Below the pieces are notes generated by a model that saw only the letters and a program-made list of their open reading frames with translations, did no database searches and had not been told where the DNA came from. A program made the position numbers and the translations under genes. 64,000 bases of DNA. Origin: Clostridia bacterium (lineage in GTDB: Bacteria; Bacillota; Clostridia; Oscillospirales; UBA644). Positions within the stretch are counted from its first letter, which is position 1. Every line of letters begins with the position of its first letter. The stretch is taken from the NCBI GenBank assembly GCA_017427285.1, contig JAFRTE010000007.1, positions 134,035 through 198,034 on the forward strand, written 5' to 3'. Shown here in pieces: positions 1 to 64,000 of the stretch.

Positions 1-848
1 CAGGCGTAGGAAGCACAGATATGGCGGCTGCAATGGCAACGGGGAAAGCGTGGTTTAAAGTCCCCTCCGCAATTAAAATCGAACTTTGCGGTTCCCTTCC
101 GAAAAATACAAGCGGAAAAGACGTCATACTTACGATAATCGGAATGATCGGGGTAGACGGTGCGCTTTATAAAAGTATGGAATTTTGCGGCGAAGGCATA
201 TCTTCCCTTTCAATGGACGACCGTTTGTGTATCTGCAATATGGCGATAGAGGCCGGAGCAAAAAACGGTATTTTCCCGGTTGACGGCAATACGCTTTCCT
301 ATCTGGAAAACAGAGCGGAGAGAAAGCCCGTTATTTATGAAGCCGACAGCGATGCGGAATATGAAAAAACGGTAAAAATCAATCTTTCAGATATCGTTCC
401 CACGGTAAGCTGTCCGCATTTGCCCGAAAACACAAAACCGGCAAGCGAACTTTCTGATATCAAAATCGATCAGGTCTTTATAGGCAGCTGCACGAACGGC
501 AGAATGGAAGACATGACGGCGGCTTACGAAATACTTAAAGGTAAAAAGGTAAAAGAAGGCGTAAGATGCATAATCATCCCCGCAACAATGCAGATAATGC
601 GCGAATGCATAGAAAAAGGATACGTTACGGCGTTTATAGACGCGGGAGCAGTCGTATCGACCCCGACGTGCGGTCCGTGTCTCGGCGGGTATATGGGTAT
701 TCTTGCCGAGGGTGAAAGATGCGTTGCGACAACAAACAGAAATTTTGTTGGAAGAATGGGACATCCTTTAAGCGAGGTTTACCTTGCATCGCCTCAGACA
801 GCCGCCGCAAGCGCCCTGACGGGATATATAACCGAATATAAAGATTAA
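1..848 (+). CDS. leuC: 3-isopropylmalate dehydratase large subunit, C-terminal part (5' end outside window)
   Basis: Frame is open to the window edge. Aconitase-family motifs IGSCTNGR and [10 protein letters not shown] are present. Followed by leuD and leuB. Confidence 0.9.
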
Positions 849-881
849 CCGCTTTTACAGTAATTTTGAAAGGATAACCGT

Positions 882-1382
882 ATGCAGACTGAAGGAAAAG
901 TTTTCAAATATCGGGATAACGTTGATACCGACGTTATAATCCCGGCACGTTATTTAAACACTTCCGACCCCAAGGAACTTGCCGCGCACTGCATGGAAGA
1001 TATCGACCGGGAATTTGTTAAAAAAGTCTCCAAAGGAGATATCATCGTTGCTGGATACAATTTCGGCTGCGGTTCTTCAAGAGAGCATGCGCCGCTCGCC
1101 ATATCAACTTGCGGAGTTGGCTGCGTGATAGCCAAAAGTTTTGCGAGGATTTTTTTCCGCAATGCAATAAACATCGGTCTGCCCATACTCGAATGCCCGG
1201 AAGCTGCGGAAGAAATCAGCGCGGGAGACACCGTAAACATAAATTTCGATACCGGATCGATAACAAATCTGACGACGGGCAAAAAATACAAAGCGCAGCC
1301 CTTCCCTCCTTTTATTCAGAACATAATAAAAAGCGGCGGGCTCCTTGCATCTATAAAGGAAAGAGATGAAAGCGATGAATAA
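882..1382 (+). CDS. leuD: 3-isopropylmalate dehydratase small subunit
   Basis: 166 aa with the [10 protein letters not shown] motif of the aconitase swivel domain. Lies between leuC and leuB. Confidence 0.9.
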
Positions 1383-2466
1383 GAAGATAGCGGTCATACG
1401 CGGAGACGGAATAGGTCCCGAAATAATAAATCAGACGCTGAATATACTTGATAAAATCGCAGAAAAATACGGGCATGTTTTCTCCTATTCGGACGTTGAC
1501 ATGGGCGGTATTGCCATTGACAGATGGGGAGAACCTCTTCCGGATAAGATGCTTGATATCTGCAAAGAGAGCGACAGCGTTCTTCTCGGCGCAGTCGGAG
1601 GAGAAAAATGGAATTCCGTTCCCGGTCATCTTCGTCCGGAAAAAGGTCTTCTGAAGCTTAGGGCGGGAATGGGCGCATACAGCAACAACAGACCTGCAAA
1701 AATCTGGCCGCAGCTCGCCTCTGCCTCTCCGTTAAGAAAAGAAATAGTCGATAAAGGAATAGATTTTATTATCGTCAGAGAGCTTATAGGCGGAGTATAT
1801 TTCGGCGAACACCGCTCGGAGACGGTTAACGGAACGAGATATGCCTCCGACCTGATGATCTATTCCGAAAAAGAGATAGAGAGAATTTGCAGGATAGGTT
1901 TTGAAACCGCGAGAAAGCGTCGCAAAACGCTTTGTTCAGTTGAAAAGAGCAACGTGCTCGACTCAAGCCGCCTGTGGAAAAAAGTTGTTCATGAAATCGC
2001 GTCGGACTATCCAGACGTTATGCTTTCGGACATGCTTGTTGATAACTGCGCTATGCAGATAGTAAAAGATCCGTCGCAGTTTGACGTTATAGTAACTGAA
2101 AACATGTTCGGAGATATACTTTCTGATGAAGCTTCAATGATCACCGGCTCAATTGGAATGATTCCCTCTTCAAGTCTCGGAGACGGAACAAAGGGCGTTT
2201 ACGAACCGATACACGGTTCCGCGCCGGATATTGCGGGGAGAGATCTTGCAAACCCCATAGGAACTATTCTTTCGGCGGCTATGATGCTGAAATACAGCTT
2301 CGGGATGATCGATGAAGCGGACAGCATAGAGAATGCCGTTTCAGATTACCTTGACGCAGGATATAGGACAGCTGATATCATGCCGCGAACCGACGAAGAA
2401 AGAAAAAACTGCATTTTTGTAGGTTGCAGCGAATGCGGCAAACTAATTGCAGACCTTATAAAATAA
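1366..2466 (+). CDS. leuB: 3-isopropylmalate dehydrogenase
   Basis: 366 aa with [23 protein letters not shown] and HGSAPDIAG motifs. An alternative start at 1375 is possible. Overlaps the end of leuD. Confidence 0.92.
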
Positions 2467-2487
2467 AATCGCACCGAATAAACAGAG

Positions 2488-2520
2488 ATCGGCACGCCTT
2501 TAAAGCGTGCCGATTTTTTG
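2488..2520. terminator. Bidirectional intrinsic terminator between convergent leuB and the htrA-like gene
   Basis: Perfect 10-bp stem ATCGGCACGC / GCGTGCCGAT followed by a T-run. Confidence 0.7.
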
Positions 2521-2532
2521 TATGTAAAAAAA

Positions 2533-3792
2533 TTATCTGCCTCTGTCTTCCATAAGTTTGAGATTTGTGCTGTAATACTCTCCGTTACGGTATGCGGTAA
2601 CTTTAATGATATCCCCTACTTTATGAGATGCGTTGGCTGCCTGAATATCGGCCATTGTTTCTACGTGTTCGCCGTCTATTTCGGTTATAATATCGTTAAC
2701 CTGAATACCTGCAAGATCAGCCCCGCTGTTTTCTTCAACGTTTGTAACTATAACGCCCTGGGGAACGCCGTAATATCTTGAAATTGAAGCGGAAACGGTG
2801 CTGCCCGAGATCCCGGTCGCAGGACGGTCTTTGACATATCCGAATTCAACGAGATTTGAGATGATCGGCGACGCGTAATCTATGGGGATAGCAAAGCCCA
2901 GGCCCTCGACCTCGGTGTCTGATACTTTCAAAGTAGTAATCCCTACAACTTCTCCGTTTGTGTTTACGAGAGCTCCGCCCGAATTGCCCGGATTGATCGC
3001 GGCATCGGTCTGAATCATTGAATCTGCGGTGTTTTCCTTATCGATCGTTCTGTCTACGGCGGAGACAATGCCGAGAGTCACGCTTCCTGCGAACTCTATA
3101 CCGAGAGGATTGCCTATTGCGAGAACGACAGCGCCTACTTTAAGATCGGACGATTTTCCGAATTTTGCGGGCACAAGAGTGTCATCCGACTCTATTTTAA
3201 TGATCGCGAGGTCGTTGTTTTTGTCGCCTCCGATAAATTCTGCGGGAAATTCACGTCCGTCAGACAATGTTACGTCGATCGTTACGTTTTCGTAGCTGTC
3301 ATAATAAGAAACGACATGATAGTTTGTAATGATATATCCTTCGGTGTTATAAATTATTCCGGAACCGGTTGAGGTGACTCCGCCGACGGTATAGTAGAAA
3401 AAGCCGCTTTGGTATCTTGTGGAAGGAACGCTTACAGTTATTGTAACTATTGACGGTTTGACGGTTTCGGAGATTTCTTCGATACCTGTTTCGCTCAAAG
3501 TTGAAATGCCCATATATACAGAGGAAGACGGCTCTGACTGTGTATTTTTGAGATTTTCAACGGAAGATTTGAGTTCGTCAACCGTTTTTTGAAGCTCTTC
3601 TATCTGTTTTTGATAGTTTTCCTCAGTTTCGGAACGGACTTCTCCGCCGTCGGAAACATCTTCGTTTATATTTTGAGATAAGAGTATAAATACGCCGACA
3701 GCTGCCGCGACGCACAAGATCATCATCAGCAGAACGCATGCGAGAGCGAGTCCTCCGCGGTTTTTCGGCTTTGAATTATTTTCGCTGTACAT
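2533..3792 (-). CDS. htrA: HtrA/DegP-family trypsin-like serine protease with N-terminal membrane anchor and C-terminal PDZ domain
   Basis: 419 aa. N-terminal TM helix, catalytic triad context (TNYHVV, NDLAIIKI, GNSGGALV) and a PDZ-like C-terminus. Confidence 0.85.
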   Translation of the reverse strand: MYSENNSKPKNRGGLALACVLLMMILCVAAAVGVFILLSQNINEDVSDGGEVRSETEENYQKQIEELQKTVDELKSSVENLKNTQSEPSSSVYMGISTLSETGIEEISETVKPSIVTITVSVPSTRYQSGFFYYTVGGVTSTGSGIIYNTEGYIITNYHVVSYYDSYENVTIDVTLSDGREFPAEFIGGDKNNDLAIIKIESDDTLVPAKFGKSSDLKVGAVVLAIGNPLGIEFAGSVTLGIVSAVDRTIDKENTADSMIQTDAAINPGNSGGALVNTNGEVVGITTLKVSDTEVEGLGFAIPIDYASPIISNLVEFGYVKDRPATGISGSTVSASISRYYGVPQGVIVTNVEENSGADLAGIQVNDIITEIDGEHVETMADIQAANASHKVGDIIKVTAYRNGEYYSTNLKLMEDRGR

Positions 3793-3914
3793 TTAATAAC
3801 TGCCTCCGGGGAACAAATTGAAAATTACATTTATGATTAAAATATACATCAATAAAATGGTAAATAAACAAATAAACAAGGGTAAAATTATGTCAAATAT
3901 ACGGGATTAAAACG

Positions 3915-5036
3915 TTATATTACTAGGTTTTGCATTTTATCGCAGTAATATTTGACGTTGTCCCACTTTGCATCGGGCGCAATCCTGTGGTCGGGACATG
4001 GAATATACCCGCCGAGGTCGATAAGGCGCTTAAGTCTTTCTATTTCCTTATCTACAGCGGAATAGTCATGAGCAAATACGCGTTTATCCATTCCGCCTAC
4101 GCCGCGGACATAGTTTCCGTATTGCTTTCTCCACGGTTCGATGCTTGCCTGCCATGTACCGACTTCGATCGGGAACATTGTATTAACTCCGCCTTTGAGC
4201 CAGATGGGGACGAGCTTGTCTATACATCCGTCGCAGTCTAGAGAAATGATATCGACGCCGTGTTCGAAAAGCAAGTCGGAAATCTTTCTGTAATGAGGAA
4301 GAACGTATTCTTCAAAGACGTCGGGGTTTACGAGCGGTCCGTTTTTAAAACAGATATCTTCCCAGTAATGGCAGAAATCGACCTTAACGCCCGTTGAAAA
4401 TACTGCTTTGGCGTTTTCATAGGCAATATTTGCGATCGTATCGATTATTTCAACAAAAAGGTCTTCGTCATCCGCCTGAAGGTATGCGAGATTTTCAACG
4501 CCGAGCATATCGCGGATACAGCCGTAAAGACTACCAACGTGATATCCGACGGGACGGTCGGTAATGCTGTCAAACTCCTGTTTTTTTGCTTCTATCGCTT
4601 TAAGGTCATACCGTTTTTCGGATGGCTGAAGTTTGGGAAGATAAAGCTCTTCCCACGCCTTTCTGTCTTCAAGCAAAGTGCCGATGGTTGCGGGAATAGA
4701 CGATACTCCGCGCTTTAATTTTTCGATAAGTCCGTTTCCGTTCTGAGAGATTATCCAACCATCGCCAAGATCCTGAATGACCTTGCTTTCAAACGACGGC
4801 ATAAGCCCGGTATGAGAGGAAAACATCGCAGACCATGCAAAATCAAATCCGAGCTTTTCACATATTTCCTTGCAGGAACCGCCGTTATCCCAGTAATGAG
4901 TTGCCTCCCATTCGGTTAAATAGCCCTCTTCTTTCCATTTGGTGAGTGTTTCGCCCCAGAAACCGAAGTGGACGACGGGCATTTTATCATAGTTTTGATA
5001 ATGCAAAATAGCATTTACTCTTTCGCGTGAATTCAT
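3915..5036 (-). CDS. Uroporphyrinogen decarboxylase (URO-D)-family protein
   Basis: About 373 aa. The N-terminus RERVNAILHYQNYDKMPV and overall length resemble URO-D/MtaA-like proteins, judged from memory. Start 5036 is preferred because GAGG lies 6 nt upstream; the ORF-track start is 5048. Confidence 0.55.
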   Translation of the reverse strand: MNSRERVNAILHYQNYDKMPVVHFGFWGETLTKWKEEGYLTEWEATHYWDNGGSCKEICEKLGFDFAWSAMFSSHTGLMPSFESKVIQDLGDGWIISQNGNGLIEKLKRGVSSIPATIGTLLEDRKAWEELYLPKLQPSEKRYDLKAIEAKKQEFDSITDRPVGYHVGSLYGCIRDMLGVENLAYLQADDEDLFVEIIDTIANIAYENAKAVFSTGVKVDFCHYWEDICFKNGPLVNPDVFEEYVLPHYRKISDLLFEHGVDIISLDCDGCIDKLVPIWLKGGVNTMFPIEVGTWQASIEPWRKQYGNYVRGVGGMDKRVFAHDYSAVDKEIERLKRLIDLGGYIPCPDHRIAPDAKWDNVKYYCDKMQNLVI

Positions 5037-5193
5037 ATGTGACCTCATAATTATGATTTCTTTTTTTTATATTATAAAAGTTAACGAAGGATTTGTCAAG
5101 TGTTTTCGGGAACTTATTATCAATAATTTTGTTTTAACTTATTTTTTGAGCAAAAAGAAGCTCAAATAAATTATGAAAAATCTGTAAACACTC

Positions 5194-5222
5194 TTGAAAG
5201 TTTAAAAAGATTATGCTATAAT
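5194..5222 (+). promoter_or_regulatory. Sigma-A type promoter of tRNA-Pro
   Basis: TTGAAA, 17-nt spacer, TATAAT, located about 25 nt upstream of the tRNA. Confidence 0.6.
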
Positions 5223-5247
5223 ATCCAAGCTTAACAGAAAAAAGCAT

Positions 5248-5323
5248 CGGGGTGTAGCGCAGATGGTAGCGCGCTTGGTTCGGGACCAAGAGGTCGCAAG
5301 TTCAAATCTTGTCACTCCGACCA
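5248..5323 (+). tRNA. tRNA-Pro (anticodon CGG), CCA encoded
   Basis: Cloverleaf folded by hand. Acceptor CGGGGTG/CACTCCG, anticodon stem CTTGG/CCAAG with loop TTCGGGA, T-loop TTCAAAT, 3' ACCA. Confidence 0.9.
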
Positions 5324-5334
5324 TGTTTGGCGGT

Positions 5335-5436
5335 CTAAATAGATCGCCCCCTGAAAATCGGCGTTTTTCGCCGATTTTCTTCGTTTTTTCTCCGTTTTTC
5401 TCGCTTTTTCATTTTTCAAAAAACTGGTGAGTTTCA
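5335..5436. repeat. About 100-nt tRNA-downstream repeat, copy 1 (copy 2 at 13909-14009)
   Basis: Aligned by eye to 13909-14009 with only a few substitutions or indels. Includes the terminator hairpin and a T-rich tail. Confidence 0.8.
5354..5385 (+). terminator. Intrinsic terminator downstream of tRNA-Pro
   Basis: Stem AAAATCGGCG, loop ttttt, stem CGCCGATTTT (10 bp), followed by T-rich sequence. Confidence 0.7.
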
Positions 5437-5644
5437 TAGATCGGCTGGGTCATTTCGGGCACCATGAGAGGATACGAACCTTTTTCACGATGTTCTGAAC
5501 TACCCGATCATGGCCATCAAAACCCGCATTTTCCACATCTACCCCTACCAGCTTCACCAAACAATTCAAAACCCAATACATTTTTTTAGCCAACTGAATC
5601 AAAAACTCAGAAATATCGATTTTTTCGAAGGCAAATCCTGCAGA

Positions 5645-6016
5645 TTACTCTGCAAATAAGACATCGCCGTTTTCCAACCTTCCCCATAGGATTCCGTCGG
5701 GACATGTCAGACCGATTTCAATGACATTCGACCATTCCGATACTTTGTCGGCGAAACTGCAGCCACAATCGGAGGGGACAAGTACAGCGCCGTTTTTAGA
5801 TAATGCTATCGGATATTGATCAGTATAAACATCTATAACAATTGCATACAGGACATCATGCCAGTTTTCAATTTCTGATATGTCATGCATATAATCGCCC
5901 GCAACGAAAACTCTGCCTTCATTATCAACGCCTACTGTTATACCTGCTCCATCTGTACGATTTGTATCTATAAAAACTATATCTGACCATAAAGAAGTAT
6001 ACTGGGTATTGCCTGC
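5645..6016 (-). pseudogene. 5'-truncated paralogue fragment of the adjacent 6274-7509 lipoprotein gene
   Basis: The frame is open from the TAG at 6017-6019. The peptide YTSLWSDIVFIDTNRTDGAGITVGVDNEGRVFVAGDYMHDISEIENWHDV aligns with SIWENIKWISIDSMSHSTITGVNKDGTVLIAGEYNHDKAIIESWTDV of the neighbour. It has no signal peptide or N-terminal region. Confidence 0.7.
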
Positions 6017-6273
6017 CTACATAACCTGATCGTCTTTGTAGATCATTAGGCAGGGGCGAAGCAAGGCGTAAGCAAAAAAGAAAGGAAGGATGCATCATTG
6101 AAAATGACAAGACACAACGGAAGGTCGGGAATGCATGGGACGTATAATCCAACACATAATGACTGACTAATGACCGACATTTCAGGCGGTCTCAAATCAA
6201 AATCAACACCTAGATTGTTTTTTCTGAGTTACGAATTGCCTGTGAACCACAGTAATATACAGATTTAGTACGG

Positions 6274-7509
6274 TTAGTTGAATTTAAAGTGATATTCATC
6301 GATTTTATCGTCTATTATTATTAATGTTCCGTCTCGTTGAATAATGAACATACCTCCATAAGCTGCGAAACCGATTTCAACAACATCAGTCAACCCGTTT
6401 ATATATTCACAAAATCTCCATCCGCAGTCATCAGGAACAAGTATATTCCCCGTATTAGTCAAAGCAACCGGGAATTCTTCAAAAAGTCTGTTCATTGTTA
6501 TTGTATAAGCAACATCCGTCCATGATTCAATTATGGCTTTATCGTGATTGTATTCCCCCGCAATCAATACAGTCCCATCTTTGTTTACTCCGGTTATTGT
6601 TGAGTGGCTCATCGAATCAATAGATATCCATTTTATATTTTCCCATATTGATACCTCCGAGGACAAGCTGGTATCTACCGGAATACCGCTTTGAATATTC
6701 TGGTCAGTCACCGTTCCATCTCTAAACAGATAGGTTGCATCATCCAGTGTCTGTGCAACTTGTAATACATTTTGATTTGTTTTTGTGCTATCCTGCTCGA
6801 AATAACTGCAGCGGAAACAGTCTCCAGCTTCAGTAACAACGTACACATAGCCCCAGTGTCTGGTTCCGGTGTCTCCCGTAACTGCAACATAAGCCCGAAC
6901 AATTCTAGACTGGCTGTTAATGATGTTTAAATAGTTCATCAAAGCAGAATAATCCTCGTCAACTTTAGTCCCTTCTTCCGGACTATCATGAAAGTATAAG
7001 ATATCAAATCGTTCCTGTGCTGTTGCATCATCGTACAACTGAACTCGTATCACTATATCATCCCTGAACACAAGGATATTTGACTGAAAAAAAACAAAGC
7101 AATTAATGGAGTCATTCCATTCTGTGCTGTTTAGATGATATGTATCATAAACTCTGCGATACAATTCATCCTTGTCAAATCCGCTGAACTGAAGTTTTCC
7201 GTTTTGTAACGTTATCATGTAAACCGAAGAGCGATCAGAAGACACACGCACATAAGATGTACCGGGAGGGGAAACGGTTTTTTCGGTTTGAATTATTTCA
7301 GTAGTATAGTCATTGTTCTGGATATTATTGGTGGGATCATTATTAATATCATCGTTTTCATGTCCGCTTGTTTCATGATTTGGTATAACAGTGGATGAAG
7401 TAGAATCAATCGGGTCGTCTGCACTGGATTCATATTCTTCTTTGGCATTCACGCATGCGGATAAAGCAAAGAGCAGAGTACAGAATAATAATATTATGCG
7501 TATTCTCAT
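6274..7509 (-). CDS. Secreted lipoprotein of unknown function
   Basis: AGGTGA SD lies 5 nt before the ATG at 7509. The signal peptide MRIRIILLFCTLLFALSAC contains a lipobox. The ORF-track start is 7539. Confidence 0.75.
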   Translation of the reverse strand: MRIRIILLFCTLLFALSACVNAKEEYESSADDPIDSTSSTVIPNHETSGHENDDINNDPTNNIQNNDYTTEIIQTEKTVSPPGTSYVRVSSDRSSVYMITLQNGKLQFSGFDKDELYRRVYDTYHLNSTEWNDSINCFVFFQSNILVFRDDIVIRVQLYDDATAQERFDILYFHDSPEEGTKVDEDYSALMNYLNIINSQSRIVRAYVAVTGDTGTRHWGYVYVVTEAGDCFRCSYFEQDSTKTNQNVLQVAQTLDDATYLFRDGTVTDQNIQSGIPVDTSLSSEVSIWENIKWISIDSMSHSTITGVNKDGTVLIAGEYNHDKAIIESWTDVAYTITMNRLFEEFPVALTNTGNILVPDDCGWRFCEYINGLTDVVEIGFAAYGGMFIIQRDGTLIIIDDKIDEYHFKFN

Positions 7510-7535
7510 TGCATTCACCTTTCTTCCGTCTTGTC

Positions 7536-8498
7536 TCAATCAATCGTTATATATTTTGTAATTTCACTGAATTTCATAGGATCAGATGATGATGTTATAT
7601 ATGTTGAAAGAAGCTTACGATATCGTGCTGATTTATTATTTGACCATGAATCGTAAACATAATATGATCCATCCTCATAAGTCACAACAAGGGCATGATC
7701 TGAACCAACAAGTATAATACCTTGAGGACGAGAAGACAGTGATGAACCGATTAAAGAAATTAAATCATTGTAGTTTGATACCGAGATATTGTGACTGGTT
7801 GTTGAAAATGTACTTCCTGTTGGTTTTACAAAATAGCTTGTAAGTGTGCTATAGCTTGAAACCCTGGGAGACCAGGCACTTGAATAATTGTTGTAAAAAC
7901 GTGAATATGTATTACTGTATGTTATAGTGCTACCGCTAAGAGTGTTGTTTATTAGAAACGTTACGAATGGATCTGGCGATAAGCGACCAACATAATTATA
8001 ATCAGACCATGATGGGGTTATCCTGAAATCATACATGTTGCTATATGTTTCTGCCTGCATATTGGCAAGAACCATTGCGAAAGAGGCTATCACACATCCA
8101 GATGACATTACACACGGATTGGAATAAATACTGGTAACAAATGGCAAATCATCATTCTGAATCGGTTGCACCTCGAGTTTATATAGTTCATCAAGTTTAT
8201 TTGTATTCCAAATAAAAGTACCATCAGAAGTGGAACCTTTGGACTGTGGAAACCATGCTTTCGATGGCGTTATTGATGTCGTTGCATTATATGAATTCCC
8301 AGTACTCCCAGAAATTGTTGTAATTTTCATATAGTAGTAATATCCACTGGTAACAGAGACAACGCATCTTTCATCTGTATACGACGTATTTGTACTTGAT
8401 GACAGTAAAACAGACGTTCCCGTTGCAGGAATATATCTGTAAACATATAAATCCAGGTTCGTTCCAGAATAATTAGGGACACGAAGCAGAAAATTCAT
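7536..8498 (-). CDS. PPC (pre-peptidase C-terminal)-like domain plus C39-like/papain-fold cysteine peptidase domain; downstream part of a TAA-interrupted reading frame
   Basis: DTDYYLF...LDLYVYRY...GYYYYMKI matches a PPC-like pattern. SGCVIASFAMVLANM and GSDHALVV are candidate Cys and His sites. The same frame stays open upstream to 8663. Confidence 0.6.
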   Translation of the reverse strand: MNFLLRVPNYSGTNLDLYVYRYIPATGTSVLLSSSTNTSYTDERCVVSVTSGYYYYMKITTISGSTGNSYNATTSITPSKAWFPQSKGSTSDGTFIWNTNKLDELYKLEVQPIQNDDLPFVTSIYSNPCVMSSGCVIASFAMVLANMQAETYSNMYDFRITPSWSDYNYVGRLSPDPFVTFLINNTLSGSTITYSNTYSRFYNNYSSAWSPRVSSYSTLTSYFVKPTGSTFSTTSHNISVSNYNDLISLIGSSLSSRPQGIILVGSDHALVVTYEDGSYYVYDSWSNNKSARYRKLLSTYITSSSDPMKFSEITKYITID

Positions 8499-8663
8499 AT
8501 AGCCGGTATCACTCGCTTGAAACAGATAGTAATCTGTATCCGTCGTACTATGAACTGTTCCTAGTATTATAGCGCCGATACCTACAAGATTAAACTGGTT
8601 AGTACCCGGACCCGTGCTGTCGGTGCTTTCCGTATAATACGAGGATGATCCTGTACTTCTGTC

Positions 8664-9209
8664 TTAATATAAACATGTTATATCATCAAAAGATGAATCG
8701 ACGTATAAAGCATTATCGACATCAAAGGAAACACCCAAATTACCAATATAATATTTTGTGTCTTTTGATGATTCGTCGGTCATTGTTACATTAATAGTAT
8801 ATTTCCTGTCAGGTTTGATATTGTCTAAAGAAATCATGCTATCTAATGATGATTCAATGATGCGTGTGCTTTCTGTCGGATCCTCATCGCATGTAATTAT
8901 ATACTCTGAACGAATTGTATTATCTCCAGTCTTTGATAAACCAGCAAATGTTGTTGCAAAAGGTTCTATATTGATTGTTACGCCATTTTCTGTGATGTTT
9001 TGTTTTGCTGTTCCACATAGAGACAAATCACGCAACTGTTTGTTGTAATTTTCCATGTTTTGAATTTGAACTGAAAACGACTCCGAGACTTCAACTGTAT
9101 CATTTTCTGTTTCGGCGTTTGTGCTGAAGCAATCGTAAAGCGGGACAATGGAGTATATCAGGCAGCAAACAACTAACCAAGATAATAGTTTAAAGAAATG
9201 ATTTTTCAT
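8664..9209 (-). CDS. Signal-peptide-bearing N-terminal part of the interrupted secreted protein
   Basis: GAGGTTGG SD precedes the ATG at 9209. Signal peptide MKNHFFKLLSWLVVCCLIYSIV. Ends at TAA 8664-8666, in frame with the next ORF. Confidence 0.6.
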   Translation of the reverse strand: MKNHFFKLLSWLVVCCLIYSIVPLYDCFSTNAETENDTVEVSESFSVQIQNMENYNKQLRDLSLCGTAKQNITENGVTINIEPFATTFAGLSKTGDNTIRSEYIITCDEDPTESTRIIESSLDSMISLDNIKPDRKYTINVTMTDESSKDTKYYIGNLGVSFDVDNALYVDSSFDDITCLY

Positions 9210-9428
9210 CGATAACCAACCTCTATCTATAATTATATTTGATATCATCATGATACCATTTAAAGTTTTGTTTGTCAATATGTTTTATGTAAGATGCACT
9301 TTTGGAAATGTAAGTTGCATGAATTGGTGTAAAATAATTCTGTGAAAAATAATCAGAGATCTTTTAAGACCGCTCGCATTTGATGAAAAACAATCGAACG
9401 GTTTTAAAAGATCGGTTTTTTGCTGAAT

Positions 9429-9454
9429 CCGATCTAAAACGGCCGCACGCCACA
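9429..9454. repeat. 26-nt dispersed motif CCGATCTAAAACGGCCGCACGCCACA, copy 1
   Basis: 25 of 26 nt are identical to 15309-15334. Both copies sit just 5' of a long hairpin. Confidence 0.75.
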
Positions 9455-9492
9455 TTGAAAAATCCTCGTCGAAAGACGAGGATTTTTCAATG
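9455..9492. terminator. Perfect 16-bp hairpin (terminator-like)
   Basis: TTGAAAAATCCTCGTC, loop gaaa, GACGAGGATTTTTCAA. Confidence 0.5.
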
Positions 9493-9532
9493 ATACGGTT
9501 GCGTTTAAGAGTAAGAAACACATTATTTTACA

Positions 9533-9558
9533 AAACGGATTCCTTACGGAATCCGTTT
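9533..9558. terminator. Hairpin terminator just downstream of the 9564-11168 gene
   Basis: AAACGGATTCC, loop ttac, GGAATCCGTTT, with flanking A and T runs. Confidence 0.55.
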
Positions 9559-9563
9559 CTTTT

Positions 9564-11168
9564 TCAGTGCAGTTCTTTTTTAAGCGTAAGAATATTTCTG
9601 CCGTCTTTGTATTCGTAGGAAATATCGTCGATAACTTTTTTAGTCAAAAAGATCCCGAGTCCGCCGATCTCGCGTTCTTCCGCAGAAAGCGTAATATCCG
9701 GATCGGCCTTTTTGAGCGGATCGTACGGAACGCCTTTATCCGTAAAAGTAATTGTTACGGTAACGGGATTATCCGAAACCTCAACTCTGACTCCTGCCTT
9801 GCCGATTTCGGGAGCATATGCGTAATTTGCTATATTAACGAATATCTCCTCAACGGCGATGTCAAGCTGCATGCAGTCTTTTGGCGAACATTCTACCGCT
9901 TCGAGGCGGGAATTTACAAAATCGATAACTTTTTCAAGGTTATCTGTTGTTGCGTCAATATTCAGTTCGGACAAATCTGAAGAAGCTGAATTATCGATCT
10001 CGAAATCAAGAGTGTCTATCTCGCGTAGAATATCGATAAGTCTTGTTTTCCACAGTTCAATCGTATCGTGCGTCTTTTGCTCGTCGGTATCGGGATGTCT
10101 CGTTTGCCAGTCTATCAGTCCTGCATAAGAAAGACAGCGGACTTTTTTGTCAACATCGGCAATTTTTTCTTCATTATCAGTTTCAAGATATGCTTTGAGT
10201 GAATCATGCCAGAATTTACGCGAGATCTTGGCAGTATAACCCTGAAAACCGAGGACTATTTCGGGATCGTATTCCGAATAACCGACATAAGCGTTATACA
10301 TATGAATCAAATCGAAAATAGGATGTCCTACGGAAAGAGTATCCATATCTATTACGAGTACTTCGTCGCCGGCAAGAACGATATTTTTAGTATGGTAGTC
10401 GCCGTGGATCATATGATCGGATTCGGGAATATCTTCGATCATTTTTACTAGCTTATCGCCGAGACCGTCGGGAAGGGAATCTTTCATCCTCAAAACGGAT
10501 TTCAGCGTTTTCTCCTTTATGGAAGGAAGCTCACCCTTTGGAACGGTGATGCTGTGTATTTTTTTGAGCATTTTAACGTACTCTTCAACGCACCAGTCAA
10601 ACTTATCGGGTTCGTTTGCAAGAATTTTCGAAAAAGACCGTGAATTGAGAAGCTCAAATACGGAACCGTAGCTGTCCCCTACCCTGACAACATCGTATGA
10701 TATTGCGGTTGGTACGCCGAGGATAAGAGCAAGCTTGGCTACTTTGCGCTCATGCTGAATTTCGGAAAGCGCGTCTGCGTTTTTGTAAGTTTTAACGACG
10801 TTATCTTTATCTATACGGTATACCTTGCCGTTAAAGCCCTCGCCTATTACCTCGCATCCTTCAACGGAAACGACGCGATAAGCTTTTTCAACGTCCATAA
10901 TTTCGGTAAAACCGGTCATTTCGAGTATTTCGTATACTTCCGAATTAACGCCGGTTATTCTGAGCTGCGGATATGATTTTTTGATTCGAAGCAATACGCG
11001 CAGCCCTGCGCTCGAGATATATGCAAGGTCTGTCGCATCAATAACGACGGGGATGCTGCCCTTGCCCGCAAGCTGTTCGTTGATACTCTGTTCTGTCTGG
11101 GAGGCATTTCCCGAATCTATTCTTCCCGAAAGAAAAACTTTGACTGGAGCGGCATTGTTATCACTCAT
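9564..11168 (-). CDS. Triple-domain fusion: N-terminal STAS (anti-sigma antagonist-like), central APH/protein-kinase-like domain, C-terminal SpoIIAB/RsbW-like GHKL ATPase
   Basis: STAS motif AYISSAGLRVLL. Kinase-like motifs GEGFNGKVYRI...VVKTYK and HGDYHTKNIVL...VIDMD. GHKL motifs EEIFVNIANYA, DKGVPYDP and GGLGIFL. Confidence 0.75.
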   Translation of the reverse strand: MSDNNAAPVKVFLSGRIDSGNASQTEQSINEQLAGKGSIPVVIDATDLAYISSAGLRVLLRIKKSYPQLRITGVNSEVYEILEMTGFTEIMDVEKAYRVVSVEGCEVIGEGFNGKVYRIDKDNVVKTYKNADALSEIQHERKVAKLALILGVPTAISYDVVRVGDSYGSVFELLNSRSFSKILANEPDKFDWCVEEYVKMLKKIHSITVPKGELPSIKEKTLKSVLRMKDSLPDGLGDKLVKMIEDIPESDHMIHGDYHTKNIVLAGDEVLVIDMDTLSVGHPIFDLIHMYNAYVGYSEYDPEIVLGFQGYTAKISRKFWHDSLKAYLETDNEEKIADVDKKVRCLSYAGLIDWQTRHPDTDEQKTHDTIELWKTRLIDILREIDTLDFEIDNSASSDLSELNIDATTDNLEKVIDFVNSRLEAVECSPKDCMQLDIAVEEIFVNIANYAYAPEIGKAGVRVEVSDNPVTVTITFTDKGVPYDPLKKADPDITLSAEEREIGGLGIFLTKKVIDDISYEYKDGRNILTLKKELH

Positions 11169-11170
11169 TT

Positions 11171-12646
11171 TTACTCCTCCGATTTATTGTCAGATTTTAT
11201 TTTGTATTCTACGCAAAGCATTGTAAGATCGTCAAACTGTTCCGCATCCTTTACAAATTCCTTTACGGATCCTTTTACTCTGTTGAGAGTTGACGAAGGA
11301 TCGGGAGACGCTTCGCCGTTAAGCGCTTCAAGCATACGTTCGGTGCCGAACATGCTGCCTTCAGGATCCGTCGCTTCTGGAACGCCGTCTGTATACAAAA
11401 ACAATTCTGACCCCGGGGCGAGAAACATTTCATATTCCTTGTAACGGGTCCCGTTCATTCCGCCGACGACAAAGCCGTGCTTGTCTTTAAAAAGCTCGAA
11501 TTTGCCGTTCGGACTTTTAATTGCGGGATATTCGTGTCCGGCATTTGCGGCAGTAAGTTTACCCGTTGATATTTCAAGAATTCCGAGCCAGACGGTTACG
11601 AACATTTCTTCGCGGTTGTTTGCGCAGATCGCCGAATTTGTATCAGTCAATATCTGCGCGGGCGATTTATTCATTTTTGCGTTGTTTGCAATGATAATCT
11701 TTGTTGCCATCATAAAAAGCGCTGCCGGGACGCCTTTGCCGGAAACGTCTGCGATAACAAGGCAAAGGTGGTCGTCATCGACAAGAAAATAATCGTAAAA
11801 ATCGCCGCCTACCTCTTTTGCGGGCGCCATTGAAGCGTAAAGATCGAACTCGTTTCTTTCGGGGAACGCGGGGAAGATATTAGGCAGCATATCTGTCTGA
11901 ATTGCATTTGCAAGGTTAAGCTCATATTCGATACGGGCGCTTTTGAGGTCTTTTTCATGCTGAGTAATAACCATTTCCCTGCCCCTGCGGACAATATTGC
12001 TGCTGATTATAGCCGTAACGGAAAACATCAGCCAACGGGGCAGAAAATCGTATAAAACGGTATTCCGAATAAGCATGCTGTCCGAAACGCCTGCATTGCG
12101 AACGGCTTCGCCTATAAAGCCGCCGGTCGCTATCATTTCGGTCCCTTTTTCCATAGTTACGATATTCAGATTGATAAAACCGTGAGTAGCGCCCCATATT
12201 GCGGAAAAAAGAAACGCTGCGGTGGAAAGGATTGAGGTAAAGCGAGTAAGATTTTTTGAAAAATAGCGGCTGCTTAATATTACCGGAAGGACCATTAAAA
12301 TGGGGACCTTATGCGTGAGCATGCTGTCAAGTCTGGCGTAAACGAACACCAGACCTATCATCAGAACGTATTTGAGCCACCATGTATCGTATTTTACTAT
12401 GTGACAGAGTATGAGAAGGATCAGAATTTCAGCTATTGCCTGAATTGACGGCGAAAATACGGAGTCAAACGGAAGAGGGAATACACCGACGGCCGTAAGG
12501 ATCATAATTATCAGCAAAATAATACCGCTGACAAGAAGTATCATTGCGCCGAGCCTGTTTGCGTGGACTTCCGTTTCGTGAAAGATTTCGTCACCCGCAA
12601 GCTTATTGCGGATGTTTTTGAAAAAATTATTTTCTTTTTCTTTCAT
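11171..12646 (-). CDS. Membrane-anchored PP2C-family (SpoIIE/RsbU-type) serine phosphatase
   Basis: 491 aa. Multi-TM N-terminal half. C-terminal motifs VGGDFYDY, ADVSGKGVPAALFM and LYTDGVPEA. Confidence 0.85.
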   Translation of the reverse strand: MKEKENNFFKNIRNKLAGDEIFHETEVHANRLGAMILLVSGIILLIIMILTAVGVFPLPFDSVFSPSIQAIAEILILLILCHIVKYDTWWLKYVLMIGLVFVYARLDSMLTHKVPILMVLPVILSSRYFSKNLTRFTSILSTAAFLFSAIWGATHGFINLNIVTMEKGTEMIATGGFIGEAVRNAGVSDSMLIRNTVLYDFLPRWLMFSVTAIISSNIVRRGREMVITQHEKDLKSARIEYELNLANAIQTDMLPNIFPAFPERNEFDLYASMAPAKEVGGDFYDYFLVDDDHLCLVIADVSGKGVPAALFMMATKIIIANNAKMNKSPAQILTDTNSAICANNREEMFVTVWLGILEISTGKLTAANAGHEYPAIKSPNGKFELFKDKHGFVVGGMNGTRYKEYEMFLAPGSELFLYTDGVPEATDPEGSMFGTERMLEALNGEASPDPSSTLNRVKGSVKEFVKDAEQFDDLTMLCVEYKIKSDNKSEE

Positions 12647-12660
12647 TTTGTAAAAACAGT

Positions 12661-13266
12661 CTAAAACGATTTGACAACTATCATTTCGACGTCGTTTCCT
12701 ATAATTTTAACCTTAACGTCATCGGCGATATTTGCGACGATGGATTTTTCAAGCTCGTCCCATGCCTCGGACGCTTTTTCGCTTTCGCTTATATGGCTCT
12801 GAACGTCTTCTTTATAAAGCGCCATTGACCAGACTACGGCGCTTTCGTCGAAAACCGCGCCCATAGGATAGGAAACGGCCGTATTGACCATCGTATAGGG
12901 CATTGTTTCTTTTGAAGAAAGCATGATATCGGCTATCATTACCTTGATCCTGCCCATAAAGCCCCTTGAAGCTTCGTTTTTTCCGCTTGAAGAAACCGCA
13001 AGAAACTGATCTTTAAGACTGAACGTCATATCGATATCTGACTTCATGTGAAGTTCGAAATGTTTTCCTTCGCTTTCGATCCAGTAATCGGCTTCGACAT
13101 TGCCTGCAATACCGCGAAGCATGCCGAACATTTCTTCCGCAAGAAGGCGCAGATGAAGAAGCGGTTTTCTTTCAAGGCCGCTGTCTTTACCAATATTTTC
13201 GGTCAGGGCGAGGGCTTCAGAGATGCCTTTTCCCTTTTCGTTAACTATAACGGATGTTGATTTCAT
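12661..13266 (-). CDS. Hypothetical protein embedded in the partner-switching operon
   Basis: 201-aa ORF tightly packed between the STAS and PP2C genes. I recognise no family. Confidence 0.6.
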   Translation of the reverse strand: MKSTSVIVNEKGKGISEALALTENIGKDSGLERKPLLHLRLLAEEMFGMLRGIAGNVEADYWIESEGKHFELHMKSDIDMTFSLKDQFLAVSSSGKNEASRGFMGRIKVMIADIMLSSKETMPYTMVNTAVSYPMGAVFDESAVVWSMALYKEDVQSHISESEKASEAWDELEKSIVANIADDVKVKIIGNDVEMIVVKSF

Positions 13267-13298
13267 TTATATTCCCTCCAAAACTGCCGGCGAACAGA

Positions 13299-13601
13299 TC
13301 AGTCTTCAATAGTTAAAATGTCCGTAAATCCGGTTACGTCAAAAATTTCCATAACCGTTTCGTTTACGTTGCAAACTTTCATTTCTCCCTGAGTATTCAT
13401 GATTTTCTGTGCGGTAAGAAGAACCCGAAGTCCTGCAGAAGAGATATATTCGAGTTTTCCGCAATCGAGTTTAAGCTCTGTGATACCCGGAAGAACTTCT
13501 CTGACTGTTTTGTCAAACTCCGGGGCGGTAACGGTATCGAGACGTCCGTCCAGAGTAAGAACGGCTTTTCCGTTTTCTGTTGATTTGCCGATATTAAGCA
13601 T
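13299..13601 (-). CDS. STAS-domain anti-sigma-factor antagonist (SpoIIAA/RsbV-like)
   Basis: 100 aa with the phosphorylatable-Ser motif EYISSAGLRVLL. AGGAGG SD upstream. Confidence 0.85.
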   Translation of the reverse strand: MLNIGKSTENGKAVLTLDGRLDTVTAPEFDKTVREVLPGITELKLDCGKLEYISSAGLRVLLTAQKIMNTQGEMKVCNVNETVMEIFDVTGFTDILTIED

Positions 13602-13764
13602 AGTAGTGTCCTCCTGAAAGATCGTATAAGTGTATATTTTTCATATTCTTTACATTGTATCACAAATTTATGAAAAAATCCACCTATTTTTAAAATTTTG
13701 ATATTTCTTCATATTTATAAGAAATTAAAGACCTAAGCTACTTTGCGGAATTTGAAAAAATGTA

Positions 13765-13793
13765 TTGACAAACGGATTTTTATGTGCTATAAT
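13765..13793 (+). promoter_or_regulatory. Sigma-A type promoter of tRNA-Leu
   Basis: TTGACA, 17-nt spacer, TATAAT. The -10 region TGCTATAATATCCAAGCT is identical to that of the tRNA-Pro promoter. Confidence 0.65.
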
Positions 13794-13810
13794 ATCCAAG
13801 CTGATCATAA

Positions 13811-13897
13811 GCGGGTATGGCGGAATTGGCAGACGCGTTAGATTCAGGTTCTAATGGCCGCAAGGTTGTACAGGTTCAAGTCCTGCTACCCGCACCA
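13811..13897 (+). tRNA. tRNA-Leu (anticodon CAG), long variable arm, CCA encoded
   Basis: Acceptor GCGGGTA/TACCCGC, anticodon stem TTAGA/TCTAA with loop TTCAGGT, T-loop GGTTCAAGTCC, 87 nt. Confidence 0.9.
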
Positions 13898-13908
13898 AGT
13901 TGTATGGC

Positions 13909-14009
13909 CTTAATAGATCGGCCCAAGAAAATCGGCGTTTTTCGCCGATTTTCTTCGTTTTTCACCGTTTTTCTCGCTTTTTCAAATTTCGGAAAAAACG
14001 GTGAGTTCA
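13909..14009. repeat. About 100-nt tRNA-downstream repeat, copy 2
   Basis: Near-identical to 5335-5436. Confidence 0.8.
13928..13960 (+). terminator. Intrinsic terminator downstream of tRNA-Leu
   Basis: Same AAAATCGGCG/CGCCGATTTT hairpin as after tRNA-Pro. Confidence 0.7.
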
Positions 14010-14190
14010 GAGGGTTCAATACAATCGAATGATTCATGGCGATGATTTACCTTGTGGTTGAGAAGTTGCAACTCGAGTGTCCGTCGATGCTTTGAGATGC
14101 CTCCACGGAAACGGGAGTAGAACCTTCTTATTTTACGGTGTTGAATTTTAAACAAAAGTGTGTTTTAATCCTTTTACGGAGATGAGCGGA

Positions 14191-15261
14191 ATGGAAAAAG
14201 TTGTTGTCGGGATGTCCGGCGGCGTCGACAGCGCCGTTACGGCATATCTGCTGAAAAACGCCGGTTATGAAGTGATCGGCGTCACATTGCGTACCTGGCG
14301 ATCCGAACTTGGCGACGAAGGGCGTTGCTGCGATATCGACGACGCGCGCGCTGTCGCATATAAGCTCGGCATAAGATACGTTCCGGTGAACTGTATTTCC
14401 GATTTTCAGGAATACGTTGTGGAACCGTTCAAAAACGATTACCTCTGCGGCAGGACTCCTAATCCGTGCGTGGTGTGCAACCGTTATGTAAAGTGGGAAA
14501 AACTCATGTATTATGCAAAGGCGTTAGGCGCCGATCATATTGCAACAGGGCATTATGCGTCTGTCATCAAGCTTGAAAACGGCAGATATACAGTAAAAAC
14601 GGCAAAATATTCGCAAAAAGATCAGACGTACATGCTATATAAGCTTACTCAGGAACAGCTTGCGGCGACTCTCATGCCTCTGGGCGGATTTTCAAAAGCG
14701 GAAGTCAGGCAGATAGCGACAGACGCGGGTCTGCCCGTGGCGGCAAAACCGGATTCGCAGGAGATTTGCTTTGTCGCTGACGGCGGCTACGCCGAATATA
14801 TTAAAAGCTCTGCAAAACCCGGCCTGGTTAAAGAAGGCTGTTTTGTAGATGAATCCGGAAATGTCCTGGGCAACCACAAAGGCGTTATATATTATACCGT
14901 CGGTCAGCGAAAGGGACTTGGGATCGCGTTAGGTCACCCCGCGTATGTCAAGGAGATCCGAACAGAAACAAACGAAGTCGTCTTGAGCGACGAGACTTCG
15001 CTTTACAGCAAAGAGGTAACTTGCGGCGACGTTAATTTTTTGAGCATACCTGCGCTCGGAAACGGCGAAAAGCTGATATGCAGGGCAAAGATCAGATATC
15101 AGCACCGCGCGCAGGAAGCAGCTATAGAAGGGCTTGACGGCGGTCGCATCAGGTTGGAGTTCACAGATCCTGCCAGAGCTGCAACTCCCGGGCAGTCTGC
15201 GGTGTTCTATGACGAAAATGACCGGGTGATCGGCGGCGGTATAATAGAAAGCGCCCGCTGA
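14191..15261 (+). CDS. mnmA: tRNA 2-thiouridine(34) synthase
   Basis: PP-loop VVGMSGGVDSAV, plus CNRYVKW and DQTYML motifs. The ORF-track start is 14158; ATG 14191 has GGAG 9 nt upstream. Confidence 0.9.
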   Translation: MEKVVVGMSGGVDSAVTAYLLKNAGYEVIGVTLRTWRSELGDEGRCCDIDDARAVAYKLGIRYVPVNCISDFQEYVVEPFKNDYLCGRTPNPCVVCNRYVKWEKLMYYAKALGADHIATGHYASVIKLENGRYTVKTAKYSQKDQTYMLYKLTQEQLAATLMPLGGFSKAEVRQIATDAGLPVAAKPDSQEICFVADGGYAEYIKSSAKPGLVKEGCFVDESGNVLGNHKGVIYYTVGQRKGLGIALGHPAYVKEIRTETNEVVLSDETSLYSKEVTCGDVNFLSIPALGNGEKLICRAKIRYQHRAQEAAIEGLDGGRIRLEFTDPARAATPGQSAVFYDENDRVIGGGIIESAR

Positions 15262-15308
15262 ACGTGGCAACTTGTTAAGCAAGCATTTCCGATCATTATG
15301 AGGGAAAA

Positions 15309-15334
15309 CCGATCTAAAACGGCCGCACACCACA
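15309..15334. repeat. 26-nt dispersed motif, copy 2
   Basis: CCGATCTAAAACGGCCGCACACCACA, one mismatch to 9429-9454. Confidence 0.75.
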
Positions 15335-15341
15335 AACAGTT

Positions 15342-15384
15342 AAATCCGAGCCCAAGGCTATTGCAAGGGTTCGGATTTGCTTTT
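15342..15384. terminator. Hairpin between convergent mnmA and the methyltransferase gene
   Basis: AAATCCGAGCCC / GGGTTCGGATTT (12 bp with one G-U pair), followed by GCTTTT. Confidence 0.5.
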
Positions 15385-15405
15385 ATGCAGGAAAAGAGGC
15401 AGGAT

Positions 15406-16209
15406 TTAAATTCCCGCCTCTTTTTTTCTCAAAACGTCAAGCGTATGGTGAGATGCGCCGATAAGGTCCTGTCTTTCGCAGATCGAAAGGTGATACTCTA
15501 CCCACTTTTCAAACGTTTTGTCGTCCATCGTATCGATTGTCTGACGGAAATAGTTTGTTGCGCCGTCTGTTGCGACAAGTTTGACGCGCTCGACAGGAAC
15601 AGTTTTGTCAAGCTCCATTATTTCCTCTGTGCGAATCAGTTCAAAAATCTCCTTCGGTTCGCTTTTACAGTGCCAGTTATCGGTAAGCATATTGTTTTCG
15701 ATAACTTTTTGAAGGTTACCGCCGTAAAATACATATTGAATGACTGTCGGTTCGTTCATACAGTATGAAACAAGGATGAAACCTCCCGGCTTAGTTACTC
15801 TTACCGCCTCGGAAAGCGCCTGAACCTTATCTTTCGTTGAATAAAGGTGATACATCGGGCCAAGAAGCAGCGTTATATCGAAGCCGTTATCGTCAAAACG
15901 CGATAAATCGAGCGCATTTCCCTGCAAAACAGTGATCCCTTCGCTGCCGCTCAGCTTGTTAAGAAAAACTTCGATATTATGCTCAACAAGTTCGACTGCG
16001 GTAACGTTGAAACCATCTTCAGCAAGAGGAATGCTGTAACGCCCCGTGCCGGCGCCGATCTCAAGTATGTTTTTGCCCGAAACCGCTTTTGCGCATTCAT
16101 GTATTATTTTTTGCGTTGTAATGTACTCGACCAAGCCGTGTTTTGACGTAAGACGGTTATCTTCGTCATAATTTTCATAATAGTTTTTGATATAATCCAT
16201 TAAGATCAC
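15406..16209 (-). CDS. Class I SAM-dependent methyltransferase
   Basis: Motif I ILEIGAGTGRYS and overall Rossmann-type pattern. Confidence 0.8.
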   Translation of the reverse strand: MILMDYIKNYYENYDEDNRLTSKHGLVEYITTQKIIHECAKAVSGKNILEIGAGTGRYSIPLAEDGFNVTAVELVEHNIEVFLNKLSGSEGITVLQGNALDLSRFDDNGFDITLLLGPMYHLYSTKDKVQALSEAVRVTKPGGFILVSYCMNEPTVIQYVFYGGNLQKVIENNMLTDNWHCKSEPKEIFELIRTEEIMELDKTVPVERVKLVATDGATNYFRQTIDTMDDKTFEKWVEYHLSICERQDLIGASHHTLDVLRKKEAGI

Positions 16210-16225
16210 TTACTTTGATATTATT

Positions 16226-17806
16226 CTAAAAGAGCGAAACGTATTTATGGAGCGTTTTTCGGACTGCGCCGACGCCGGAAAACAGTTCCGCCGCCATATT
16301 TTCAATGCGGCTGCCGATAGGCGTTTCGTAAAGGTTTACCCCGAAAATATCTTCCCTTGAATACAAAGCTTTGAGGCAGGACATATCCTGAGGATCGGAA
16401 AGAGACAGCGGAGCTACAATCTCCTGCAGCTGCAAAAGCAAAGGATCGGGAGACGGTGTAAAAGGATTTCCCTCGTCGTCGATCCCCTTTAAATACCTTG
16501 CATATCCCGCAAGCGCAAGAGGGATCATTACGAGCTTTTCCGTGTCAAGTCCGCGGGAAAGATATTCCTTTATCGTTTCGCCGAAACGGATGGGGATTTT
16601 TTGAGAAGTATCCGTTGCTATCCTCTGAGGAGCATCGGGAATAAACGGGTTTGGAAGACGTTTTGTTAAAACTGCGTCGATAAAATCCGAGGGACGGATA
16701 ATTCCCGGGTCCGTAACGACGGACATTGCCTCGTCATAGCCCATTTTCGTAATAAACACGCGGATATCGTCGTCACTCATCTCGTCCGAAATACGGGTAT
16801 ATCCGAGAAGACAGCCGTATATAGACATTGCGGTATGAAGCGGATTAAGACATGTGCATACCTTCATTCGTTCAACCTTTTCGACCGTTTCCCTGTCTGT
16901 AAAAAGGACTCCGCCCTTTTCCAGAGGAGGACGGCCGTTTACATATCGATCTTCAACAACGAGATATTCGGTTTCTTCGGCATTTACAAACGGAGCGGTA
17001 TACGTATTTTTTGACGTTACGATCATTTCGCTGTCTTCAAAGCCGGAATCGATAAGCATTTTACGAACCGCAGCGTCGGGGCGAGGCGTGATCTTGTCGA
17101 TCATAGACAACGGGAATGAAACAGTATTTTCATCACTGAGCCAGTCATTAAAACCCCTGGAAACAAGACCTGATTTTACCCATGCATCGGCGTAGGCAAG
17201 AATGCCGCTGCGCAGCTTATCGCCGTTATGCGAACAGTTATCCATACTTTGAAGCGTAATAGGATAACCGCCGGCCTTCCAGCGTTCAAGCAGCAGACAT
17301 GCGGTTTTACCCATCATCGAGCGAGGAGAAAGTCCGCAGTTAAAATCGTCTTTGTTTACTCCGTAACCCTTTTCGGTAATCGTAAAGCTTACCATCTGCA
17401 AAGAGGGGTTTGCGAATATTTCGGTTAGTCTGCTCCAGTCTTCCGAAAAGCTGAAATCCGCCTTCAAACTCTCGGTAACGGACGCTATAACGCGTTTTTC
17501 AACTGTTCCGTCTGCTTTTAGGACCGCAAGAAGACTGAGGTCGTCATACGGGCGGTATACTTTGTCAATTATCTCGTAATCGAAGCCCTCAGCTACGATC
17601 ACTCCCCTATCGTATTCACCGCTTTCAAGCAATCGCTGAAGCAGCGCGGCAGGAAAAGCGCGAAAAATATTGCCCGCGCCGAAATGAATCCATGCAGGAT
17701 TTTTATGGGTGTTTTCTCGAATGGACAGTATATCGAAAGAAGGGATTATTATCCCGCATTTTGCCCACTCTTTTATGTTTTTCAGCTCTGACAGATTTAA
17801 TTTCAT
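16226..17806 (-). CDS. uxuB: Mannitol dehydrogenase-family oxidoreductase, probably fructuronate reductase
   Basis: N-terminal HFGAGNIFRAF dinucleotide motif. 4-nt overlap with the upstream uxuA. Confidence 0.7.
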   Translation of the reverse strand: MKLNLSELKNIKEWAKCGIIIPSFDILSIRENTHKNPAWIHFGAGNIFRAFPAALLQRLLESGEYDRGVIVAEGFDYEIIDKVYRPYDDLSLLAVLKADGTVEKRVIASVTESLKADFSFSEDWSRLTEIFANPSLQMVSFTITEKGYGVNKDDFNCGLSPRSMMGKTACLLLERWKAGGYPITLQSMDNCSHNGDKLRSGILAYADAWVKSGLVSRGFNDWLSDENTVSFPLSMIDKITPRPDAAVRKMLIDSGFEDSEMIVTSKNTYTAPFVNAEETEYLVVEDRYVNGRPPLEKGGVLFTDRETVEKVERMKVCTCLNPLHTAMSIYGCLLGYTRISDEMSDDDIRVFITKMGYDEAMSVVTDPGIIRPSDFIDAVLTKRLPNPFIPDAPQRIATDTSQKIPIRFGETIKEYLSRGLDTEKLVMIPLALAGYARYLKGIDDEGNPFTPSPDPLLLQLQEIVAPLSLSDPQDMSCLKALYSREDIFGVNLYETPIGSRIENMAAELFSGVGAVRKTLHKYVSLF

Positions 17807-18906
17807 TGCCGTCTCTCCTTACAGATAGATTCCCAAAGTCCGCATATATACGCTGCGCCGAGCGCGCGGTCGTAAAGTCCGTAACCCGGCATTGCCTTTT
17901 CGCCCCAGATCATGCGTCCGTGGTCGGGACGAACGGGACCGCAAAAGCCGATATCGTAAAGAGCGCCCATAATATCGTGCAGATCAAACGTTCCGTCTTC
18001 GGAAAGATGCGCGCTTTCCTCGAAATCTCGCATTCCGTTGTTGAAGCGAAGGTTGCGGACGTGAGCAAAGTGGATTCGACCTTTGAGCATATGGATAGTA
18101 TCTACAAGATCGTTTTCAAGGTTCGTTCCGTATGAGCCGGTGCAGAAAGTAACGCCGTTATGAGGATTTGGTACCATATCCATCATACGTTTTAGCTTTG
18201 TTTTGTCCGATATTATGCGCGGCAATCCGAAAACGCTCCATGCGGGGTCGTCGGGGTGAATTGCCATATTGATATCGTATTTATCGCAAACGGGCATTAT
18301 AGCTTCAAGGAAATATTTCAGATTTGCAAAAAGCTTTTCCTCGTCAATATCGGCGTAAAGACTGAAAAGCTCCTTTACGCGAGCCATTCGTTCGGGTTCC
18401 CAACCGGGCATTACGGAATCGTTCATATCTCCGTGGATCGATTCAAACATCTTTTCCGGATCGAGCGCGTCTATTTTATCCTGACTGTATGCAAGGACAG
18501 TGGAGCCGTCCGCTCTTGGTCTGCTGAGGTCTGTTCTTGTCCAGTCGAAAACAGGCATGAAATTGTAGCAAACCATATGTATATCTGCCTTGCCGAGATT
18601 TTCCAGCGTTTTGATATACGCGTCAATGTCTTTGTCCCTTTCTGCGGAACCGACTTTGATAGCGTCGCTGACGTTTACGCTTTCTATGCCTGCGAGAGTA
18701 AGGCCTGCGTTTTCGATATGTTTTTTCAGCGCAAGTATTTCATCAGAATGCCATAGCTGACCGGGAAGTTTATCCATTAAAGTAGTGATTATTCCGGTGA
18801 CGTATCGAGTCTGCCGTATCTGCTCAAGCGTTACGGTATCGAAGCGCGGTCCGTACCAGCGCATTGTCATTTGCATTGAGGGTTTAGGAGAAATGTTTTC
18901 AGACAT
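17803..18906 (-). CDS. uxuA: Mannonate dehydratase
   Basis: UxuA-type N-terminus MQMTMRWYGP. The start at 18906 has GGAGG 6 nt upstream; the ORF-track start is 18942. Confidence 0.85.
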   Translation of the reverse strand: MSENISPKPSMQMTMRWYGPRFDTVTLEQIRQTRYVTGIITTLMDKLPGQLWHSDEILALKKHIENAGLTLAGIESVNVSDAIKVGSAERDKDIDAYIKTLENLGKADIHMVCYNFMPVFDWTRTDLSRPRADGSTVLAYSQDKIDALDPEKMFESIHGDMNDSVMPGWEPERMARVKELFSLYADIDEEKLFANLKYFLEAIMPVCDKYDINMAIHPDDPAWSVFGLPRIISDKTKLKRMMDMVPNPHNGVTFCTGSYGTNLENDLVDTIHMLKGRIHFAHVRNLRFNNGMRDFEESAHLSEDGTFDLHDIMGALYDIGFCGPVRPDHGRMIWGEKAMPGYGLYDRALGAAYICGLWESICKERRQ

Positions 18907-18954
18907 TTTTTGCCTCCGTATAGAAGTTAAAGAAAATTTCAATTAAATCAGGTT

Positions 18955-20772
18955 TTATTTTGCGGGAATCCATACGGTCATATCCGTTTCGCCGCGGTTT
19001 TCCATACCGTAATACGGGATAAATTTAAGTTTTCTCGGTCGGAACATACGTTTATCCGCGGGATAATACAGAGCGTCGTTTTCACAGATTTCGTATCCGC
19101 TGCAATTTATGACCGGCAAAGAGAAATACGGATCGGGAGTTATTTCAAAATCCGCGTCAAGGTCCGCATACAAAGAGAAAATATCGCCTTCATTGTCAAC
19201 ACCTTCGAGGCAGTAGACTATCGGGCCGTATTGCAAAGCGACTTTGCCGATATTTTCGTGAATTGACGAAGATGCCACAAACTGCGGTCTGATATTGAAA
19301 TCAATGTCAACAGATGAAATGTCGGTAAAATAAGCGTAGCCGTCTTTCATTGTATATTTTTCGGATGCGCGGAAATTGCGGCACCAAGACGGAACACGAA
19401 GAGCAATATTTTTGTATCCGCTTGTCTCGATTTTTACTTTTCCGTTTGAAGGATAATCCGTGATCTGCTTTACGGTTTTGCCGTCAAAAGACGTTTCGGA
19501 GTTAATATACTGATGCACAAACAGGGTCTCGGCATCGTCGGTATAAAGGAAATCGGCGATCGACGCTATAAATCTCAGTATATTCGGAGGACAGCAGGAA
19601 CAACCGAACATTTTTACTCTCTGTGTGATCGGATAACGCTCTTTTTCTGCTGTTGCTGGGTTTTTATGATGATTTTTCACTTCGATCCTGAGCGGATTTT
19701 CGTAAAAGAAATCGTCACCGTTTACAGAAACGCCGGAAATGCTTCCGTTATACATTGCAATTTCGGCAATATCACCGTATGCTCCGACGGGCTTAATCTG
19801 ATACATTCTGCGGCAGAAAAGCGCAAGCCCAATAGTGGCGCAGGTTTCGGTATACGCCGTTTCGTTCGGAAGATCGTAATCTACAGTAAAGGCTTCGCCG
19901 AGTCTTGAAGATCCAACACCTCCAGTGATATACATACGCTTTTCGGAAACGTTGCGAAAGATTTTTTCGCACGCGCTAAAAAGAGCATCATCGCTGCATT
20001 CTCTTGCCAGATCCGCCATTGCGGCACAAAGATACATTGCTCTTACGGAATGTCCTTCTGCGGTAGTTTGCTCGCGAACGGGAAGCTGATCCTGGAAATA
20101 CCACGGAGTAGTCCAATTTGCATAATGATTTTTATCTTTTTCGTTGCAGCCCTTTGAATCGATAAAGAATTTTGAAAGGTCGAGATATTTTCTGTCGCCG
20201 GTCGTATGATAGAGTTTAACGAGAGCAAGCTCTATTTCTTCGTGACCGGGAGTAACGAATGCGGCGGAACCATCTTTAACAAACACTCTGATAATCAATT
20301 CGAGGTACTTTTTCACCAACGTGAGCAGCTTATCCTTCCCGGTAGCGTGATAATAAGCCGTTGCGGCTTCAATGAGATGGCCGAGGCAGTAAAGCTCGTG
20401 ATTCATACGGTTTGTAAAACGTTTATCTGTTTCGTAAACGTTATAATAGCAGTTGTAGTACCCGTCTTCTTTCTGACTTGCGCACATATCGTCTATAAGC
20501 GCATCCGTCATGGCTTCAAGTCTTTCGTCACGGTTTTCCTCCAGATAATACGCAACGCCTTCAATCCATTTAGCGACGTCTGAGTCCCAGAAGATATGAG
20601 AATGCCAGCCCTCATTTTTCTGTTGTTCTCCGTTGCATTTCAACGCCTCGAAACGCTTTGTTTCTTTAAAACGGTCATAAACCGCATCAACGGTAACATT
20701 TTTTGAAACACGCTGTTTTTCTCCCCAGAAAGAACCGTTGATATGCGTGCAGTAAAAAGGAATCTGCCTCAT
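18955..20772 (-). CDS. Glycoside hydrolase family 127 (DUF1680, beta-L-arabinofuranosidase-like)
   Basis: 605 aa with HELYCLGHLIEAA, ETCA and CSCCPPN Cys-cluster motifs. Confidence 0.8.
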   Translation of the reverse strand: MRQIPFYCTHINGSFWGEKQRVSKNVTVDAVYDRFKETKRFEALKCNGEQQKNEGWHSHIFWDSDVAKWIEGVAYYLEENRDERLEAMTDALIDDMCASQKEDGYYNCYYNVYETDKRFTNRMNHELYCLGHLIEAATAYYHATGKDKLLTLVKKYLELIIRVFVKDGSAAFVTPGHEEIELALVKLYHTTGDRKYLDLSKFFIDSKGCNEKDKNHYANWTTPWYFQDQLPVREQTTAEGHSVRAMYLCAAMADLARECSDDALFSACEKIFRNVSEKRMYITGGVGSSRLGEAFTVDYDLPNETAYTETCATIGLALFCRRMYQIKPVGAYGDIAEIAMYNGSISGVSVNGDDFFYENPLRIEVKNHHKNPATAEKERYPITQRVKMFGCSCCPPNILRFIASIADFLYTDDAETLFVHQYINSETSFDGKTVKQITDYPSNGKVKIETSGYKNIALRVPSWCRNFRASEKYTMKDGYAYFTDISSVDIDFNIRPQFVASSSIHENIGKVALQYGPIVYCLEGVDNEGDIFSLYADLDADFEITPDPYFSLPVINCSGYEICENDALYYPADKRMFRPRKLKFIPYYGMENRGETDMTVWIPAK

Positions 20773-20924
20773 TTAAAGAAGCCCCTTTCATAATAAATTT
20801 CATATTTGAATTGTCTGATAAAAAGACAAAACCATACATATACAGTATACACCAAGTAAATGAATATGTCAACAGAAAAGTTTTGAAAAATTGATATCCG
20901 CAAACTGTTTTTTTGCGCGTTGTG

Positions 20925-20953
20925 TTGACAATTTGGAATATTTACATTATAAT
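20925..20953 (+). promoter_or_regulatory. Sigma-A type promoter of the DUF4037 gene
   Basis: TTGACA, 17-nt spacer, TATAAT, about 40 nt upstream of ATG 20994. Confidence 0.6.
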
Positions 20954-20993
20954 ATAATCGTGAATAGCGATAAAGTCCCGAAAGGATATCAAA

Positions 20994-21944
20994 ATGAACA
21001 GCGTGACGGATAAAAACAGATATTTTTACGAAAAATACGTTGCAAAGCTTATACGCGAAAGATTTTCGGAATATGAAAACAGAATTGCGGTAGGGATCGC
21101 CGGCGAAGGATCGGACTGTTTCGGGTATGACGACGAAATATCGAGAGATCACGATTTCGGGACAGGCGTCTGTCTTTGGCTGACTGATGATGATATGAAG
21201 CTTTTCGGATATCAGCTTTCGATAGCTTACAATGAACTTGTGGACAGCAAGTCGCGTTCTTATTATACCGACAGACTTCGCAACAGACGTGGTGTTATGA
21301 CGATACACGGTTTTTACTCGGATATCCTTCAGATCGACTGCGATACGGAAAACTGCGCTTTAACCGAAAGCGACTGGTACAGACTTGACCATTCATGTCT
21401 GAAAACAGCGACGAACGGAGAGGTTTTCCGCGACGACCTAGGGGTCTTCACTAATTTTCGTAATTATCTGCTCAGTTACTACCCTGAAAAGATATGGAGA
21501 AGAAGGATCTCAGAGCAGCTGCATGAATACGCTTCATCCATTCAGGTAAATTACGCGAGATGTATGACGAGAAAAGATATCGTTGCTGCGGAGCTGTGCA
21601 AGGCAAGAGGGATAAACGCTGCTATGGAACTGTTTTTCCTTCTCAGCCGAGAATATCCTCCGTATTACAAATGGAAATACAGAGCTCTTTCGGACCTTGA
21701 CAAGGACGGAAGTTTTTCGGAGAAAATAGGAGAGCTTGCGTCTGAAAACATCAGTATTCAGGCGTGGGAAGATACAAAGTACCGTCCGAACAGACTGAAC
21801 TATAAAGACAGAATAGTGTCTGTATCGGAAGAGATCGCCTCCGAAATCGAACAGATGATGATAAAAAAAAGGATGACTCAGGCAAAAGGAAGATATCTGG
21901 AACTGCATGTAGACGCTGTTTTAAATAATAACGGCACAAAATGA
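20994..21944 (+). CDS. DUF4037-like (nucleotidyltransferase-associated) protein
   Basis: 316 aa. The N-terminal GIAGEGSDCFGYDDEISRDHDFGTGVCLWL segment recalls DUF4037 proteins, judged from memory. Confidence 0.55.
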   Translation: MNSVTDKNRYFYEKYVAKLIRERFSEYENRIAVGIAGEGSDCFGYDDEISRDHDFGTGVCLWLTDDDMKLFGYQLSIAYNELVDSKSRSYYTDRLRNRRGVMTIHGFYSDILQIDCDTENCALTESDWYRLDHSCLKTATNGEVFRDDLGVFTNFRNYLLSYYPEKIWRRRISEQLHEYASSIQVNYARCMTRKDIVAAELCKARGINAAMELFFLLSREYPPYYKWKYRALSDLDKDGSFSEKIGELASENISIQAWEDTKYRPNRLNYKDRIVSVSEEIASEIEQMMIKKRMTQAKGRYLELHVDAVLNNNGTK

Positions 21945-21987
21945 ACTGCGATTTAGGCGTTCTCTCCTGCCCCGACATCGGTTTATT

Positions 21988-22041
21988 ATGCTACTTACTG
22001 TCTTTTTTTGCAACTTACTGCCTTAAAAATGCAACTTACCG
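21988..22041 (+). repeat. Three direct 13-nt repeats (consensus wTGCaACTTACyG) at 20- and 21-nt spacing
   Basis: Copies at 21988-22000 (ATGCTACTTACTG), 22008-22020 (TTGCAACTTACTG) and 22029-22041 (ATGCAACTTACCG), directly upstream of the 22051 promoter. Confidence 0.7.
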
Positions 22042-22050
22042 ATAAAGGGG

Positions 22051-22079
22051 TTGACGAATCGCGGTTTTCGGGTTATACT
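22051..22079 (+). promoter_or_regulatory. Sigma-A type promoter pointing toward the RT 3' end, antisense to the 17-codon ORF
   Basis: TTGACG, 17-nt spacer, TATACT. Confidence 0.55.
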
Positions 22080-22126
22080 ATAATCACAAAAGACAAACCG
22101 ATTATGAATAATTCGATTTTTTTCAT
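22073..22126 (-). CDS. 17-aa hydrophobic peptide MKKIELFIIGLSFVIIV (candidate type I toxin-like or small membrane peptide)
   Basis: AAGGAGG lies 7 nt upstream of the ATG at 22126. Two Lys residues are followed by an uninterrupted hydrophobic stretch. It is too short for the ORF track. Confidence 0.4.
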   Translation of the reverse strand: MKKIELFIIGLSFVIIV

Positions 22127-22185
22127 ATATTTTCCTCCTTTCTTAATGTTAGACGAAAAGCTCCGAGCAGTATCGGAGCTTTTTT
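22086..22185 (+). ncRNA. Predicted ~100-nt antisense RNA covering the 17-codon ORF and its SD
   Basis: Bounded by the 22051 promoter and the plus-oriented terminator at 22156-22185. No plus-strand ORF with an SD is present. Confidence 0.4.
22156..22185 (+). terminator. Intrinsic terminator with T6 run on the plus strand; also lies 3' of the RT gene
   Basis: AAAAGCTCCGA, loop gcagta, TCGGAGCTTTT, followed by TT. Confidence 0.7.
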
Positions 22186-22195
22186 GTTGCAGGAA

Positions 22196-23404
22196 TTAAT
22201 CGGATTTTTGTTTTCTGCGCGAATAGTATTCGTGAACGAGGCATTTATAGCCCAGATTTTTAATGTCTTCGTATCTGACATCAAATCGGGCTTTTGTATG
22301 TTTTCCTTTAATAAGATAGCGTATACAGTCCTGTGCGTAGCGGTCGATTTCGCAAAGACTCGCGGACGTGCTTATCACGGGGAAAAACCAGTCGCTCCAG
22401 CAAAGCTCGTTATCACGGGCGTTTTCGAGGAGTTTTCGGTTGAATACGCGGATAAACGCCTTTGCTGCGCGTTCGCCCGAAGCTTCGCTCCTGTCTTTCC
22501 AACGTTTTAAGGCGTCACGTTTTCTTCGCATTTTCTGTTTCAGTTTTTTGACCGTTGCGGGCGCAATATCAACATAAGGTCCTTTGCAGAAAAAACCGAG
22601 GAACGTAAAGCCCTCGCCGGGAGACGTAAATACTTCTTTTGAAGGATTTACGGACAGTTTATGAGAGGATAAAAAAGCTTTTATGTAGTCCGCATAAGCA
22701 AGGACGGTTTCTTTATCCTTTGCGAAAACGATGATATCGTCGGAATACCTGGCATATATTATCTTTTTTTCATAAAAATATCCGTCGAGCTTATAAAGAA
22801 AGAGATTTGCGAAAAAGGAGGAAAGCGGAGTCCCGGCCATGATACCTTTTTTTTCCGATACGGTCTTTCCTTTGTCTGAAACGAGAGGTTCTTTAAGCAG
22901 AGATATCAAAAACGCCAAAAGCTCGGGATCTTCCGCACAAACGTTTTCGAGCATAGGAAGAAGGAGATCGACCGGTATGGAATTGAAATAATCGCTGATA
23001 TCGACTTTATATGAATAACAGGCATCTAAATATCGGTGTTTAAGCAGATACCTCACAGCATCCTTCGCGGTCCTTTGAGGGCGGAAAGAATATAGGTTCG
23101 GAGAAAAAAGAAAGTCGTATTTCCTTAAAATCAGCCACGTCAGCAGCTTTAAAACGGTATTTTCGTCATCAGGATAAGTATAAACGACGCGTTTCTTTTC
23201 CGAGCCGAGTTTGCTTATAACCGATTTGACAGGCAACGGAAACGGTTTTCCGTTTATGATATTTTCAGCAACGGGAATATAACGCTTTGCATCAATAAAC
23301 GCCCGAAGCTCGGATACAAATTGCTTAGGACTTGCAAGAGACTGTTTGTATAAATAAAACCGTTCCCATACGGATTCATCCGACAGGAGATAGAGAAGTG
23401 ACAT
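22196..23404 (-). CDS. Stand-alone reverse transcriptase (RNA-directed DNA polymerase), non-intron, non-DGR
   Basis: 402 aa. RT motifs YSFRPQRTAKDAV, YKVDISDYFNSI, GTPLSSFFANLFL, YARYSDDIIVFA and FTFLGFF. Helical thumb-like C-terminus. Confidence 0.9.
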   Translation of the reverse strand: MSLLYLLSDESVWERFYLYKQSLASPKQFVSELRAFIDAKRYIPVAENIINGKPFPLPVKSVISKLGSEKKRVVYTYPDDENTVLKLLTWLILRKYDFLFSPNLYSFRPQRTAKDAVRYLLKHRYLDACYSYKVDISDYFNSIPVDLLLPMLENVCAEDPELLAFLISLLKEPLVSDKGKTVSEKKGIMAGTPLSSFFANLFLYKLDGYFYEKKIIYARYSDDIIVFAKDKETVLAYADYIKAFLSSHKLSVNPSKEVFTSPGEGFTFLGFFCKGPYVDIAPATVKKLKQKMRRKRDALKRWKDRSEASGERAAKAFIRVFNRKLLENARDNELCWSDWFFPVISTSASLCEIDRYAQDCIRYLIKGKHTKARFDVRYEDIKNLGYKCLVHEYYSRRKQKSD

Positions 23405-23414
23405 TTAAATCTAC

Positions 23415-23558
23415 CAAAAAAAGCAGAAAGAAAAGACGTTAAATCCCGTAAATTACGGGATGTACAAGACCGTACACGGACATGCTGCCTGCGAAGCCGT
23501 TTTTCCGTCCGTGCCGGGTCCGCCGCAGGCGCAAAGCGTTTTCTTTCTGCTTTTAAGC
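23415..23558 (-). ncRNA. Candidate RT-associated structured ncRNA (retron msr-msd-like or DRT template-like)
   Basis: ORF-free region. A 16-nt perfect inverted repeat (23554-23539 with 23434-23419) encloses 104 GC-rich nt containing 7-8-bp stems. Its own promoter lies upstream. Confidence 0.55.
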
Positions 23559-23565
23559 ATATATA

Positions 23566-23574
23566 ATTATATCA
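23566..23574 (-). promoter_or_regulatory. Extended -10 promoter element TGATATAAT for the ncRNA/RT transcript
   Basis: The TGA is the stop codon of the 171-aa ORF. TATAAT is at 23571-23566. The inverted-repeat arm begins about 12 nt downstream. Confidence 0.5.
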
Positions 23575-24087
23575 GCCATTCAGCACATTGCGCATACGGC
23601 TGACAACATATGCGCGCGTGTTCCACCAACCCTCATGGTTATAGTAAAAGCGCAGATAACCGATGTTTGCGTTTTTGCAGTCGCTGCGCAGTTTATATGC
23701 AGAACAGGATTCCGGCATCAGTTCAACGACAAGGATCTTTCCCGCCGCGCCGTAAAAAGAGTAAACGATCCTTCTTCCGCCGCGAAGTATTTCTTTTTCA
23801 TAACAGTATGAAGAAAACTCGGAGTTGAAAATCGATTCGAAATACTGTGTGAAAGAACCGTTAAAATTAAACTGGTTTTCTTCATCAGGCATATTTTCGC
23901 CCCATGATAATCCTGACGATGAAGCAGAAGACACCTGCCTTGCGGCGGGAGCGACGGAAGAAGCTGTATTCTGACTGTTTTGAGTCGAGGTATTTTGCTG
24001 CGTATTTCCGAGAAGTCCCGTTAAAAAATCCTTCGCCGCTTTTTCGGCTTTTTTATCTCCGCCGAGAAGTTTTGACAGTAAGCTCAT
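23572..24087 (-). CDS. Hypothetical protein: low-complexity Q/S/T-rich N-terminus plus ~100-aa C-terminal globular domain
   Basis: 171-aa ORF immediately upstream of the ncRNA/RT on the same strand. I recognise no family. Confidence 0.6.
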   Translation of the reverse strand: MSLLSKLLGGDKKAEKAAKDFLTGLLGNTQQNTSTQNSQNTASSVAPAARQVSSASSSGLSWGENMPDEENQFNFNGSFTQYFESIFNSEFSSYCYEKEILRGGRRIVYSFYGAAGKILVVELMPESCSAYKLRSDCKNANIGYLRFYYNHEGWWNTRAYVVSRMRNVLNG

Positions 24088-24144
24088 AGTTTTTCCTTTC
24101 TGTAAATTCGGTAAGAGTGTGATTTTTCCAAAGTATAATCGGTA

Positions 24145-25326
24145 TTATAATTTTTCAAAAATAAGATGGGATATTTCCCCGAAAATTGTGCATTCCCGAG
24201 ATTTTTCGGTCAGTACGGTCTCCTTGCCGTCCGCGACGATTTTCTGATGAGTAAGATTTCTTGCAAGGACCGTAGGATATTCGGGGCGAAGGTCCTTTTC
24301 GGGCGGCCTTCGTAAATTTGTGATTTCAAAACCGTCGCAATGTTCCTCGGCAACTATCAGGTTAGTTGAATCGAAGGCGCCTTCGGTAAAATAAAAAGTG
24401 CAGTCCGATATTTTTACGTCGGAAACGTTGCCAACGCCGTTAGGCGCACTTTCCTCCTTAAAAAGAGGAGTTCTGCAATATCTTGCGGCATCCATATTTA
24501 TTCCGTTGCAGCGACAGCCCGCAGTGATATTTTCTATGCGGATATGCTTTATCGGAGATGTAACGGAAGCGAACCTGATTGCCGAATGGCAATCTTCGGC
24601 ATAAATATTTTTACAAACGATATTTTCTATCGGTCCGCATGCAAGACCTCTGTTTTCGTGTCTGAAAAGAGAGTCGTCTGCATTGAAAGCGAGAAGATCG
24701 TCGTTTGTCTGTCCCTTCACGAGCGCTCTGATATTTTCGACAACTCCGTCGCGGCAATATCCGCCGAAATGGATGCCGTCCTGGTTAGGACCAAGTGTAT
24801 CGGAGGTCAAACCTATATTTTTCAGTTCAAAACCGCGGACCCTGCTGAGCCGGATATAAAATGCCATTGAATTTGCAACAGTAAGATTTAAAAGTCTGAG
24901 ATTTTTTACGGTAACGAAATTTAAACATGCGCAGCTTGCCGCGCCGATTTCGTAAAGGTCGCGCGGTTTAACATTAAATTCTCTTCCTAAACCTCCGTCC
25001 CAGACGCCGCCCTCAACGGTAATATCTTCGTTGCCGTCCTCTTCGTCGGAATTTGTCAGGAGAAAATCGCCCTGAACAGGCTTTCTTTTATAAACAAAAA
25101 TGATCCTTGCGTCAGAATCTGCATGAATATGCCTGTGAGAAGGAATTTTTATAGCGTCGTTTACGATATATGTGCCTTTAGGGATAACGATATCTTTTTC
25201 TCCGAAGTCAAGCGCCGCCTGAATTGCGGGCTGATCGTTGGCAATGCCGTCGCCTTTTACGCCGAAATCAAGGATATTGATCATTTTCGGTAGACCTTTC
25301 TTTGCATAAATATAGATTTTTTTCAT
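24145..25326 (-). CDS. Right-handed beta-helix protein of the pectate-lyase superfamily (GH28-related)
   Basis: N-terminal INILDFGVKGDGIANDQPAIQAAL motif. An alternative start at 25284 is possible. Confidence 0.65.
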   Translation of the reverse strand: MKKIYIYAKKGLPKMINILDFGVKGDGIANDQPAIQAALDFGEKDIVIPKGTYIVNDAIKIPSHRHIHADSDARIIFVYKRKPVQGDFLLTNSDEEDGNEDITVEGGVWDGGLGREFNVKPRDLYEIGAASCACLNFVTVKNLRLLNLTVANSMAFYIRLSRVRGFELKNIGLTSDTLGPNQDGIHFGGYCRDGVVENIRALVKGQTNDDLLAFNADDSLFRHENRGLACGPIENIVCKNIYAEDCHSAIRFASVTSPIKHIRIENITAGCRCNGINMDAARYCRTPLFKEESAPNGVGNVSDVKISDCTFYFTEGAFDSTNLIVAEEHCDGFEITNLRRPPEKDLRPEYPTVLARNLTHQKIVADGKETVLTEKSRECTIFGEISHLIFEKL

Positions 25327-25519
25327 ATACTGTTTTCTTAATAATATAATAAATGGTTTGATTTGTCAAGTATTTTGCTGAAAAAATAAGGAAAAACGGA
25401 ATAATTCGCCGATAAATCGCCTTTGTGGAAAAAAATTTCATATAAAAGTAACGAAATTACTCTAAAATTATGATAGAATATATGAGCAAAATTTTGATTG
25501 AATCGATGATTTTGAAAAA

Positions 25520-26368
25520 ATGAGAATAATAGAAAACAAAAACTTTCCCAACGAAAGAGACCTCTACGGAGAAAGCGGACTTATACTTAAAAACTGCACG
25601 TTCACCGGTGAAGAAGACGGCGAGTCCGCGCTGAAAGAGTCAAGAGACATAACGCTTGAAAAATGCGTTATGGATCTCAGATATCCTTTATGGCACGACA
25701 GAAACGTTGTTTTGAAAGACTGCGAAATGACTGAAAAATGCCGCGCCGCCCTCTGGTATTCTGAAAACATTGAGATCTACGGCGGCAAAATGTTCGGAAT
25801 AAAAGCATTGCGCGAGTGTGCTGATATAACAATGAAAAACGTTACGGTAAATTCACCCGAATTCGGCTGGAGAAGTAACGGCATAAAAATCGAAGAATGC
25901 GATATAACCGGCGAATATCCTTTTTTTGAGGCGAGCGGGTTAAAGTTTGACAGAGTAAAGCTAACGGGTAAATATTCATTGCAGTATACGCACGATATTG
26001 TTATAGAAAACTGCGTATTTGATACGAAAGATTCTTTCTGGCATGCAAAAAACGTTACGGTCAAAGACAGCATAATAAACGGCGAATATCTGGGCTGGTA
26101 TTCTGACGGATTGACGCTTGAAAGATGCAGGATAAAAGGGACTCAACCGTTTTGCTACTGCAAAAACCTTACGCTTATAGACTGTATAACGGAAGATGCC
26201 GATCTGGCGTTTGAGTATTCGGACGTTAATGCGACCATAAACGGAAATATCGTATCGGTCAAAAATCCCCGCAGCGGGAATATCACTGCCGACAGCATAG
26301 GCAAAATAATATTAACGGACAACAGCAAGTATGAATGTAACTGTAAAATAACAGTACGAAAAGAATAA
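25520..26368 (+). CDS. DUF3737-like beta-helix repeat protein
   Basis: 282 aa with periodic repeats (xxC/NxTF, LKDCxM, IENCVF). Family recalled from memory. Confidence 0.5.
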   Translation: MRIIENKNFPNERDLYGESGLILKNCTFTGEEDGESALKESRDITLEKCVMDLRYPLWHDRNVVLKDCEMTEKCRAALWYSENIEIYGGKMFGIKALRECADITMKNVTVNSPEFGWRSNGIKIEECDITGEYPFFEASGLKFDRVKLTGKYSLQYTHDIVIENCVFDTKDSFWHAKNVTVKDSIINGEYLGWYSDGLTLERCRIKGTQPFCYCKNLTLIDCITEDADLAFEYSDVNATINGNIVSVKNPRSGNITADSIGKIILTDNSKYECNCKITVRKE

Positions 26369-26373
26369 AAGTA

Positions 26374-26408
26374 ATCCGCACGGAATTAGCACCGTGTGGA
26401 TCTTTTTA
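26374..26408. terminator. Hairpin terminator between convergent genes
   Basis: ATCCGCACGG / CCGTGTGGAT stem with one G-U pair, followed by CTTTTTATTT. Confidence 0.6.
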
Positions 26409-26669
26409 TTTCGTTTTTTTGAATGTTCCGGCAATTATGAAAGACAATATAAGCAAAAGTATAATCGCAAAAAGAAAAACAGCGCCTTTTTTGATATCAA
26501 CATCGAGTTTAATGCTGATTTTTTCCGATAAAAAATCCGAAAAGGATCTTGTACGTTCGGCTGTATTTTTATTATCCGAGACATCCAAATAACCGCCGCG
26601 AATTTTTGAAAATACCGAATCGGTGATATTTCCGATGGTATCGTAAAGCACACTTAAAAGTTTATTCAT
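26406..26669 (-). CDS. Small C-terminally anchored membrane protein, unknown function
   Basis: 87 aa with C-terminal TM AVFLFAIILLLILSFIIAG. Last gene of the ffh-trmD operon. Confidence 0.55.
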   Translation of the reverse strand: MNKLLSVLYDTIGNITDSVFSKIRGGYLDVSDNKNTAERTRSFSDFLSEKISIKLDVDIKKGAVFLFAIILLLILSFIIAGTFKKTK

Positions 26670-26678
26670 AAAGACACC

Positions 26679-27377
26679 TCACTTTTTTGATTTTTTAAGA
26701 TATCTTCTGTATAGGTCCCCTCGCCTCTGGCGGGTGATTTCAAGTGATTTTTCAAGTTTCCATTTTGCTATAAGCGCGTGATTGCCGTTTTGAAGCACCT
26801 GAGGCACTTCGAGCCCCTCATAAACCGGAGGACGGGTATACTGCGGATGCTCGAGAAGACCGGAATATATGCTTTCGTCTTCGTAGCACGAACTGTCCGC
26901 AAGAACGCCCGGAACCATTCGTGAAACTGCGTCCACGACAGCCATTGCGGGTATTTCGCCACCCGTAAGGACATAATCGCCCAATGATATTTCTTCATCT
27001 ACGATCAAGTCTATTGCGCGCTGATCAAGACCCTCGTAATGACCGCACAGGAGAGTGATATTGCTTTTTTTTAAAAGAGATTTTGCTTTGAACTGAGTGA
27101 ATTTCTTTCCTTTCGGAGACAGATACACGCAGTAAGTATCGGGGACGGCGCTTTTAATATGATTGAAACAGTCGCAAACGGGCTGCGGCTGCATCACCAT
27201 ACCTTTTCCGCCGCCGTAGACATAATCGTCAACGCGATTGTGTCTGTCTTTTGTGAAATCGCGGATATTATGACAGACTACTTCTATAAGTCCCGCTTTT
27301 CTTGCTCTTCCGATTATGCTTGAAGAAAGAAAAGCGTCAACCTCTTCGGGGAAAAGAGTCATTATATCGAATCTCAT
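26679..27377 (-). CDS. trmD: tRNA (guanine37-N1)-methyltransferase
   Basis: N-terminus MRFDIMTLFPE plus LCGHYEGLDQR and GGEIPAMAVVDA motifs. GAGGA lies 5 nt before ATG 27377; the ORF-track start is 27392. Confidence 0.92.
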   Translation of the reverse strand: MRFDIMTLFPEEVDAFLSSSIIGRARKAGLIEVVCHNIRDFTKDRHNRVDDYVYGGGKGMVMQPQPVCDCFNHIKSAVPDTYCVYLSPKGKKFTQFKAKSLLKKSNITLLCGHYEGLDQRAIDLIVDEEISLGDYVLTGGEIPAMAVVDAVSRMVPGVLADSSCYEDESIYSGLLEHPQYTRPPVYEGLEVPQVLQNGNHALIAKWKLEKSLEITRQRRGDLYRRYLKKSKK

Positions 27378-27378
27378 T

Positions 27379-27879
27379 TCAATCCTCGTCAAACAGTCCG
27401 TTCAAAGGTCGGATCTTCATGATCTTTTTTTCAATATCTGTTTCGGTTATGACCTGTTTTATTGCCGGGATCATTCGAACCGTACCTTCGGAGTCGGTGA
27501 TCTCGTAAACGTCGTTTGCGCCTGTTTTAAGCACATCCGTGATAGTACCGTAATTTTTTCCGCTGTCGGCGTCTATGACATTGAGCGTTAAAAGGTCTTT
27601 AATAAAATACTCTCCTTCTGCAAGAGAGAAGAAGCTTCTTTCGACAAATATTATTTTGTTTCTGAGAAGTTCGGCTTTGTTAAGGTTGTCAATTCCGTAG
27701 AATTTATACAGGATATTGGACTTGTGTATTCTTGCGTATTCGATATCGAATCTGTGTCCGTCTATAAAGACGTATTCGAAATCAAGCATTATCTCGGGGC
27801 TGTCAGCCCAGGGTTGAACTTTTACTTCTCCGTTTATACCGTGTGTGCCGACGACCTTACCGGTTTCTATGAGATCCAT
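27379..27879 (-). CDS. rimM: 16S rRNA processing protein RimM
   Basis: GKVVGTHGINGEVKV motif. Position between the KH protein gene and trmD. Confidence 0.9.
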   Translation of the reverse strand: MDLIETGKVVGTHGINGEVKVQPWADSPEIMLDFEYVFIDGHRFDIEYARIHKSNILYKFYGIDNLNKAELLRNKIIFVERSFFSLAEGEYFIKDLLTLNVIDADSGKNYGTITDVLKTGANDVYEITDSEGTVRMIPAIKQVITETDIEKKIMKIRPLNGLFDED

Positions 27880-27891
27880 TTCCAGTCACGC

Positions 27892-28122
27892 TCACAGAAT
27901 ATCGATATTGATTTTTTCGCCTGTTTTGGCTGCGGCAGCTTTAACTACCTGACGGATCGCCTTTGCAACCCTGCCCTGCTTGCCTATAATGAAGCCCTTG
28001 TCTTCGTTTGCAACAGTAAGATTGTAAATAACGGCGTCTTCACGCATATCGCCCTTTTCGACCTTGACGGCGTCGGGATTGTTTACGAGTCTTTTAACAA
28101 TATACAAAATCAATTCTTCCAT
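27892..28122 (-). CDS. KH-domain RNA-binding protein (YlqC family)
   Basis: 76 aa with the GIIIGKQGR-type motif FIIGKQGRVAKAIR. AAGGAA SD lies 8 nt upstream of 28122. Confidence 0.85.
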   Translation of the reverse strand: MEELILYIVKRLVNNPDAVKVEKGDMREDAVIYNLTVANEDKGFIIGKQGRVAKAIRQVVKAAAAKTGEKINIDIL

Positions 28123-28229
28123 GATAAGTATTCCTTTCTTAAAAAAAGAAGACATCACAATGCACAATGCATATTCCCGCTTTTTACAACGGAATTACGC
28201 ATTATGCATTGCGTATAACGGCATCTGAT

Positions 28230-28472
28230 TTACATTATGCCGTTCTTTTTGAATAAAGACTTGACAGTGTCTGTAGGCTGAGCGCCGTTCTTTATCCACT
28301 GGTTAGCTTTTTCCGCGTCGATCTTTACTTCGGACGGTTCTGCGAGGGGATTGTAAGTACCTATCTCCTCAATGAATCTGCCGTCTCTCGGAAAACGTGA
28401 ATCTGCGACAACAATGCGGTAGAAAGGAGTCTTTTTTGCGCCCATTCTGCGAAGTCTGATTTTTACAGCCAT
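28230..28472 (-). CDS. rpsP: 30S ribosomal protein S16
   Basis: N-terminus [30 protein letters not shown]. Confidence 0.95.
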
Positions 28473-28525
28473 TGAATTCACCTCTTTCGTGTTTGTTGGT
28501 ATGTTAAATATTTGGAACGCTTAAA

Positions 28526-29842
28526 TTATTTAAATCTGCGTCTGAACGCCGGAGTATTCATCTGCTTCATCATGGATTTCATCTGATCGAAGCTTTTAAG
28601 AAGACGATTGACGTCTTCAACTCTTGTGCCGCTGCCTGCCGCAATCCTGCGTTTTCTTGACGGAGTGATGATATCCGGACGTTCCCTTTCCTTCTTTGTC
28701 ATGGAAAGAATCATCGCTTCCGTTCTGGCAAGCTGACGTTCGTCTACTGAAAGATCCTGTTTGGCAAGCTTTGAAGCTCCGGGGATCATTTTAACAAGAT
28801 TGTCGAGAGGACCCATGGTCTTCAGCTGACGCATATTGTCGAGAAAATCATTGAAATCAAAGCGGTTTTTCATGATTTTCTTTTCGAGCTCCGCCGCCTT
28901 TTTTTCGTCGAAGGTCTGCTCGGCTTTTTCAATGAGGGTAAGCACGTCGCCCATGCCGAGGATCCTGGACGCCATTCTGTCCGGATGGAACTGTTCGAGA
29001 TCCCCCATTTTTTCACCGGTACCGATGAATTTTATTGGTTTGCCGGTCGTATGCTTAACCGAAAGAGCCGCGCCGCCGCGGGTATCGCCGTCTGTTTTCG
29101 TAAGAAGTACGCCCGTAATATCAAGGATATCGTTAAACGATTTTGCAACGTTTACGGCGTCCTGACCCGTCATAGCGTCTACGGTAAGGATGATCTCATT
29201 GGGCGAAACCGCCGTTTTGATATCTGATAGCTCCTGCATCAGCGCTTCGTCTATATGCAAACGTCCTGCGGTATCGAGAAAAACTATATCGTTTCCGTGG
29301 TCTTTTGCAAACGCAACCGCCTGTTTTGCAATTTCTACGGGCGGCGTGCCTTCCGGCATTGTAAAAACGGGAACGCCGATCTTCTCTCCGAGATACTGCA
29401 GCTGAAGAATAGCTGCCGGTCTGTAAATATCGCATGCGGCAAGCATCGGACGTTTGCCCATATTTTTGAAAAACAGCGCAAGCTTTGCGCAATGGGTAGT
29501 TTTACCCGCGCCCTGAAGTCCGCACAGCATAACGACTGTGGGAGGATGGGACGATAATTTGATGCGGTCGTTTTCGCCGCCCATAAAAGCGGTAAGCTCT
29601 TCATTTACTATCTTGATGACCTGCTGGGCGGGAGTTAAACTTTCGAGAACGTCAGCGCCGGTCGCTCTTTCGCTGACGGAGGCGACAAAGTCTTTGACGA
29701 CGTTGTAGTTTACGTCTGCGGAAAGAAGCGCGAGACGTATCTCACGCATGACGGCTTTGATGTCGCTCTCGGTAAGTTTGCCGTGTGATTTTAATTTTTT
29801 GAATATCGAGCCGAGTTTTTCGGATAAACTTTCAAATGCCAT
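28526..29842 (-). CDS. ffh: Signal recognition particle protein Ffh
   Basis: GLQGAGKTT P-loop, DTAGR and TKTDGD motifs, Met-rich C-terminal M domain. Confidence 0.95.
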   Translation of the reverse strand: MAFESLSEKLGSIFKKLKSHGKLTESDIKAVMREIRLALLSADVNYNVVKDFVASVSERATGADVLESLTPAQQVIKIVNEELTAFMGGENDRIKLSSHPPTVVMLCGLQGAGKTTHCAKLALFFKNMGKRPMLAACDIYRPAAILQLQYLGEKIGVPVFTMPEGTPPVEIAKQAVAFAKDHGNDIVFLDTAGRLHIDEALMQELSDIKTAVSPNEIILTVDAMTGQDAVNVAKSFNDILDITGVLLTKTDGDTRGGAALSVKHTTGKPIKFIGTGEKMGDLEQFHPDRMASRILGMGDVLTLIEKAEQTFDEKKAAELEKKIMKNRFDFNDFLDNMRQLKTMGPLDNLVKMIPGASKLAKQDLSVDERQLARTEAMILSMTKKERERPDIITPSRKRRIAAGSGTRVEDVNRLLKSFDQMKSMMKQMNTPAFRRRFK

Positions 29843-29846
29843 GTTA

Positions 29847-30242
29847 TCAGTTCTCTTCGCCGAGCGAATCGCTTGCGGTATCCATAATCTCGTTTAGTTT
29901 GTCGATGATATCGGACGGAAGAAACTTTCTCTGAGCAAAATCCTTAACGTATGAAGCGTTGCGATAGCAAACCTCAAGGGCCTGTCTTGTTGAATTGAAC
30001 TTATCGAGGAGACCGAGGCGCGCATCAGTATCGTAAAGAGTTGTTTCCGCACGCAGAAGGCTGTCTCTCACAGCCTGTCGCGTTATCGAGAGCTGCTCGG
30101 AGATTTCGGACAACGAATAGTCCTGCTGAAAATAAAGATCCATTGTCTGTTTCTGTTTTTCGGTCAGAATATTACCGTAAAGATCGAGAAGGAGACCGAT
30201 TTTGACTCTCTCTACCTCAGAAGAAACGTCTATGTTTAACAT
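29847..30242 (-). CDS. ylxM: YlxM/UPF0122 putative DNA-binding protein (sigma-70 region 4-like HTH)
   Basis: 131 aa with YFQQDYSLSEISEQLSITRQAV HTH. Canonical position upstream of ffh. Confidence 0.85.
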   Translation of the reverse strand: MLNIDVSSEVERVKIGLLLDLYGNILTEKQKQTMDLYFQQDYSLSEISEQLSITRQAVRDSLLRAETTLYDTDARLGLLDKFNSTRQALEVCYRNASYVKDFAQRKFLPSDIIDKLNEIMDTASDSLGEEN

Positions 30243-30394
30243 AATTTTCTGCAGACCTCCGTTGAAATTCTGTTTTTTCAGCGCTACTGTAAAGATATTT
30301 TGCTTTACATAATGTCATTATATCATATTTTTTTCGATTGTCAATAGGTCAATTGTGAATTTTATGAAAATAATTTTATTTTTTTAAATATTAC

Positions 30395-30423
30395 TTTACA
30401 AAAATTATTTTTTATGATATAAT
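30395..30423 (+). promoter_or_regulatory. rpsO promoter
   Basis: TTTACA, 17-nt spacer, TATAAT, with a TG extended -10 (TGATATAAT). Confidence 0.55.
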
Positions 30424-30527
30424 AGCTTTGTATGGCAAGATGTCATACCATTTTACCCTTTCTCAGTCGATCGCTCCACCGGCGTCGGCCCTGAAACGGG
30501 CATATTAACACATCGGAGGTGAAAAAC

Positions 30528-30791
30528 ATGATCCAGGAAAAGAAAGCAGAGATAATTTCCGCAAACCGTATTCATGAAAACGATACCGGTTCGCCGGAGG
30601 TTCAGATCGCTATTCTGACCGAACGCATCAGAAATCTTACCGAACACCTTAAGACCAACAAAAAGGATTTCCATTCCAGAAGAGGTCTTCAGAAAATGAT
30701 CGGTAAGAGAAGAAATCTGTTGAACTATCTGACAAAGAAGGACATCAACAGATACCGCGCGATCATAGAAAAGCTCGGCATCAGAAAATAA
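30528..30791 (+). CDS. rpsO: 30S ribosomal protein S15
   Basis: [10 protein letters not shown] and [15 protein letters not shown] motifs. GGAGG lies 8 nt upstream of ATG 30528. Confidence 0.95.
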
Positions 30792-30817
30792 GGTTTGCTT
30801 ATTTTCTACTCCGTGTG

Positions 30818-30942
30818 CTTTATGCCGTGGTCCACAGGAAAGTGAGATCACGGCATAAAGTTGAATAACGCGGTGCGGGTTTTGTTTGCGCAGTTAAGAA
30901 AGTTTTTTTGACAGGAAGATTTTCTTAACTGCTCAAACCCGC
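30818..30942 (+). promoter_or_regulatory. Two large hairpins in the rpsO-pnp intergenic/leader region
   Basis: First hairpin: 12-bp stem CTTTATGCCGTG / CACGGCATAAAG (30818-30860). Second: a ~68-nt bipartite hairpin, 8-bp GCGGGTTT/AAACCCGC plus 11-bp CAGTTAAGAAA/TTTCTTAACTG (30875-30942). Confidence 0.55.
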
Positions 30943-31008
30943 AGCGTAAGCCGAAACACGGAAAAACAAATAAAGAAAGGTAATGCGCAAAAGCGCAGAA
31001 AGGAAAAA

Positions 31009-33126
31009 ATGAACATTTACGCTAATTACAAAAAGCATGAAACTACGCTTGCGGGACGTCCTCTCGTAGTTGAAACAGGTAAATTTGCCGGACTTGCAAA
31101 CGGTTCCTGTATTGTAAGATACGGCGACACGACGATACTTGCAACGGCGACCGCATCTGAAAAACCCCGTGACGGAATAGACTTTTTCCCTCTTTCCGTT
31201 GATTTTGAAGAAAAGCTTTACAGCGTAGGCAAAATCCCCGGAAGCTGGGCAAGAAGAGAAGGAAGACCTTCGGAAAAAGCGATACTCGCATCAAGAGTTA
31301 TCGACCGTCCTATCCGTCCCCTTTTCCCGAAAGATATGAGAAACGACGTTGTTATAGACATACTCGTTTTATCGGTCGATCCCGACTGTTCGCCCGAAAT
31401 TGCCGGCATGATAGGCGCATCGATCGCTATATCGATATCCGATATTCCCTGGAACGGCCCGATAGGCGGCGTTTCACTCGGTTATGTTGACGGAGAATAC
31501 GTTATCAACCCGACAGCCGAACAGCGCGAAAAATCGGATATGTCCGTAACTATCGCCGCAACAAAAGAAAAGATCGTTATGATTGAAGCCGGAGCAAACG
31601 AAATTCCCGACGACGTAATGCTTAAAGGCATAATCTATGCTCACGGCATAATAAAAGAGCTCGTTGATTTTATTCAGGGCATAAAAGACGAAATTGGAAA
31701 GCCGAAATTTGAATATCCGAGTTTTGCCGTTAACGAAGAGATCTACGAAGAAGTAAAAGCTTACTGTTACGACGCTATGAAGCTCGCTCTCAACCATGAC
31801 GACAAAGACGAGCGCGACGCGGCAATAGGCGAAGTTACAAAAGACGTTAATGAGCATTTCGCAGAAATTTATCCCGACGAGGGCGCTGCTCTTGCCGAAG
31901 CTCTTTACAAAACGCAGAAATATATTGTCCGCAAAGAGCTTTACGAAGAACATAAACGTGTTGACGGCCGCGGACTTGAAGAAATACGTCCCCTTTACGC
32001 GGAAGCCGGTCTTATCCCCCGCGTTCACGGTTCGGGTCTTTTCTCAAGAGGTCAGACGCAGGTGCTCACGATAGCAACTCTCGGTTCGCTCAAAGACAGC
32101 CAGACACTCGACTCGATCGACGAAGAAGCTACAAAACGCTATATGCATCACTACAATATGCCCGGCTATTCAACGGGCGAAGCAAAGGCAGTCCGCAGCG
32201 CGGGCAGACGTGAGATCGGACATGGCGCACTTGCGGAACGTTCGCTTGAACCGGTCCTCCCCTCCGTTGAAGAATTCCCCTACGCTATAAGACTTGTTTC
32301 GGAAGTACTTTCCTCGAATGGTTCGACCTCTCAGGGTTCAGTTTGCGGAAGCACGCTTGCGCTTATGGACGCGGGAGTCCCGATCAAACGTCCCGTTGCA
32401 GGTATCAGCTGCGGACTTATAACAGGCGAAGACGGCGGCTGGCTTACGATGGTAGATATTCAGGGTCTTGAAGACTTTTTCGGCGATATGGACTTCAAGG
32501 TTGCCGGAACGATGAACGGTATTACGTCAATCCAGGTCGATATCAAAGTTGACGGTCTTACATACGAAATAATCGAAAAAGCTTTTGAGCAGACAAGAAA
32601 AGGCCGCGAACACATAATCAACGATATCCTTCTCAAAGCAATCCCTGCTCCGCGTCCCGAACTTTCGAAGTATGCTCCGAAGATAATAACCTACAATATT
32701 CCTTCCGACAAGATAAGCGAAGTTATAGGTAAACAGGGCAAAGTTATCCAGAAGATCACCGCCGATACAGGCGCGCAGATCGACATTGAGGAAGACGGCG
32801 GATACGGACACTGCTATATTTCCTACACCGATCCTCAGGCGGGTCAGAATGCCCTCAACATTATTAAAACGATCGTTGACGGACCCGAAGAAGGAACGAT
32901 CTTCCTTGCAAGGGTAACGAAGATTATCCCCATAGGCGCGTTTGTTGAATTTGTCCCCGGCAAAGAAGGCCTTGTTCACATTTCTCAGCTCGATGAAAAA
33001 CGTGTAGCCAAGGTTGAAGACGTTGTTTCCGTAGGCGACGAAATCTGGGTTAAATATATGGGTACTGACAATATGGGAAGAACCAACTTCTCCCGCAAAG
33101 CCGCCCTTGCCGACAGAGGTCTTTAA
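31009..33126 (+). CDS. pnp: Polyribonucleotide nucleotidyltransferase (PNPase)
   Basis: 705 aa. Two RNase PH domains, a KH domain (GKQGKVIQKI) and a C-terminal S1 domain. Confidence 0.95.
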   Translation: MNIYANYKKHETTLAGRPLVVETGKFAGLANGSCIVRYGDTTILATATASEKPRDGIDFFPLSVDFEEKLYSVGKIPGSWARREGRPSEKAILASRVIDRPIRPLFPKDMRNDVVIDILVLSVDPDCSPEIAGMIGASIAISISDIPWNGPIGGVSLGYVDGEYVINPTAEQREKSDMSVTIAATKEKIVMIEAGANEIPDDVMLKGIIYAHGIIKELVDFIQGIKDEIGKPKFEYPSFAVNEEIYEEVKAYCYDAMKLALNHDDKDERDAAIGEVTKDVNEHFAEIYPDEGAALAEALYKTQKYIVRKELYEEHKRVDGRGLEEIRPLYAEAGLIPRVHGSGLFSRGQTQVLTIATLGSLKDSQTLDSIDEEATKRYMHHYNMPGYSTGEAKAVRSAGRREIGHGALAERSLEPVLPSVEEFPYAIRLVSEVLSSNGSTSQGSVCGSTLALMDAGVPIKRPVAGISCGLITGEDGGWLTMVDIQGLEDFFGDMDFKVAGTMNGITSIQVDIKVDGLTYEIIEKAFEQTRKGREHIINDILLKAIPAPRPELSKYAPKIITYNIPSDKISEVIGKQGKVIQKITADTGAQIDIEEDGGYGHCYISYTDPQAGQNALNIIKTIVDGPEEGTIFLARVTKIIPIGAFVEFVPGKEGLVHISQLDEKRVAKVEDVVSVGDEIWVKYMGTDNMGRTNFSRKAALADRGL

Positions 33127-33158
33127 CAATAATCGGCAAAAAAACGACAAAACATATT

Positions 33159-33192
33159 CGGACAGCATCCCTCAGGGGCGCTGTCCGTTTTA
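33159..33192 (+). terminator. pnp terminator
   Basis: 8-bp stem CGGACAGC/GCTGTCCG followed by TTTTA. Confidence 0.6.
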
Positions 33193-33221
33193 TATTAAAG
33201 TGAAATATTGAAACGGCGGTA

Positions 33222-33250
33222 TTGACAAATCAACGCAAATGTGATATAAT
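33222..33250 (+). promoter_or_regulatory. tRNA-Gln promoter
   Basis: TTGACA, 17-nt spacer, TATAAT. Confidence 0.65.
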
Positions 33251-33271
33251 TATTTAATGTCAGCAAAACGG

Positions 33272-33347
33272 TGGGATATAGCCAAGTCGGTAAGGCACAG
33301 GACTTTGACTCCTGCATCCGCTGGTTCGAGTCCAGCTATCCCAGCCA
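33272..33347 (+). tRNA. tRNA-Gln (anticodon UUG), CCA encoded
   Basis: Acceptor TGGGATA/TATCCCA, anticodon stem CAGGA/TCCTG with loop CTTTGAC, T-arm GCTGG-TTCGAGT-CCAGC. Confidence 0.9.
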
Positions 33348-33381
33348 AGGACCCGGGAACTTATGTTTTCGGGTCTTTTTT
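33348..33381 (+). terminator. tRNA-Gln terminator
   Basis: GACCCG / CGGGTC stem followed by T6. Confidence 0.6.
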
Positions 33382-33506
33382 GTGCCGAATTGCATATTCA
33401 TAAATTTTTGCATAAAAGCAGTTTTGCTATTGACTTTAACCGTCTTATGTGGTATACTTATATTAAAGAAACATACAATAATTTTTCACAGTATCAGAGG
33501 TAGAAA

Positions 33507-34010
33507 ATGGCAAAAAAAATCACTTCAATGTTTAAAAGTTATGTTTTTGACGGCGTGCTTTTAATTGCTCTCGGAATCGCGATGCTCATATGGCCTCAGG
33601 AATCGCTTAAAACTCTCTGTTATGTAATAGGCGCGGTTTTTGCCGCCATGGGTATTATTAAAGTAATTGCATTTTTAGCGAAAAAATCGAAAAATTCGTC
33701 GGGAATGTTTGTCGGTCTTTTGCAGGTAGCGATAGGATGCGCATTGATTTTTGCTTCGGATTTCTTTATCTCGTTTTTCCACTTCATAACCGCATTTATT
33801 CTTCTTTACGGCGCGATAATGATGTTTATCAACGCATTCAATCTGCGAAAAGTATTCGGAATGATGTTTATGATTTCGCTGATATTTGCCGTGATCACGC
33901 TTGTTTTTGCGATAATAATCCTTACAAACCCGGCATTTTTAATTCAGCTCGGAGGAATTGCGCTGATTGTTGAAGGACTTGCCATGGTGGTAGTTTTAAG
34001 GACCGTTTAA
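33507..34010 (+). CDS. HdeD/DUF308-family membrane protein
   Basis: 167 aa, six predicted TM helices, N-terminal LLIALGIAMLIWPQ pattern. Confidence 0.65.
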   Translation: MAKKITSMFKSYVFDGVLLIALGIAMLIWPQESLKTLCYVIGAVFAAMGIIKVIAFLAKKSKNSSGMFVGLLQVAIGCALIFASDFFISFFHFITAFILLYGAIMMFINAFNLRKVFGMMFMISLIFAVITLVFAIIILTNPAFLIQLGGIALIVEGLAMVVVLRTV

Positions 34011-34025
34011 GAGAATACAAATTAT

Positions 34026-34064
34026 ACAAAAATCAGAGACTGCGACGCAGCCTCTGATTTTTGT
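34026..34064. terminator. Bidirectional terminator between convergent genes
   Basis: 13-bp stem ACAAAAATCAGAG / CTCTGATTTTTGT. Confidence 0.65.
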
Positions 34065-34077
34065 ATGTTTTAGATTT

Positions 34078-35613
34078 TCAGCAAACGAAGGAGACGCTGA
34101 TCTTGCCGTTTTCGGAGCGGACTTCTGTAGGTGAAGCAAAAACGCCGGAATCAAGTCGGATCTTATATTTTCTGTCAAGATAGCGAAGCGATAATTCGCG
34201 CTCGCTAAAGGACAATACTTCGGGGATCTCTTTTCCCTTTCTGCCAAACAGATAAGCCATAGAAAAATCACTCTCCGACGTGACGGAAAATCCGTCTTTT
34301 TCAAGCAGAAAATCAAAATTACCGTATGATACCTTGGCGCTGTCGTTTCCGATATCGGAAAATTCCATTTTATCGGAAAGTAATTCTTTTCCGTCACGGA
34401 GTATACGGACGCCGGCAAGAACTCCCGAGCCGCTGTGTCTGTTTCCGTCAACGAGAGGTAGAGTTTCGTATGCGGCGTCGTTTGCCGTGCAGACTGTATC
34501 TTCGAACGGATCGGGCATTTTTTCGTCGAAAATATGGATATCGCGGATTCTGAACGAGTTGCTGTCAGAATACAGATTTATTCTGTACAGATCGGAACAG
34601 TACCAGACTGACGTTTTGTTATCGTCGTCATACGCATTATGCGCCGTTATTGCTGAAGACGGTGTGTGAGTATATGTTTTTTTATACCATTTCCCCGTAT
34701 CGCCGAGTTTTTCTACGGATATTTTGCCCTCTGCGGCGAGTTTTGCAAAAAGCGGGAACTGATATTCTATTCCTTTTCCCATACTCTTCCAGCTCATGCT
34801 GTTTTCCTGTCCCGCCTGTGCGTATCCGAAAGAGAGACATTCTCCGTTGAAGTTTTCACGCATATACCAATCGACCCACGCAGGATCTCCCCCGCCGCCT
34901 TCGTTCTGATAGACGGGTTCGAGCGTAATAACGCCCTGAACGAGATGTTCGTTATCTGAAACGTTTACGCCTCTGTCATACTGATAAACATGGTCGGAGC
35001 CGAGCATTCTGAAAAGCGGGACGGATATCTGCTCTTCGGATGTGCGCGCAGGGATAAATACGTTTGTTTTACTCGGATAGTATCCCTGTCCGTAATAACC
35101 GCCCCAGAGCGTGTATCCGTCTGTGCCGTACTGCTCTTTGCAGTTGCACATTGCGTCAAGGCCGTATTTTTCGGTTATATAGCGAACGGTGTGTGTATCA
35201 AAAAACCACGAGCCGAAAACGCGCGGATATTTACCGAATATCTCGCGGAATTTTTCGAAAAGGACATCGGCAAGCATCTCTCTCTGTTTTTTGGTGTACC
35301 CTACAGAAAAGCCGCAATGAACATGCCAGTCCCAGGGGAAACGGCCTGTCCATGGGATCCCTACCGCTTCGCACTGGGGCTGAACGATTTCGAACCAGAC
35401 GCCGAGCTCAAACTGTTCGGGATCGAGCGATTTTAGCATATCGGTATAAACGTTATCGATGAGAGCGTCGTATTGAAGAAGAAAAGTGCCTTTCAGATTA
35501 TACTGCTGCATCAGTTCTATCTGATGTCGAACAGGTTCGACAAGGTCTACGTAGCAACGCGGCTCAACATCGCGTATAAAGTTGATAATATTAACGATTT
35601 GTTTTTTTGACAT
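34078..35613 (-). CDS. Hypothetical cytoplasmic protein, possibly carbohydrate-active (family not recognised)
   Basis: 511-aa ORF with no signal peptide and a Trp/Tyr-rich N-terminal half. Confidence 0.5.
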   Translation of the reverse strand: MSKKQIVNIINFIRDVEPRCYVDLVEPVRHQIELMQQYNLKGTFLLQYDALIDNVYTDMLKSLDPEQFELGVWFEIVQPQCEAVGIPWTGRFPWDWHVHCGFSVGYTKKQREMLADVLFEKFREIFGKYPRVFGSWFFDTHTVRYITEKYGLDAMCNCKEQYGTDGYTLWGGYYGQGYYPSKTNVFIPARTSEEQISVPLFRMLGSDHVYQYDRGVNVSDNEHLVQGVITLEPVYQNEGGGGDPAWVDWYMRENFNGECLSFGYAQAGQENSMSWKSMGKGIEYQFPLFAKLAAEGKISVEKLGDTGKWYKKTYTHTPSSAITAHNAYDDDNKTSVWYCSDLYRINLYSDSNSFRIRDIHIFDEKMPDPFEDTVCTANDAAYETLPLVDGNRHSGSGVLAGVRILRDGKELLSDKMEFSDIGNDSAKVSYGNFDFLLEKDGFSVTSESDFSMAYLFGRKGKEIPEVLSFSERELSLRYLDRKYKIRLDSGVFASPTEVRSENGKISVSFVC

Positions 35614-35637
35614 GGATTTCTCCTTTTTTATTAGATA

Positions 35638-36792
35638 TTAGAATTTTCCTCCGCCTACATGACGGGATCCTCCCCCGCTTCTGCTGCGCGAAGAGCTTGA
35701 GCTTTTTGATCTCACAGTCCTTGATACGGTTGCATACAGGAACATATCGTTTGATTTTACGAGATTGAGACTGCCTTCTCTGAGATAAGAATTTGCCTCG
35801 TTTACGGGATTGACGGTTTTAAGCTTTTTTTTCATCGAGTTTACGGAAATAAGAGAAACAATGAAGCCGACGATCACAGAAAAAACGACAGCCGGCACGA
35901 AATTGAAGGGGAAACCGTTTATAGCGCCGTTTACGTAATATTCGGATCTGGAAATAAAGCTGTTGAACGCAGATTTGTAATATCCCGACGAGAGGTCGGA
36001 AACTATATAATCTCCGATATCTTCAATTTCGCTGTCCCCTATCGTATCGCCTACGATTCCGTCAGAAAGGATACGGTAATCGCGCTCTTTCATTGAAAGC
36101 AGCAGCATAACACCGCCGTTTTCCATATTGCCGCTGCCGTATGAGAAACGGTCGAAAAACTCTTCGATATAGGCGTTTGCCGAATACGAGCCGACTGTAT
36201 CTACAGTAACGATAACAAAATCTGTTTTATACTGTTCGCTGACTTCATTAAGTCTTGAAAGAAGAGCGCTTTCTTCTGACGAGGTAAGAAGGTCCGCTCC
36301 GTCGTAAAGTCTGCCGGGGAAAGAAGACGGGAAGATGTCGGGATCGTCTTTGACCTGAATATCGCCTTTTATTATCGACGCGCAGGTATCAAAAAATCTT
36401 ACGACCGCGCCGTAATAGGAATCGGCGGAGGAGTATTCATCCCAGATCGCGTATTTTTCCGCTTGTCCGATATAATTATCGGCGGTTCCGTTTGTTTTTA
36501 TCCACCACGAATAATCGTCCTCAACAAGGAAAACATAGTTTTCGGAAAAGACTGCGGCTGAAGGGTCGAAATTTTCGAGTTTATCGGCAACGTATGCGTA
36601 ATAAAAGCCGATACCGAGCTCGGATTCATAATCCTTCGCTATCTGATCAAGTCTTTCGATCTCGTCAAAGGCAAATTGGTCGACCTCATCGGTTATATGG
36701 CTGTTTTCAGCCGCGAAAACCGGAGACGAAAAGGAGAAAAGAACGAGCAGAGCAACAATCAGCGAAATAAACTGTTTTTTCATATTCAGCAC
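35638..36792 (-). CDS. Double TPM-domain membrane protein (YdjH/YgcG-like)
   Basis: Signal peptide, two TPM-like modules (ITDEVDQFAFDEIERL... and LYDGADLLTSSEESALLSRLNEVS...), a TM helix and a Ser/Gly-rich tail. Confidence 0.65.
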   Translation of the reverse strand: MLNMKKQFISLIVALLVLFSFSSPVFAAENSHITDEVDQFAFDEIERLDQIAKDYESELGIGFYYAYVADKLENFDPSAAVFSENYVFLVEDDYSWWIKTNGTADNYIGQAEKYAIWDEYSSADSYYGAVVRFFDTCASIIKGDIQVKDDPDIFPSSFPGRLYDGADLLTSSEESALLSRLNEVSEQYKTDFVIVTVDTVGSYSANAYIEEFFDRFSYGSGNMENGGVMLLLSMKERDYRILSDGIVGDTIGDSEIEDIGDYIVSDLSSGYYKSAFNSFISRSEYYVNGAINGFPFNFVPAVVFSVIVGFIVSLISVNSMKKKLKTVNPVNEANSYLREGSLNLVKSNDMFLYATVSRTVRSKSSSSSRSRSGGGSRHVGGGKF

Positions 36793-36795
36793 CTC

Positions 36796-37890
36796 CTATA
36801 AAAGCCAGAGAAGATACTGAACGGCAAAAACGGCGACGCCGACAGCCGCTGCTATTCCGAACAGCCATTTTCTATATGCGCCTTTATCGAGAGGAAGGTC
36901 TCCTACGAACTTGCCTGTCTGTCCGTTCATTGCAAAGCTGTACTGAGTTCCGTTCCAGGTCGTATTAAGAAACCAAACAGGATAAAGAGCGTATTTTGTG
37001 TTTCCCTTCAAGAGATTGATGGAAGTATTCTCGGCCCTTACTGATGAATAGCCCGTAACGGTGGAGGCAAATGCTTCTTCGGCGCTTTTCTGGGTCCTTT
37101 CGTTTGCGCGGGTGATGCAGTTGTCGTAGCCGACATCGTATTTATCGGCAAAATAACCGGAAAGATACGCCGTCTGAAAATCTACCGCATCGCTGAAATC
37201 ATAAGGTTCGATCGACTCCATTAAAGCGTCGGGGATTTTTGAAGACCCGTCAACGGGGACCTTGTTAAATCCGACGCTGCCTTCTCTGTAAGCTGAAAAG
37301 TAGCTTGTTTCGGTATAATTATATGAACTGTCTCTCCAGTAACGAAGCCTTGTGGCTTTATATTGGATATGAGCGTCGAGGTCGGAATCAAAAAGCCAGA
37401 AAGGAACATAAAGTCCTTTTACTTCATCGATATGATTCTGATCTCTGAATGCCTTGGGAAGCAGCTTTTTACCGACATAATGCTTTTTAAGAGCTTCAAT
37501 TGCAGCTTCTTTGCTGATCTTGAACGGTATGACGTAATCGGGCTTTAAATCTCCGCGGAACTGTCCCATCATAACAACGGGATTTCCGCAAAACGGGCAT
37601 GATGCGGCGGCGGTGTTTTCGTCCGCAACTATTTCGCCTCCACACGTATTGCAAAGATATATGCGCAGCCCGTCCTCCTCTCCCGGATACCATTCCGCTC
37701 CGTTAAGGGAATTCCATGAAAGATTGTTCTGTCCCGTTTTTTTCAGCTCTTCGTCGTAGGCCTTAAGAGTTTCAACGTCGAATTCGGTGCCGCAATACGG
37801 ACATTTCATCCGCTGAGATTCGATGTCGAACGATATTGCGCCGTCACAGCAAGGACATTTGTATTCTTGCAATGCTGCCATTGTTTTCAC
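36796..37890 (-). CDS. Zinc-ribbon (TFIIB-type) protein, YdjG-like, with C-terminal TM anchor
   Basis: CPCC...CPYC and CNTC...CPFC pairs. C-terminal TM WLFGIAAAVGVAVFAVQYLLWLL. Confidence 0.65.
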   Translation of the reverse strand: MKTMAALQEYKCPCCDGAISFDIESQRMKCPYCGTEFDVETLKAYDEELKKTGQNNLSWNSLNGAEWYPGEEDGLRIYLCNTCGGEIVADENTAAASCPFCGNPVVMMGQFRGDLKPDYVIPFKISKEAAIEALKKHYVGKKLLPKAFRDQNHIDEVKGLYVPFWLFDSDLDAHIQYKATRLRYWRDSSYNYTETSYFSAYREGSVGFNKVPVDGSSKIPDALMESIEPYDFSDAVDFQTAYLSGYFADKYDVGYDNCITRANERTQKSAEEAFASTVTGYSSVRAENTSINLLKGNTKYALYPVWFLNTTWNGTQYSFAMNGQTGKFVGDLPLDKGAYRKWLFGIAAAVGVAVFAVQYLLWLL

Positions 37891-37970
37891 CTATACAGAA
37901 TAAATTTGTTTTATTGCAAAAATGACCGTTATGGCATGGAAACACGCCACAACGGTCATTTGTAATCATG

Positions 37971-39311
37971 TTACGAAACTATATCACCATCGTCGAACGG
38001 ATCTCCGCACTCGGGGCAGAATTTCGGGGGTTTAGCTCCCTTTTCGGGTTCCCAGCCGCATTTATCGCATCTGTACTGAGGAACGCCTGCGGGTTTCTTT
38101 TCACCGCATTCGGTGCAGAATTTGCCCTTGTTTACGGCATGACAGGAAGGACATGTCCATCCTTCTGCATCCGCGGGCTTCTTCGCTCCGCACTCAGGGC
38201 AGAAATTGCCGTGCGCTTCGGCTCCGCAGGAGCATTTCCATGTATCCGCTGCCGGAGCTGCGGGAGCAGCCTGCTGCTGTGCCTGCTGCTGAGCGACGCC
38301 TGCATTGTAGAAATTCTGAGCTGCGTTGAATCCGCCGCCCATAGCTCCGCCTGCAAGTCCCATGCCCATAAATCCGGTCATAGCGCCGGATTCATTCTGA
38401 GCTGCGCTTTCCATTGCGTTTGCGGTAGCGGTGGTCATACGACCTGCCATTGCAAATGCGTTGGAGCCGTAAGAAACGGCTTCTTCAAGCTCGTTGATCT
38501 TCTTCATGTCTTCCGCAGTAAGCGTAATCGGGTTGAGGGAGATCCTTTCAACGGAAATACCGCGTGATTCTACCCAGTCAACCTTAAGAGCATCGTTCAT
38601 TGCGGATTTAAGCTCGGGAGCTTTTGCGGGAAGTTCGTCGGGACGGATACCGAGCGACGACATAGCGCCGAGAGCGGGCTGAAGAGCATCGATAAAGTCT
38701 ATCTTAAGAGCTTCGTCTATCTGATCTCTCTTGAATTCGTTTTCAACGTTGCCGCAAACTCTTGTATAGAAAAGAAGCGGGTTTGCGATAACGTAGGAAT
38801 ACATACCGTTGCATCTTACCTGAACGGTTCTTGCAAGGTTTGCCTCTTTGTTTACTACTCTGAACATGATCGGGCTGGGTGTGCCGAATTTGTTGCCGAG
38901 AATTTCCTTAGTATTGAAATAGTAAACTCTCTGATCTTTGCCGGGGTCGCCGCCGTAAGTAAATCTTTTGCCGATCGCCTTGAATGTTTCAAGAATGCTG
39001 GTGCCGAGTTTACCTGCGAAAATTGAGGGCTCGGTAGAATTGTTGTATGTGTATTCGCCGGGTTCGGCGCAAACTTCAACAACCTTGCCCTGTTCGACTA
39101 TGATCATACACTGACCGTCGGCAACGGCGATACCGGAACCGTTTGAAATGACGTTGTCATTTCCCTGAGTATTGGATGAACGTCCTGTTATTTTTTTGTA
39201 ACCTCTTCTTACGAGAACGTCTGTCGGAAGTGCGTCACAGTAGAAAAACTCCTTCCACTGGTCTGCAAGCACGCCGCCGACTGCGCCTGTAAGAGCTTTA
39301 ATAAGTCCCAT
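37971..39311 (-). CDS. SPFH/band-7-like (YdjI / virion-core-protein-like) protein with Gly/Ala/Gln-rich linker and three C-terminal zinc ribbons
   Basis: The N-terminal ~300 aa resemble YdjI-type SPFH proteins, judged from memory. C-terminus has CSCG..CPECG, CPSC..CTECG and CDKC..CPECG. Confidence 0.65.
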   Translation of the reverse strand: MGLIKALTGAVGGVLADQWKEFFYCDALPTDVLVRRGYKKITGRSSNTQGNDNVISNGSGIAVADGQCMIIVEQGKVVEVCAEPGEYTYNNSTEPSIFAGKLGTSILETFKAIGKRFTYGGDPGKDQRVYYFNTKEILGNKFGTPSPIMFRVVNKEANLARTVQVRCNGMYSYVIANPLLFYTRVCGNVENEFKRDQIDEALKIDFIDALQPALGAMSSLGIRPDELPAKAPELKSAMNDALKVDWVESRGISVERISLNPITLTAEDMKKINELEEAVSYGSNAFAMAGRMTTATANAMESAAQNESGAMTGFMGMGLAGGAMGGGFNAAQNFYNAGVAQQQAQQQAAPAAPAADTWKCSCGAEAHGNFCPECGAKKPADAEGWTCPSCHAVNKGKFCTECGEKKPAGVPQYRCDKCGWEPEKGAKPPKFCPECGDPFDDGDIVS

Positions 39312-39349
39312 AATAATACCCCTTTCATTAAGGTGAATTTAATTTCTTT

Positions 39350-39640
39350 TTACTGTCCGAAAACTTTGCTGTTGGTGGCGGAATACGGGTTTTTGTTTTC
39401 CTTTGGCGCATCGGGAACGGAGCATCTTGACGCCCAGCCGATCAGGATCATACCGATAAGAATACGTATAAACCATACTGCAACGGCGCCGATAAACCAC
39501 CAGACGGAAATGCCGAAAATGAAATGTAAGGCAAGAAGAATCCAGGCGGGAGCACTCCACCAGAAAGTCAGAAAGACGTTAATTATAAAACAGAGGATAA
39601 AGCTTCCGCCCGCGCTGACCTTTCTCATTGTTAAGCCCAT
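39350..39640 (-). CDS. Small Trp-rich integral membrane protein
   Basis: 96 aa, 3 predicted TM helices. An alternative start at 39628 is possible. Confidence 0.55.
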   Translation of the reverse strand: MGLTMRKVSAGGSFILCFIINVFLTFWWSAPAWILLALHFIFGISVWWFIGAVAVWFIRILIGMILIGWASRCSVPDAPKENKNPYSATNSKVFGQ

Positions 39641-40197
39641 GGATCTTCGGATTTTGCCTTGCGGACTCCGACAAGAAGGAACTGTTCGTTAAGGAACCAC
39701 TTACCGTCGCTGCCTCTCTGACGGAGAATCACATAACGGGCATTATCCGCTCCGCCGGAGTTGATGAAGAGCTTCATATAACCCTTGTTGTCCGCAGAAT
39801 AGGGATTCGTATAGAAGGTAAGGGTAAACGGTTCTGACGGAGTATAGTCATTTTCGGGTTTTGCGTCTTTGAAATAAGAGAAAATGGCATGGTATCCGTC
39901 GCGGAAACGGTCGTCTAGGAACTGGATGGCGTAGGTCGAAAGAGGTTCGGGGCCGCGAAGCCAGTTAAGCATATCGATACCTATCTGCTTGTCTGCCGCG
40001 TATGCGCAAAGAGCACAAACGGTAAGAGCTGCGGTTTTGAACGGAGTGTCGAGAGACGCCTCGGGAAGAGCCTGCATTTCGGCAAGACTTTCCGGAAGAG
40101 CGGCGAAAGTAAACGTTTCGCTTTTGTTTCCGACAGCGTCTGCTGCAGATTTAACTGCATCTTCCGCTGTTTTTTTGAGTTTGTCAAAAATGGACAT
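39631..40197 (-). CDS. Hypothetical protein, first gene of the SPFH/zinc-ribbon/TPM operon
   Basis: 188-aa ORF with a GGAGG-type SD (AGGAGGAAAC). No family recognised. Confidence 0.6.
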   Translation of the reverse strand: MSIFDKLKKTAEDAVKSAADAVGNKSETFTFAALPESLAEMQALPEASLDTPFKTAALTVCALCAYAADKQIGIDMLNWLRGPEPLSTYAIQFLDDRFRDGYHAIFSYFKDAKPENDYTPSEPFTLTFYTNPYSADNKGYMKLFINSGGADNARYVILRQRGSDGKWFLNEQFLLVGVRKAKSEDPWA

Positions 40198-40347
40198 GGT
40201 GTTTCCTCCTGATTGAATTTATCGTTATGAGCCGATCACTTTTGATTATTATAACATATTTTAACGGATTTTTCAATATATAAACAGTAATATTCGTATT
40301 TTTTTTTGCGAAAAACCCGATAAAAAAATATTTCTTGATGCAGTGGT

Positions 40348-41313
40348 TTAAGCCCACCACATTCCGCCCTTGTCTTCAAAGGTCATCGATTCTTTAAGAA
40401 CGTCTATTGCTTTGCCGAGACCTTCGGCTGCGGACATGAGACTGTCTTCATGTTCGATAGACATTACGAAATCGTAATCTATCGTTCTGAGGGCACTGAC
40501 GATATCCTTCCAATAAGACGTCGGGTTGCCGTAACCGACAGAGCGGAATACCCACGGACGCGTTGCGACGTTGCCGTAGTGAGAAGTTGAAAGCACGCCG
40601 TTTTTGGCTGTATTGTATTTATCTATTCTCGTATCTTTCGCATGGAAATGGAACATGCAGTCTTTAAGCTCCGTAATTGCGGCAACCGGATCGATACCCT
40701 GCCATACGAGATGAGAAGGATCGAAGTTTGCTCCGATCTCGGGGCCGACGGCCGCTCTGAGGCGAAGAAGGGTTTCGGGATTGTATACGCAGAAACCGGG
40801 GTGCATTTCAAGACAGATCATTTCAACGCCGTACTGTTTTGCGAAAGCGACCGCTTTTTTCCAATAAGGGATGAGGACTTCGTTCCACTGATAATCGACT
40901 ATTTTAAGGAAATCGTCAGGCCAGGGGCATGTTACCCAGTTTGGAGTTTTGTCTTCCGCTGAGCCGCCCGGACATCCGGAAAACGTTACGATCCTAGTAA
41001 CGCCCATTTTCTGAGCGAGACGGCATGCGTTTTCAAAATCCTCTTCGAAAGCTGCGGCAACGGCTTTGTCGGGATGAACGGGGTTGCCGTGGCAGGAAAG
41101 AGCGGAAACGGTGAAACCGTATTTTTTGATTTCAGCCATGAAAGCGTCGAATTTTGCGCTGTCGGCAAGAAGTTCCTTCGGTTTGCAGTGTGCGTTTCCG
41201 GGGAAACCGCCGCAGCCGAGCTCTATCGCCTGAACGCCTTTGGACGCGAGATATTTGAATGCTTCGGGATATTCCATATCGCCGAGAAGAACTGTAAAAA
41301 CACCGAGTTTCAT
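40348..41313 (-). CDS. Sugar phosphate isomerase/epimerase (xylose isomerase-like TIM barrel)
   Basis: 321 aa with a typical AP-endonuclease-2/TIM pattern (LEMHPG, SIEHED). Confidence 0.75.
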   Translation of the reverse strand: MKLGVFTVLLGDMEYPEAFKYLASKGVQAIELGCGGFPGNAHCKPKELLADSAKFDAFMAEIKKYGFTVSALSCHGNPVHPDKAVAAAFEEDFENACRLAQKMGVTRIVTFSGCPGGSAEDKTPNWVTCPWPDDFLKIVDYQWNEVLIPYWKKAVAFAKQYGVEMICLEMHPGFCVYNPETLLRLRAAVGPEIGANFDPSHLVWQGIDPVAAITELKDCMFHFHAKDTRIDKYNTAKNGVLSTSHYGNVATRPWVFRSVGYGNPTSYWKDIVSALRTIDYDFVMSIEHEDSLMSAAEGLGKAIDVLKESMTFEDKGGMWWA

Positions 41314-41351
41314 AGTTTGATTCCTTTCAGATTTTATGTTGTTTATTAATT

Positions 41352-42809
41352 TCAGTCCTGATATGCGTTGTATTCGCCGTAAATGTTAAGGATCGAGTCA
41401 ACAATGGGAATACAATATTCAACGATAAGCTCGTTGACGGCGGACTCGTTTGCGGATACAAATTCCACGGAAGAATGCTGACCGAGGAAGTTATTGAGAA
41501 GACCCGCATTTGTCCAGTGGAAATAATTGTAAACGCAGTTGTCGTACATTTTGAAAAAGACATCCGCATCTCTTTCGTCAAAGAAATAGTTATAAGACAT
41601 ATATTCCTGAACGATCTCACGGGTTTCGAACCCTTCGAGAGGATCGTATAACTCGTTGATGACGGTTGCGGTATTTCTCGCATTGGTGGTAGTGAGAGGC
41701 ATTGCGAACGCGGAGTAAATATTCTCTATTACACCGTATGCGTAATCGTCCGGCACATCCGGTCCGTGAGGGAAAGGAAGAATACCGAAATTGTAAACTT
41801 TCTGAGCGACAATCGCATCTCTGCCGTATATATAACCGGTGTAAACCGCAGCCATGGACGCCTCTTCGCGGCAGAAGCCCTGGGCGATTTCGTCGTGGTT
41901 ATAGCGGAGAGCGTTTTTATGAAGGCATGTGTCTTTGTATGTCTGATAGAAATTGATGCATGCATCGATCGCGCTCGTACCGGCACGCTCGTACATTGAA
42001 AAATACGGATTGCCGTCTGCATCAAGCGATATCGGCGCCGCGCCGTTTGAGAAAAGGAACATTTCGGTAAGAACGGCGGAAGAAGCCATAAAACCGAAAT
42101 GCTTTACTACTCCGCCCTCTTCAAAATGCGCGGATTCGACCGTTTCGCTGAATTTGCTCCAGTTCCATGTTCCGGTTTCGACATATTCGCGAGGATCGGT
42201 AAGACCGTTTGCGGCAAAAATCGTTCCGTTGAAGACGACGGGGTATCCGAAATTTATCTGTGTAAGCTCCGGCCACGCGGCGGGAACGAGACCGTAAAGA
42301 TCGTTGTTGTAAAACATCGTTTCAAGAAACGGAAGTTCGCCCCATTTCGAAGAATCGGTGATATCGATGATATCGGAAACTTCGCTCATGCCTACGTAAA
42401 GTCCGACGCGGCAGTTGTCCCCTATCATATCGGAGATACCCGAAACGATATCCGCGACATAAACGCCTGAAAACACCGGGGCTTTGACGTATTCGTGGAG
42501 CCCAGAACGGGATTCGATGATAAGCGTGCAGTTATGGTTCTCTTCGATCTCTTTAACGCGTTTTATTGCGGCGTCTGCAAGAACGGTATTGTAGGTATAG
42601 CCGAGGAAAGAATCGTTTGACGCCGATACCGCCCAGTTCATGACGGGGTCGAACATATACTTCAGTTTCTGTCCCTCGAAATCAGCTTCGTTGGTTTCCA
42701 TTACGGTCAGATCGAGGTCGAATACCTCTTCACCCGCGGAAGAGCACGAAACGGATGAAAAAACGATCACGGCGCAGAATAAAACAGCGATTACCCTTTT
42801 TATTTTCAC
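41352..42809 (-). CDS. Lipoprotein, possibly solute-binding-protein-like
   Basis: Signal peptide with lipobox VFSSVSCSS. 485 aa. Confidence 0.5.
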   Translation of the reverse strand: MKIKRVIAVLFCAVIVFSSVSCSSAGEEVFDLDLTVMETNEADFEGQKLKYMFDPVMNWAVSASNDSFLGYTYNTVLADAAIKRVKEIEENHNCTLIIESRSGLHEYVKAPVFSGVYVADIVSGISDMIGDNCRVGLYVGMSEVSDIIDITDSSKWGELPFLETMFYNNDLYGLVPAAWPELTQINFGYPVVFNGTIFAANGLTDPREYVETGTWNWSKFSETVESAHFEEGGVVKHFGFMASSAVLTEMFLFSNGAAPISLDADGNPYFSMYERAGTSAIDACINFYQTYKDTCLHKNALRYNHDEIAQGFCREEASMAAVYTGYIYGRDAIVAQKVYNFGILPFPHGPDVPDDYAYGVIENIYSAFAMPLTTTNARNTATVINELYDPLEGFETREIVQEYMSYNYFFDERDADVFFKMYDNCVYNYFHWTNAGLLNNFLGQHSSVEFVSANESAVNELIVEYCIPIVDSILNIYGEYNAYQD

Positions 42810-42844
42810 TTACGGAAAACCTCTCTTTATATTTTTCTTGAGAT

Positions 42845-43576
42845 TTATTTCTTTTCTATTGTTGCGGGAACCCACGGAGCATCGAGGAAAACTCTTTCTT
42901 TGCCGGGATTTGCCCACTTGATCGCATTTTTGACGACGGTAAGATAGTTTTCGTTGTAGAAGGTCGGATTGGATTCATGTCCGGGCTGGAAATAGAATAT
43001 TTTGCCGAGGCCTCTCGTAAACGTTACGCCGGAACGGAAAACTTCGCCGCCGGAAAACCATCCGATAAAGATATTGTCGTCCGGTCTGGGAATATCGAAA
43101 AATTCGCCGTATGTTTCCTCCTGAGGAAGAATGAATTTATCGCCTATGCCTTCCGTTATGGGATGAGACGGATTTACATTCCAGAGAACTTCGGTATCGC
43201 CCGATTCGCGCCAGATAAGTCTGCCCGTAGTGCCGAGAAGACGTGTAAAAGGTTTGGAATAATGGGCAGAATGAAGAGCGATGAAGCCCATGCCCGCCTG
43301 TACGTGGCGGATAACGCGCGCTACGACCTCGTCGCTTACAAGATGATGTCCGCAATGCGCCCACCAAATGAGAACATCGGTGTTTGCAAGCACTTCTTCG
43401 GTAAGACCGTGTTCGGGCATATCCTGAGTAGCCTCTGTTACTGCAAAAAGATCGTTTCCTGCGGTTATGCCTTTTTTGAGCGCGGCATTCATACCGTCGG
43501 GATATACCGCTTTTACATTAGCGTCTGTAGCATCCTGCATATGTTCGTTCCAGACAACAACGCGAATTTTTTTCAT
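42845..43576 (-). CDS. ThuA-domain (trehalose utilisation-like) protein
   Basis: IRVVVWNEH, DVLIWWAH and GFIALHSAHYSKPF motifs. Confidence 0.7.
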   Translation of the reverse strand: MKKIRVVVWNEHMQDATDANVKAVYPDGMNAALKKGITAGNDLFAVTEATQDMPEHGLTEEVLANTDVLIWWAHCGHHLVSDEVVARVIRHVQAGMGFIALHSAHYSKPFTRLLGTTGRLIWRESGDTEVLWNVNPSHPITEGIGDKFILPQEETYGEFFDIPRPDDNIFIGWFSGGEVFRSGVTFTRGLGKIFYFQPGHESNPTFYNENYLTVVKNAIKWANPGKERVFLDAPWVPATIEKK

Positions 43577-43604
43577 AATGAATACCTCATAATTTATAAA
43601 AGAT

Positions 43605-44771
43605 TTATTTTATTTCACAAACGTTTATCCAGCAGCGGTTTTCTATGGATGCGTCAACGGCATCGAGAACCTGGCAGCACTTGTAACCGTCATAGAAATC
43701 GGGACATGTATCGGTATTGTTTGCGATTGCTTCGTAGAATTCATAGAATTCATGCGCAAAAGTATTCTCGTAGCCGAGAACGTGACCTGCGGGCCACCAG
43801 TGAGAAGCATAGTTGTGGCAGCCTTCGGAAGCCTGGATAAGACGGAAGCCCTGAAGGTCCTCCTCATCCTCACGGCTCATATACCAAAGCTCGTTCATTC
43901 TCTCAAACGAGAATTTCAAAGAGCCCTTGTCGCCGTTTATCTCAAAGGACATATCGTTTTTATGGCCTGCGGCAAAGCGTGTTGCTTCGAAAACTCCGAG
44001 AGCGCCGTTTTCAAACTCAGCCATGAATATTGTTGCGTCGTCAACGGTAACTTTTCCGAGAGGAGCGTCTGCACCCGCTTTACCGGAAAGTCCTGTCATC
44101 CTTTCAACGAGAGGTCTTTCGGTAACAAATGTTTTCGACATGCCCATTACCTTTGAAAAATCGCCGACGAGATATCTTGCGGCATCGATTACGTGAGCTC
44201 CGAGGTCACCGTGAGAGCCGGAGCCGCAAACCGATTTATCGAGACGCCATACGAGCGGGAAGTCGGGGTCTATGATCCAGTCCTGAAGGAATGAACCGCG
44301 GAAATGGAATATTTTACCGATCTTGCCCGAGTCGATCAGTTTTTTTGCAAGAACGACGGCGGGCGCAAAACGGTAGTTGAAACCGACCTGATGCTTGATC
44401 CCCGCTTTCTTTGCTGCGTCAAGCATTTCCTTTGCGTCGGAAGTATTTAAAGCAAGGGGTTTTTCGGAAAAAATATGTTTTCCCGAAGCTGCGGCGGCAA
44501 GAGCTATTTCCTTATGTACGTTTGACGGCGCGGTAATATCGATCACGTTGATATCGTCACGGGCGACAAGCTTTTCCCACGAAGTTTCGCATGATTCCCA
44601 TCCGAATTTTTCGCGGCTCTGCTCGACCCATTCGGCATCTCTGCCGCAAATTGCTTTTTTAACGACCTTTGCAGAAGTGTCAAAAAACATCGGCAGTTGA
44701 GTAAGACCGTTTGAATGCGCCTTGCCCATGAATTTATAGCCGACAAGACCGACATTGATGGTTTTTTTCAT
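43605..44771 (-). CDS. Gfo/Idh/MocA-family oxidoreductase
   Basis: N-terminal INVGLVGYKFMGKAH Rossmann motif and EKPLA motif. Confidence 0.85.
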   Translation of the reverse strand: MKKTINVGLVGYKFMGKAHSNGLTQLPMFFDTSAKVVKKAICGRDAEWVEQSREKFGWESCETSWEKLVARDDINVIDITAPSNVHKEIALAAAASGKHIFSEKPLALNTSDAKEMLDAAKKAGIKHQVGFNYRFAPAVVLAKKLIDSGKIGKIFHFRGSFLQDWIIDPDFPLVWRLDKSVCGSGSHGDLGAHVIDAARYLVGDFSKVMGMSKTFVTERPLVERMTGLSGKAGADAPLGKVTVDDATIFMAEFENGALGVFEATRFAAGHKNDMSFEINGDKGSLKFSFERMNELWYMSREDEEDLQGFRLIQASEGCHNYASHWWPAGHVLGYENTFAHEFYEFYEAIANNTDTCPDFYDGYKCCQVLDAVDASIENRCWINVCEIK

Positions 44772-44815
44772 TACAGTTTACCTCCGTTTGATAATTTTTT
44801 TGTAAATTTTTAAAA

Positions 44816-45541
44816 TCAGCCGTTGTATTCTTCGATAGTAATACTGATTATCATAACGTCTTCAAATGGTTTGCTTGCTTCATCCACGTCAACCGCGGCG
44901 ATAGCGTCCACAACATCCATACCTTCGATAACCTGTCCGAAAACGGTGTGATGACCGTCGAGCCACGGAGCGCCTCCACCCATTTTTTTGTAAAGCTCGA
45001 CGACGTCTTTGTCTATACCGTATCTGTCTTCGATAAGATCCCAGGTAGCATCGGGATACCCGTTATTCTGATTGATGAAAAACTGGCTTCCGTTTGTGTT
45101 TGCGCCGGCATTTGCCATTGAAAGCGCACCTCTGAAATTGAAGAGATATTTTGAAAATTCGTCTTCAAACTCTTTTCCCCAGCAGCTTTCGCCTCCGCGT
45201 CCGGTTGCCGTGGGGTCTCCGCCCTGGATCATAAATCCGTCCATAACGCGGTGAAAAGTAATGCCGTTATAATAACCGTTTTCAGACAGAGTAATGAAGT
45301 TTTCAACGGCTTTCGGCGCGATTTTCGGGAAAAATCTGATTTTTACCGTCCCCATGCTTGTTTCCATAACGGCGATCTTATCGCCCTTTTCGGGCGCGGT
45401 ATTCTGCAAAAGGTTTTCAAATTCCAAAGAATAAACCTCCTCTTCTTCTTTTTCGATGTCAGACCGTGAGCATGAGCAGAGCGAGCAAAGCGCTGCCGCA
45501 ACTGCAACAAAGATCAGCAAACGAAAAAATAATTTTTTCAT
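44816..45541 (-). CDS. Secreted cyclophilin-type peptidyl-prolyl isomerase (lipoprotein)
   Basis: FHRVMDGFMIQGGDP and HTVFGQV motifs. Lipobox LCSLCSCS after the start at 45541; the ORF-track start is 45604. Confidence 0.9.
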   Translation of the reverse strand: MKKLFFRLLIFVAVAAALCSLCSCSRSDIEKEEEEVYSLEFENLLQNTAPEKGDKIAVMETSMGTVKIRFFPKIAPKAVENFITLSENGYYNGITFHRVMDGFMIQGGDPTATGRGGESCWGKEFEDEFSKYLFNFRGALSMANAGANTNGSQFFINQNNGYPDATWDLIEDRYGIDKDVVELYKKMGGGAPWLDGHHTVFGQVIEGMDVVDAIAAVDVDEASKPFEDVMIISITIEEYNG

Positions 45542-45674
45542 AACCTTACTTCCTGTGATAATAAACCTGTAGTTATATTTATTATATACTGTTTTCCGTC
45601 GCATGTCAAGTTATTTTAATAAAAAATAAATATATTTTCGGATAAAAAAATGCGCCTGATAAAGCGCAGTATAT

Positions 45675-46385
45675 TTATCCGATTTTTTCTATGTAAGCGA
45701 TAAGGTCGTTAAAGCCGCCGTGAGGATACGCGGAAATATCCTCACCGGTTTTGTTTATAAGACAGTTTGTGAGCAAAAAGACGTTCATCCCCGTTTTTTT
45801 AGCGGGCATATCCTCGGAGACATCGTTGCCGACCATGATGCATTCTTCGGGAGCTTTACTGATCTTAGACAGTATTTCGAGATAATACGCCGGAAACGGC
45901 TTGCTGAAACGGCTGTTTTCGTACGCGGTGATAAGAGAAAAATATTTATCGTCAACGCCTGCCCACGACAGTCTTGCACACATCGCGGTATAAGGAAGCA
46001 AGGGATTTGTTGCGCAAACGACGGTCATACCCTTATTATACAGATATGCGACGGTTTTTGCCGCCATGGGGTCGTAACCGCAAACTTCTTTTGCAAGACC
46101 GTATTCGTTTGTATAATACGAGTCGAAAACGGGCATATGTTCGTATACCTTATCGCCGTGTATTTTAGAAAACTCTCTCCAGAATACCTCTTCGTTCGTT
46201 GCGCTCCCGTCGTTTTTAACCATATATTCGGTAGCCGCCCAAAGACTTGCGATAAACTCTTTTTTGCCGTATCCGAGAGGCTCGACTTTTTTTGCAAGGT
46301 TAGAGAGATAAACGTTAAGGTATTCTTCAAGATTCATCGGAAGCAACGTTCCGTCAAGGTCAAAAAGAACTGCTTTTATGGACAT
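45675..46385 (-). CDS. HAD-superfamily hydrolase
   Basis: Motif I VLFDLDGTLL and motif IV MVGNDVSED. Confidence 0.8.
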   Translation of the reverse strand: MSIKAVLFDLDGTLLPMNLEEYLNVYLSNLAKKVEPLGYGKKEFIASLWAATEYMVKNDGSATNEEVFWREFSKIHGDKVYEHMPVFDSYYTNEYGLAKEVCGYDPMAAKTVAYLYNKGMTVVCATNPLLPYTAMCARLSWAGVDDKYFSLITAYENSRFSKPFPAYYLEILSKISKAPEECIMVGNDVSEDMPAKKTGMNVFLLTNCLINKTGEDISAYPHGGFNDLIAYIEKIG

Positions 46386-46402
46386 TTGATAAGTTTCTCC
46401 GT

Positions 46403-47782
46403 TTATTTGTTATGATTTTCGCTTATATATCTTGCCACGTATACTCCGCTTGCCGACGCATGCGACAGCGAATGGGTAATTCCGCTGCAGTCGCCTATGA
46501 CGAAAAGTCCTTTATGGTTCGTTTCGAGATTTTCGCTGAGGGTGACTTCCATATTGTAAAATTTAACTTCGACACCGTAAAGGAGAGTGTCCCCCGAGGC
46601 CGTACCCGGAGCGATCTTATCGAGGGCGTAAATCATTTCGATAATACCGTCGAGTATCCTCTTGGGCATTACGAGACTGAGATCGCCGGGCGTTGCTGCG
46701 AAAGTGGGAACGGTAAACGATTCGCTAATTCTAGCAGCGGTGCTTCTGTGGCCCGAAACAAGGTCGCCGAAACGCTGGATTATTATACCGCCGCCTAGCA
46801 TATTCGAAAGACGCGCGATACTCTCGCCGTAACCGTTTGAATCTTTGAATGGTTCGGAAAAATGTTTGGCTACGAGAAGCGCGAAATTTGTATTTTCGGT
46901 CTGAAGCGCCGGGTCTTCGTAGCTGTGTCCGTTAACAGTAACGATACCGTTTGTATTTTCGCTTACGACAGCCCCGCGCGGATTCATGCAGAACGTTCTG
47001 ACAAGGTCGCCGTATTTTTCGGTACGGTAAACGATCTTGCTTTCGTAAAGCTCATCGGTAAGATGTGAAAAAAGAACTGCGGGCAGCTCGACTCTGACGC
47101 CTATATCGACTCTGTTGCTTTTTGTTGGTATATCCAGATCGCGGCAGACAGATTCCATCCACGAGCTTCCGCTTCTGCCTGCCGATATGATACATTTTTC
47201 GGCTTCGAAAACTTCGCCCTTTTCGGTCGTTATTCTGAAAAGACCGTCCGCTTTTTCAACTTTGACGGCGGGAGAATTGAATCTGAAATCTATTTTGTCT
47301 TTCAGCTCATTATAAAGATTATCGAGAACGATGTAATTGATATCCGTGCCGAGATGTCTGACGGAAGCGTCGAGAAGATGAAGGTTGTTTTGCAGACAGA
47401 GGGTTTTTATGGATGTGTTTGCGGTGCTGTATAGCTTCGTACCCTCTCCGCCGTATGCGAGATTGATGCCGTCAACGTAACGCATAAGCTCGATGGCCTG
47501 CTGTTTGCCGATATATTCATACAGAGTGCCGCCGAACTGATTTGTGATATTGTATTTACCGTCCGAAAACGCGCCTGCGCCTCCGAAACCGTTCATTATC
47601 GAGCACGGCTTGCAGTTGACGCAACTTTTTATCTTTTTGCCGTCTATAGGACATTTGCGTTTATTGAGCGGATTGCCGGCTTCGAGTACCGTGATATCGA
47701 GCTTAGGGTCAAGCTTGATAAGTTCGTAAGACGAAAAAATGCCGCCCGGGCCCGCTCCGATTATTACTATATCTTTTTTCAT
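46403..47782 (-). CDS. FAD-dependent oxidoreductase (COG2509-like)
   Basis: N-terminal VIIGAGPGGIF dinucleotide-binding motif. 459 aa. Confidence 0.65.
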   Translation of the reverse strand: MKKDIVIIGAGPGGIFSSYELIKLDPKLDITVLEAGNPLNKRKCPIDGKKIKSCVNCKPCSIMNGFGGAGAFSDGKYNITNQFGGTLYEYIGKQQAIELMRYVDGINLAYGGEGTKLYSTANTSIKTLCLQNNLHLLDASVRHLGTDINYIVLDNLYNELKDKIDFRFNSPAVKVEKADGLFRITTEKGEVFEAEKCIISAGRSGSSWMESVCRDLDIPTKSNRVDIGVRVELPAVLFSHLTDELYESKIVYRTEKYGDLVRTFCMNPRGAVVSENTNGIVTVNGHSYEDPALQTENTNFALLVAKHFSEPFKDSNGYGESIARLSNMLGGGIIIQRFGDLVSGHRSTAARISESFTVPTFAATPGDLSLVMPKRILDGIIEMIYALDKIAPGTASGDTLLYGVEVKFYNMEVTLSENLETNHKGLFVIGDCSGITHSLSHASASGVYVARYISENHNK

Positions 47783-47926
47783 TCGATCTTCTCCTTAAGG
47801 ATATCATGCCATATGCTCTATTATACAACAATTTAATAAAAAAATCAAGTAAAGAAGAAAAATCACTCCGAATTGTCAAAAAGAATGATGCAATCGGTAA
47901 ATTATTGTGAAATTTTAAAACAAGTA

Positions 47927-47954
47927 TTGACTTTCGGATAAAAATGAATATAAT
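47927..47954 (+). promoter_or_regulatory. cadC-cadA promoter
   Basis: TTGACT, 16-nt spacer, TATAAT. Confidence 0.6.
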
Positions 47955-47978
47955 ATAGTTGAACGATTGTTCAACTAT
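47955..47978. promoter_or_regulatory. Palindromic ArsR/SmtB-type operator
   Basis: ATAGTTGAAC-gatt-GTTCAACTAT, a perfect 10-4-10 palindrome immediately after the -10. Confidence 0.7.
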
Positions 47979-47997
47979 TTAATTTGGGAGCGTTAAA

Positions 47998-48351
47998 ATG
48001 AACGACGAAACTGTTTGTCAATGCGAAACCGTTCATGAAAATACGGTTAACAAAGCAAAAGAGAGTATGCTGGCGGAAAACTATTACGTTGCGCTTTCAA
48101 CTCTGTATAAAATGTTTGCCGATCCGACGAGGATAAAGGTGCTTCATGCGCTCGAACAGAGCGAAATGTGCGTTTGCGATCTTGCCGCCCTGCTCGGAAT
48201 GACCAAATCGGCGATCTCGCACCAGTTGAAGGCGCTTCGGTTACTTGACCTTGTAAAATTCAGAAAAGAAGGGCAAAACGTTTATTATTCGCTTGCCGAC
48301 GACCATGTTAAACAGATAATAGATATGGGGCTCGAGCATATAAACGAGTAA
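47998..48351 (+). CDS. cadC: ArsR/SmtB-family metal-sensing repressor (CadC-like)
   Basis: N-terminal Cys pair CQC, CVCDL metal site and HTH LGMTKSAISHQLKAL. Confidence 0.85.
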   Translation: MNDETVCQCETVHENTVNKAKESMLAENYYVALSTLYKMFADPTRIKVLHALEQSEMCVCDLAALLGMTKSAISHQLKALRLLDLVKFRKEGQNVYYSLADDHVKQIIDMGLEHINE

Positions 48352-48384
48352 TTTTGCAAACAGGTTTGGCGTTGTTATATCCGT

Positions 48385-48406
48385 TAGTTGAATAATTGAG
48401 CAACTA
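48385..48406. promoter_or_regulatory. Second, degenerate operator-like inverted repeat before cadA
   Basis: TAGTTGAAtaattgagCAACTA shares its half-sites with the 47955 operator. Confidence 0.4.
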
Positions 48407-48426
48407 TTTGTTTGAGAGGGAATATT

Positions 48427-50580
48427 ATGAAGAAGGATTACATTCTGAAGGGGCTTGACTGCCCAAACTGTTCGGCAAAAATCGAAGATGAAGTAAAAAA
48501 ACTCGATTACGTTGTTTTTGCAAGCGTAAATCTTATGCAGCAAAGTCTTGCCGTTGAATTTGAAGAAAAAAATGCTTCTGATATCGACAGAGACGTTGAA
48601 AAAATCGTGCATTCTCATGAACCCGACGTTGAAGTTTCTTTAAAAAACGCACACAATCACGAATGCGACAAAGACGAATTTATTGATGAATGCCGCGACT
48701 GTCAGGGGCATTGCCACGATGACGGCGACGATGATTTCAAGAGTGATCTGATAAAAATAATTATCGGCGCGGTAGTTTACGCGGCTGCTCTGATACTGAA
48801 CGCCGTTTTAGATCTGCCTTTTGCCGTATATATAACAATGCTTTTAGCGGCGTATGTAATTCTCGGCGGAGAGGTCGTTTTGCATGCGGTTAAAAACATT
48901 TTTCGTGGTCGGATTTTTGACGAAAACTTTCTTATGACTGTTTCGACAGTAGGCGCGTTTGCGATAGGAGAATATCCCGAAGCGGTTGCGGTCATGCTGT
49001 TTTATACCGTAGGCGAATTGTTTCAGGAACTCGCCGTACGCCGTTCGAGAAAATCAATAACCGAGCTTATGGATATAAGACCCGACAGGGCGACCGTGTT
49101 ACGGAACGGGGAACAGATGACCGTGTATCCCGACGAGGTCGAGCCGGGCGAAACGATCATTATCCGTCCGGGAGAAAAAATACCGCTTGACGGAATTATT
49201 ACCGACGGGGAATCGACGCTTGACACGAAAGCTATTACGGGAGAATCGGCGCCGAGAAACGTATTTTGCGGAGACGAGGTTTTGTCCGGAAGCATAAACG
49301 TTAACGGAGTAATAACCGTTAAAACAACAAAGAGCTTCGGCGAATCGACGGTATCGAAGATAATCGACCTTGTGCAGAACGCCTCTTCGAACAAAGCGCC
49401 GACGGAAAATTTCATCACAGCTTTTGCAAAATACTATACACCTGCGGTCGTTGCGGCAGCGGTGCTTCTTGCTGTAATCCCTCCCCTCTTTTTTAACGGA
49501 CTATGGTCCGACTGGCTTTACCGAGCTTTTTCTTTCCTTGTAATTTCGTGTCCGTGCGCACTCGTTATATCGATACCGCTTGCGTTTTTCGGAGGCATAG
49601 GCGCCGCATCGAAGCACGGAATACTTGTTAAAGGCGGCAATTACCTTGAAGCGTTAAACAAGGTTGAGACGGTAATTTTCGATAAAACCGGTACCATTAC
49701 GAAGGGTGTTTTCAAGGTATCAGAAACGGTCCCCGCCGAAGGAATTTCGGCTGACGAGCTGTCGGAAGCGGCGGCATATGCGGAATGTTTTTCAAACCAT
49801 CCCATCGCCATATCGGTTATCGAAAGCTACGGGAAGTCCGTTGACAGAGGCAGCATATCAGAGTATGAAGAGATTGCGGGTTACGGCATACGTGCTGTGA
49901 AAAACGGAGAAGAGATACTTGCCGGAAACGAAAAGCTGATGGAAAAACGGAAAATCGATTTTTCCGTTTGTGACGGTACGGGTACGAAGGTTTACATCGC
50001 AAAAGACGGCAGATATCTCGGATGTATCGTGATCTCCGACGAAATCAAGAAAGACAGCAAAAATGCGGTGTCCGATCTGAAAAAACTCGGCGTAAAAAAG
50101 ACCGTAATGCTGACGGGCGACAGCGAAATCATTGCAAAAGACATTTGTGAAAAAACGGGAATTGACGAGTTTTACGCATCTCTTCTTCCGGACGAAAAGG
50201 TCAAAATAATTGAAAAAATCAAGAAGGAAACGGATAACAGGAGTAAGATCGCATTTGCGGGCGACGGCATAAACGACGCTCCTTCGCTTGCCACAGCGGA
50301 TATAGGGATAGCGATGGGCGGAACGGGTTCCGACGCGGCGATAGAAGCGGCTGATTTTGTGCTGATGACAGACGAGCCATCCAAAATCGCCGAAGCGATT
50401 AAAATTGCGGGAGAAACGAAAAAAACGGTAATTGAAAACATAGTATTTGCGCTCGGCGTAAAAGCGATATTCCTGTTGTTGAGCGCATTCGGCGCGGCGA
50501 ATATGTGGATGGCTGTTTTTGCCGACGTCGGTGTTGCGCTGATTGCAATACTGAATTCGATCAGGATACTCAGGAAATGA
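48427..50580 (+). CDS. cadA: Heavy-metal (Cd/Zn/Co-type) translocating P1B-type ATPase
   Basis: N-terminal HMA domain with CPNC, plus CPC, DKTGT and GDGINDAP motifs. The ORF-track start is 48412. Confidence 0.9.
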   Translation: MKKDYILKGLDCPNCSAKIEDEVKKLDYVVFASVNLMQQSLAVEFEEKNASDIDRDVEKIVHSHEPDVEVSLKNAHNHECDKDEFIDECRDCQGHCHDDGDDDFKSDLIKIIIGAVVYAAALILNAVLDLPFAVYITMLLAAYVILGGEVVLHAVKNIFRGRIFDENFLMTVSTVGAFAIGEYPEAVAVMLFYTVGELFQELAVRRSRKSITELMDIRPDRATVLRNGEQMTVYPDEVEPGETIIIRPGEKIPLDGIITDGESTLDTKAITGESAPRNVFCGDEVLSGSINVNGVITVKTTKSFGESTVSKIIDLVQNASSNKAPTENFITAFAKYYTPAVVAAAVLLAVIPPLFFNGLWSDWLYRAFSFLVISCPCALVISIPLAFFGGIGAASKHGILVKGGNYLEALNKVETVIFDKTGTITKGVFKVSETVPAEGISADELSEAAAYAECFSNHPIAISVIESYGKSVDRGSISEYEEIAGYGIRAVKNGEEILAGNEKLMEKRKIDFSVCDGTGTKVYIAKDGRYLGCIVISDEIKKDSKNAVSDLKKLGVKKTVMLTGDSEIIAKDICEKTGIDEFYASLLPDEKVKIIEKIKKETDNRSKIAFAGDGINDAPSLATADIGIAMGGTGSDAAIEAADFVLMTDEPSKIAEAIKIAGETKKTVIENIVFALGVKAIFLLLSAFGAANMWMAVFADVGVALIAILNSIRILRK

Positions 50581-50600
50581 TCTTCAATAATCTATGAACG

Positions 50601-50640
50601 ATAAAACGAGCCTTATAAAGCTCGTTTTATTTGTTTTTTT
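50601..50640 (+). terminator. cadA terminator
   Basis: ATAAAACGAGC / GCTCGTTTTAT stem followed by TTGTTTTTTT. Confidence 0.7.
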
Positions 50641-50739
50641 AACAATTTTTGAATAATTATTGAAAATGATTGACAAAATTAAAAAAAAATGGTATCATTT
50701 ATTTAGTCAAGAATATTTATTCAGTCGGAGGTTTACTAT

Positions 50740-51498
50740 ATGAAGAAACTGACAATAATGATAATCGTTTCTGTTTTACTGTTATCGATTATTTTCTGCG
50801 GTTCCGGCTGCTCTAACGAAAACAATACTGAAGATCTTGACACATTGCTTCAAACAAAAGATGATGGTTCGAAAGGTCTTTTCGACGAACAGCAGATAAT
50901 AGAAGATAATCCAGGGGAAAACGACGTATTCGTAAGCGTATGGCCGGATGAATTCCCAGTTGCCGAAATGAATGGACATGTTTTTAATGACGGAAGACCT
51001 ATTGCATTTTATTACGAAATATCCCCCGGTCAATGGACAGCAGACTTTAAATACGAAAGTATGTATCTATATGATTTTCCTGATCCAGTGCCTTATTTCA
51101 ACCAATTCGGACGTTCGTTTCTTTTAGAAAAAAAAATCATTATTTTCAAATATAACAAACTCAGCAGGACAGACGACGGAATTGACGAAACTGTAGCCAT
51201 AACCAAAGAAGACTTTGATTTATTTATAGACAATCTGATTGCTGCTGACTATACAGATAACAGCGAGAGAACAGAAACGACGTATTACTGTGAAAAATAC
51301 GGCGTGGGAATAACGATCGCTCTCGCAGACGTTTTTCCGTTTGCGGACGACGATGAAAAATTACGAGCTTTTCCAACGGGAGTAGACTGCTGTTACGTCA
51401 AGCTGCAGCTTATCGATCCGGATTATGTGATGGATCTTGAGCAAATCAAGGCGGAAGAATATCAGAAATGGCTTGAAAAGCAAAAAGGGCAAAAATAA
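50740..51498 (+). CDS. Lipoprotein A1 of unknown function (paralogue of 52604-53320)
   Basis: GGAGG SD. Signal peptide with Cys lipobox. Shares VFVSVWPDE, SMYLYDFPDP, YYCEKYGVGITI and an identical C-terminus with A2. Confidence 0.75.
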   Translation: MKKLTIMIIVSVLLLSIIFCGSGCSNENNTEDLDTLLQTKDDGSKGLFDEQQIIEDNPGENDVFVSVWPDEFPVAEMNGHVFNDGRPIAFYYEISPGQWTADFKYESMYLYDFPDPVPYFNQFGRSFLLEKKIIIFKYNKLSRTDDGIDETVAITKEDFDLFIDNLIAADYTDNSERTETTYYCEKYGVGITIALADVFPFADDDEKLRAFPTGVDCCYVKLQLIDPDYVMDLEQIKAEEYQKWLEKQKGQK

Positions 51499-51661
51499 CA
51501 GACATGGCATGGAAAATCAGGTAAAACGTTTCATAATTTCATAAAAAGACAAAATCAATGTATTTTTATAAATAATCTATTAAATTTTGTATTAACACTC
51601 TTGACAAACAATTTAATAAATGCTATAATTTAATTACAAAATATAATATGGAGGAATAATT

Positions 51662-52057
51662 ATGAAAAAATGTTTATGTATGTTTTTAGCAGTTTTGCTC
51701 ATGTGTTGCAATTCAATCGGGTTTTCCGCAATAACAAACGAGTATGATTTACAAAGCAATTTTTACCATATCATCACGTTTTACCGAGAAATCAACACTG
51801 ATTATTATTTGGAAATAATCGCTGACGCGAATTGCTACGGCGGACAAACGAATCAGGGATTTGCCCTTGCATCCATAGAATATGACCACGCTATGCTGGC
51901 CAACGACTCTGACATGGGAACATCTATTTCAGTGAGTGCATCTGCCGGCAACAGTCAAAACACCTCCAGTAATCTTTATCCCGATGAGACCAAACGGGAA
52001 ATAAATCTATTAATCAGAGAAGCACGATGGAATGATTTTATCGATTCTGGAGAATAA
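51662..52057 (+). CDS. Small secreted protein B1 (paralogue of 52147-52533)
   Basis: GGAGG SD and signal peptide. Shares the CYGG..G.ALAS.EYDH.ML.NDSD core with B2. Confidence 0.7.
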   Translation: MKKCLCMFLAVLLMCCNSIGFSAITNEYDLQSNFYHIITFYREINTDYYLEIIADANCYGGQTNQGFALASIEYDHAMLANDSDMGTSISVSASAGNSQNTSSNLYPDETKREINLLIREARWNDFIDSGE

Positions 52058-52146
52058 ATCGACTAAATATTTCAGGATACACATAACATATGTTCAACTT
52101 CACGATCATTATTTTTGATTATTATAGAAAAGATGAGGTATGATTT

Positions 52147-52533
52147 ATGAGAAAAATAACAACTATTTTGCTTATAATACTTTTAGTGACCGCGAATGCA
52201 ATCTCAATGACGGCAATCGCTACAGAAGAGAACTCCGTTCAGACATCTTTTTATTACAATCTTACATTTAACAGAGTGATCGACGATAACAATTATTATA
52301 TGGAAGTATGCATAGATGCATATTGTTATGGTGGACATACCGGTGAAGGGGTTGCACTTGCTTCAGTTGAGTATGATCATGTTATGTTACATAATGATAG
52401 CGATACAGGAGCTTTTGTTACAGTCTGGGCACATGCCGGAGACTATCAGAGTATGCCTTGTCTTTTCCCAGACGCAAGCAAAAGAAGGGCAGTTTGGTCA
52501 ATTGTAGACCGCGGAGTTGATTTATTAAGCTGA
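52147..52533 (+). CDS. Small secreted protein B2
   Basis: GAGG SD and signal peptide. Paralogue of B1. Confidence 0.7.
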   Translation: MRKITTILLIILLVTANAISMTAIATEENSVQTSFYYNLTFNRVIDDNNYYMEVCIDAYCYGGHTGEGVALASVEYDHVMLHNDSDTGAFVTVWAHAGDYQSMPCLFPDASKRRAVWSIVDRGVDLLS

Positions 52534-52603
52534 TCAGGCTATAAATCCTCTGTAAGCCATAACATTTTTTCAACGGCTATTAAACAATTAGGGGGTTAAC
52601 ATT

Positions 52604-53320
52604 ATGAAACGACTTTTAGTTCTTCTTTCTTTTATTTTTCTAATATGCCTGACTTGCAGTTGCTCAACCGATACCAAACCATCAGAAATAGAGAATCTTT
52701 TAAGCGATAAGAAAGTATCCGAAACCAATAGCAACACACCAGATGTCATTCACGACGATAACGTATTTGTAAGCGTATGGCCGGATGAATTACCGGAAAC
52801 AAATTTTAACGGAGAAATCACTCGCAGAGGAAGACCTGTTCAATTTAATTATGAAATTGAGCCCGGCTATTGGACGAGCGAATGGCTCTATTCAAGCATG
52901 TATCTATATGATTTTCCGGATCCCGCACAGTTTTTTCATCGTTTCGGTTACTCAGCTGTCCTCGATATAAATGCCATACATTTTTACTATAACAATGTTA
53001 TTGAAGAAGACGGTAGTTTACCTGTACATATCGATATTACAAAGGAGGAATTCGCATCGTACATCGAAAAAGTAAAAGAAGCCGGATACACTGACAACAG
53101 CAGGCAAACCGAAACGTCCTATTACTGCGAAAAATACGGAGTAGGAATTACTATCGTTCTCGCAAAAGATTTTCCGTGGGTTGATGAGGACCCGAGACTT
53201 GAATTTTTTGGTGATTCCGACAGTATATATATACAGCTTCAACTGATCGATCCGGATTATGTGATGGATCTTGAGCAAATCAAGGCGGAAGAATACCAGA
53301 AATGGCTTGAAAAACAATAA
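52604..53320 (+). CDS. Lipoprotein A2 (paralogue of 50740-51498)
   Basis: GGGGG SD and signal peptide with lipobox. Its last ~72 nt are near-identical to A1. Confidence 0.75.
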   Translation: MKRLLVLLSFIFLICLTCSCSTDTKPSEIENLLSDKKVSETNSNTPDVIHDDNVFVSVWPDELPETNFNGEITRRGRPVQFNYEIEPGYWTSEWLYSSMYLYDFPDPAQFFHRFGYSAVLDINAIHFYYNNVIEEDGSLPVHIDITKEEFASYIEKVKEAGYTDNSRQTETSYYCEKYGVGITIVLAKDFPWVDEDPRLEFFGDSDSIYIQLQLIDPDYVMDLEQIKAEEYQKWLEKQ

Positions 53321-53335
53321 TACTTTAAAACTTAT

Positions 53336-53366
53336 ACAGAGGGCGAGACTGCGTCCTCTGTTTTTA
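53336..53366 (+). terminator. Terminator after A2
   Basis: ACAGAGG / CCTCTGT stem followed by TTTTT. Confidence 0.55.
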
Positions 53367-53370
53367 TAAT

Positions 53371-54852
53371 ATGACAGGATGTGATTATGTGACAGCATTT
53401 GATGAGTTTTTGAGATGCATGAAACGGAATGTTTCAACAACCGTCCTTACGGTGCTGCTGATCGTCTGCTGCATACTGTTTTTTTGTTACATTCTTTATT
53501 ATTACAACGTTGACGACGGCTCGGTAGTTATAAAAGAAAATGAAATGTATCTGGATCACACTATATTCAGATTCGGGAAAGCAGACTACTCTCTGTTTCA
53601 GTCGAAAGAAAATCCGCATATCGCCGTAAACCCTTTTGTCGACAACAAAACAGATGAGGAACTTTACGATCACGCTCTTTTGCTTGACCGTATGATAAAA
53701 GAAATACGCGAAAACGGATTTCTCGATTATTTTTTCAGCTCTACCAGTGTTCAGATCCCTTTTTCCGACGTAAATAATAATATAGAAATGCTGAAAGGAT
53801 ACGCTGAGCAGGGAGATCGCGCACGTTGGAGCCCGAAATATAAGGATGCGGGATACATTGTAGTCCAGGCGGCGGATGTAGACATGGGGTTTATTGAACA
53901 CTCCAACCTGATACTTTCTTCGGGAAGACTTTTGACGAAAGAAGATTTTGACGAGTTTTACGCAAATTATTCCGAAGGTGCCCCGCTCCCCGTTTTACTC
54001 GGAAATAAATATGCCGACTATTATAAAGTGGGAGATATTATACATACTTACAAATCTGTTTACGAACACGACCAAAAGTTCGAAAAATTTCAAAATCCCC
54101 CTCTTAAAGTTATAGGTATACTTGAAAAAGACACAATAGTTTTTAACTCATTCGTATCAGCGGGTACAAATATGCTTGAGAATCTTGACTACACTATTAT
54201 TATGCCGGAACGTTACTGGTCAAGAACGGTATCTGATTACGATATCAACAACGTTGCTGCCATCGCCGCTGTGGCGAGCATTATGCATGAAAAGCTGTTT
54301 ATAAACACCGCTTTTTACTTTGACAGAAGCAAACTTGAATACGGAAGGGATAAGCTGACGGAAATACTTGACAAATACGGGTTTACCGGATATTACACAG
54401 TCCAAAACAGCGATTACAGCGTTGAACTTTCGGAATCGATAATGAAAGAACGGGTAACGGGGCTTTCGGTAATGTCTGCGCTTGTGGGCGTATTTACTTT
54501 TTTTGCAATAGTGATAACTCAGCTCAATAAATACAACCGCAACAGAAAATCATATGCGATATATATGCTTACGGGACGGACGGTAAAAGATATAGTTTTG
54601 ATGGCTGTTTTTGACATAACTCTTCATTTTGCCGCAGCACTCTGTTTAAGTCATATTCCACTGATCATCCTTCTTTTTCCGGAAAGTTACGGGGGAACGA
54701 GACTCTTTAACATAATCAAAGCCGTATACAATCCCGAGCTATACGTATATATGCTTGTTTTAGGCGCTGCGCTTGCGCTCGTATGCGCCGTGCTGTGTTA
54801 TTTTACGGTAAGAAAAACGGACATAGTATCGCTGATCAAGGACGGAGAGTAA
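53371..54852 (+). CDS. FtsX/MacB-like permease-fold membrane protein (TM1, large extracytoplasmic domain, 3 TM)
   Basis: Topology read from the sequence. The C-terminal TM bundle has an FtsX-like pattern. A start at 53419 is possible. Confidence 0.55.
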   Translation: MTGCDYVTAFDEFLRCMKRNVSTTVLTVLLIVCCILFFCYILYYYNVDDGSVVIKENEMYLDHTIFRFGKADYSLFQSKENPHIAVNPFVDNKTDEELYDHALLLDRMIKEIRENGFLDYFFSSTSVQIPFSDVNNNIEMLKGYAEQGDRARWSPKYKDAGYIVVQAADVDMGFIEHSNLILSSGRLLTKEDFDEFYANYSEGAPLPVLLGNKYADYYKVGDIIHTYKSVYEHDQKFEKFQNPPLKVIGILEKDTIVFNSFVSAGTNMLENLDYTIIMPERYWSRTVSDYDINNVAAIAAVASIMHEKLFINTAFYFDRSKLEYGRDKLTEILDKYGFTGYYTVQNSDYSVELSESIMKERVTGLSVMSALVGVFTFFAIVITQLNKYNRNRKSYAIYMLTGRTVKDIVLMAVFDITLHFAAALCLSHIPLIILLFPESYGGTRLFNIIKAVYNPELYVYMLVLGAALALVCAVLCYFTVRKTDIVSLIKDGE

Positions 54853-54858
54853 GAGATC

Positions 54859-55959
54859 ATGAGAAGGATGAGAGTTGAAACCGTTCTGCTTGTTTTTATG
54901 TTTGCAGTAATGACGTTTTTCTTTATTGTTATGATAAATCAGGCAAAGAAAAACGATTTAAACAATCTCTATTATAATAATTTTTATTCGCAGAACACAG
55001 TAAGACTTAAAATATCGAGAAGCTCCACAAGCGTAAAAGAAAGCGAAAAGCTTGATCCGAAAGAGTATGCGGAAGACTTTGTTTTATACAACGCTCTCGA
55101 CGATAAGCTTGACGCCGCATACGACGACGACAAGGTCCGCGTAGTTTTCTTTAAAGGAGAAAACTTTCCGAAGCCGCATATAATCGCCGGAAGGTATTTC
55201 ACGGAGGACGATATCAGGTCCGAAGAGCCGCTTTGCGTATTAGGCATGACATCATTTGACAAAAACGTTGATTCGGAAGGATATTACTATTATTTTGACG
55301 CAATAAACAGCAGAATTGTCAAATGCAAAGTTATAGGCGTTATGGGCATGAAAAACGGCGCGGCAAGCGACGTTGACGCAACGGTTATGATAAACTGGTA
55401 CGGATATTACAACGGAATTGAAAGCGCGACCGGAACGTTTTATATAGATTCAAATTCAAAACGCGTTTCAGACGACATTTTTGAAAAGCTGAAAAAGCAG
55501 CTTGAAGGAATATCGACGGAGGACAACGAGTATTCCGCCACCGAGCTGCTGACGGTCGGAAACATAAGAAGTTTTTCGTATTTTACTTATTATCTGTTTA
55601 TTCTCGGCTCAGTTATACTGACGATATGCATCATTATGGTCTCTCTGCGCTACTGCGACTCGCAGAGCAGGAAAACGGCGATAAAAAAGCTGTGCGGTTA
55701 TTCCGGAGCTACGGTATATATTGAAACGACCGCGCTTATAGTTGCAATATCTGCCGCAGGTCTTGCAGTGGGATTTGCAATCACCGCGCTTTTGCGGATA
55801 TCGGTCGATTTCAGATATTCCGAAACGGGATATTATACGGATCTTTCTCCCGAACTTATCGCGCTCGTTTGCGCGGCTGTTATTGCATACTCCTTTATCG
55901 TAGCGATTTTTCCGTCCGTTAAAGCGTACAGTACAGATACTTCCGACGCATTGAAGTAA
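54859..55959 (+). CDS. Second FtsX/MacB-like permease-fold membrane protein
   Basis: Same TM1 / extracytoplasmic domain / 3-TM topology. No ATPase gene is adjacent. Confidence 0.55.
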   Translation: MRRMRVETVLLVFMFAVMTFFFIVMINQAKKNDLNNLYYNNFYSQNTVRLKISRSSTSVKESEKLDPKEYAEDFVLYNALDDKLDAAYDDDKVRVVFFKGENFPKPHIIAGRYFTEDDIRSEEPLCVLGMTSFDKNVDSEGYYYYFDAINSRIVKCKVIGVMGMKNGAASDVDATVMINWYGYYNGIESATGTFYIDSNSKRVSDDIFEKLKKQLEGISTEDNEYSATELLTVGNIRSFSYFTYYLFILGSVILTICIIMVSLRYCDSQSRKTAIKKLCGYSGATVYIETTALIVAISAAGLAVGFAITALLRISVDFRYSETGYYTDLSPELIALVCAAVIAYSFIVAIFPSVKAYSTDTSDALK

Positions 55960-56032
55960 AAACGTCCGAAAAGTATTGACAAAAGGCGTTTGGCGGTATA
56001 TAATTGTTAAAAAAAACAAAGGGGAATAAAAA

Positions 56033-57655
56033 ATGAAGCTCAGACTGCCCGACCATTTGACTGTTTATACAGATAAAGAGGCGATAAAAAGGCCGTATGC
56101 GGAAAAATTTGAAGAAAGCGGTATCGTCCTTTCGCTGAAAGAGGAAAACGGAGGGCTTGCAGTTAAAATAACGGCGGATAAAACGCCGCTTAAGTATATC
56201 CGTCTTCGCTGGAATTTCAGCAGTGAAGAAAAAAGAAACGAACCTGTAAAAATACTCGGAGACGCATACGAACGCGCCTACGCCGATTTGAGATGGGCGG
56301 GGATAGAGCCGGAAAGAATGATGCCGTGGTATATCCTTGTATCGAACGGCTCAGATTCCGTAAAAGACGTTAAAGGGAGATATACGGAAGGATTCGGCGT
56401 TAAAGTTCAGTGTTTTTCGATAGTAACGTGGCAGTATGACGGCGCGGGAGTATCGATGTGGGCGGATATACGCAACGGCGGAGAAGGCGTTATTCTTTCG
56501 GGAAAAACGCTCGATGTATGCACGGTAGTATTCGGCGATTATTGCGATATGTCCGCATTTGACGCGGGCAGAGAATTCTGCCGCGCAATGTGTCCGACAG
56601 CGAAGCTGCCCGATCACAAGGTTTACGGCTCGAACAACTGGTATTACACATACGGTAAAAGCTCAAGGGAAGATATACTCAACGATACGAGAATAGTTGC
56701 AAAACAGTGTAAGGGGCTTGCGAATATTCCGTATATGGTCATAGACGACGGTTGGCAGAAATACAATACCGAGGCGCCGTGGGAAAGCAGAGACAATTTC
56801 GGAGATATGAAAACCCTTGCGGACGAAATGCGCAAAATGGGAGTACGCCCTGGAATTTGGGTGCGCTATCTTGCAAACGCAAAACACGAGATCCCCGAAG
56901 CTACGGACGAATGGATGATAGACAGAGGCGGAGACAAAGTTCAGCTTGACCCCTCCCACCCCGGCGTTATCGAATATGTAAAGCAGGTAACGAGGAATAT
57001 ACGTGAATGGGGATATGAACTGATAAAGCACGACTACTCCGCATTTGATACTTTCGGCGGATTTGCTCCGCTGAAATTCCTTGAATTTCAGTATGCGAGA
57101 GACGGCTGGCATTTTTATGACAGAAGCAAAACTACGGCTCAGATATCGGTTGAATTTTACCGCGCGATAAAGGAAGCCGCGGGCGACAACTGCGTTATTA
57201 TCGGCTGCAACACGGTTTCGCACCTTTGCGCGGGCATGTATGAGCTTAACAGAACGGGCGACGATACGAGCGGAGCGGACTGGAACAGAACGCGTAATTT
57301 CGGCGTAAACACGCTCGCCTTCAGACTTATCCAAAACGGCATTTTCTATATGGCGGACGCAGACTGCGTAGGTATTATGGGCCCCATTCCCTGGAAGCTG
57401 AACCGTCTCTGGCTCGACGTGCTTTCAAAGAGCGGATCTCCGCTTTTCGTATCGTGCAAGCCGGGCGTTTTGAACGAAGAAGAAATCGCGGAGCTCAGGG
57501 ATGCGTGGGAGGTAAACTCCGTTCAGGAAAACGACGCGAGACCGCTTGACTGGATGGAAAATCAGTATCCCGCGCGCTGGCTTATCGACGGAAAAGAAGT
57601 TTATTACAACTGGTATGACGAGGAAGGCATAAGCTCGTTCCGCCCGACACGCTGA
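56033..57655 (+). CDS. Clan-D alpha-galactosidase-like glycoside hydrolase (GH36/GH27-like)
   Basis: MVIDDGWQ and LIKHDYSAFD motifs. 540 aa. Confidence 0.6.
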   Translation: MKLRLPDHLTVYTDKEAIKRPYAEKFEESGIVLSLKEENGGLAVKITADKTPLKYIRLRWNFSSEEKRNEPVKILGDAYERAYADLRWAGIEPERMMPWYILVSNGSDSVKDVKGRYTEGFGVKVQCFSIVTWQYDGAGVSMWADIRNGGEGVILSGKTLDVCTVVFGDYCDMSAFDAGREFCRAMCPTAKLPDHKVYGSNNWYYTYGKSSREDILNDTRIVAKQCKGLANIPYMVIDDGWQKYNTEAPWESRDNFGDMKTLADEMRKMGVRPGIWVRYLANAKHEIPEATDEWMIDRGGDKVQLDPSHPGVIEYVKQVTRNIREWGYELIKHDYSAFDTFGGFAPLKFLEFQYARDGWHFYDRSKTTAQISVEFYRAIKEAAGDNCVIIGCNTVSHLCAGMYELNRTGDDTSGADWNRTRNFGVNTLAFRLIQNGIFYMADADCVGIMGPIPWKLNRLWLDVLSKSGSPLFVSCKPGVLNEEEIAELRDAWEVNSVQENDARPLDWMENQYPARWLIDGKEVYYNWYDEEGISSFRPTR

Positions 57656-57657
57656 AA

Positions 57658-58098
57658 ATGAAAACTGTTATAAAACGATTTGACGAGCTGACCGCGAAAG
57701 AACTGTATGAAATAATCCGAGCGAGAACGGAAGTATTCGTGGTAGAGCAAAACTGTCCGTATCAGGAGCTTGACGGACTGGACGTTTACTCTACTCATCT
57801 GTATTTTGCGGAAAACGGCGTTATCGCGGCGTATATGAGAATAGTTCCCGCAGGCAAAAGGTTTCAGGAAGTGTCTTTCGGAAGAATTTTCACCGCCATG
57901 CCCTACCGCGGAACTGGTCTCGGCGCAAAGCTTCTTGAAGAAGGGATAAAAACTGCGGAAAAGATCTACGGAAAGCTTCCGATCCGCATAGGCGCGCAGA
58001 AATACGCCTGCGGTTTTTACGAAAGATTCGGATTTGCGATAGATTCGGACGAATATGACGAGGACGGAATAGTCCATATTGAAATGATAAGAAAATAG
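57658..58098 (+). CDS. GNAT-family N-acetyltransferase (ElaA-like)
   Basis: ELYEIIRARTEVFVVEQNCPYQELDG and RGTGLG motifs. Confidence 0.8.
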   Translation: MKTVIKRFDELTAKELYEIIRARTEVFVVEQNCPYQELDGLDVYSTHLYFAENGVIAAYMRIVPAGKRFQEVSFGRIFTAMPYRGTGLGAKLLEEGIKTAEKIYGKLPIRIGAQKYACGFYERFGFAIDSDEYDEDGIVHIEMIRK

Positions 58099-58147
58099 CC
58101 GAAAGCCTGCTTACGCAAATGCGTTTGCAGGTTTTTTTTCATATCAC

Positions 58148-58176
58148 TTGACGAAACAGATATTGTATGATATAAT
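58148..58176 (+). promoter_or_regulatory. ccdA operon promoter
   Basis: TTGACG, 17-nt spacer, TATAAT, with TG extension (TGATATAAT). Confidence 0.6.
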
Positions 58177-58201
58177 ATAATAGTTATATTATGCGGAGGA
58201 G

Positions 58202-58874
58202 ATGAAAAAAAACGCAGTATTTCATTGCATTTCTGGAAGGGATAGTTACTTTCATCTCTCCTTGTCTTCTGCCGATGATACCGATCTACGTTACGTATTT
58301 TGCGGGAGGCGGAGAAAGGACAACATTAAAAACGCTTAAAAACGCCCTCGGGTTCGTTCTCGGTTTTACCGTTGTGTTTGTCCTTCTGGGTACCCTTGCC
58401 GGCGTGCTCGGCGGTTTTCTCGTAAAATACCGCGTCGCTGTAAACATCGTGACGGGACTTGTCGTTGTCTTTTTCGGGCTTAGCTATCTCGGAGTATTCA
58501 AGCTGAATATCTTCAACGGCATCGGGAAAAACTCAAAGACCGAAAATCTCGGTTTTTTCTCGTCAGTTATTTTCGGGATCATATTCTCATTGGGCTGGAC
58601 GCCTTGCGTAGGTACGTTTCTTGGGTCAGCGCTCCTGCTTGCATCACAGCAGCAAACGGTCGTCGCTGGCACTGCGATGCTGCTTCTTTATTCGCTCGGA
58701 CTCGGAATACCGTTTGTTGTAAGCGCGCTTTTAATAGATAAACTTAAAACAACGTTTGATTATATAAAGAAAAATTACGGTATCATAAACAAAGTATGCG
58801 GCGTTTTGCTGATAGTTATAGGCATACTGATGATGACGGGACTAACCGGAACGATAGTAAATATTTTAAGCTGA
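58202..58874 (+). CDS. ccdA: Cytochrome c biogenesis/thiol-disulfide transporter CcdA (DsbD TM-domain family), with an apparent 1-nt frameshift in an A8 tract at 58205-58212
   Basis: The ORF-track ORF runs 58275-58874. Its frame continues upstream through AFLEGIVTFISPCLLP (conserved Cys motif) to TGA 58203. ATG 58202 comes into frame if the A8 tract is A7. Confidence 0.7.
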
Positions 58875-58881
58875 GGTAAAA

Positions 58882-59496
58882 ATGAAAAATAAAATCGCTG
58901 TGTTTGCTCTTATTTTTATTGCTGTAGTTGTTTTCGGCGGTATTTATCTGCTTTACGGGATGATGAATACGCAATATGCCCCAAACAATATCAGCGTAAA
59001 TACTACGGAAAACGGTAATAATACGCCGTCTGCGGATGCTTCGGTAAACACGGATAAAAAAGAGTATTCCGTTGACAATTTCACGGTCATTGACGCGGAA
59101 GGAAACTCGGTCGAGCTTTGGGACTGCATAGGGAAACCGCTTATTCTGAATTTCTGGGCGAGCTGGTGCGGTCCGTGCAAAAGCGAAATGCCTCATTTCG
59201 AGCAGGCATATAAGGATAATCCCGATATACGCTTTATGATGGTTAACGTTACCACGAGCTCATATGACGAAAAAACGTCGGCGCAGCAGTATGTTGAATC
59301 ACAGGGGTTTACATTTCCCGTTTATTTTGATACGACGGGAGTTGCCGCCGAAAAATACGGGATCATGTATATTCCGATGACGTTTCTAATAGATAAAAAC
59401 GGAAATCTTGTAGGGCAGGTCGACGGCTCTATGTCAAAAGAAGATCTTGACGAATGCATACGTATCGTTAAAGGCGAAGAGATCAAAATTCAGTAA
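58882..59496 (+). CDS. TlpA/ResA-like membrane-anchored thioredoxin-fold thiol-disulfide oxidoreductase
   Basis: N-terminal TM helix. WASWCGPC active site. Confidence 0.85.
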   Translation: MKNKIAVFALIFIAVVVFGGIYLLYGMMNTQYAPNNISVNTTENGNNTPSADASVNTDKKEYSVDNFTVIDAEGNSVELWDCIGKPLILNFWASWCGPCKSEMPHFEQAYKDNPDIRFMMVNVTTSSYDEKTSAQQYVESQGFTFPVYFDTTGVAAEKYGIMYIPMTFLIDKNGNLVGQVDGSMSKEDLDECIRIVKGEEIKIQ

Positions 59497-59542
59497 ACGG
59501 AGATATTTTAAATTGGATAAAAACATTGTTAAAAATGAATAC

Positions 59543-60250
59543 ATGAACGTTAAAATGCTTTTGCGCTCTATCCCATCAACGGTTGTTGCTTTATTTGCAG
59601 TAAGCGTTGTATGTATGAATCTGCTTGCGAATAAAACGATTGTCCAGACCGAATGGCTCGCTTTGGACGGCGGGATAACCGTTTCGTGGCTTTCATTTCT
59701 CTGCATGGACATAATCACGAAGTATTTCGGCCCGAAAGCGTCGAATATCACGGCTATTCTTGCCGCGGTCATCAATCTTCTTGTATGTCTGATATTCTTT
59801 ATCGTAAGCATAATCCCCTCGGGAGCGGATGACTATACGGCGCTTGACGGTATTCTGGGCGGGACATGGTTTATTTTGCTTGGCAGTACGGTCGCCTTTA
59901 TTGCATCGGCGTTTGTAAATAACCTGATAAACTGGCTTATCGGCAGATGTTTCAAAAAAAATCCCGACGGAAAGCTTGCTTTTATTGCCAGGTCTTATAT
60001 TTCAACGTTTATCGGACAGTTTGCGGACAACATCATTTTTGCTATTATCGTATTCGTTATATTTGCGCCGATTTTCTGGGACGGTTTTCACTGGACGATA
60101 CTGCAGTGCTTTACATGCGCCTTAACGGGCGCTGTCGCTGAGCTGCTGATGGAAGTTATATTCTCCCCTATCGGATACAGTATAACTAAAAAATGGGAGA
60201 GAGAAAACGTGGGCAAAGAGTATTTTGAATATATCGGGAAAGTGAAGTAA
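59543..60250 (+). CDS. VUT-family (YhhQ/DUF165) queuosine-precursor transporter-like membrane protein
   Basis: Multi-TM protein with FIGQFADNIIF motif. The ORF-track start 59447 overlaps the upstream gene. ATG 59543 or TTG 59513 is more likely. Confidence 0.65.
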   Translation: MNVKMLLRSIPSTVVALFAVSVVCMNLLANKTIVQTEWLALDGGITVSWLSFLCMDIITKYFGPKASNITAILAAVINLLVCLIFFIVSIIPSGADDYTALDGILGGTWFILLGSTVAFIASAFVNNLINWLIGRCFKKNPDGKLAFIARSYISTFIGQFADNIIFAIIVFVIFAPIFWDGFHWTILQCFTCALTGAVAELLMEVIFSPIGYSITKKWERENVGKEYFEYIGKVK

Positions 60251-60251
60251 T

Positions 60252-60905
60252 ATGAAGGTACTTATAACGGGGACTTCGCGTGGGATAGGGAAAGCCGCAG
60301 CAGAATATTTTATTGAAAACGGTCATACGGTCATAGGTATAGACAGACTTGAAAAAAGTATTGAAAGCAGTCTTTATACGCACTTCGTCTGCGATATTCG
60401 CAATACGGATACACTGCCCGATATTGACGACGTTGAAATACTTGTAAACAATGCCGGAACGCAAAACGAAGACGATATAGATATAAATCTTAAAGCGCTT
60501 ATCGCCGTAACAGAAAAATATGCGATACAGCCGAAGATAAAGTCCGTATTGAACATAGGGTCAGCATGCGCGCATACGGGCTCGGAATTTCCTGAATACT
60601 GCGCAAGCAAGGGCGGAGTGATCGCATATACAAAAAACGTCGCTTACCGCATAGCAGAATACGGCGCGACCTGCAACAGCATAGACCCGGGAGGAGTTGT
60701 TACCCATTTAAACGACTGCGTTTTGAACGATCCCGTCCTCTGGGAAAAGGTGATGAACGAAACTCCGCTTAAAAGATGGGCGACTCCGCGAGAGATAGCT
60801 GAATGGATATATTTTATGACTGTTACAAACGGATTCTGCACCGGACAGAATATAATTGTTGACGGAGGAGAATCGATAAACTTTCATTTTATCTGGAAAG
60901 AGTAA
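60252..60905 (+). CDS. Short-chain dehydrogenase/reductase (SDR)
   Basis: ITGTSRGIGKA and YCASK motifs. Confidence 0.85.
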   Translation: MKVLITGTSRGIGKAAAEYFIENGHTVIGIDRLEKSIESSLYTHFVCDIRNTDTLPDIDDVEILVNNAGTQNEDDIDINLKALIAVTEKYAIQPKIKSVLNIGSACAHTGSEFPEYCASKGGVIAYTKNVAYRIAEYGATCNSIDPGGVVTHLNDCVLNDPVLWEKVMNETPLKRWATPREIAEWIYFMTVTNGFCTGQNIIVDGGESINFHFIWKE

Positions 60906-60940
60906 ATCCTCAAAAATTCGAAAGAACGGAGTGCGTATAA

Positions 60941-62356
60941 ATGAGAAAAACAAAGATAATCTGCACGATCGGTCCTTCCTGTGAAGACGCGGAGACACTG
61001 AAGGAAATGTGTCTTGCCGGGATGAACGTTGCGAGATTCAACTTTTCGCACGGAACGCATGAATATCACAAAAGACTGATGGACACGGTCAAAGAAGTCC
61101 GTGACGAGCTTGATTTGCCTATCGCGATCATGCTGGACACAAAAGGTCCGGAATACAGGATATCGACATTTGAAAACAAAAAGGTGTTTCTTAACGACGG
61201 AGATACTTTTGCTTTTACCGCCGATGAGTGCGTAGGCAACAGCGAACGCGTATCTGTAAGCTACAAAAATCTCGCCAAAGAAGTAAACATCGGAGATATA
61301 ATACTCGTAAACAACGGACTTTTAACGTTCAGAGTAAAGGAAATAAAGGGCAACACGGTCTACTGCGACGTATTAGTTGGCGGCGAGCTTTCGGACAAAA
61401 AAAGCATGAATTTTCCCAATCATACTTTAAAAGGCGATTATCTTAGCGAACAGGATAAGCAGGATATACTTTTCGGCATCGAAAACGGCGTTGATTTTAT
61501 AGCTGCGTCTTTCGTATCCACAAAAAGCGACGTTGCCAATCTCCGTGACTTTTTAAACGAAAACGGCGGGGATGAAATAGATATAATCGCAAAAATAGAA
61601 AACCGCGCGGGAGTTGACAATATAGATGAGATATGCGATATTGCGGACGGCGTTATGGTTGCGAGAGGCGATCTCGGCGTTGAGATACCGTTTGTTGAAG
61701 TGCCGTCAATACAAAAATATCTGATAAAAAAATGCAGACTTCTCGGCAAACGCGTAATTACGGCAACGGAAATGCTTGAATCGATGATAGAGAAACCGCG
61801 TCCGACGAGAGCCGAGATTTCGGACGTTGCAAACGCGGTATACGACGGCTCGTCAGCCGTTATGCTCTCTGGAGAGACGGCGACCGGCAAATACCCCGTT
61901 ACGGCGGTAAAAAATATGGCGGAAATTGCCGAAAGTACTGAAAAGGCGATAGATTACGTAAAGCAGTTTGCAACGACGGAATACCACATTAAAAACAATA
62001 TAGACGCCGTTTCTCATGCAACGTGCGCAATGGCTATCGATACGAAGGCAAAAGGAATCGTAATAAGTTCGTTATCGGGTATGACGGTAAGAATGGTAAG
62101 CAGATTCAGACCGCCGGCAGACATTATAGGAATGACTACATCCGTAAAAGCATGGAGAAAGCTTAATCTGAGCTGGGGCGTAACGCCGGAATTAAGCGAG
62201 GAATTCAACTCGGTCGACGTTATGTTTTACCATGCGGTACAGAAAGCGAAAAATGTTTTCGGACTGTCAAAAGGCGACAATATCATTCTTACAGGCGGAC
62301 AGACTAACGGAAAATCAGGAAATACAAACACGATCCGTCTTGAAACGATAAACTGA
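60941..62356 (+). CDS. pyk: Pyruvate kinase
   Basis: KIICTIGP, MVARGDLGVEIP and MLSGETA motifs. Confidence 0.95.
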   Translation: MRKTKIICTIGPSCEDAETLKEMCLAGMNVARFNFSHGTHEYHKRLMDTVKEVRDELDLPIAIMLDTKGPEYRISTFENKKVFLNDGDTFAFTADECVGNSERVSVSYKNLAKEVNIGDIILVNNGLLTFRVKEIKGNTVYCDVLVGGELSDKKSMNFPNHTLKGDYLSEQDKQDILFGIENGVDFIAASFVSTKSDVANLRDFLNENGGDEIDIIAKIENRAGVDNIDEICDIADGVMVARGDLGVEIPFVEVPSIQKYLIKKCRLLGKRVITATEMLESMIEKPRPTRAEISDVANAVYDGSSAVMLSGETATGKYPVTAVKNMAEIAESTEKAIDYVKQFATTEYHIKNNIDAVSHATCAMAIDTKAKGIVISSLSGMTVRMVSRFRPPADIIGMTTSVKAWRKLNLSWGVTPELSEEFNSVDVMFYHAVQKAKNVFGLSKGDNIILTGGQTNGKSGNTNTIRLETIN

Positions 62357-62371
62357 TACGGTTAAAAAATT

Positions 62372-62408
62372 CTCCGTTTTCACAGAAAATGAAAACGGAG
62401 GTTTTTTT
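62372..62408. terminator. Bidirectional terminator between pyk and the GH92 gene
   Basis: CTCCGTTTTC / GAAAACGGAG 10-bp stem followed by GTTTTTTT. Confidence 0.7.
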
Positions 62409-62417
62409 ATATATTTA

Positions 62418-64000
62418 TTATTCTATACCCCATTCGCGGTTTGGAACGTCGCTCATTTCAAGAATAAGTTCGCCGCCCGAAACAATGTCTTTGTGGTCGA
62501 TAAACGGTCTTTTCAATTCTTTGCCGTTGAGATAAGCGGAACGGATATAGCGCTTGCCGCTTCCCGCGCCGTCGGCTTTGATTTTAAAGACTCCGTCCCC
62601 TGCTTTTATCTCTATACTGTCAAAAACGGGAGAAGACAGAGTATATTCGCTCTTGCCGGGACATACCGGATAAATGCCCGCAGCAGAAAAGGCGAACCAT
62701 GAAGACATCGCCCCTCCGTCCTCATCGCCGCAGATACCTAGTGGAGAATTTGTAAACCAGATATCCATTATCGTGCGCATACGTCTTTGCGTCATCCAGG
62801 GTTTTCCGCAGTAATTGTAGAAAAACGGAATATGGAAACTCGGCTCGTTGCCCATGCAGAACATACCCATAAGACCTGTTGAATCCGGGAACTGACGGAG
62901 AAACGTGTATTTATTCGGCAGACAGGGAGTAGTGAAAAGTTCGTCAAGGCGGTCGCAAAGCTTATCTTTCCCGCCCATGAGATCGGCAAGTCCCTCTATA
63001 TCGTGCCATACGGAGAAATTGAAGCTGTAAGCATTGCACTCGGCAAAATATGCGCGTCCCCCCTGCCCTCCGCTGAGCATCGGATCGTAATCTTTTATCC
63101 ATTCGCCGTCTATATTTTTCGGCGCCATAAAACCGATTTCTTTATTGTAAACGTTTATATAGTTTTTCGAACGCTTCATAAACAGACGGTAGTCGTCTTC
63201 TTTGCCGAGATGTTTTGCAAGCTGTGCAACGCACCAGTCGTCGTAGGCGTGTTCGAGCGTTACCGCAACGCACTGACGGTTTTCGAAATCGTGGACCTCG
63301 GGGATATATTCCTCTCTGTCAGGTTCGAGACCGGGAAAATATCCGTTGTTGTAGTAGCATCTGTCAAGCTCGGTCGCGGGCTTATCAGCAACCCACGGAA
63401 GCATGGTTACCTGCGTTGCGTTTCTGTAAATACCCTCATACGCAGTCTCATAGTCGGTTTCTATATTCTTTGCGAGACCATCCGCAAAAAGAGCTGCCGC
63501 GTGAAAACCGAGCATAACGGGAGAGTCTCCCTCAAAGCCGGGAAACGACGGCATTGCTCCGGACTGACGGTACATCTCCACATAACTGTCGAGCACCTTT
63601 TTATGAATTTCGGGTTCGAGGAGAAGCTGCAGCGGGTGCATGGAACGGAAGCTGTCCCAAAGCTGATCGCCGCAGAAAAAGCCGACGCCTTTATGTATTT
63701 TTTTATCGTAACCGGAATAATACTCTCCGTATTCGCTCATATCCGTCATTTTGCCGAAAGAACGGTAAAGAGAGGTGTAATAAACGGTTTTCATATCCTC
63801 GGTACCGCCGCTAACGGTCATTTTACCGAGAAGGTCGTTCCATGTATTTTTTGCCTCTTTTACGATATCGCAAAACGTTTTGCCCAAAACTTCGTTTTTG
63901 TATATTTCGTCGGCTTTTTCAAACGATATATTCGAAACGGAAGCGAAAATCTCGCATGTTTCCGGAATACCGTCGATTACCGCTCCGTTTTCGTCCATCA
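62418..64000 (-). CDS. Glycoside hydrolase family 92 (alpha-mannosidase-like), N-terminus outside window
   Basis: GNEPSFHIPFFYNY and CGDEDGGAMSSWFAFSAAGIYP motifs. The frame is open to the window end. Confidence 0.75.
   Translation of the reverse strand, partial: MDENGAVIDGIPETCEIFASVSNISFEKADEIYKNEVLGKTFCDIVKEAKNTWNDLLGKMTVSGGTEDMKTVYYTSLYRSFGKMTDMSEYGEYYSGYDKKIHKGVGFFCGDQLWDSFRSMHPLQLLLEPEIHKKVLDSYVEMYRQSGAMPSFPGFEGDSPVMLGFHAAALFADGLAKNIETDYETAYEGIYRNATQVTMLPWVADKPATELDRCYYNNGYFPGLEPDREEYIPEVHDFENRQCVAVTLEHAYDDWCVAQLAKHLGKEDDYRLFMKRSKNYINVYNKEIGFMAPKNIDGEWIKDYDPMLSGGQGGRAYFAECNAYSFNFSVWHDIEGLADLMGGKDKLCDRLDELFTTPCLPNKYTFLRQFPDSTGLMGMFCMGNEPSFHIPFFYNYCGKPWMTQRRMRTIMDIWFTNSPLGICGDEDGGAMSSWFAFSAAGIYPVCPGKSEYTLSSPVFDSIEIKAGDGVFKIKADGAGSGKRYIRSAYLNGKELKRPFIDHKDIVSGGELILEMSDVPNREWGIE

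What the first reader, a model, noticed from the sequence alone, without database searches (positions are those of the whole stretch)
22196..23404. Orphan 402-aa reverse transcriptase whose motifs fit neither retron, DGR nor mobile group II intron RTs
The palm and fingers motifs are clear: YSFRPQRTAKDAV, YKVDISDYFNSI, GIMAGTPLSSFFANLFL, YARYSDDIIVFA (YxDD box) and FTFLGFF. A ~110-aa helical C-terminus follows (WSDWFFPVI...YLIKGKHTKARF) and resembles a thumb/maturase-X region.

From established family signatures, three known classes do not fit.
- Retron RTs usually carry NAxxH and a VTG triplet after motif 7; both are absent here.
- DGR RTs carry an SQ-containing motif 4; it is absent, and no TR/VR repeat pair is visible.
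- Mobile group II introns carry ribozyme domains and En or DNA-binding extensions; none is visible.

No cas genes are present. The gene sits alone between glycoside-hydrolase genes. This is the typical context of defence-associated RTs (UG/DRT, Abi, retron), which act with an ncRNA or a fused or neighbouring effector. I cannot assign it to a named UG/DRT class by eye.
Basis: partly seen in the sequence, partly recalled or inferred. Interest (0 to 1): 0.8.

Follow-up and report, generated by a model that had tools for sequence, protein, structure and literature searches.

The report
UG26 reverse transcriptase with RT-5 RNA
The reverse transcriptase is real and intact, but it is neither an orphan nor unclassifiable: it belongs to the named but experimentally untested UG26 family and is one part of a conserved three-part unit (small partner protein, structured RNA, enzyme).

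Summary
The 402-aa ORF at 22196-23404 (-) and all quoted motifs are confirmed. The interpretation "orphan, fits no class" is wrong.

- **Class:** the protein matches PADLOC's RT_UG26 model end to end (E 7e-171). UG26 is a Class 2 UG/Abi reverse transcriptase.
- **Partner protein:** the 171-aa ORF directly upstream (23572-24087, -) matches the PADLOC RT-associated model RTasCOG2852 (E 2e-58).
- **RNA:** the gap between the two genes holds a full-length Rfam RT-5 RNA (89.7 bits; gathering score 45.7).
- **Conservation:** across 80 genomic loci the accessory is present in 75 and the RNA in 77. Starting from the RNA instead, the RT follows in 66/67 contigs and the accessory precedes in 76/77.
- **RNA structure:** covariation supports the Rfam helices, a pseudoknot, and a 16-bp purine/pyrimidine closing helix that lies outside the Rfam model.
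- **RT fold:** group II-intron-like (GsI-IIC, TM 0.72-0.75), but no intron ribozyme is present.
- **Context:** neighbours are housekeeping genes, not a defence island. No phage or plasmid copies were found.

Most likely it is an RT-RNA complex that makes RNA-templated DNA, like DRT2, DRT9 and DRT10. The template, the product and the biological role remain unknown. It is a new member of a known, uncharacterised kind.

The parts
23572..24087 (-). Accessory protein gene (171 aa). It has a conserved N-terminal helix motif (MSLLSKLLGG), a variable low-complexity linker (about aa 28-58), and a conserved C-terminal domain of about 105 aa.
   Evidence: PADLOC RTasCOG2852, E 2.4e-58, profile positions 1-166 of 167. 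No Pfam or NCBIfam hit. Found upstream of the RT in 75/80 genome loci and upstream of the RNA in 76/77 RNA-first contigs. AF2 pLDDT >90 for aa 65-170, with alpha-beta-beta-beta-alpha-beta-alpha topology. Invariant residues: P67 E69 N71 Q72 Y82 F83 E122 C137 R146 Y148 G153 W154 W155 N156 Y160 V161 R164.
23566..23574 (-). Extended -10-like box TGaTATAAT overlapping the accessory stop codon. It may be an internal promoter for the RNA and RT in this genome.
   Evidence: Read directly from the sequence. Not conserved: a -10-like box is found in only 14/72 loci, so the operon is probably co-transcribed as a rule.
23416..23554 (-). Full structured ncRNA, about 139 nt: closing helix P0, pseudoknot, P1, P2, P3, P4 and a U-tract.
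   Evidence: On 72 sequences, 48 pairs are 94.7% paired against 39-50% for slid controls; 38 pairs show double-sided changes; 0 of 500 shuffles reach the observed value. MFE -57 kcal/mol, z = -4.16.
23431..23534 (-). Core of the ncRNA that matches Rfam RF03026 (RT-5 RNA).
   Evidence: cmscan: 89.7 bits against a gathering score of 45.7, E 1e-18, model positions 1-104 of 104.
23539..23554 (-). P0 5' strand (AAAAGCAGAAAGAAAA), purine-rich. It is followed by a nearly invariant CGC at 23536-23538.
   Evidence: Perfect 16-nt inverted repeat with 23419-23434 (I3). P0 is 94.2% paired and 14/16 pairs covary. The 5' strand is 90% purine across loci.
23419..23434 (-). P0 3' strand (UUUUCUUUCUGCUUUU), pyrimidine-rich. 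It runs into a U-tract ending about 12 nt before the RT start codon.
   Evidence: A U-tract (at least 6 T in 10 nt) is present in 83% of loci.
23523..23530 (-). Pseudoknot 5' strand (GCCUGCGG).
   Evidence: Pairs with 23487-23494. 99.7% of cells are paired, with compensatory changes at 4 of 8 positions (UA>CG x3, GC>AU, CG>UA, CG>GU).
23487..23494 (-). Pseudoknot 3' strand (UCGCAGGC), which is the apical loop of hairpin P3.
23499..23506 (-). The only variable single-stranded loop (GGAAAAAC here), lying between P2 and P3. Some relatives carry extra hairpin insertions here.
   Evidence: Alignments. Usual length 7-10 nt. No excess of A-B-A' repeats over shuffles.
23439..23443 (-). Invariant unpaired UUUAA between hairpin P4 and the P0 3' strand.
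   Evidence: Invariant columns T117-A121 of alignment A5; information profile.
22196..23404 (-). UG26 reverse transcriptase (402 aa). It comprises an N-terminal helical extension, fingers and palm (YSDD at aa 220-223, nt 22736-22747), a thumb, and a C-terminal helical region.
   Evidence: PADLOC RT_UG26, E 7.1e-171, positions 1-397 of 398; the next best model scores 117 bits. Pfam gives RVT_1 only. Foldseek: GsI-IIC RT TM 0.72-0.75, DRT9 0.62, G2L4 0.66-0.71, DRT2 0.54.
22223..22225 (-). Codon for Tyr394 in the conserved C-terminal motif SLV[H/N][E/A][Y/F]Y. Candidate protein-priming residue (inference only).
   Evidence: The second Tyr is present in 102/106 homologues that carry the motif, followed by a variable tail (median 8 aa). 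DRT9 primes from conserved tyrosines in its C-terminal tail (PMC12483538).
22156..22180 (-). Intrinsic-terminator-like hairpin (AGCUCCGA-uacugc-UCGGAGCU + UUU) 16 nt after the RT stop codon. It probably marks the 3' end of the module.
   Evidence: Read directly from the sequence. The consensus scan did not list it.

Best explanation
The ORF encodes a catalytically intact member of the UG26 family, a Class 2 UG/Abi reverse transcriptase that PADLOC files under 'DRT'. It is the last element of a compact, roughly 1.9-kb, same-strand module (24087 to about 22156).

The module has three parts:
1. A 171-aa accessory protein with an N-terminal helix, a disordered linker, and a small restriction-endonuclease-like-fold domain that lacks the canonical catalytic motif.
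2. A structured RNA of about 140 nt. Its core is the Rfam RT-5 motif. It contains a pseudoknot and is closed by a 16-bp purine/pyrimidine helix followed by a U-tract.
3. The RT itself, whose start codon lies about 12 nt after that U-tract.

Shown here: family membership; the conserved three-way linkage in both search directions; the RNA structure, including two elements absent from the Rfam model's annotated helices (the pseudoknot and P0); a group II-intron-type RT fold with no intron; and a chromosomal, non-defence-island setting.

Inferred by analogy with every characterised Class 2 UG RT (DRT2, DRT9, DRT10): the RT binds the RNA encoded directly upstream of it as a scaffold and copies a short part of it into DNA. 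Priming may come from the conserved C-terminal Tyr394. The DNA product, together with the accessory protein, would produce the biological effect, most plausibly abortive-infection-type phage defence.

My probabilities:
- UG26 membership: 0.97
- RT and RT-5 form an RNP: 0.8
- RT-5 contains the template: 0.55
- The role is phage defence: 0.45

The overall confidence of 0.6 refers to the combined statement: a UG26 tripartite RNP that synthesises RNA-templated DNA.
For: - **Family:** RT_UG26 matches full length at E 7e-171 and the accessory matches RTasCOG2852 at E 2e-58.
- **RNA:** RT-5 scores 89.7 bits against 45.7.
- **Protein-first linkage:** accessory in 75/80 loci and RNA in 77/80.
- **RNA-first linkage:** RT in 66/67 contigs and accessory in 76/77.
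- **Covariation:** 94.7% paired; pseudoknot 99.7% paired with 4/8 compensatory positions; P0 with 14/16 pairs covarying.
- **Catalysis:** YSDD is invariant.
- **Fold:** the nearest structural relatives are GsI-IIC RT, DRT9 and G2L4.
- **Literature:** UG26 is Class 2 and was sometimes seen with a COG2852-annotated cluster (PMC9226505). [quoted passage not shown] DRT10 (UG17, Class 2) makes ncRNA-templated tandem repeats (10.1101/2025.10.16.682844).
- **Priming lead:** the C-terminal Tyr is conserved in 102/106 homologues.
Against: - No experiment exists for UG26. The literature search found only the classification paper and one virome survey.
- The published defence-island score for UG26 was 'inconclusive'. 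My sample of 140 neighbouring genes is dominated by ABC transporters and metabolic enzymes.
- No template signature of the known systems was found. Total RNA length is not frame-preserving (mod 3 = 27/25/20). A-B-A' repeats in the variable loop equal the shuffled expectation. There is no conserved unpaired poly-U in the core.
- The accessory domain lacks the PD-(D/E)XK lysine and the beta-2 aspartate and has no significant structural match. An effector-nuclease role is therefore doubtful.
- The RNA's position and its U-tract are also compatible with a purely cis-regulatory leader.
Confidence: 0.6

Rival explanations
1. It is a housekeeping or DNA-repair retroelement, not an immune system. On this view it is a free-standing group II-intron-like RT that acts on chromosomal DNA damage, as reported for G2L4, and the small endonuclease-fold protein is a DNA-end or lesion-binding partner.
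For: - The setting is chromosomal and among housekeeping genes, with no defence-island enrichment.
- No copies were found on plasmids, phages or IMG/VR contigs.
- G2L4 is among the closest structural neighbours (TM 0.66-0.71).
- The repair role of G2L4 is from my own knowledge of the literature; I did not read it here.
Against: - As far as I know, G2L4 works without a dedicated structured RNA. Here a pseudoknotted RNA is linked to the RT in about 97% of loci.
- By HMM the protein is UG26, not G2L.
- The Vsr/DUF559 relationship could not be reproduced: 0 of 57 members hit, even at E<=5.
- Neighbours differ from genome to genome, as expected for an accessory cassette and not for a core repair gene.
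Confidence: 0.15
2. RT-5 is mainly a cis-acting leader or attenuator. P0 plus the U-tract would terminate transcription, or RT binding would occlude the ribosome-binding site, so that RT expression is autoregulated. This resembles a group II intron protein binding DIVa. On this view RT-5 is not a template.
For: - The RNA ends 12-30 nt before the RT start codon in most loci.
- The P0 3' strand is followed by a U-tract in 83% of loci.
- Only 14/72 loci have a promoter-like box of their own, so the RNA lies inside the operon transcript.
- The RT is group II-like.
Against: - A five-helix RNA of about 140 nt, with a strictly conserved pseudoknot and invariant unpaired UUUAA and GUAC segments, is more than a terminator needs.
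- The ncRNAs of DRT2 and DRT9 occupy the same position and are scaffolds and templates.
- The two roles are not mutually exclusive.
Confidence: 0.15
3. It is a retron-like system. The terminal inverted repeat (P0) would play the role of retron a1/a2, the nearly invariant G in the CGC just after the P0 5' strand would be a branching guanosine, and the RT would make a short msDNA-like product from the 3' part of the RNA.
For: - Gene order ncRNA-then-RT plus an accessory protein is retron-like.
- P0 is a 16-bp terminal inverted repeat.
- The CGC after P0 is at least 90% conserved.
- Weinberg et al. 2017 speculated that many RT motifs are retrons (PMC5737381).
Against: - Retron RT models score far below threshold: NF038233 gives 59 bits against 235, and PADLOC retron RT models score at most 57 bits against 566 for UG26.
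- No NAxxH or VTG is present.
- Structural similarity to retron RTs is the lowest among RT classes (TM at most 0.5).
- A pseudoknot is not a retron msr/msd feature (my own knowledge).
Confidence: 0.06
4. It is a degenerate or mobile group II intron, with RT-5 as a relic of intron RNA.
For: GsI-IIC RT is the best sequence and structural match (96 bits; TM 0.72-0.75). Databases name relatives 'group II intron reverse transcriptase domain-containing protein'.
Against: - There is no Rfam group II intron hit at E<=1 in 19-27 kb, or at gathering threshold in the whole window.
- RNA structure exists only upstream of the ORF.
- TIGR04416 scores 112 bits against 300.
- No flanking repeats or exon-like disruption are seen.
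- The RNA is under strong structural selection together with a dedicated protein partner.
Confidence: 0.02
5. One reading: an orphan RT of a previously unrecognised class.
For: None beyond the absence of retron, DGR and group II signatures.
Against: Full-length matches of all three components to existing models: UG26, RTasCOG2852 and RT-5.
Confidence: 0.01

Closest known systems
UG26 (Class 2 UG/Abi reverse transcriptases; Mestre et al. 2022, PMC9226505; PADLOC model PDLC03764)
   Same: Full-length HMM match (E 7e-171). About 400 aa with no fused domain. The adjacent accessory matches the PADLOC model built for the UG26-associated cluster.
   Different: Nothing places it outside the family. 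The paper reported the accessory in only 9 of 35 members and mentioned no ncRNA. In this clade the accessory (about 95%) and a structured RNA (about 97%) are near-universal.
Rfam RF03026 RT-5 RNA (Weinberg et al. 2017, PMC5737381)
   Same: Full-length match at 89.7 bits, located next to an RT gene.
   Different: The functional unit is larger than the model: a covarying 16-bp closing helix plus U-tract flanks it. The 5' tail pairs with the P3 loop as a pseudoknot, which the model's structure line leaves unpaired. The paper gave no RT class or function and only speculated about retrons.
DRT9 (UG28) RT-ncRNA system
   Same: Class 2 UG RT. [quoted passage not shown] DRT9 is the second-closest structural neighbour (TM about 0.62). 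Both have conserved tyrosine(s) near the C-terminus.
   Different: DRT9 needs no accessory protein and has a universally conserved poly-U template. RT-5 has no conserved unpaired U-tract in its core. HMM score to Drt9 is only 84 bits.
DRT10 (UG17) RT-ncRNA-SLATT system
   Same: Tripartite: RT, ncRNA and a small partner protein. Class 2. UG17 is among the best secondary PADLOC hits (102 bits). In both, a variable loop lies next to a helix.
   Different: The partner here is not a SLATT membrane protein. No excess of A-B-A' repeats was found in the variable loop. The partner gene lies upstream of the RNA.
DRT2 (UG2) RT-ncRNA system
   Same: Class 2, with an upstream ncRNA that acts as scaffold and template.
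   Different: DRT2 has no accessory protein. Its concatemeric product encodes a protein. Here RNA length varies without preserving a reading frame. Structural similarity is lower (TM 0.54).
Group II intron RTs (GsI-IIC) and G2L4
   Same: Closest fold over the full length, including the thumb and C-terminal region (TM 0.66-0.75).
   Different: There is no intron ribozyme and no maturase or mobility context. It is below the group II RT family cut-off. It has a dedicated pseudoknotted RNA and a partner protein.

Membership tests
UG26 (Class 2 UG/Abi RT) | Full-length match to the family HMM that clearly beats other RT families | tested here: met
   PDLC03764 RT_UG26: 566 bits, E 7.1e-171, positions 1-397 of 398. 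Next best: generic RT 117 bits, UG27 107, UG4 103, UG17 102.
UG26 (Class 2 UG/Abi RT) | RT domain with an intact YxDD catalytic box and no additional fused known domain (the Class 2 definition) | tested here: met
   YSDD at aa 220 is invariant. Pfam finds RVT_1 only in 402 aa.
UG26 (Class 2 UG/Abi RT) | Co-location with the UG26-associated accessory cluster (cluster 1531, 'COG2852') | tested here: met
   The upstream ORF matches PDLC03793 RTasCOG2852 at E 2.4e-58, full length. Conserved in 75/80 and 76/77 loci.
UG26 (Class 2 UG/Abi RT) | Placement inside the UG26 clade in the published RT phylogeny | not tested
   The reference dataset was not available here. Only HMM assignment was done.
Defence-associated RT (DRT) in the functional sense | Confers phage resistance that depends on RT catalysis | not testable with these tools
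   No experiment on UG26 was found in the literature. The published defence score is 'inconclusive'.
Defence-associated RT (DRT) in the functional sense | Enrichment next to known defence genes (defence islands) | tested here: not met
   140 neighbours from 35 loci. Top Pfam families are ABC_tran, AAA_21 and metabolic enzymes. PADLOC hits are mostly ATPase cross-matches, with single DpdF, GajB and PsyrT hits. No background model was run, so this is a qualitative result.
Rfam RT-5 RNA (RF03026) | Covariance-model score above the curated gathering threshold, full length | tested here: met
   89.7 bits against 45.7, model positions 1-104 of 104.
Rfam RT-5 RNA (RF03026) | Base pairs supported by covariation in relatives | tested here: met
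   95% paired against 27-43% for slid controls; 24/32 pairs with double-sided change.
Mobile group II intron | Ribozyme domains I-VI flanking the ORF | tested here: not met
   No group II intron family at E<=1 in 19000-27000 or at gathering threshold in the whole window. Conserved RNA is found only upstream of the ORF.
Mobile group II intron | RT/maturase reaching the family cut-off | tested here: not met
   TIGR04416: 112 bits against a cut-off of 300.
Retron | Retron-type RT (family HMM; NAxxH and VTG signatures) | tested here: not met
   NF038233: 59 bits against 235. No NAxxH or VTG. TM at most 0.5 to retron RTs.
Retron | Upstream ncRNA bounded by inverted repeats (a1/a2) with a branching G | tested here: inconclusive
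   A terminal inverted repeat (P0) and a conserved CGC are present. Branching cannot be tested, and the pseudoknot architecture is not retron-like.
Diversity-generating retroelement | TR/VR near-repeat pair and a DGR-type RT motif 4 (SQ) | tested here: not met
   No long direct repeat in 21700-24400. No SQ in the protein.
PD-(D/E)XK / COG2852 (Vsr/DUF559-like) nuclease, for the accessory | Sequence similarity to DUF559/Vsr families | tested here: not met
   No Pfam or NCBIfam hit for the window protein. 0 of 57 family members hit any nuclease family at E<=5. No PDB sequence hit. The exhaustive profile search finds only 248 relatives, none bridging to another family.
PD-(D/E)XK / COG2852 (Vsr/DUF559-like) nuclease, for the accessory | Alpha-beta-beta-beta-alpha-beta core fold | tested here: inconclusive
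   AF2 topology fits. Foldseek has no hit at E<=1e-3; the best is a protein of unknown function (3nat, E 0.06), with weak EndoMS and EcoT38I hits.
PD-(D/E)XK / COG2852 (Vsr/DUF559-like) nuclease, for the accessory | Catalytic D ... (D/E)xK residues | tested here: not met
   Only E122 on beta-3 is invariant. The position of the lysine holds M/L/K variably. No conserved Asp on beta-2.
DRT2-like mechanism | Template unit that keeps an open reading frame when concatenated | tested here: not met
   RNA length mod 3 is spread 27/25/20. The template boundaries are unknown, so a sub-segment is not excluded.
DRT10/telomerase-like mechanism | A-B-A' repeat in a variable template loop next to a boundary helix | tested here: inconclusive
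   A variable loop flanked by helix P2 and a pseudoknot exists. Repeats of at least 3 nt occur in 61.5% of sequences against 63% of shuffles. 2-nt repeats cannot be detected.

The most novel reading that the evidence does not exclude
UG26, RT-5 and the accessory form a chromosomal ribonucleoprotein of rumen and gut Clostridia that writes a kind of DNA product not seen in DRT2, DRT9 or DRT10. The product would be templated within the pseudoknotted RT-5 RNA and perhaps primed from Tyr394. The role need not be phage defence.
Probability: 0.2. Interest if true: 0.75.

Novelty: new member of a known kind. Interest (0 to 1): 0.4.

Why it matters
Each Class 2 UG reverse transcriptase studied so far (DRT2, DRT9, DRT10) has revealed an unexpected way of writing DNA. 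UG26 is one of the families nobody has tested.

This work does not discover a new class. It turns a bare family name into a defined, compact experimental object:
- a cassette of about 1.9 kb with three obligatorily linked parts;
- an RNA motif (RT-5) that has had no assigned partner class or function since 2017, now tied to UG26;
- a covariation-backed secondary structure with a pseudoknot and a closing helix to guide mutagenesis.

It also cautions against automatically labelling UG26 hits as 'defence', because the genomic context does not support that.

Tried and rejected
- **Group II intron:** Rfam scans at E<=1 and at gathering threshold found no intron RNA. Rejected.
- **DGR or mobile element:** no TR/VR pair or terminal repeats around the cassette. 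Rejected.
- **Phage or plasmid carriage:** no relatives in IMG/VR (protein patterns and RNA pattern), GenBank phages or PLSDB. One paper lists UG26-type RTs in a few predicted cold-seep viruses, so this holds only for this clade and these collections.
- **Empty-site comparison:** every contig encoding the exact DUF4037 neighbour also carries the module. No insertion boundaries could be defined.
- **DRT2-like coding template:** open frames are frequent (86% against 38% in shuffles), but the sequences are related and length is not frame-preserving. Not supported.
- **DRT10-like A-B-A' template in the variable loop:** no excess over shuffles.
- **GUAC-GGUCYG-GUAC as A-B-A':** the B segment lies inside helix P1, which covaries. 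Weak candidate only.
- **Dedicated promoter for the RNA:** found in only 14/72 loci.
- **Vsr/DUF559 identity of the accessory:** not reproduced by Pfam, NCBIfam, PDB sequence search, Foldseek (PDB and viral) or the exhaustive profile search.
- **Fusion partners of the accessory domain:** zinc ribbon, bPH-like domain and proline-rich linkers only. No catalytic clue.
- **17-aa hydrophobic ORF after the RT terminator as a fourth component:** not conserved (2/78 loci).
- **Unread preprint:** a 2026 preprint that mentions UG27 74 times (10.64898/2026.09.22.753630) was listed by the search but could not be opened. I do not know whether it bears on UG26.
Full report
**1. Observation.** All quoted motifs are present, at aa 105, 132, 187, 217, 266, 336 and 363. 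YSDD sits at aa 220. NAxxH, VTG and SQ are absent. Pfam finds a single RVT_1 domain (E 3.9e-23). More than 3,000 database proteins match at E<=1e-20. The closest clusters outside this species are 60-70% identical and come from Clostridia, Ruminococcus, Lachnospiraceae and Oscillospiraceae metagenome-assembled genomes. The catalytic box is invariant among them.

**2. What it is.** PADLOC's HMM library assigns the protein to RT_UG26 over its whole length (566 bits, E 7.1e-171; the next models score 117 bits or less). UG26 is one of the 'unknown group' families defined in the UG/Abi classification. There it is a Class 2 member, was co-located in 9 of 35 cases with a COG2852-annotated cluster, and had an 'inconclusive' defence prediction. 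No ncRNA was described for it (PMC9226505).

The 171-aa ORF immediately upstream on the same strand (23572..24087) matches PADLOC's RT-associated model RTasCOG2852 end to end (E 2.4e-58).

The 167-nt gap between the two genes contains a full-length match to Rfam RF03026, 'RT-5 RNA' (23431..23534, minus strand; 89.7 bits against a gathering score of 45.7). RT-5 is one of 19 motifs reported in 2017 simply as 'found nearby to RT genes', with retrons offered as a speculation (PMC5737381). So the RT is neither orphan nor unclassifiable. All three parts already have names in public model libraries.

**3. The three parts are obligatorily linked.**
- In 80 loci fetched with the RT profile from species-representative genomes, tblastn finds the accessory just upstream in 75.
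- nhmmer finds the RNA between accessory and RT in 77 of the 80. Rfam confirms five atypical copies among these, some with large insertions, and finds no RT-5 in the three loci nhmmer missed.
- Of those three loci, two are solo RTs with other genes packed against them, and one contig is too short to judge.
- For the reciprocal test I searched metagenome contigs for the RNA's pseudoknot signature alone. There were at least 120 hits. A UG26 RT follows on the same strand in 66 of 67 assessable contigs; in the remaining one it lies about 790 nt further on. The accessory precedes in 76 of 77.
- I found no publication linking RT-5 to UG26 in the searchable library. One possibly relevant 2026 preprint on UG27 could not be opened.

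**4. The RNA.** On 72 non-identical sequences the Rfam helices are strongly supported: 95% of cells are paired against 27-43% when partners are slid, and 24 of 32 pairs have double-sided changes. Two features go beyond the Rfam structure.
- *Pseudoknot.* The conserved 5' segment GCCUGCGG pairs with the P3 apical loop UCGCAGGC. It is 99.7% paired, with compensatory changes at 4 of 8 positions.
- *Closing helix P0.* The whole motif is enclosed by a 16-bp helix formed by 23539-23554 and 23419-23434. In the window this is a perfect inverted repeat. Across loci it is 94% paired and 14 of 16 pairs covary. The helix is 90% purine on the 5' strand and 90% pyrimidine on the 3' strand, and a U-tract follows it in 83% of loci.

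The complete RNA is about 139 nt (23416-23554) and ends about 12 nt before the RT start codon. The 147-nt stretch window 23412-23558, which contains it, folds at -57 kcal/mol with z = -4.2.

Unpaired and invariant segments are UUUAA (23439-23443), GUAC-type segments around P1, and a CGC just after the P0 5' strand. Only one single-stranded loop, between P2 and P3, is variable in sequence and length.

A promoter-like box upstream of the RNA exists in the window (TGaTATAAT at the accessory stop codon) but in only 14 of 72 loci. The unit is therefore normally one operon. A terminator-like hairpin follows the RT stop codon (22156-22180).

**5. The proteins.**
- *RT.* The model is confident (pLDDT 90.4). 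It superposes best on the group II intron RT GsI-IIC over its whole length (TM 0.72-0.75). G2L4 (0.66-0.71), group II RNP RTs (0.66-0.67), DRT9 (about 0.6) and DRT2 (0.54) follow, and retron RTs are lowest at 0.5 or less. PDB sequence searches show the same ordering, and no UG26 structure exists.
- *RT C-terminus.* The conserved region ends with SLV[H/N][E/A][Y/F]Y. Its last tyrosine (Y394) is present in 102 of 106 homologues and is followed by a variable tail. DRT9 primes DNA synthesis from conserved C-terminal-tail tyrosines (PMC12483538). Y394 is therefore a candidate priming residue, by analogy only.
- *Accessory.* It has a conserved N-terminal MSLLSKLLGG helix, a low-complexity linker, and a C-domain of about 105 aa with invariant E69, N71, Q72, E122, R146, GWWN and R164. 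That domain is predicted at pLDDT >90 with alpha-beta-beta-beta-alpha-beta-alpha topology.
- *Is the accessory a nuclease?* The topology is the restriction-endonuclease-like core. However, the canonical D...(D/E)xK residues are incomplete. No Pfam, NCBIfam or PDB sequence match exists for any of 57 members. Foldseek finds nothing significant in PDB or among viral models. An exhaustive profile search of 1.84 billion representatives finds only 248 relatives.
- *Accessory variants.* Some carry tandem duplications. In others the N-terminal helix is replaced by a zinc ribbon or a bPH-like domain plus proline-rich linkers. This suggests an interchangeable anchor and a constant functional C-domain. 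I therefore treat the 'COG2852/Vsr-like nuclease' label as unconfirmed.

**6. Context.**
- In the window the module lies between a GH28-like gene and a DUF4037 gene. GH127, uxuA and mannitol dehydrogenase lie on one side, and DUF3737, trmD, rimM and ffh on the other.
- In 35 related loci the four nearest neighbours (140 proteins) are dominated by ABC transporters and metabolic enzymes. Apparent PADLOC hits (mad3, mad8, AriA) are explained by ABC/AAA ATPase cross-matches. Integrases and transposases are not among the common families.
- Neighbours differ from locus to locus.
- No relatives were found in IMG/VR, GenBank phages or PLSDB plasmids. One virome paper lists UG26-type RTs in a few predicted viruses.
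- No flanking repeats mark a mobile element, and no empty-site variant was found.

**7. How it most likely works.** What is established:
- an active-looking, group II-type RT;
- a dedicated, pseudoknotted RNA of about 140 nt encoded directly upstream;
- a dedicated small protein;
- co-inheritance of all three.

Every characterised Class 2 UG RT uses the ncRNA encoded upstream of it as both scaffold and template. DRT2 makes a concatemeric gene, DRT9 makes poly-dA from a poly-U tract with protein priming, and DRT10/UG17 makes tandem repeats from an A-B-A' loop with a boundary helix. By analogy, the most likely mechanism is an RT-RT-5 ribonucleoprotein that copies a short RNA segment into DNA, with the accessory as partner or effector.

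I tested the specific template signatures of the known systems and found none. There is no frame conservation, no excess of A-B-A' repeats, and no conserved unpaired U-tract in the core. If UG26 is templated, its template logic is not a copy of the known ones.

The rivals are set out with probabilities in the rival explanations section: a G2L4-like repair role, a mainly cis-regulatory leader, a retron-like branched product, and an intron relic.

**8. Verdict.** The sequence observation is correct, but its headline interpretation is not. This is a new member of a known, named and experimentally uncharacterised family.

The added value here is fourfold:
- the near-obligatory tripartite architecture;
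- the identification of RT-5 as the UG26-linked RNA;
- an extended RNA structure supported by covariation;
- the absence of defence-island context.

Interest is moderate. The class is known, but it is one of the untested Class 2 UG systems, and that group has repeatedly yielded new biochemistry.

Noticed in passing
window 22073-22126 (-), with AGGAGG at about 22134-22139: A 17-codon hydrophobic ORF (MKKIELFIIGLSFVIIV) with a strong ribosome-binding site lies just downstream of the RT terminator on the same strand. It could be a small membrane peptide. It is not conserved downstream of the RT in related loci (2/78).
   Followed up: yes
L055 (RT 4905-6206) and L079 (RT 4935-6209): Two UG26 RTs at 58-61% identity to the window RT lack both the RT-5 RNA and the accessory. 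Unrelated genes are packed directly upstream. They may be solo or decaying copies, or a different subtype.
   Followed up: partly
L059 4825-4915 and 7133-7507: An atypical locus. RT-5 scores only just above threshold (50.1 bits) and its 3' part is diverged. The accessory-like ORF lies downstream of the RT instead of upstream. A tRNA gene is nearby (3057-3141).
   Followed up: no
L007, L012, L027, L042, L043, L053, L067 (variable loop); L008 4816-4972; L064 4799-4977: Some RT-5 RNAs carry an extra hairpin of 10-30 nt inserted in the variable P2/P3 loop. Two have 50-75-nt insertions in the 5' half, yet still score above the Rfam threshold. The loop evidently tolerates large insertions.
   Followed up: partly
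proteins P0241-P0245, P0247 (tandem duplications); P0356, P0357, P0326, P0337, P0350 (fusions): The accessory C-domain also occurs duplicated in tandem within one protein. It also occurs fused behind zinc-ribbon or bPH-like N-termini with long proline-rich repeats (up to 854 aa). I did not examine the genomic context of these variants.
   Followed up: partly
window 20994-21944 (+): A DUF4037 protein (E 1.9e-32) is encoded convergently with the RT, and the same arrangement is seen in all contigs of this species. It has no PADLOC hit and is not a conserved neighbour in other genomes, so I treat it as unrelated.
   Followed up: partly
L065 about 4830-4850: In a locus that has the RNA and RT but no accessory gene, a consensus extended -10 promoter (TGcTATAAT) sits directly upstream of the RNA. 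This fits the RNA-RT pair needing its own promoter when the upstream gene is missing.
   Followed up: no
window 5248-5323, 13811-13897, 33272-33347 (+): Three tRNA genes (Pro-CGG, Leu-CAG, Gln-TTG) are the only other Rfam or ARAGORN features in the 64-kb window. None is adjacent to the module.
   Followed up: yes

Follow-up and report, generated by a model that had tools for sequence, protein, structure and literature searches.

A short interval upstream of a reverse transcriptase (RT) gene in the 64-kb window (the whole stretch of DNA analysed, 64,000 nt) encodes what is probably the dedicated partner RNA of that RT, a member of group UG26. We picture this RNA as a discrete, structured molecule of ~140 nt (about 23559–23416, minus strand) that has the RT-5 motif as its core and, by analogy with characterised systems, would serve the RT as scaffold and probably also as template. 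The preliminary description of this DNA had suggested an undescribed variant. Instead, the RNA core is a family already on record (RF03026; PMC5737381), and the RT group, together with its link to the small protein encoded upstream, appears in Mestre 2022 (PMC9226505). Judged from the profile matches, core and RT group are both already catalogued, and the element is of no new type; one search of Rfam or PADLOC is enough to retrieve it.

All features described here lie on the minus strand. The interval runs from the stop codon (TGA, 23574–23572) of the gene for a 171-aa protein, p171 (23572–24087), to the RT ATG at 23404, and measures 167 nt when read from the sequence. It had been called free of ORFs, and we found none of 50 aa or more, only chance ORFs of 20–47 aa. 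The inverted repeat within it encloses 104 nt said to be richer in GC than the surroundings; this was borne out, at 59% G+C compared with 18–23% in the repeat arms and flanks and 44% in the whole window. RNAfold gave the interval an MFE of −57.6 kcal/mol (z = −4.28), and none of 200 shuffles folded as well. In the MFE structure, and likewise in the centroid structure, the helix formed by the repeat was present. Surrounding genes in the window are housekeeping and sugar metabolism genes, with no defence island; UG26 RT and RT-5 RNA form a compact module of ~2 kb.

The RNA core (23431–23534) is a full-length covariance-model match to Rfam RF03026, the RT-5 RNA: it reaches 89.7 bits, where the gathering score is 45.7, with E 1.6e-16 and coverage of model positions 1–104 of 104. 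The family description places RT-5 upstream of RT genes. No function was assigned to it, and for the RT motifs taken together Weinberg et al. 2017 went no further than speculating on retrons or DGRs (PMC5737381). The match here is likewise adjacent to an RT gene, ending 26 nt before the ATG. Among the papers covered by our literature search, none names RT-5 or RF03026. The Rfam model begins 5 nt past the 5′ arm of the closing helix, which we call P0, and takes in no more of the 3′ arm than its first 4 nt. P0, a mini-hairpin and a U-run, all present in the window RNA, thus fall outside the model, and with P0 and the U-run in place the likely full boundaries of the RNA are now available to experimenters.

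Within P0, the fold consists of a pseudoknotted P1–P2 unit (23466–23522) and a short hairpin, P3. P1 is a bulged helix (23507–23522 with 23466–23481) with double-sided changes at 8–9 of its 13 pairs, and an invariant G-U pair in it fixes the strand of the RNA. P2 (23495–23498 with 23483–23486; double-sided changes at 3 of 4 pairs) caps P1, and its loop, UUCGCAGGCA, makes the pseudoknot, with CGCAGGC at 23487–23493 pairing with the 5′ strand GCCUGCG at 23524–23530. The preliminary description had listed two 7-bp pairings, CACGGAC with GTCCGTG (23513–23507 with 23481–23475) and GCCTGCG with CGCAGGC; both are present and cross each other in pseudoknot topology, as it had stated. The 8-bp hairpin that it placed at 23461–23443 is P3 (AUCCCGUA-AUU-UACGGGAU, 23443–23461), which has double-sided changes at 5–6 of 8 pairs and 94–97% of cells paired. 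All seven pseudoknot pairs are formed in 29/29 distinct sequences, the sole change being C to U, which yields a G-U wobble; the strands are too nearly invariant for covariation to be assessed. The covariation check that had been proposed came out in favour of the structure, since compensatory changes among homologues support all helices except this invariant pseudoknot. A variable, asymmetric internal loop (23499–23506) is the site of insertions, of 10–50 nt, which are confined to it (L007, L008, L010, L012, L016 and L111). The single-stranded linker from P3 to P0 is just 8–9 nt.

P0 is a real, covarying closing helix that joins the two ends of the RNA. Its 5′ arm, AAAAGCAGAAAGAAAA (23539–23554), pairs perfectly with the 3′ arm, UUUUCUUUCUGCUUUU (23419–23434), which is the exact reverse complement (TTTTCTTTCTGCTTTT) of the 5′ arm. 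The perfect 16-nt inverted repeat is therefore as first described, and it is far beyond chance: when the 167 nt were shuffled 1000 times, no perfect inverted repeat exceeded 11 nt. P0 spans 16–18 bp and is purine/pyrimidine and A/U-rich. Compensatory changes were seen at 12/18 pairs in the MAFFT alignment (A1) and at 14/18 in the CM alignment (A3, 45 distinct homologues). Cells of P0 were 93–94% paired, falling to 38–50% when the partners were shifted by 1–3 columns, and its covariation values were reached by 0/500 shuffles. The primary sequence of P0 is more conserved than pairing alone demands, which our best explanation leaves unaccounted for.

Just inside P0, the sequence CGC-UUU-GCG (23530–23538) can form a mini-hairpin stacked on it. 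The stem is invariant and support is anecdotal, coming without statistics from loci in which the hairpin is lengthened: UGCC-UUCG-GGCG (L027), UGCCC-GGUAA-GGGCG (L030), CGCGC-AUU-GCGCG (L008) and CGCU-UUU-AGCG (L090). We also considered an extension of P0 by a C-G and a G-C pair across a 2-nt bulge. This was weak, with 20–25 of 29–45 sequences pairing and one double change, and the mini-hairpin seems the preferable reading of these nucleotides. An invariant G sits 2 nt past the 5′ arm of P0.

At the 3′ end, a run of seven U (23416–23422) overlaps and then follows the 3′ arm, and together with P0 it would form an end resembling an intrinsic terminator, the probable end of the transcript. A consensus terminator scan does not call P0 and the U-run; P0 is atypical as a terminator because of its A/U-richness and because it encloses a domain of 104 nt. 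A strong T-tail, with 6–9 (mostly 7–9) T among the 10 nt counted where the 3′ arm ends, was found in 24/30 loci. The tail of the other six was weak (1–5 T), and these loci had a separate GC hairpin of −20 to −29 kcal/mol in the RNA–RT spacer; a clear T-run came after it in four of the six. Strong T-tail and separate terminator hairpin were mutually exclusive over the 30 loci (24 vs 6). From this pattern in the sequences, P0 and the U-run probably also end the transcript, without being only a terminator. We propose that termination here would let the RNA accumulate in excess and leave the RT to be translated only from read-through. In DRT2, the RNA is far more abundant than the RT mRNA (PMC12039810).

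Transcription may start at a promoter just 5′ of P0, or upstream of the p171 gene. The extended −10 element of the preliminary description, TGATATAAT (TGnTATAAT), is indeed present at 23566–23574, where it overlaps the p171 stop codon and is a candidate promoter for the RNA. The claim held less well beyond that: no acceptable −35 for TGATATAAT was found at the locus, and the element is not conserved in most homologous loci carrying p171. Loci lacking p171, on the other hand, have consensus promoters at this place; in L049 and L090 it reads TTGATT-N16/17-TATAAT, 7 nt before the 5′ arm. The spacer from RNA to RT is short and holds no separate RT promoter.

The RT (402 aa, 22196–23404) belongs to group UG26 of the class 2 UG/Abi RTs. 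It matches the PADLOC RT_UG26 profile over its full length (E 7.1e-171, residues 1–398 on profile positions 1–397 of 398), and the next specific RT group was UG27, at E 1.9e-31. Other PADLOC scores were E 1.1e-29 for RT_UG17 (aligned to residue 394), E 2.7e-24 for UG28 (DRT9) and E 2.5e-19 for Drt2. Pfam found RVT_1 alone, in keeping with the definition of class 2 as an RT domain whose catalytic YxDD is intact and that comes without an additional known domain (Mestre 2022, PMC9226505). The catalytic RYSDD begins at residue 219 and is kept in 34/34 homologues, and on that ground the enzyme is predicted to be an active polymerase. There is a conserved C-terminal motif, LGY(K/R)xLVHxYY, represented here by HEYY at residues 391–394; the terminal YY is found in 21/34 homologues. 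Mestre 2022, the only paper in which our literature search found UG26 as an RT group, linked the group to the family of the 171-aa protein (COG2852-like cluster 1531), counted the accessory protein in 9/35 UG26 members, described no ncRNA for UG26, and found its defence association inconclusive (PMC9226505).

RNA and RT were linked when approached from either side. With the RT as the starting point, RT-5 was found 24–94 nt before the RT start in 29 of the ~32 loci that include upstream DNA. Starting from the RNA, a metagenome scan by pseudoknot pattern, which is unspecific, returned at least 120 loci with 18 true RT-5 among the matches listed, and all 18 lie beside a UG26 RT and/or p171 where the contig allows. 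Nearly all relatives keep p171, RNA and RT together in synteny. Nucleotide identity of the RNA was 72–88% (82–88% in seven of the eight loci compared), against 56–65% for flanking genes in the same loci; this higher conservation argues for a functional RNA and not a spacer.

Several loci show the RNA in other company. It is retained in L030, L049, L090 and L106, which lack p171. In L034 and L049 it lies 2.9 kb and 4.3 kb from the RT, with unrelated genes between; it has its own terminator in both. L049 also shows a promoter belonging to the RNA, and in L034 the 5′ end is cut off. In this arrangement cis action is impossible in these two loci, which are evidence for the RNA as an independent, trans-acting gene, and most likely it is a trans-capable partner of the UG26 RT. 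A phage or plasmid origin was rejected: IMG/VR held no exact copy of the RT-5 core, and INPHARED phages and PLSDB plasmids held no RT relative above 30% identity.

Those two loci also bear on the idea of a cis-acting leader or attenuator RNA, a structured 5′ UTR in which P0 and the U-run stop transcription before the RT, perhaps under autoregulation by RT or p171, with no templating. We consider this unlikely. It would suit the position of the RNA, in most loci 12–32 nt ahead of the RT start, the terminator-like P0 and U-run, the lack of a separate RT promoter in the short spacer and the template searches on the RNA, which found none (see below). Against it stand the distances of 2.9–4.3 kb in L034 and L049, where the RNA has its own promoter and/or terminator, and a combination of very high sequence conservation, invariant pseudoknot and RNA–RT co-occurrence that is typical of RNP partners. 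Moreover, all characterised class 2 UG/Abi RNAs are templates. It is far less probable that the repeat merely terminates p171 and that nothing functional lies inside. A helix and then a U-run do come directly after the p171 stop codon, and loci without the U-run have another terminator; to this extent the terminator scenario raised in the preliminary description stands, helix and U-run probably ending the transcript. What fails is the word only: the "loop" of 104 nt is itself an Rfam family, has three more covarying helices and the invariant pseudoknot, and is better conserved than the genes beside it, and the RNA persists in the four p171-less loci.

The preliminary description had likened the repeat to the a1/a2 of a retron msr-msd. 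In a retron, the RT would prime from the 2′-OH of a branching G to produce msDNA. P0 formally fits an a1/a2, as terminal inverted repeats joining the ends of a structured RNA encoded directly upstream of an RT, a feature that is not retron-specific; there is an invariant G 2 nt past the 5′ arm, and Weinberg 2017 speculated that many RT motifs belong to retrons (PMC5737381). The RT, however, is not of the retron lineage. PADLOC retron RT models scored about E 1e-16 compared with 7e-171 for UG26, and the NCBIfam model NF038233 (retron_St85_RT), which has a cut-off of 235, gave 59 bits. Of the motifs that mark retron RTs, NAxxH was present in 0/34 homologues and VTG in 3/34, and the inner fold, a pseudoknotted P1–P2 and a short hairpin, is without a long msd-type hairpin. 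The retron reading did not survive these comparisons, and we hold it to be very improbable. The least probable account makes the region a DGR template repeat region or a group II intron fragment. DGRs were raised for some RT motifs by Weinberg 2017 (PMC5737381), and the best NCBIfam match of the RT is a group II intron maturase model, TIGR04416, although at 112 bits against a cut-off of 300. The 64-kb window has no second copy of the region and hence no VR, and no Avd-like gene was found among the neighbouring genes scanned; nor does any group II intron RNA model match the window, and the RNA, of ~140 nt, flanks the RT on a single side.

As a partner RNA, the element would be bound by the UG26 RT as scaffold and template for a non-genomic cDNA, by analogy with related enzymes. 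Templating is proposed for UG26 because all characterised class 2 UG/Abi RTs do so (DRT2, DRT9, DRT10 and Drt3a); DRT2, DRT9, DRT10 and DRT3 use ncRNA templates, and the same has been predicted for further class 2 members (10.64898/2026.04.29.721553). The DNA written by class 2 RTs so far has been unexpected: a gene in DRT2, poly-dA in DRT9, telomerase-like repeats in DRT10 and poly(GT/AC) in DRT3. The preliminary description had also likened the region to the template RNAs of defence RTs. As to neighbourhood this was right, in that UG26 is a class 2 UG/Abi group and the DRT10 RNA is also end-paired, through SL1.

By profile, DRT10 (UG17) is the closest characterised RT (10.1101/2025.10.16.682844, 10.64898/2026.06.29.735271, 10.64898/2026.04.29.721553). 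Its system is likewise tripartite, with a small protein, a ncRNA of ~140 nt and an RT; its ncRNA is closed by an end-to-end stem (SL1 there, P0 here); and its RT has a conserved C-terminal helix and then a hydroxyl-bearing residue, for which a primer role is known in DRT10. SL1 pairs the 5′ and 3′ RNA ends, helps to set the template boundary and positions the template, and the DRT10 priming residue comes after the conserved C-terminal helix (10.64898/2026.06.29.735271). P0 might by analogy take the role of SL1, holding the fold and bounding the template, and priming might be from the conserved C-terminal tyrosines; in DRT9, C-terminal tyrosines prime synthesis (PMC12483538). The two systems also differ. 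DRT10 has a UG17 RT and a SLATT partner, whereas here UG26 accompanies RTasCOG2852, with no SLATT model match. The DRT10 RNA has 5 or 6 stem-loops in a figure-of-eight and a 20-nt template loop with an A-B-A′ repeat, whereas RT-5 is pseudoknotted and lacks a convincing A-B-A′, and the P3–P0 linker of 8–9 nt is far shorter than that template loop. SL1 is G+C-rich, in contrast to the A/U-rich P0 of 16–18 bp.

Two further systems are instructive. DRT9 (UG28; PMC12483538) shares a class 2 RT and a structured ncRNA upstream, and its RNA includes a conserved U-tract. The DRT9 U-tract is an internal template loop, whereas the U-run here is terminal, follows P0 and is replaceable by a classical terminator. 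DRT2 (UG2; PMC12039810) has an RT of ~400 aa and a pseudoknotted ncRNA immediately upstream. Its RNA is ~280 nt long and includes a loosely structured 120-nt template encoding an endless ORF (PMC12039810), whereas RT-5 is ~136–140 nt long, tightly structured throughout and without a conserved open frame.

The small protein, p171, is a full-length match to PADLOC RTasCOG2852 (E 2.4e-58), which makes it the COG2852-like partner (cluster 1531) expected of UG26; it had no Pfam or NCBIfam match. A short motif at its N-terminus is connected by a disordered linker to a conserved C-terminal domain of ~110 aa. In the AF2 model, residues 60–170 exceed a pLDDT of 90 and have the topology alpha-beta-beta-beta-alpha-beta-alpha. 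A Foldseek search against the PDB gave nothing below E 0.07 (best E 0.08), with weak nuclease-fold matches to EcoT38I and EndoMS; assignment of p171 as a PD-(D/E)XK/Vsr-type nuclease is unproven because these matches are weak. The (D/E)xK motif is absent from the invariant residues. In 28 genome loci and at least 14 metagenome loci, the C-terminal domain is encoded immediately before the RNA. In our set, p171 was present in ~85–90% of loci and RT-5 RNA in nearly all, compared with 9/35 for the accessory protein in Mestre 2022, making the three-part composition much more regular than earlier reported.

We suppose that p171 may be an accessory or effector component. Going further, and tentatively, it is possible that UG26, RT-5 RNA and p171 make up an uncharacterised tripartite RT system that produces its own non-genomic DNA from an RT-5 template, probably primed by tyrosine, with P0 as terminator, clamp and template boundary in one, and with a product and trigger unlike those of DRT2, DRT9, DRT10 and DRT3. 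Such a system, if anti-phage, would be a new DRT type.

We looked for a template within the RNA. For a DRT2-like endless ORF, all sub-windows of 30 RNAs were read as concatemers on both strands, and no conserved frame emerged; open frames are common in a short G+C-rich RNA, and unit lengths, 135–140 nt, are not always divisible by 3. Among direct repeats, the most conserved is GUAC-N6-GUAC, found in 28/30 sequences and partly base-paired. As a DRT10-like A-B-A′ template it is doubtful: its B segment pairs within the covarying P1, and A′ varies without A, the second copy being lost in 4/47 sequences (GUCA or GUAA, all metagenome) with the first copy fixed. A second candidate repeat, matching the beginning of P1's 5′ strand with the nucleotides that precede UUCGCAGGCA, had p ~0.02 in a permutation that ignores kinship. 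It is partly explained by the CGG/CCG-rich helices and is marginal, and we keep it as a lead only.

The 167 nt between the TGA stop codon of the 171-aa ORF (23574–23572) and the start of the 402-aa reverse transcriptase (RT) gene (23404), both on the minus strand, contained no ORF of at least 50 aa. All motifs claimed for this interval in the preliminary description were in place, namely a TGnTATAAT element, TGATATAAT (23574–23566), the 5' arm of a 16-nt inverted repeat, AAAAGCAGAAAGAAAA (23554–23539), with its perfect reverse complement at 23434–23419, two crossing 7-bp pairings, and an 8-bp hairpin (23461–23443), all on the same strand. The enclosed 104 nt were indeed GC-richer than their surroundings (59% G+C vs 18–23% in arms and flanks). 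When the 167-nt interval was shuffled 1000 times, perfect inverted repeats extended to at most 11 nt, compared with 16 observed; the RNAfold structure, in which the closing helix forms, had −57.6 kcal/mol (z = −4.28).

The region is a real, functional feature, and one that is already catalogued. Searching the whole window against Rfam yielded a single non-tRNA match, to RF03026, "RT-5 RNA" (23431–23534, minus strand; model positions 1–104 of 104), at 89.7 bits where the gathering score is 45.7. RT-5 belongs to a series of motifs adjoining RT genes (RT-1 to RT-19), a group without assigned function for which a retron or DGR role was speculated (Weinberg et al. 2017, PMC5737381). The RT matched PADLOC RT_UG26 over its full length (E 7.1e-171); UG27, UG4 and UG17, the specific groups next in rank, scored at ∼E 1e-30 and retron RT profiles at ∼E 1e-16, in keeping with the earlier view that this is not a canonical retron RT. 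The 171-aa protein matched PADLOC RTasCOG2852 (E 2.4e-58) and had no match in Pfam or NCBIfam. With all three components named, the suggestion of an undescribed RNA-RT variant falls as far as the catalogues go. UG26 belongs to the class 2 UG/Abi groups; a COG2852-like protein was co-located in 9/35 members, defence association was inconclusive, and no ncRNA was described (Mestre et al. 2022, PMC9226505). Our literature search found UG26 as an RT group nowhere beyond that study, and no paper using the name RT-5. Completing the RNA with its covarying closing helix (P0) and U-run is one addition made here; others are the near-constant synteny of 171-aa protein, RNA and RT together with an autonomous-gene variant of the RNA, and an architectural parallel with DRT10; the remaining interest lies in the mechanism of UG26/RT-5.

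The Rfam model starts 5 nt past the 5' arm and includes just 4 nt of the 3' arm, so P0 lies outside the catalogued motif. P0 was nevertheless found in nearly every homologue, and its compensatory variation was borne out in two alignments: changes on both sides affected 12/18 pairs in a MAFFT alignment of 30 sequences (92.9% of cells paired) and 14/18 pairs in a covariance-model-based alignment of 45 distinct sequences (93.9%). Sliding the partners by 1–3 columns lowered pairing to 38–50%, and 0/500 shuffles matched the observed values. Compensated variants included GCAG/CUGC vs ACAG/CUGU, AGAAGGAGAA/UUCUCCUUCU, GCGGAAGGAGAA/UUCUCCUUCCGC and GGCGGGGGAA/UUCCCCCGCU. Among the inner stems, helices P1, P2 and P3 also covaried. 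The pseudoknot GCCUGCG/CGCAGGC was invariant apart from one C-to-U wobble, so that covariation neither supports nor refutes this pairing. P1 holds an invariant G-U pair, which identifies the RT strand as the transcribed one. A mini-hairpin, CGC-UUU-GCG, stacks directly on P0 and is longer in several loci (e.g. UGCC-UUCG-GGCG). Insertions of 10–50 nt in loci L007, L008 (about 2840–2900), L010, L012, L016 and L111 were confined to the asymmetric internal loop between P1 and P2, the sole tolerant site of the RNA by that measure; L007 and L008 carry an extra hairpin there.

Close RT relatives (54–83% identity) were collected from species-representative genomes at 36 loci, every one from Clostridia of the rumen or gut, as MAGs or isolates. 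RT-5 lay immediately 5' of the RT in 29/36, so homologous RT loci do carry a conserved, covarying structure upstream, and the C-terminal domain of the 171-aa protein lay directly 5' of the RNA in 28/36. The reverse test, a metagenome scan by pseudoknot pattern and then by a purpose-built covariance model, identified 18 genuine RT-5 RNAs among the matches listed, each with one or both protein partners (UG26 RT, 171-aa protein) beside it where the contig permits. By both measures the module is far more regular than the published co-location figure. Across eight loci the RNA was 72–88% identical to that of the window (82–88% in seven of them), as against 56–65% nucleotide identity for the flanking genes. 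RYSDD was kept in 34/34 RTs.

The 171-aa protein (23572–24087) begins with a nearly invariant MSLLSKLLGG, followed by a variable low-complexity linker of ∼45 residues and a conserved domain. Its invariant residues (P67, E69, N71, Q72, E122, C137, R146, W154, W155, N156, R164) do not form a canonical PD-(D/E)XK motif, and the family of about 120 clusters is annotated throughout as hypothetical proteins. L028 and L035 depart from the usual arrangement. At L028 (2700–3000) the UG26 RT is 57% identical and RT-5 is absent; an unrelated leader of ∼200 nt, which may be a different partner RNA, stands there behind a consensus TTGACA-N17-TGGTATAAT promoter, with a homologue of the 171-aa protein inverted 2.7 kb upstream. 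L035 (1738–2356) is a decayed locus in which the RNA and the RT N-terminus are deleted and residues 103–159 of the 171-aa protein are fused directly to RT residues 245–394.

The 3' arm enters a T-rich tail in 24/30 loci (6–9, mostly 7–9, T per 10 nt counted), with the RT starting 12–32 nt past the arm. In the six weak-tailed loci, about four independent cases, a separate strong GC hairpin always stands between RNA and RT (−20 to −29 kcal/mol), with a clear T-run after it in 4/6. Since loci with a weak tail carry such a hairpin and the others a T-tail, termination just 3' of the RNA appears to be under selection. P0 plus U-run would act as terminator in most loci, although P0 is an atypical terminator stem that a consensus terminator scan did not call; the RT would then be expressed through transcriptional read-through. 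As to the proposed promoter, the window's TGnTATAAT stands 11 nt 5' of P0, but it lacks a −35 element and nothing like it occurs in most loci bearing the 171-aa gene. Where that gene is missing, L049 and L090 have TTGATT-N16/17-TATAAT 7 nt 5' of P0, and L030 and L106 have TATAAT farther upstream. Transcription of the RNA would thus begin at the foot of P0, under a promoter of its own, or else the RNA would form the tail of the upstream mRNA.

The repeat had also been considered as nothing more than a terminator for the upstream ORF. Termination there is probable, but the inner domain is conserved, covaries, and persists without the upstream 171-aa gene, so a bare terminator was rejected. The retron a1/a2 reading of the terminal stem did not survive either, the RT being of the wrong lineage and lacking retron RT motifs. 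A DGR was dismissed on the absence of a second copy of the region within the 64-kb window, and a group II intron because no intron RNA model matched and the maturase profile fell below cut-off. The main rival, a cis-regulatory RNA, we consider unlikely in light of one subclade of UG26 RTs (L033, L034, L049) without the 171-aa partner. There the RT has a GTG start directly behind another ORF (at ∼3001 in L033 and L034; at 1227–2426, minus strand, in L049, behind a 794-aa HD_5, HD-GYP-like, protein). The RNA is intact 2.9 kb from the RT in L034 and 4.3 kb in L049, with unrelated genes (GH43, LytTR, DUF7010) in between; at such a distance an intact RNA must be more than a leader. Each copy has a dedicated classical terminator; a dedicated promoter is visible in L049, the 5' end being cut off in L034. 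This arrangement points to a trans-acting partner RNA.

Strict association links this discrete, highly conserved, pseudoknotted RNA, clamped at its ends by P0, to a small conserved protein and to an RT whose catalytic motif is retained. In every class 2 UG/Abi system characterised, the RT binds an RNA of this kind and copies a template inside it. The DRT2 enzyme copies a 120-nt template by a rolling-circle mechanism, with the 3' end of the RNA as primer (PMC12039810); DRT9 makes protein-primed poly-dA on an internal U-tract (PMC12483538); DRT10 makes protein-primed 7–9-nt tandem repeats on an A-B-A' loop. The DRT10 authors predicted the same behaviour for further class 2 members (10.64898/2026.04.29.721553). 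By analogy with its class, the UG26 RT would bind RT-5 and copy a template inside it. RT-5 is thus probably both scaffold and template, a reading we favour because UG26 shares ingredients of DRT10. P0 parallels DRT10 SL1, which likewise pairs the RNA 5' and 3' ends, is needed for fold integrity and sets one template boundary; the DRT10 priming residue sits after a conserved C-terminal helix (10.64898/2026.06.29.735271). The UG26 C-terminal motif, LGY(K/R)xLVHxYY (residues 384–394, 22196–22240), resembles the conserved C-terminal helix and priming Tyr/Ser of DRT9 and DRT10; its YY occurs in 21/34 homologues, and a non-conserved tail of 5–25 residues follows. Sequence analysis across homologues found no template inside RT-5. 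The model-based alignment contains a short direct repeat (23499–23513 and 23494–23500, minus strand; period 8–13 nt) linking the beginning of the 5' strand of P1 to the nucleotides immediately before the invariant UUCGCAGGCA, as in ACGG..ACGG, AUAAG..AUAAG and ACGGA..ACGGA. Its permutation p was ∼0.02 with relatedness ignored, and it could reflect either an alternative helix or a repeat that resets the template.

The module is surrounded by housekeeping and sugar metabolism genes (ffh, rimM, trmD, uxuA, GH127), and no other defence or mobile-element genes were seen near it (16226–30242); the local context is neither a defence island nor a prophage. No close relatives were found in phage or plasmid collections (IMG/VR, INPHARED, PLSDB). 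The interval 16226–30242 also encodes mannitol dehydrogenase, DUF4037, a GH28-like protein, DUF3737 and ylxM. Three tRNA genes lie on the plus strand of the window (5248–5320, 13811–13894, 33272–33344), and a tRNA gene or T-box leader was noted 0.3–2 kb from the module in L003, L010, L012, L016, L017, L020, L022 and L023.
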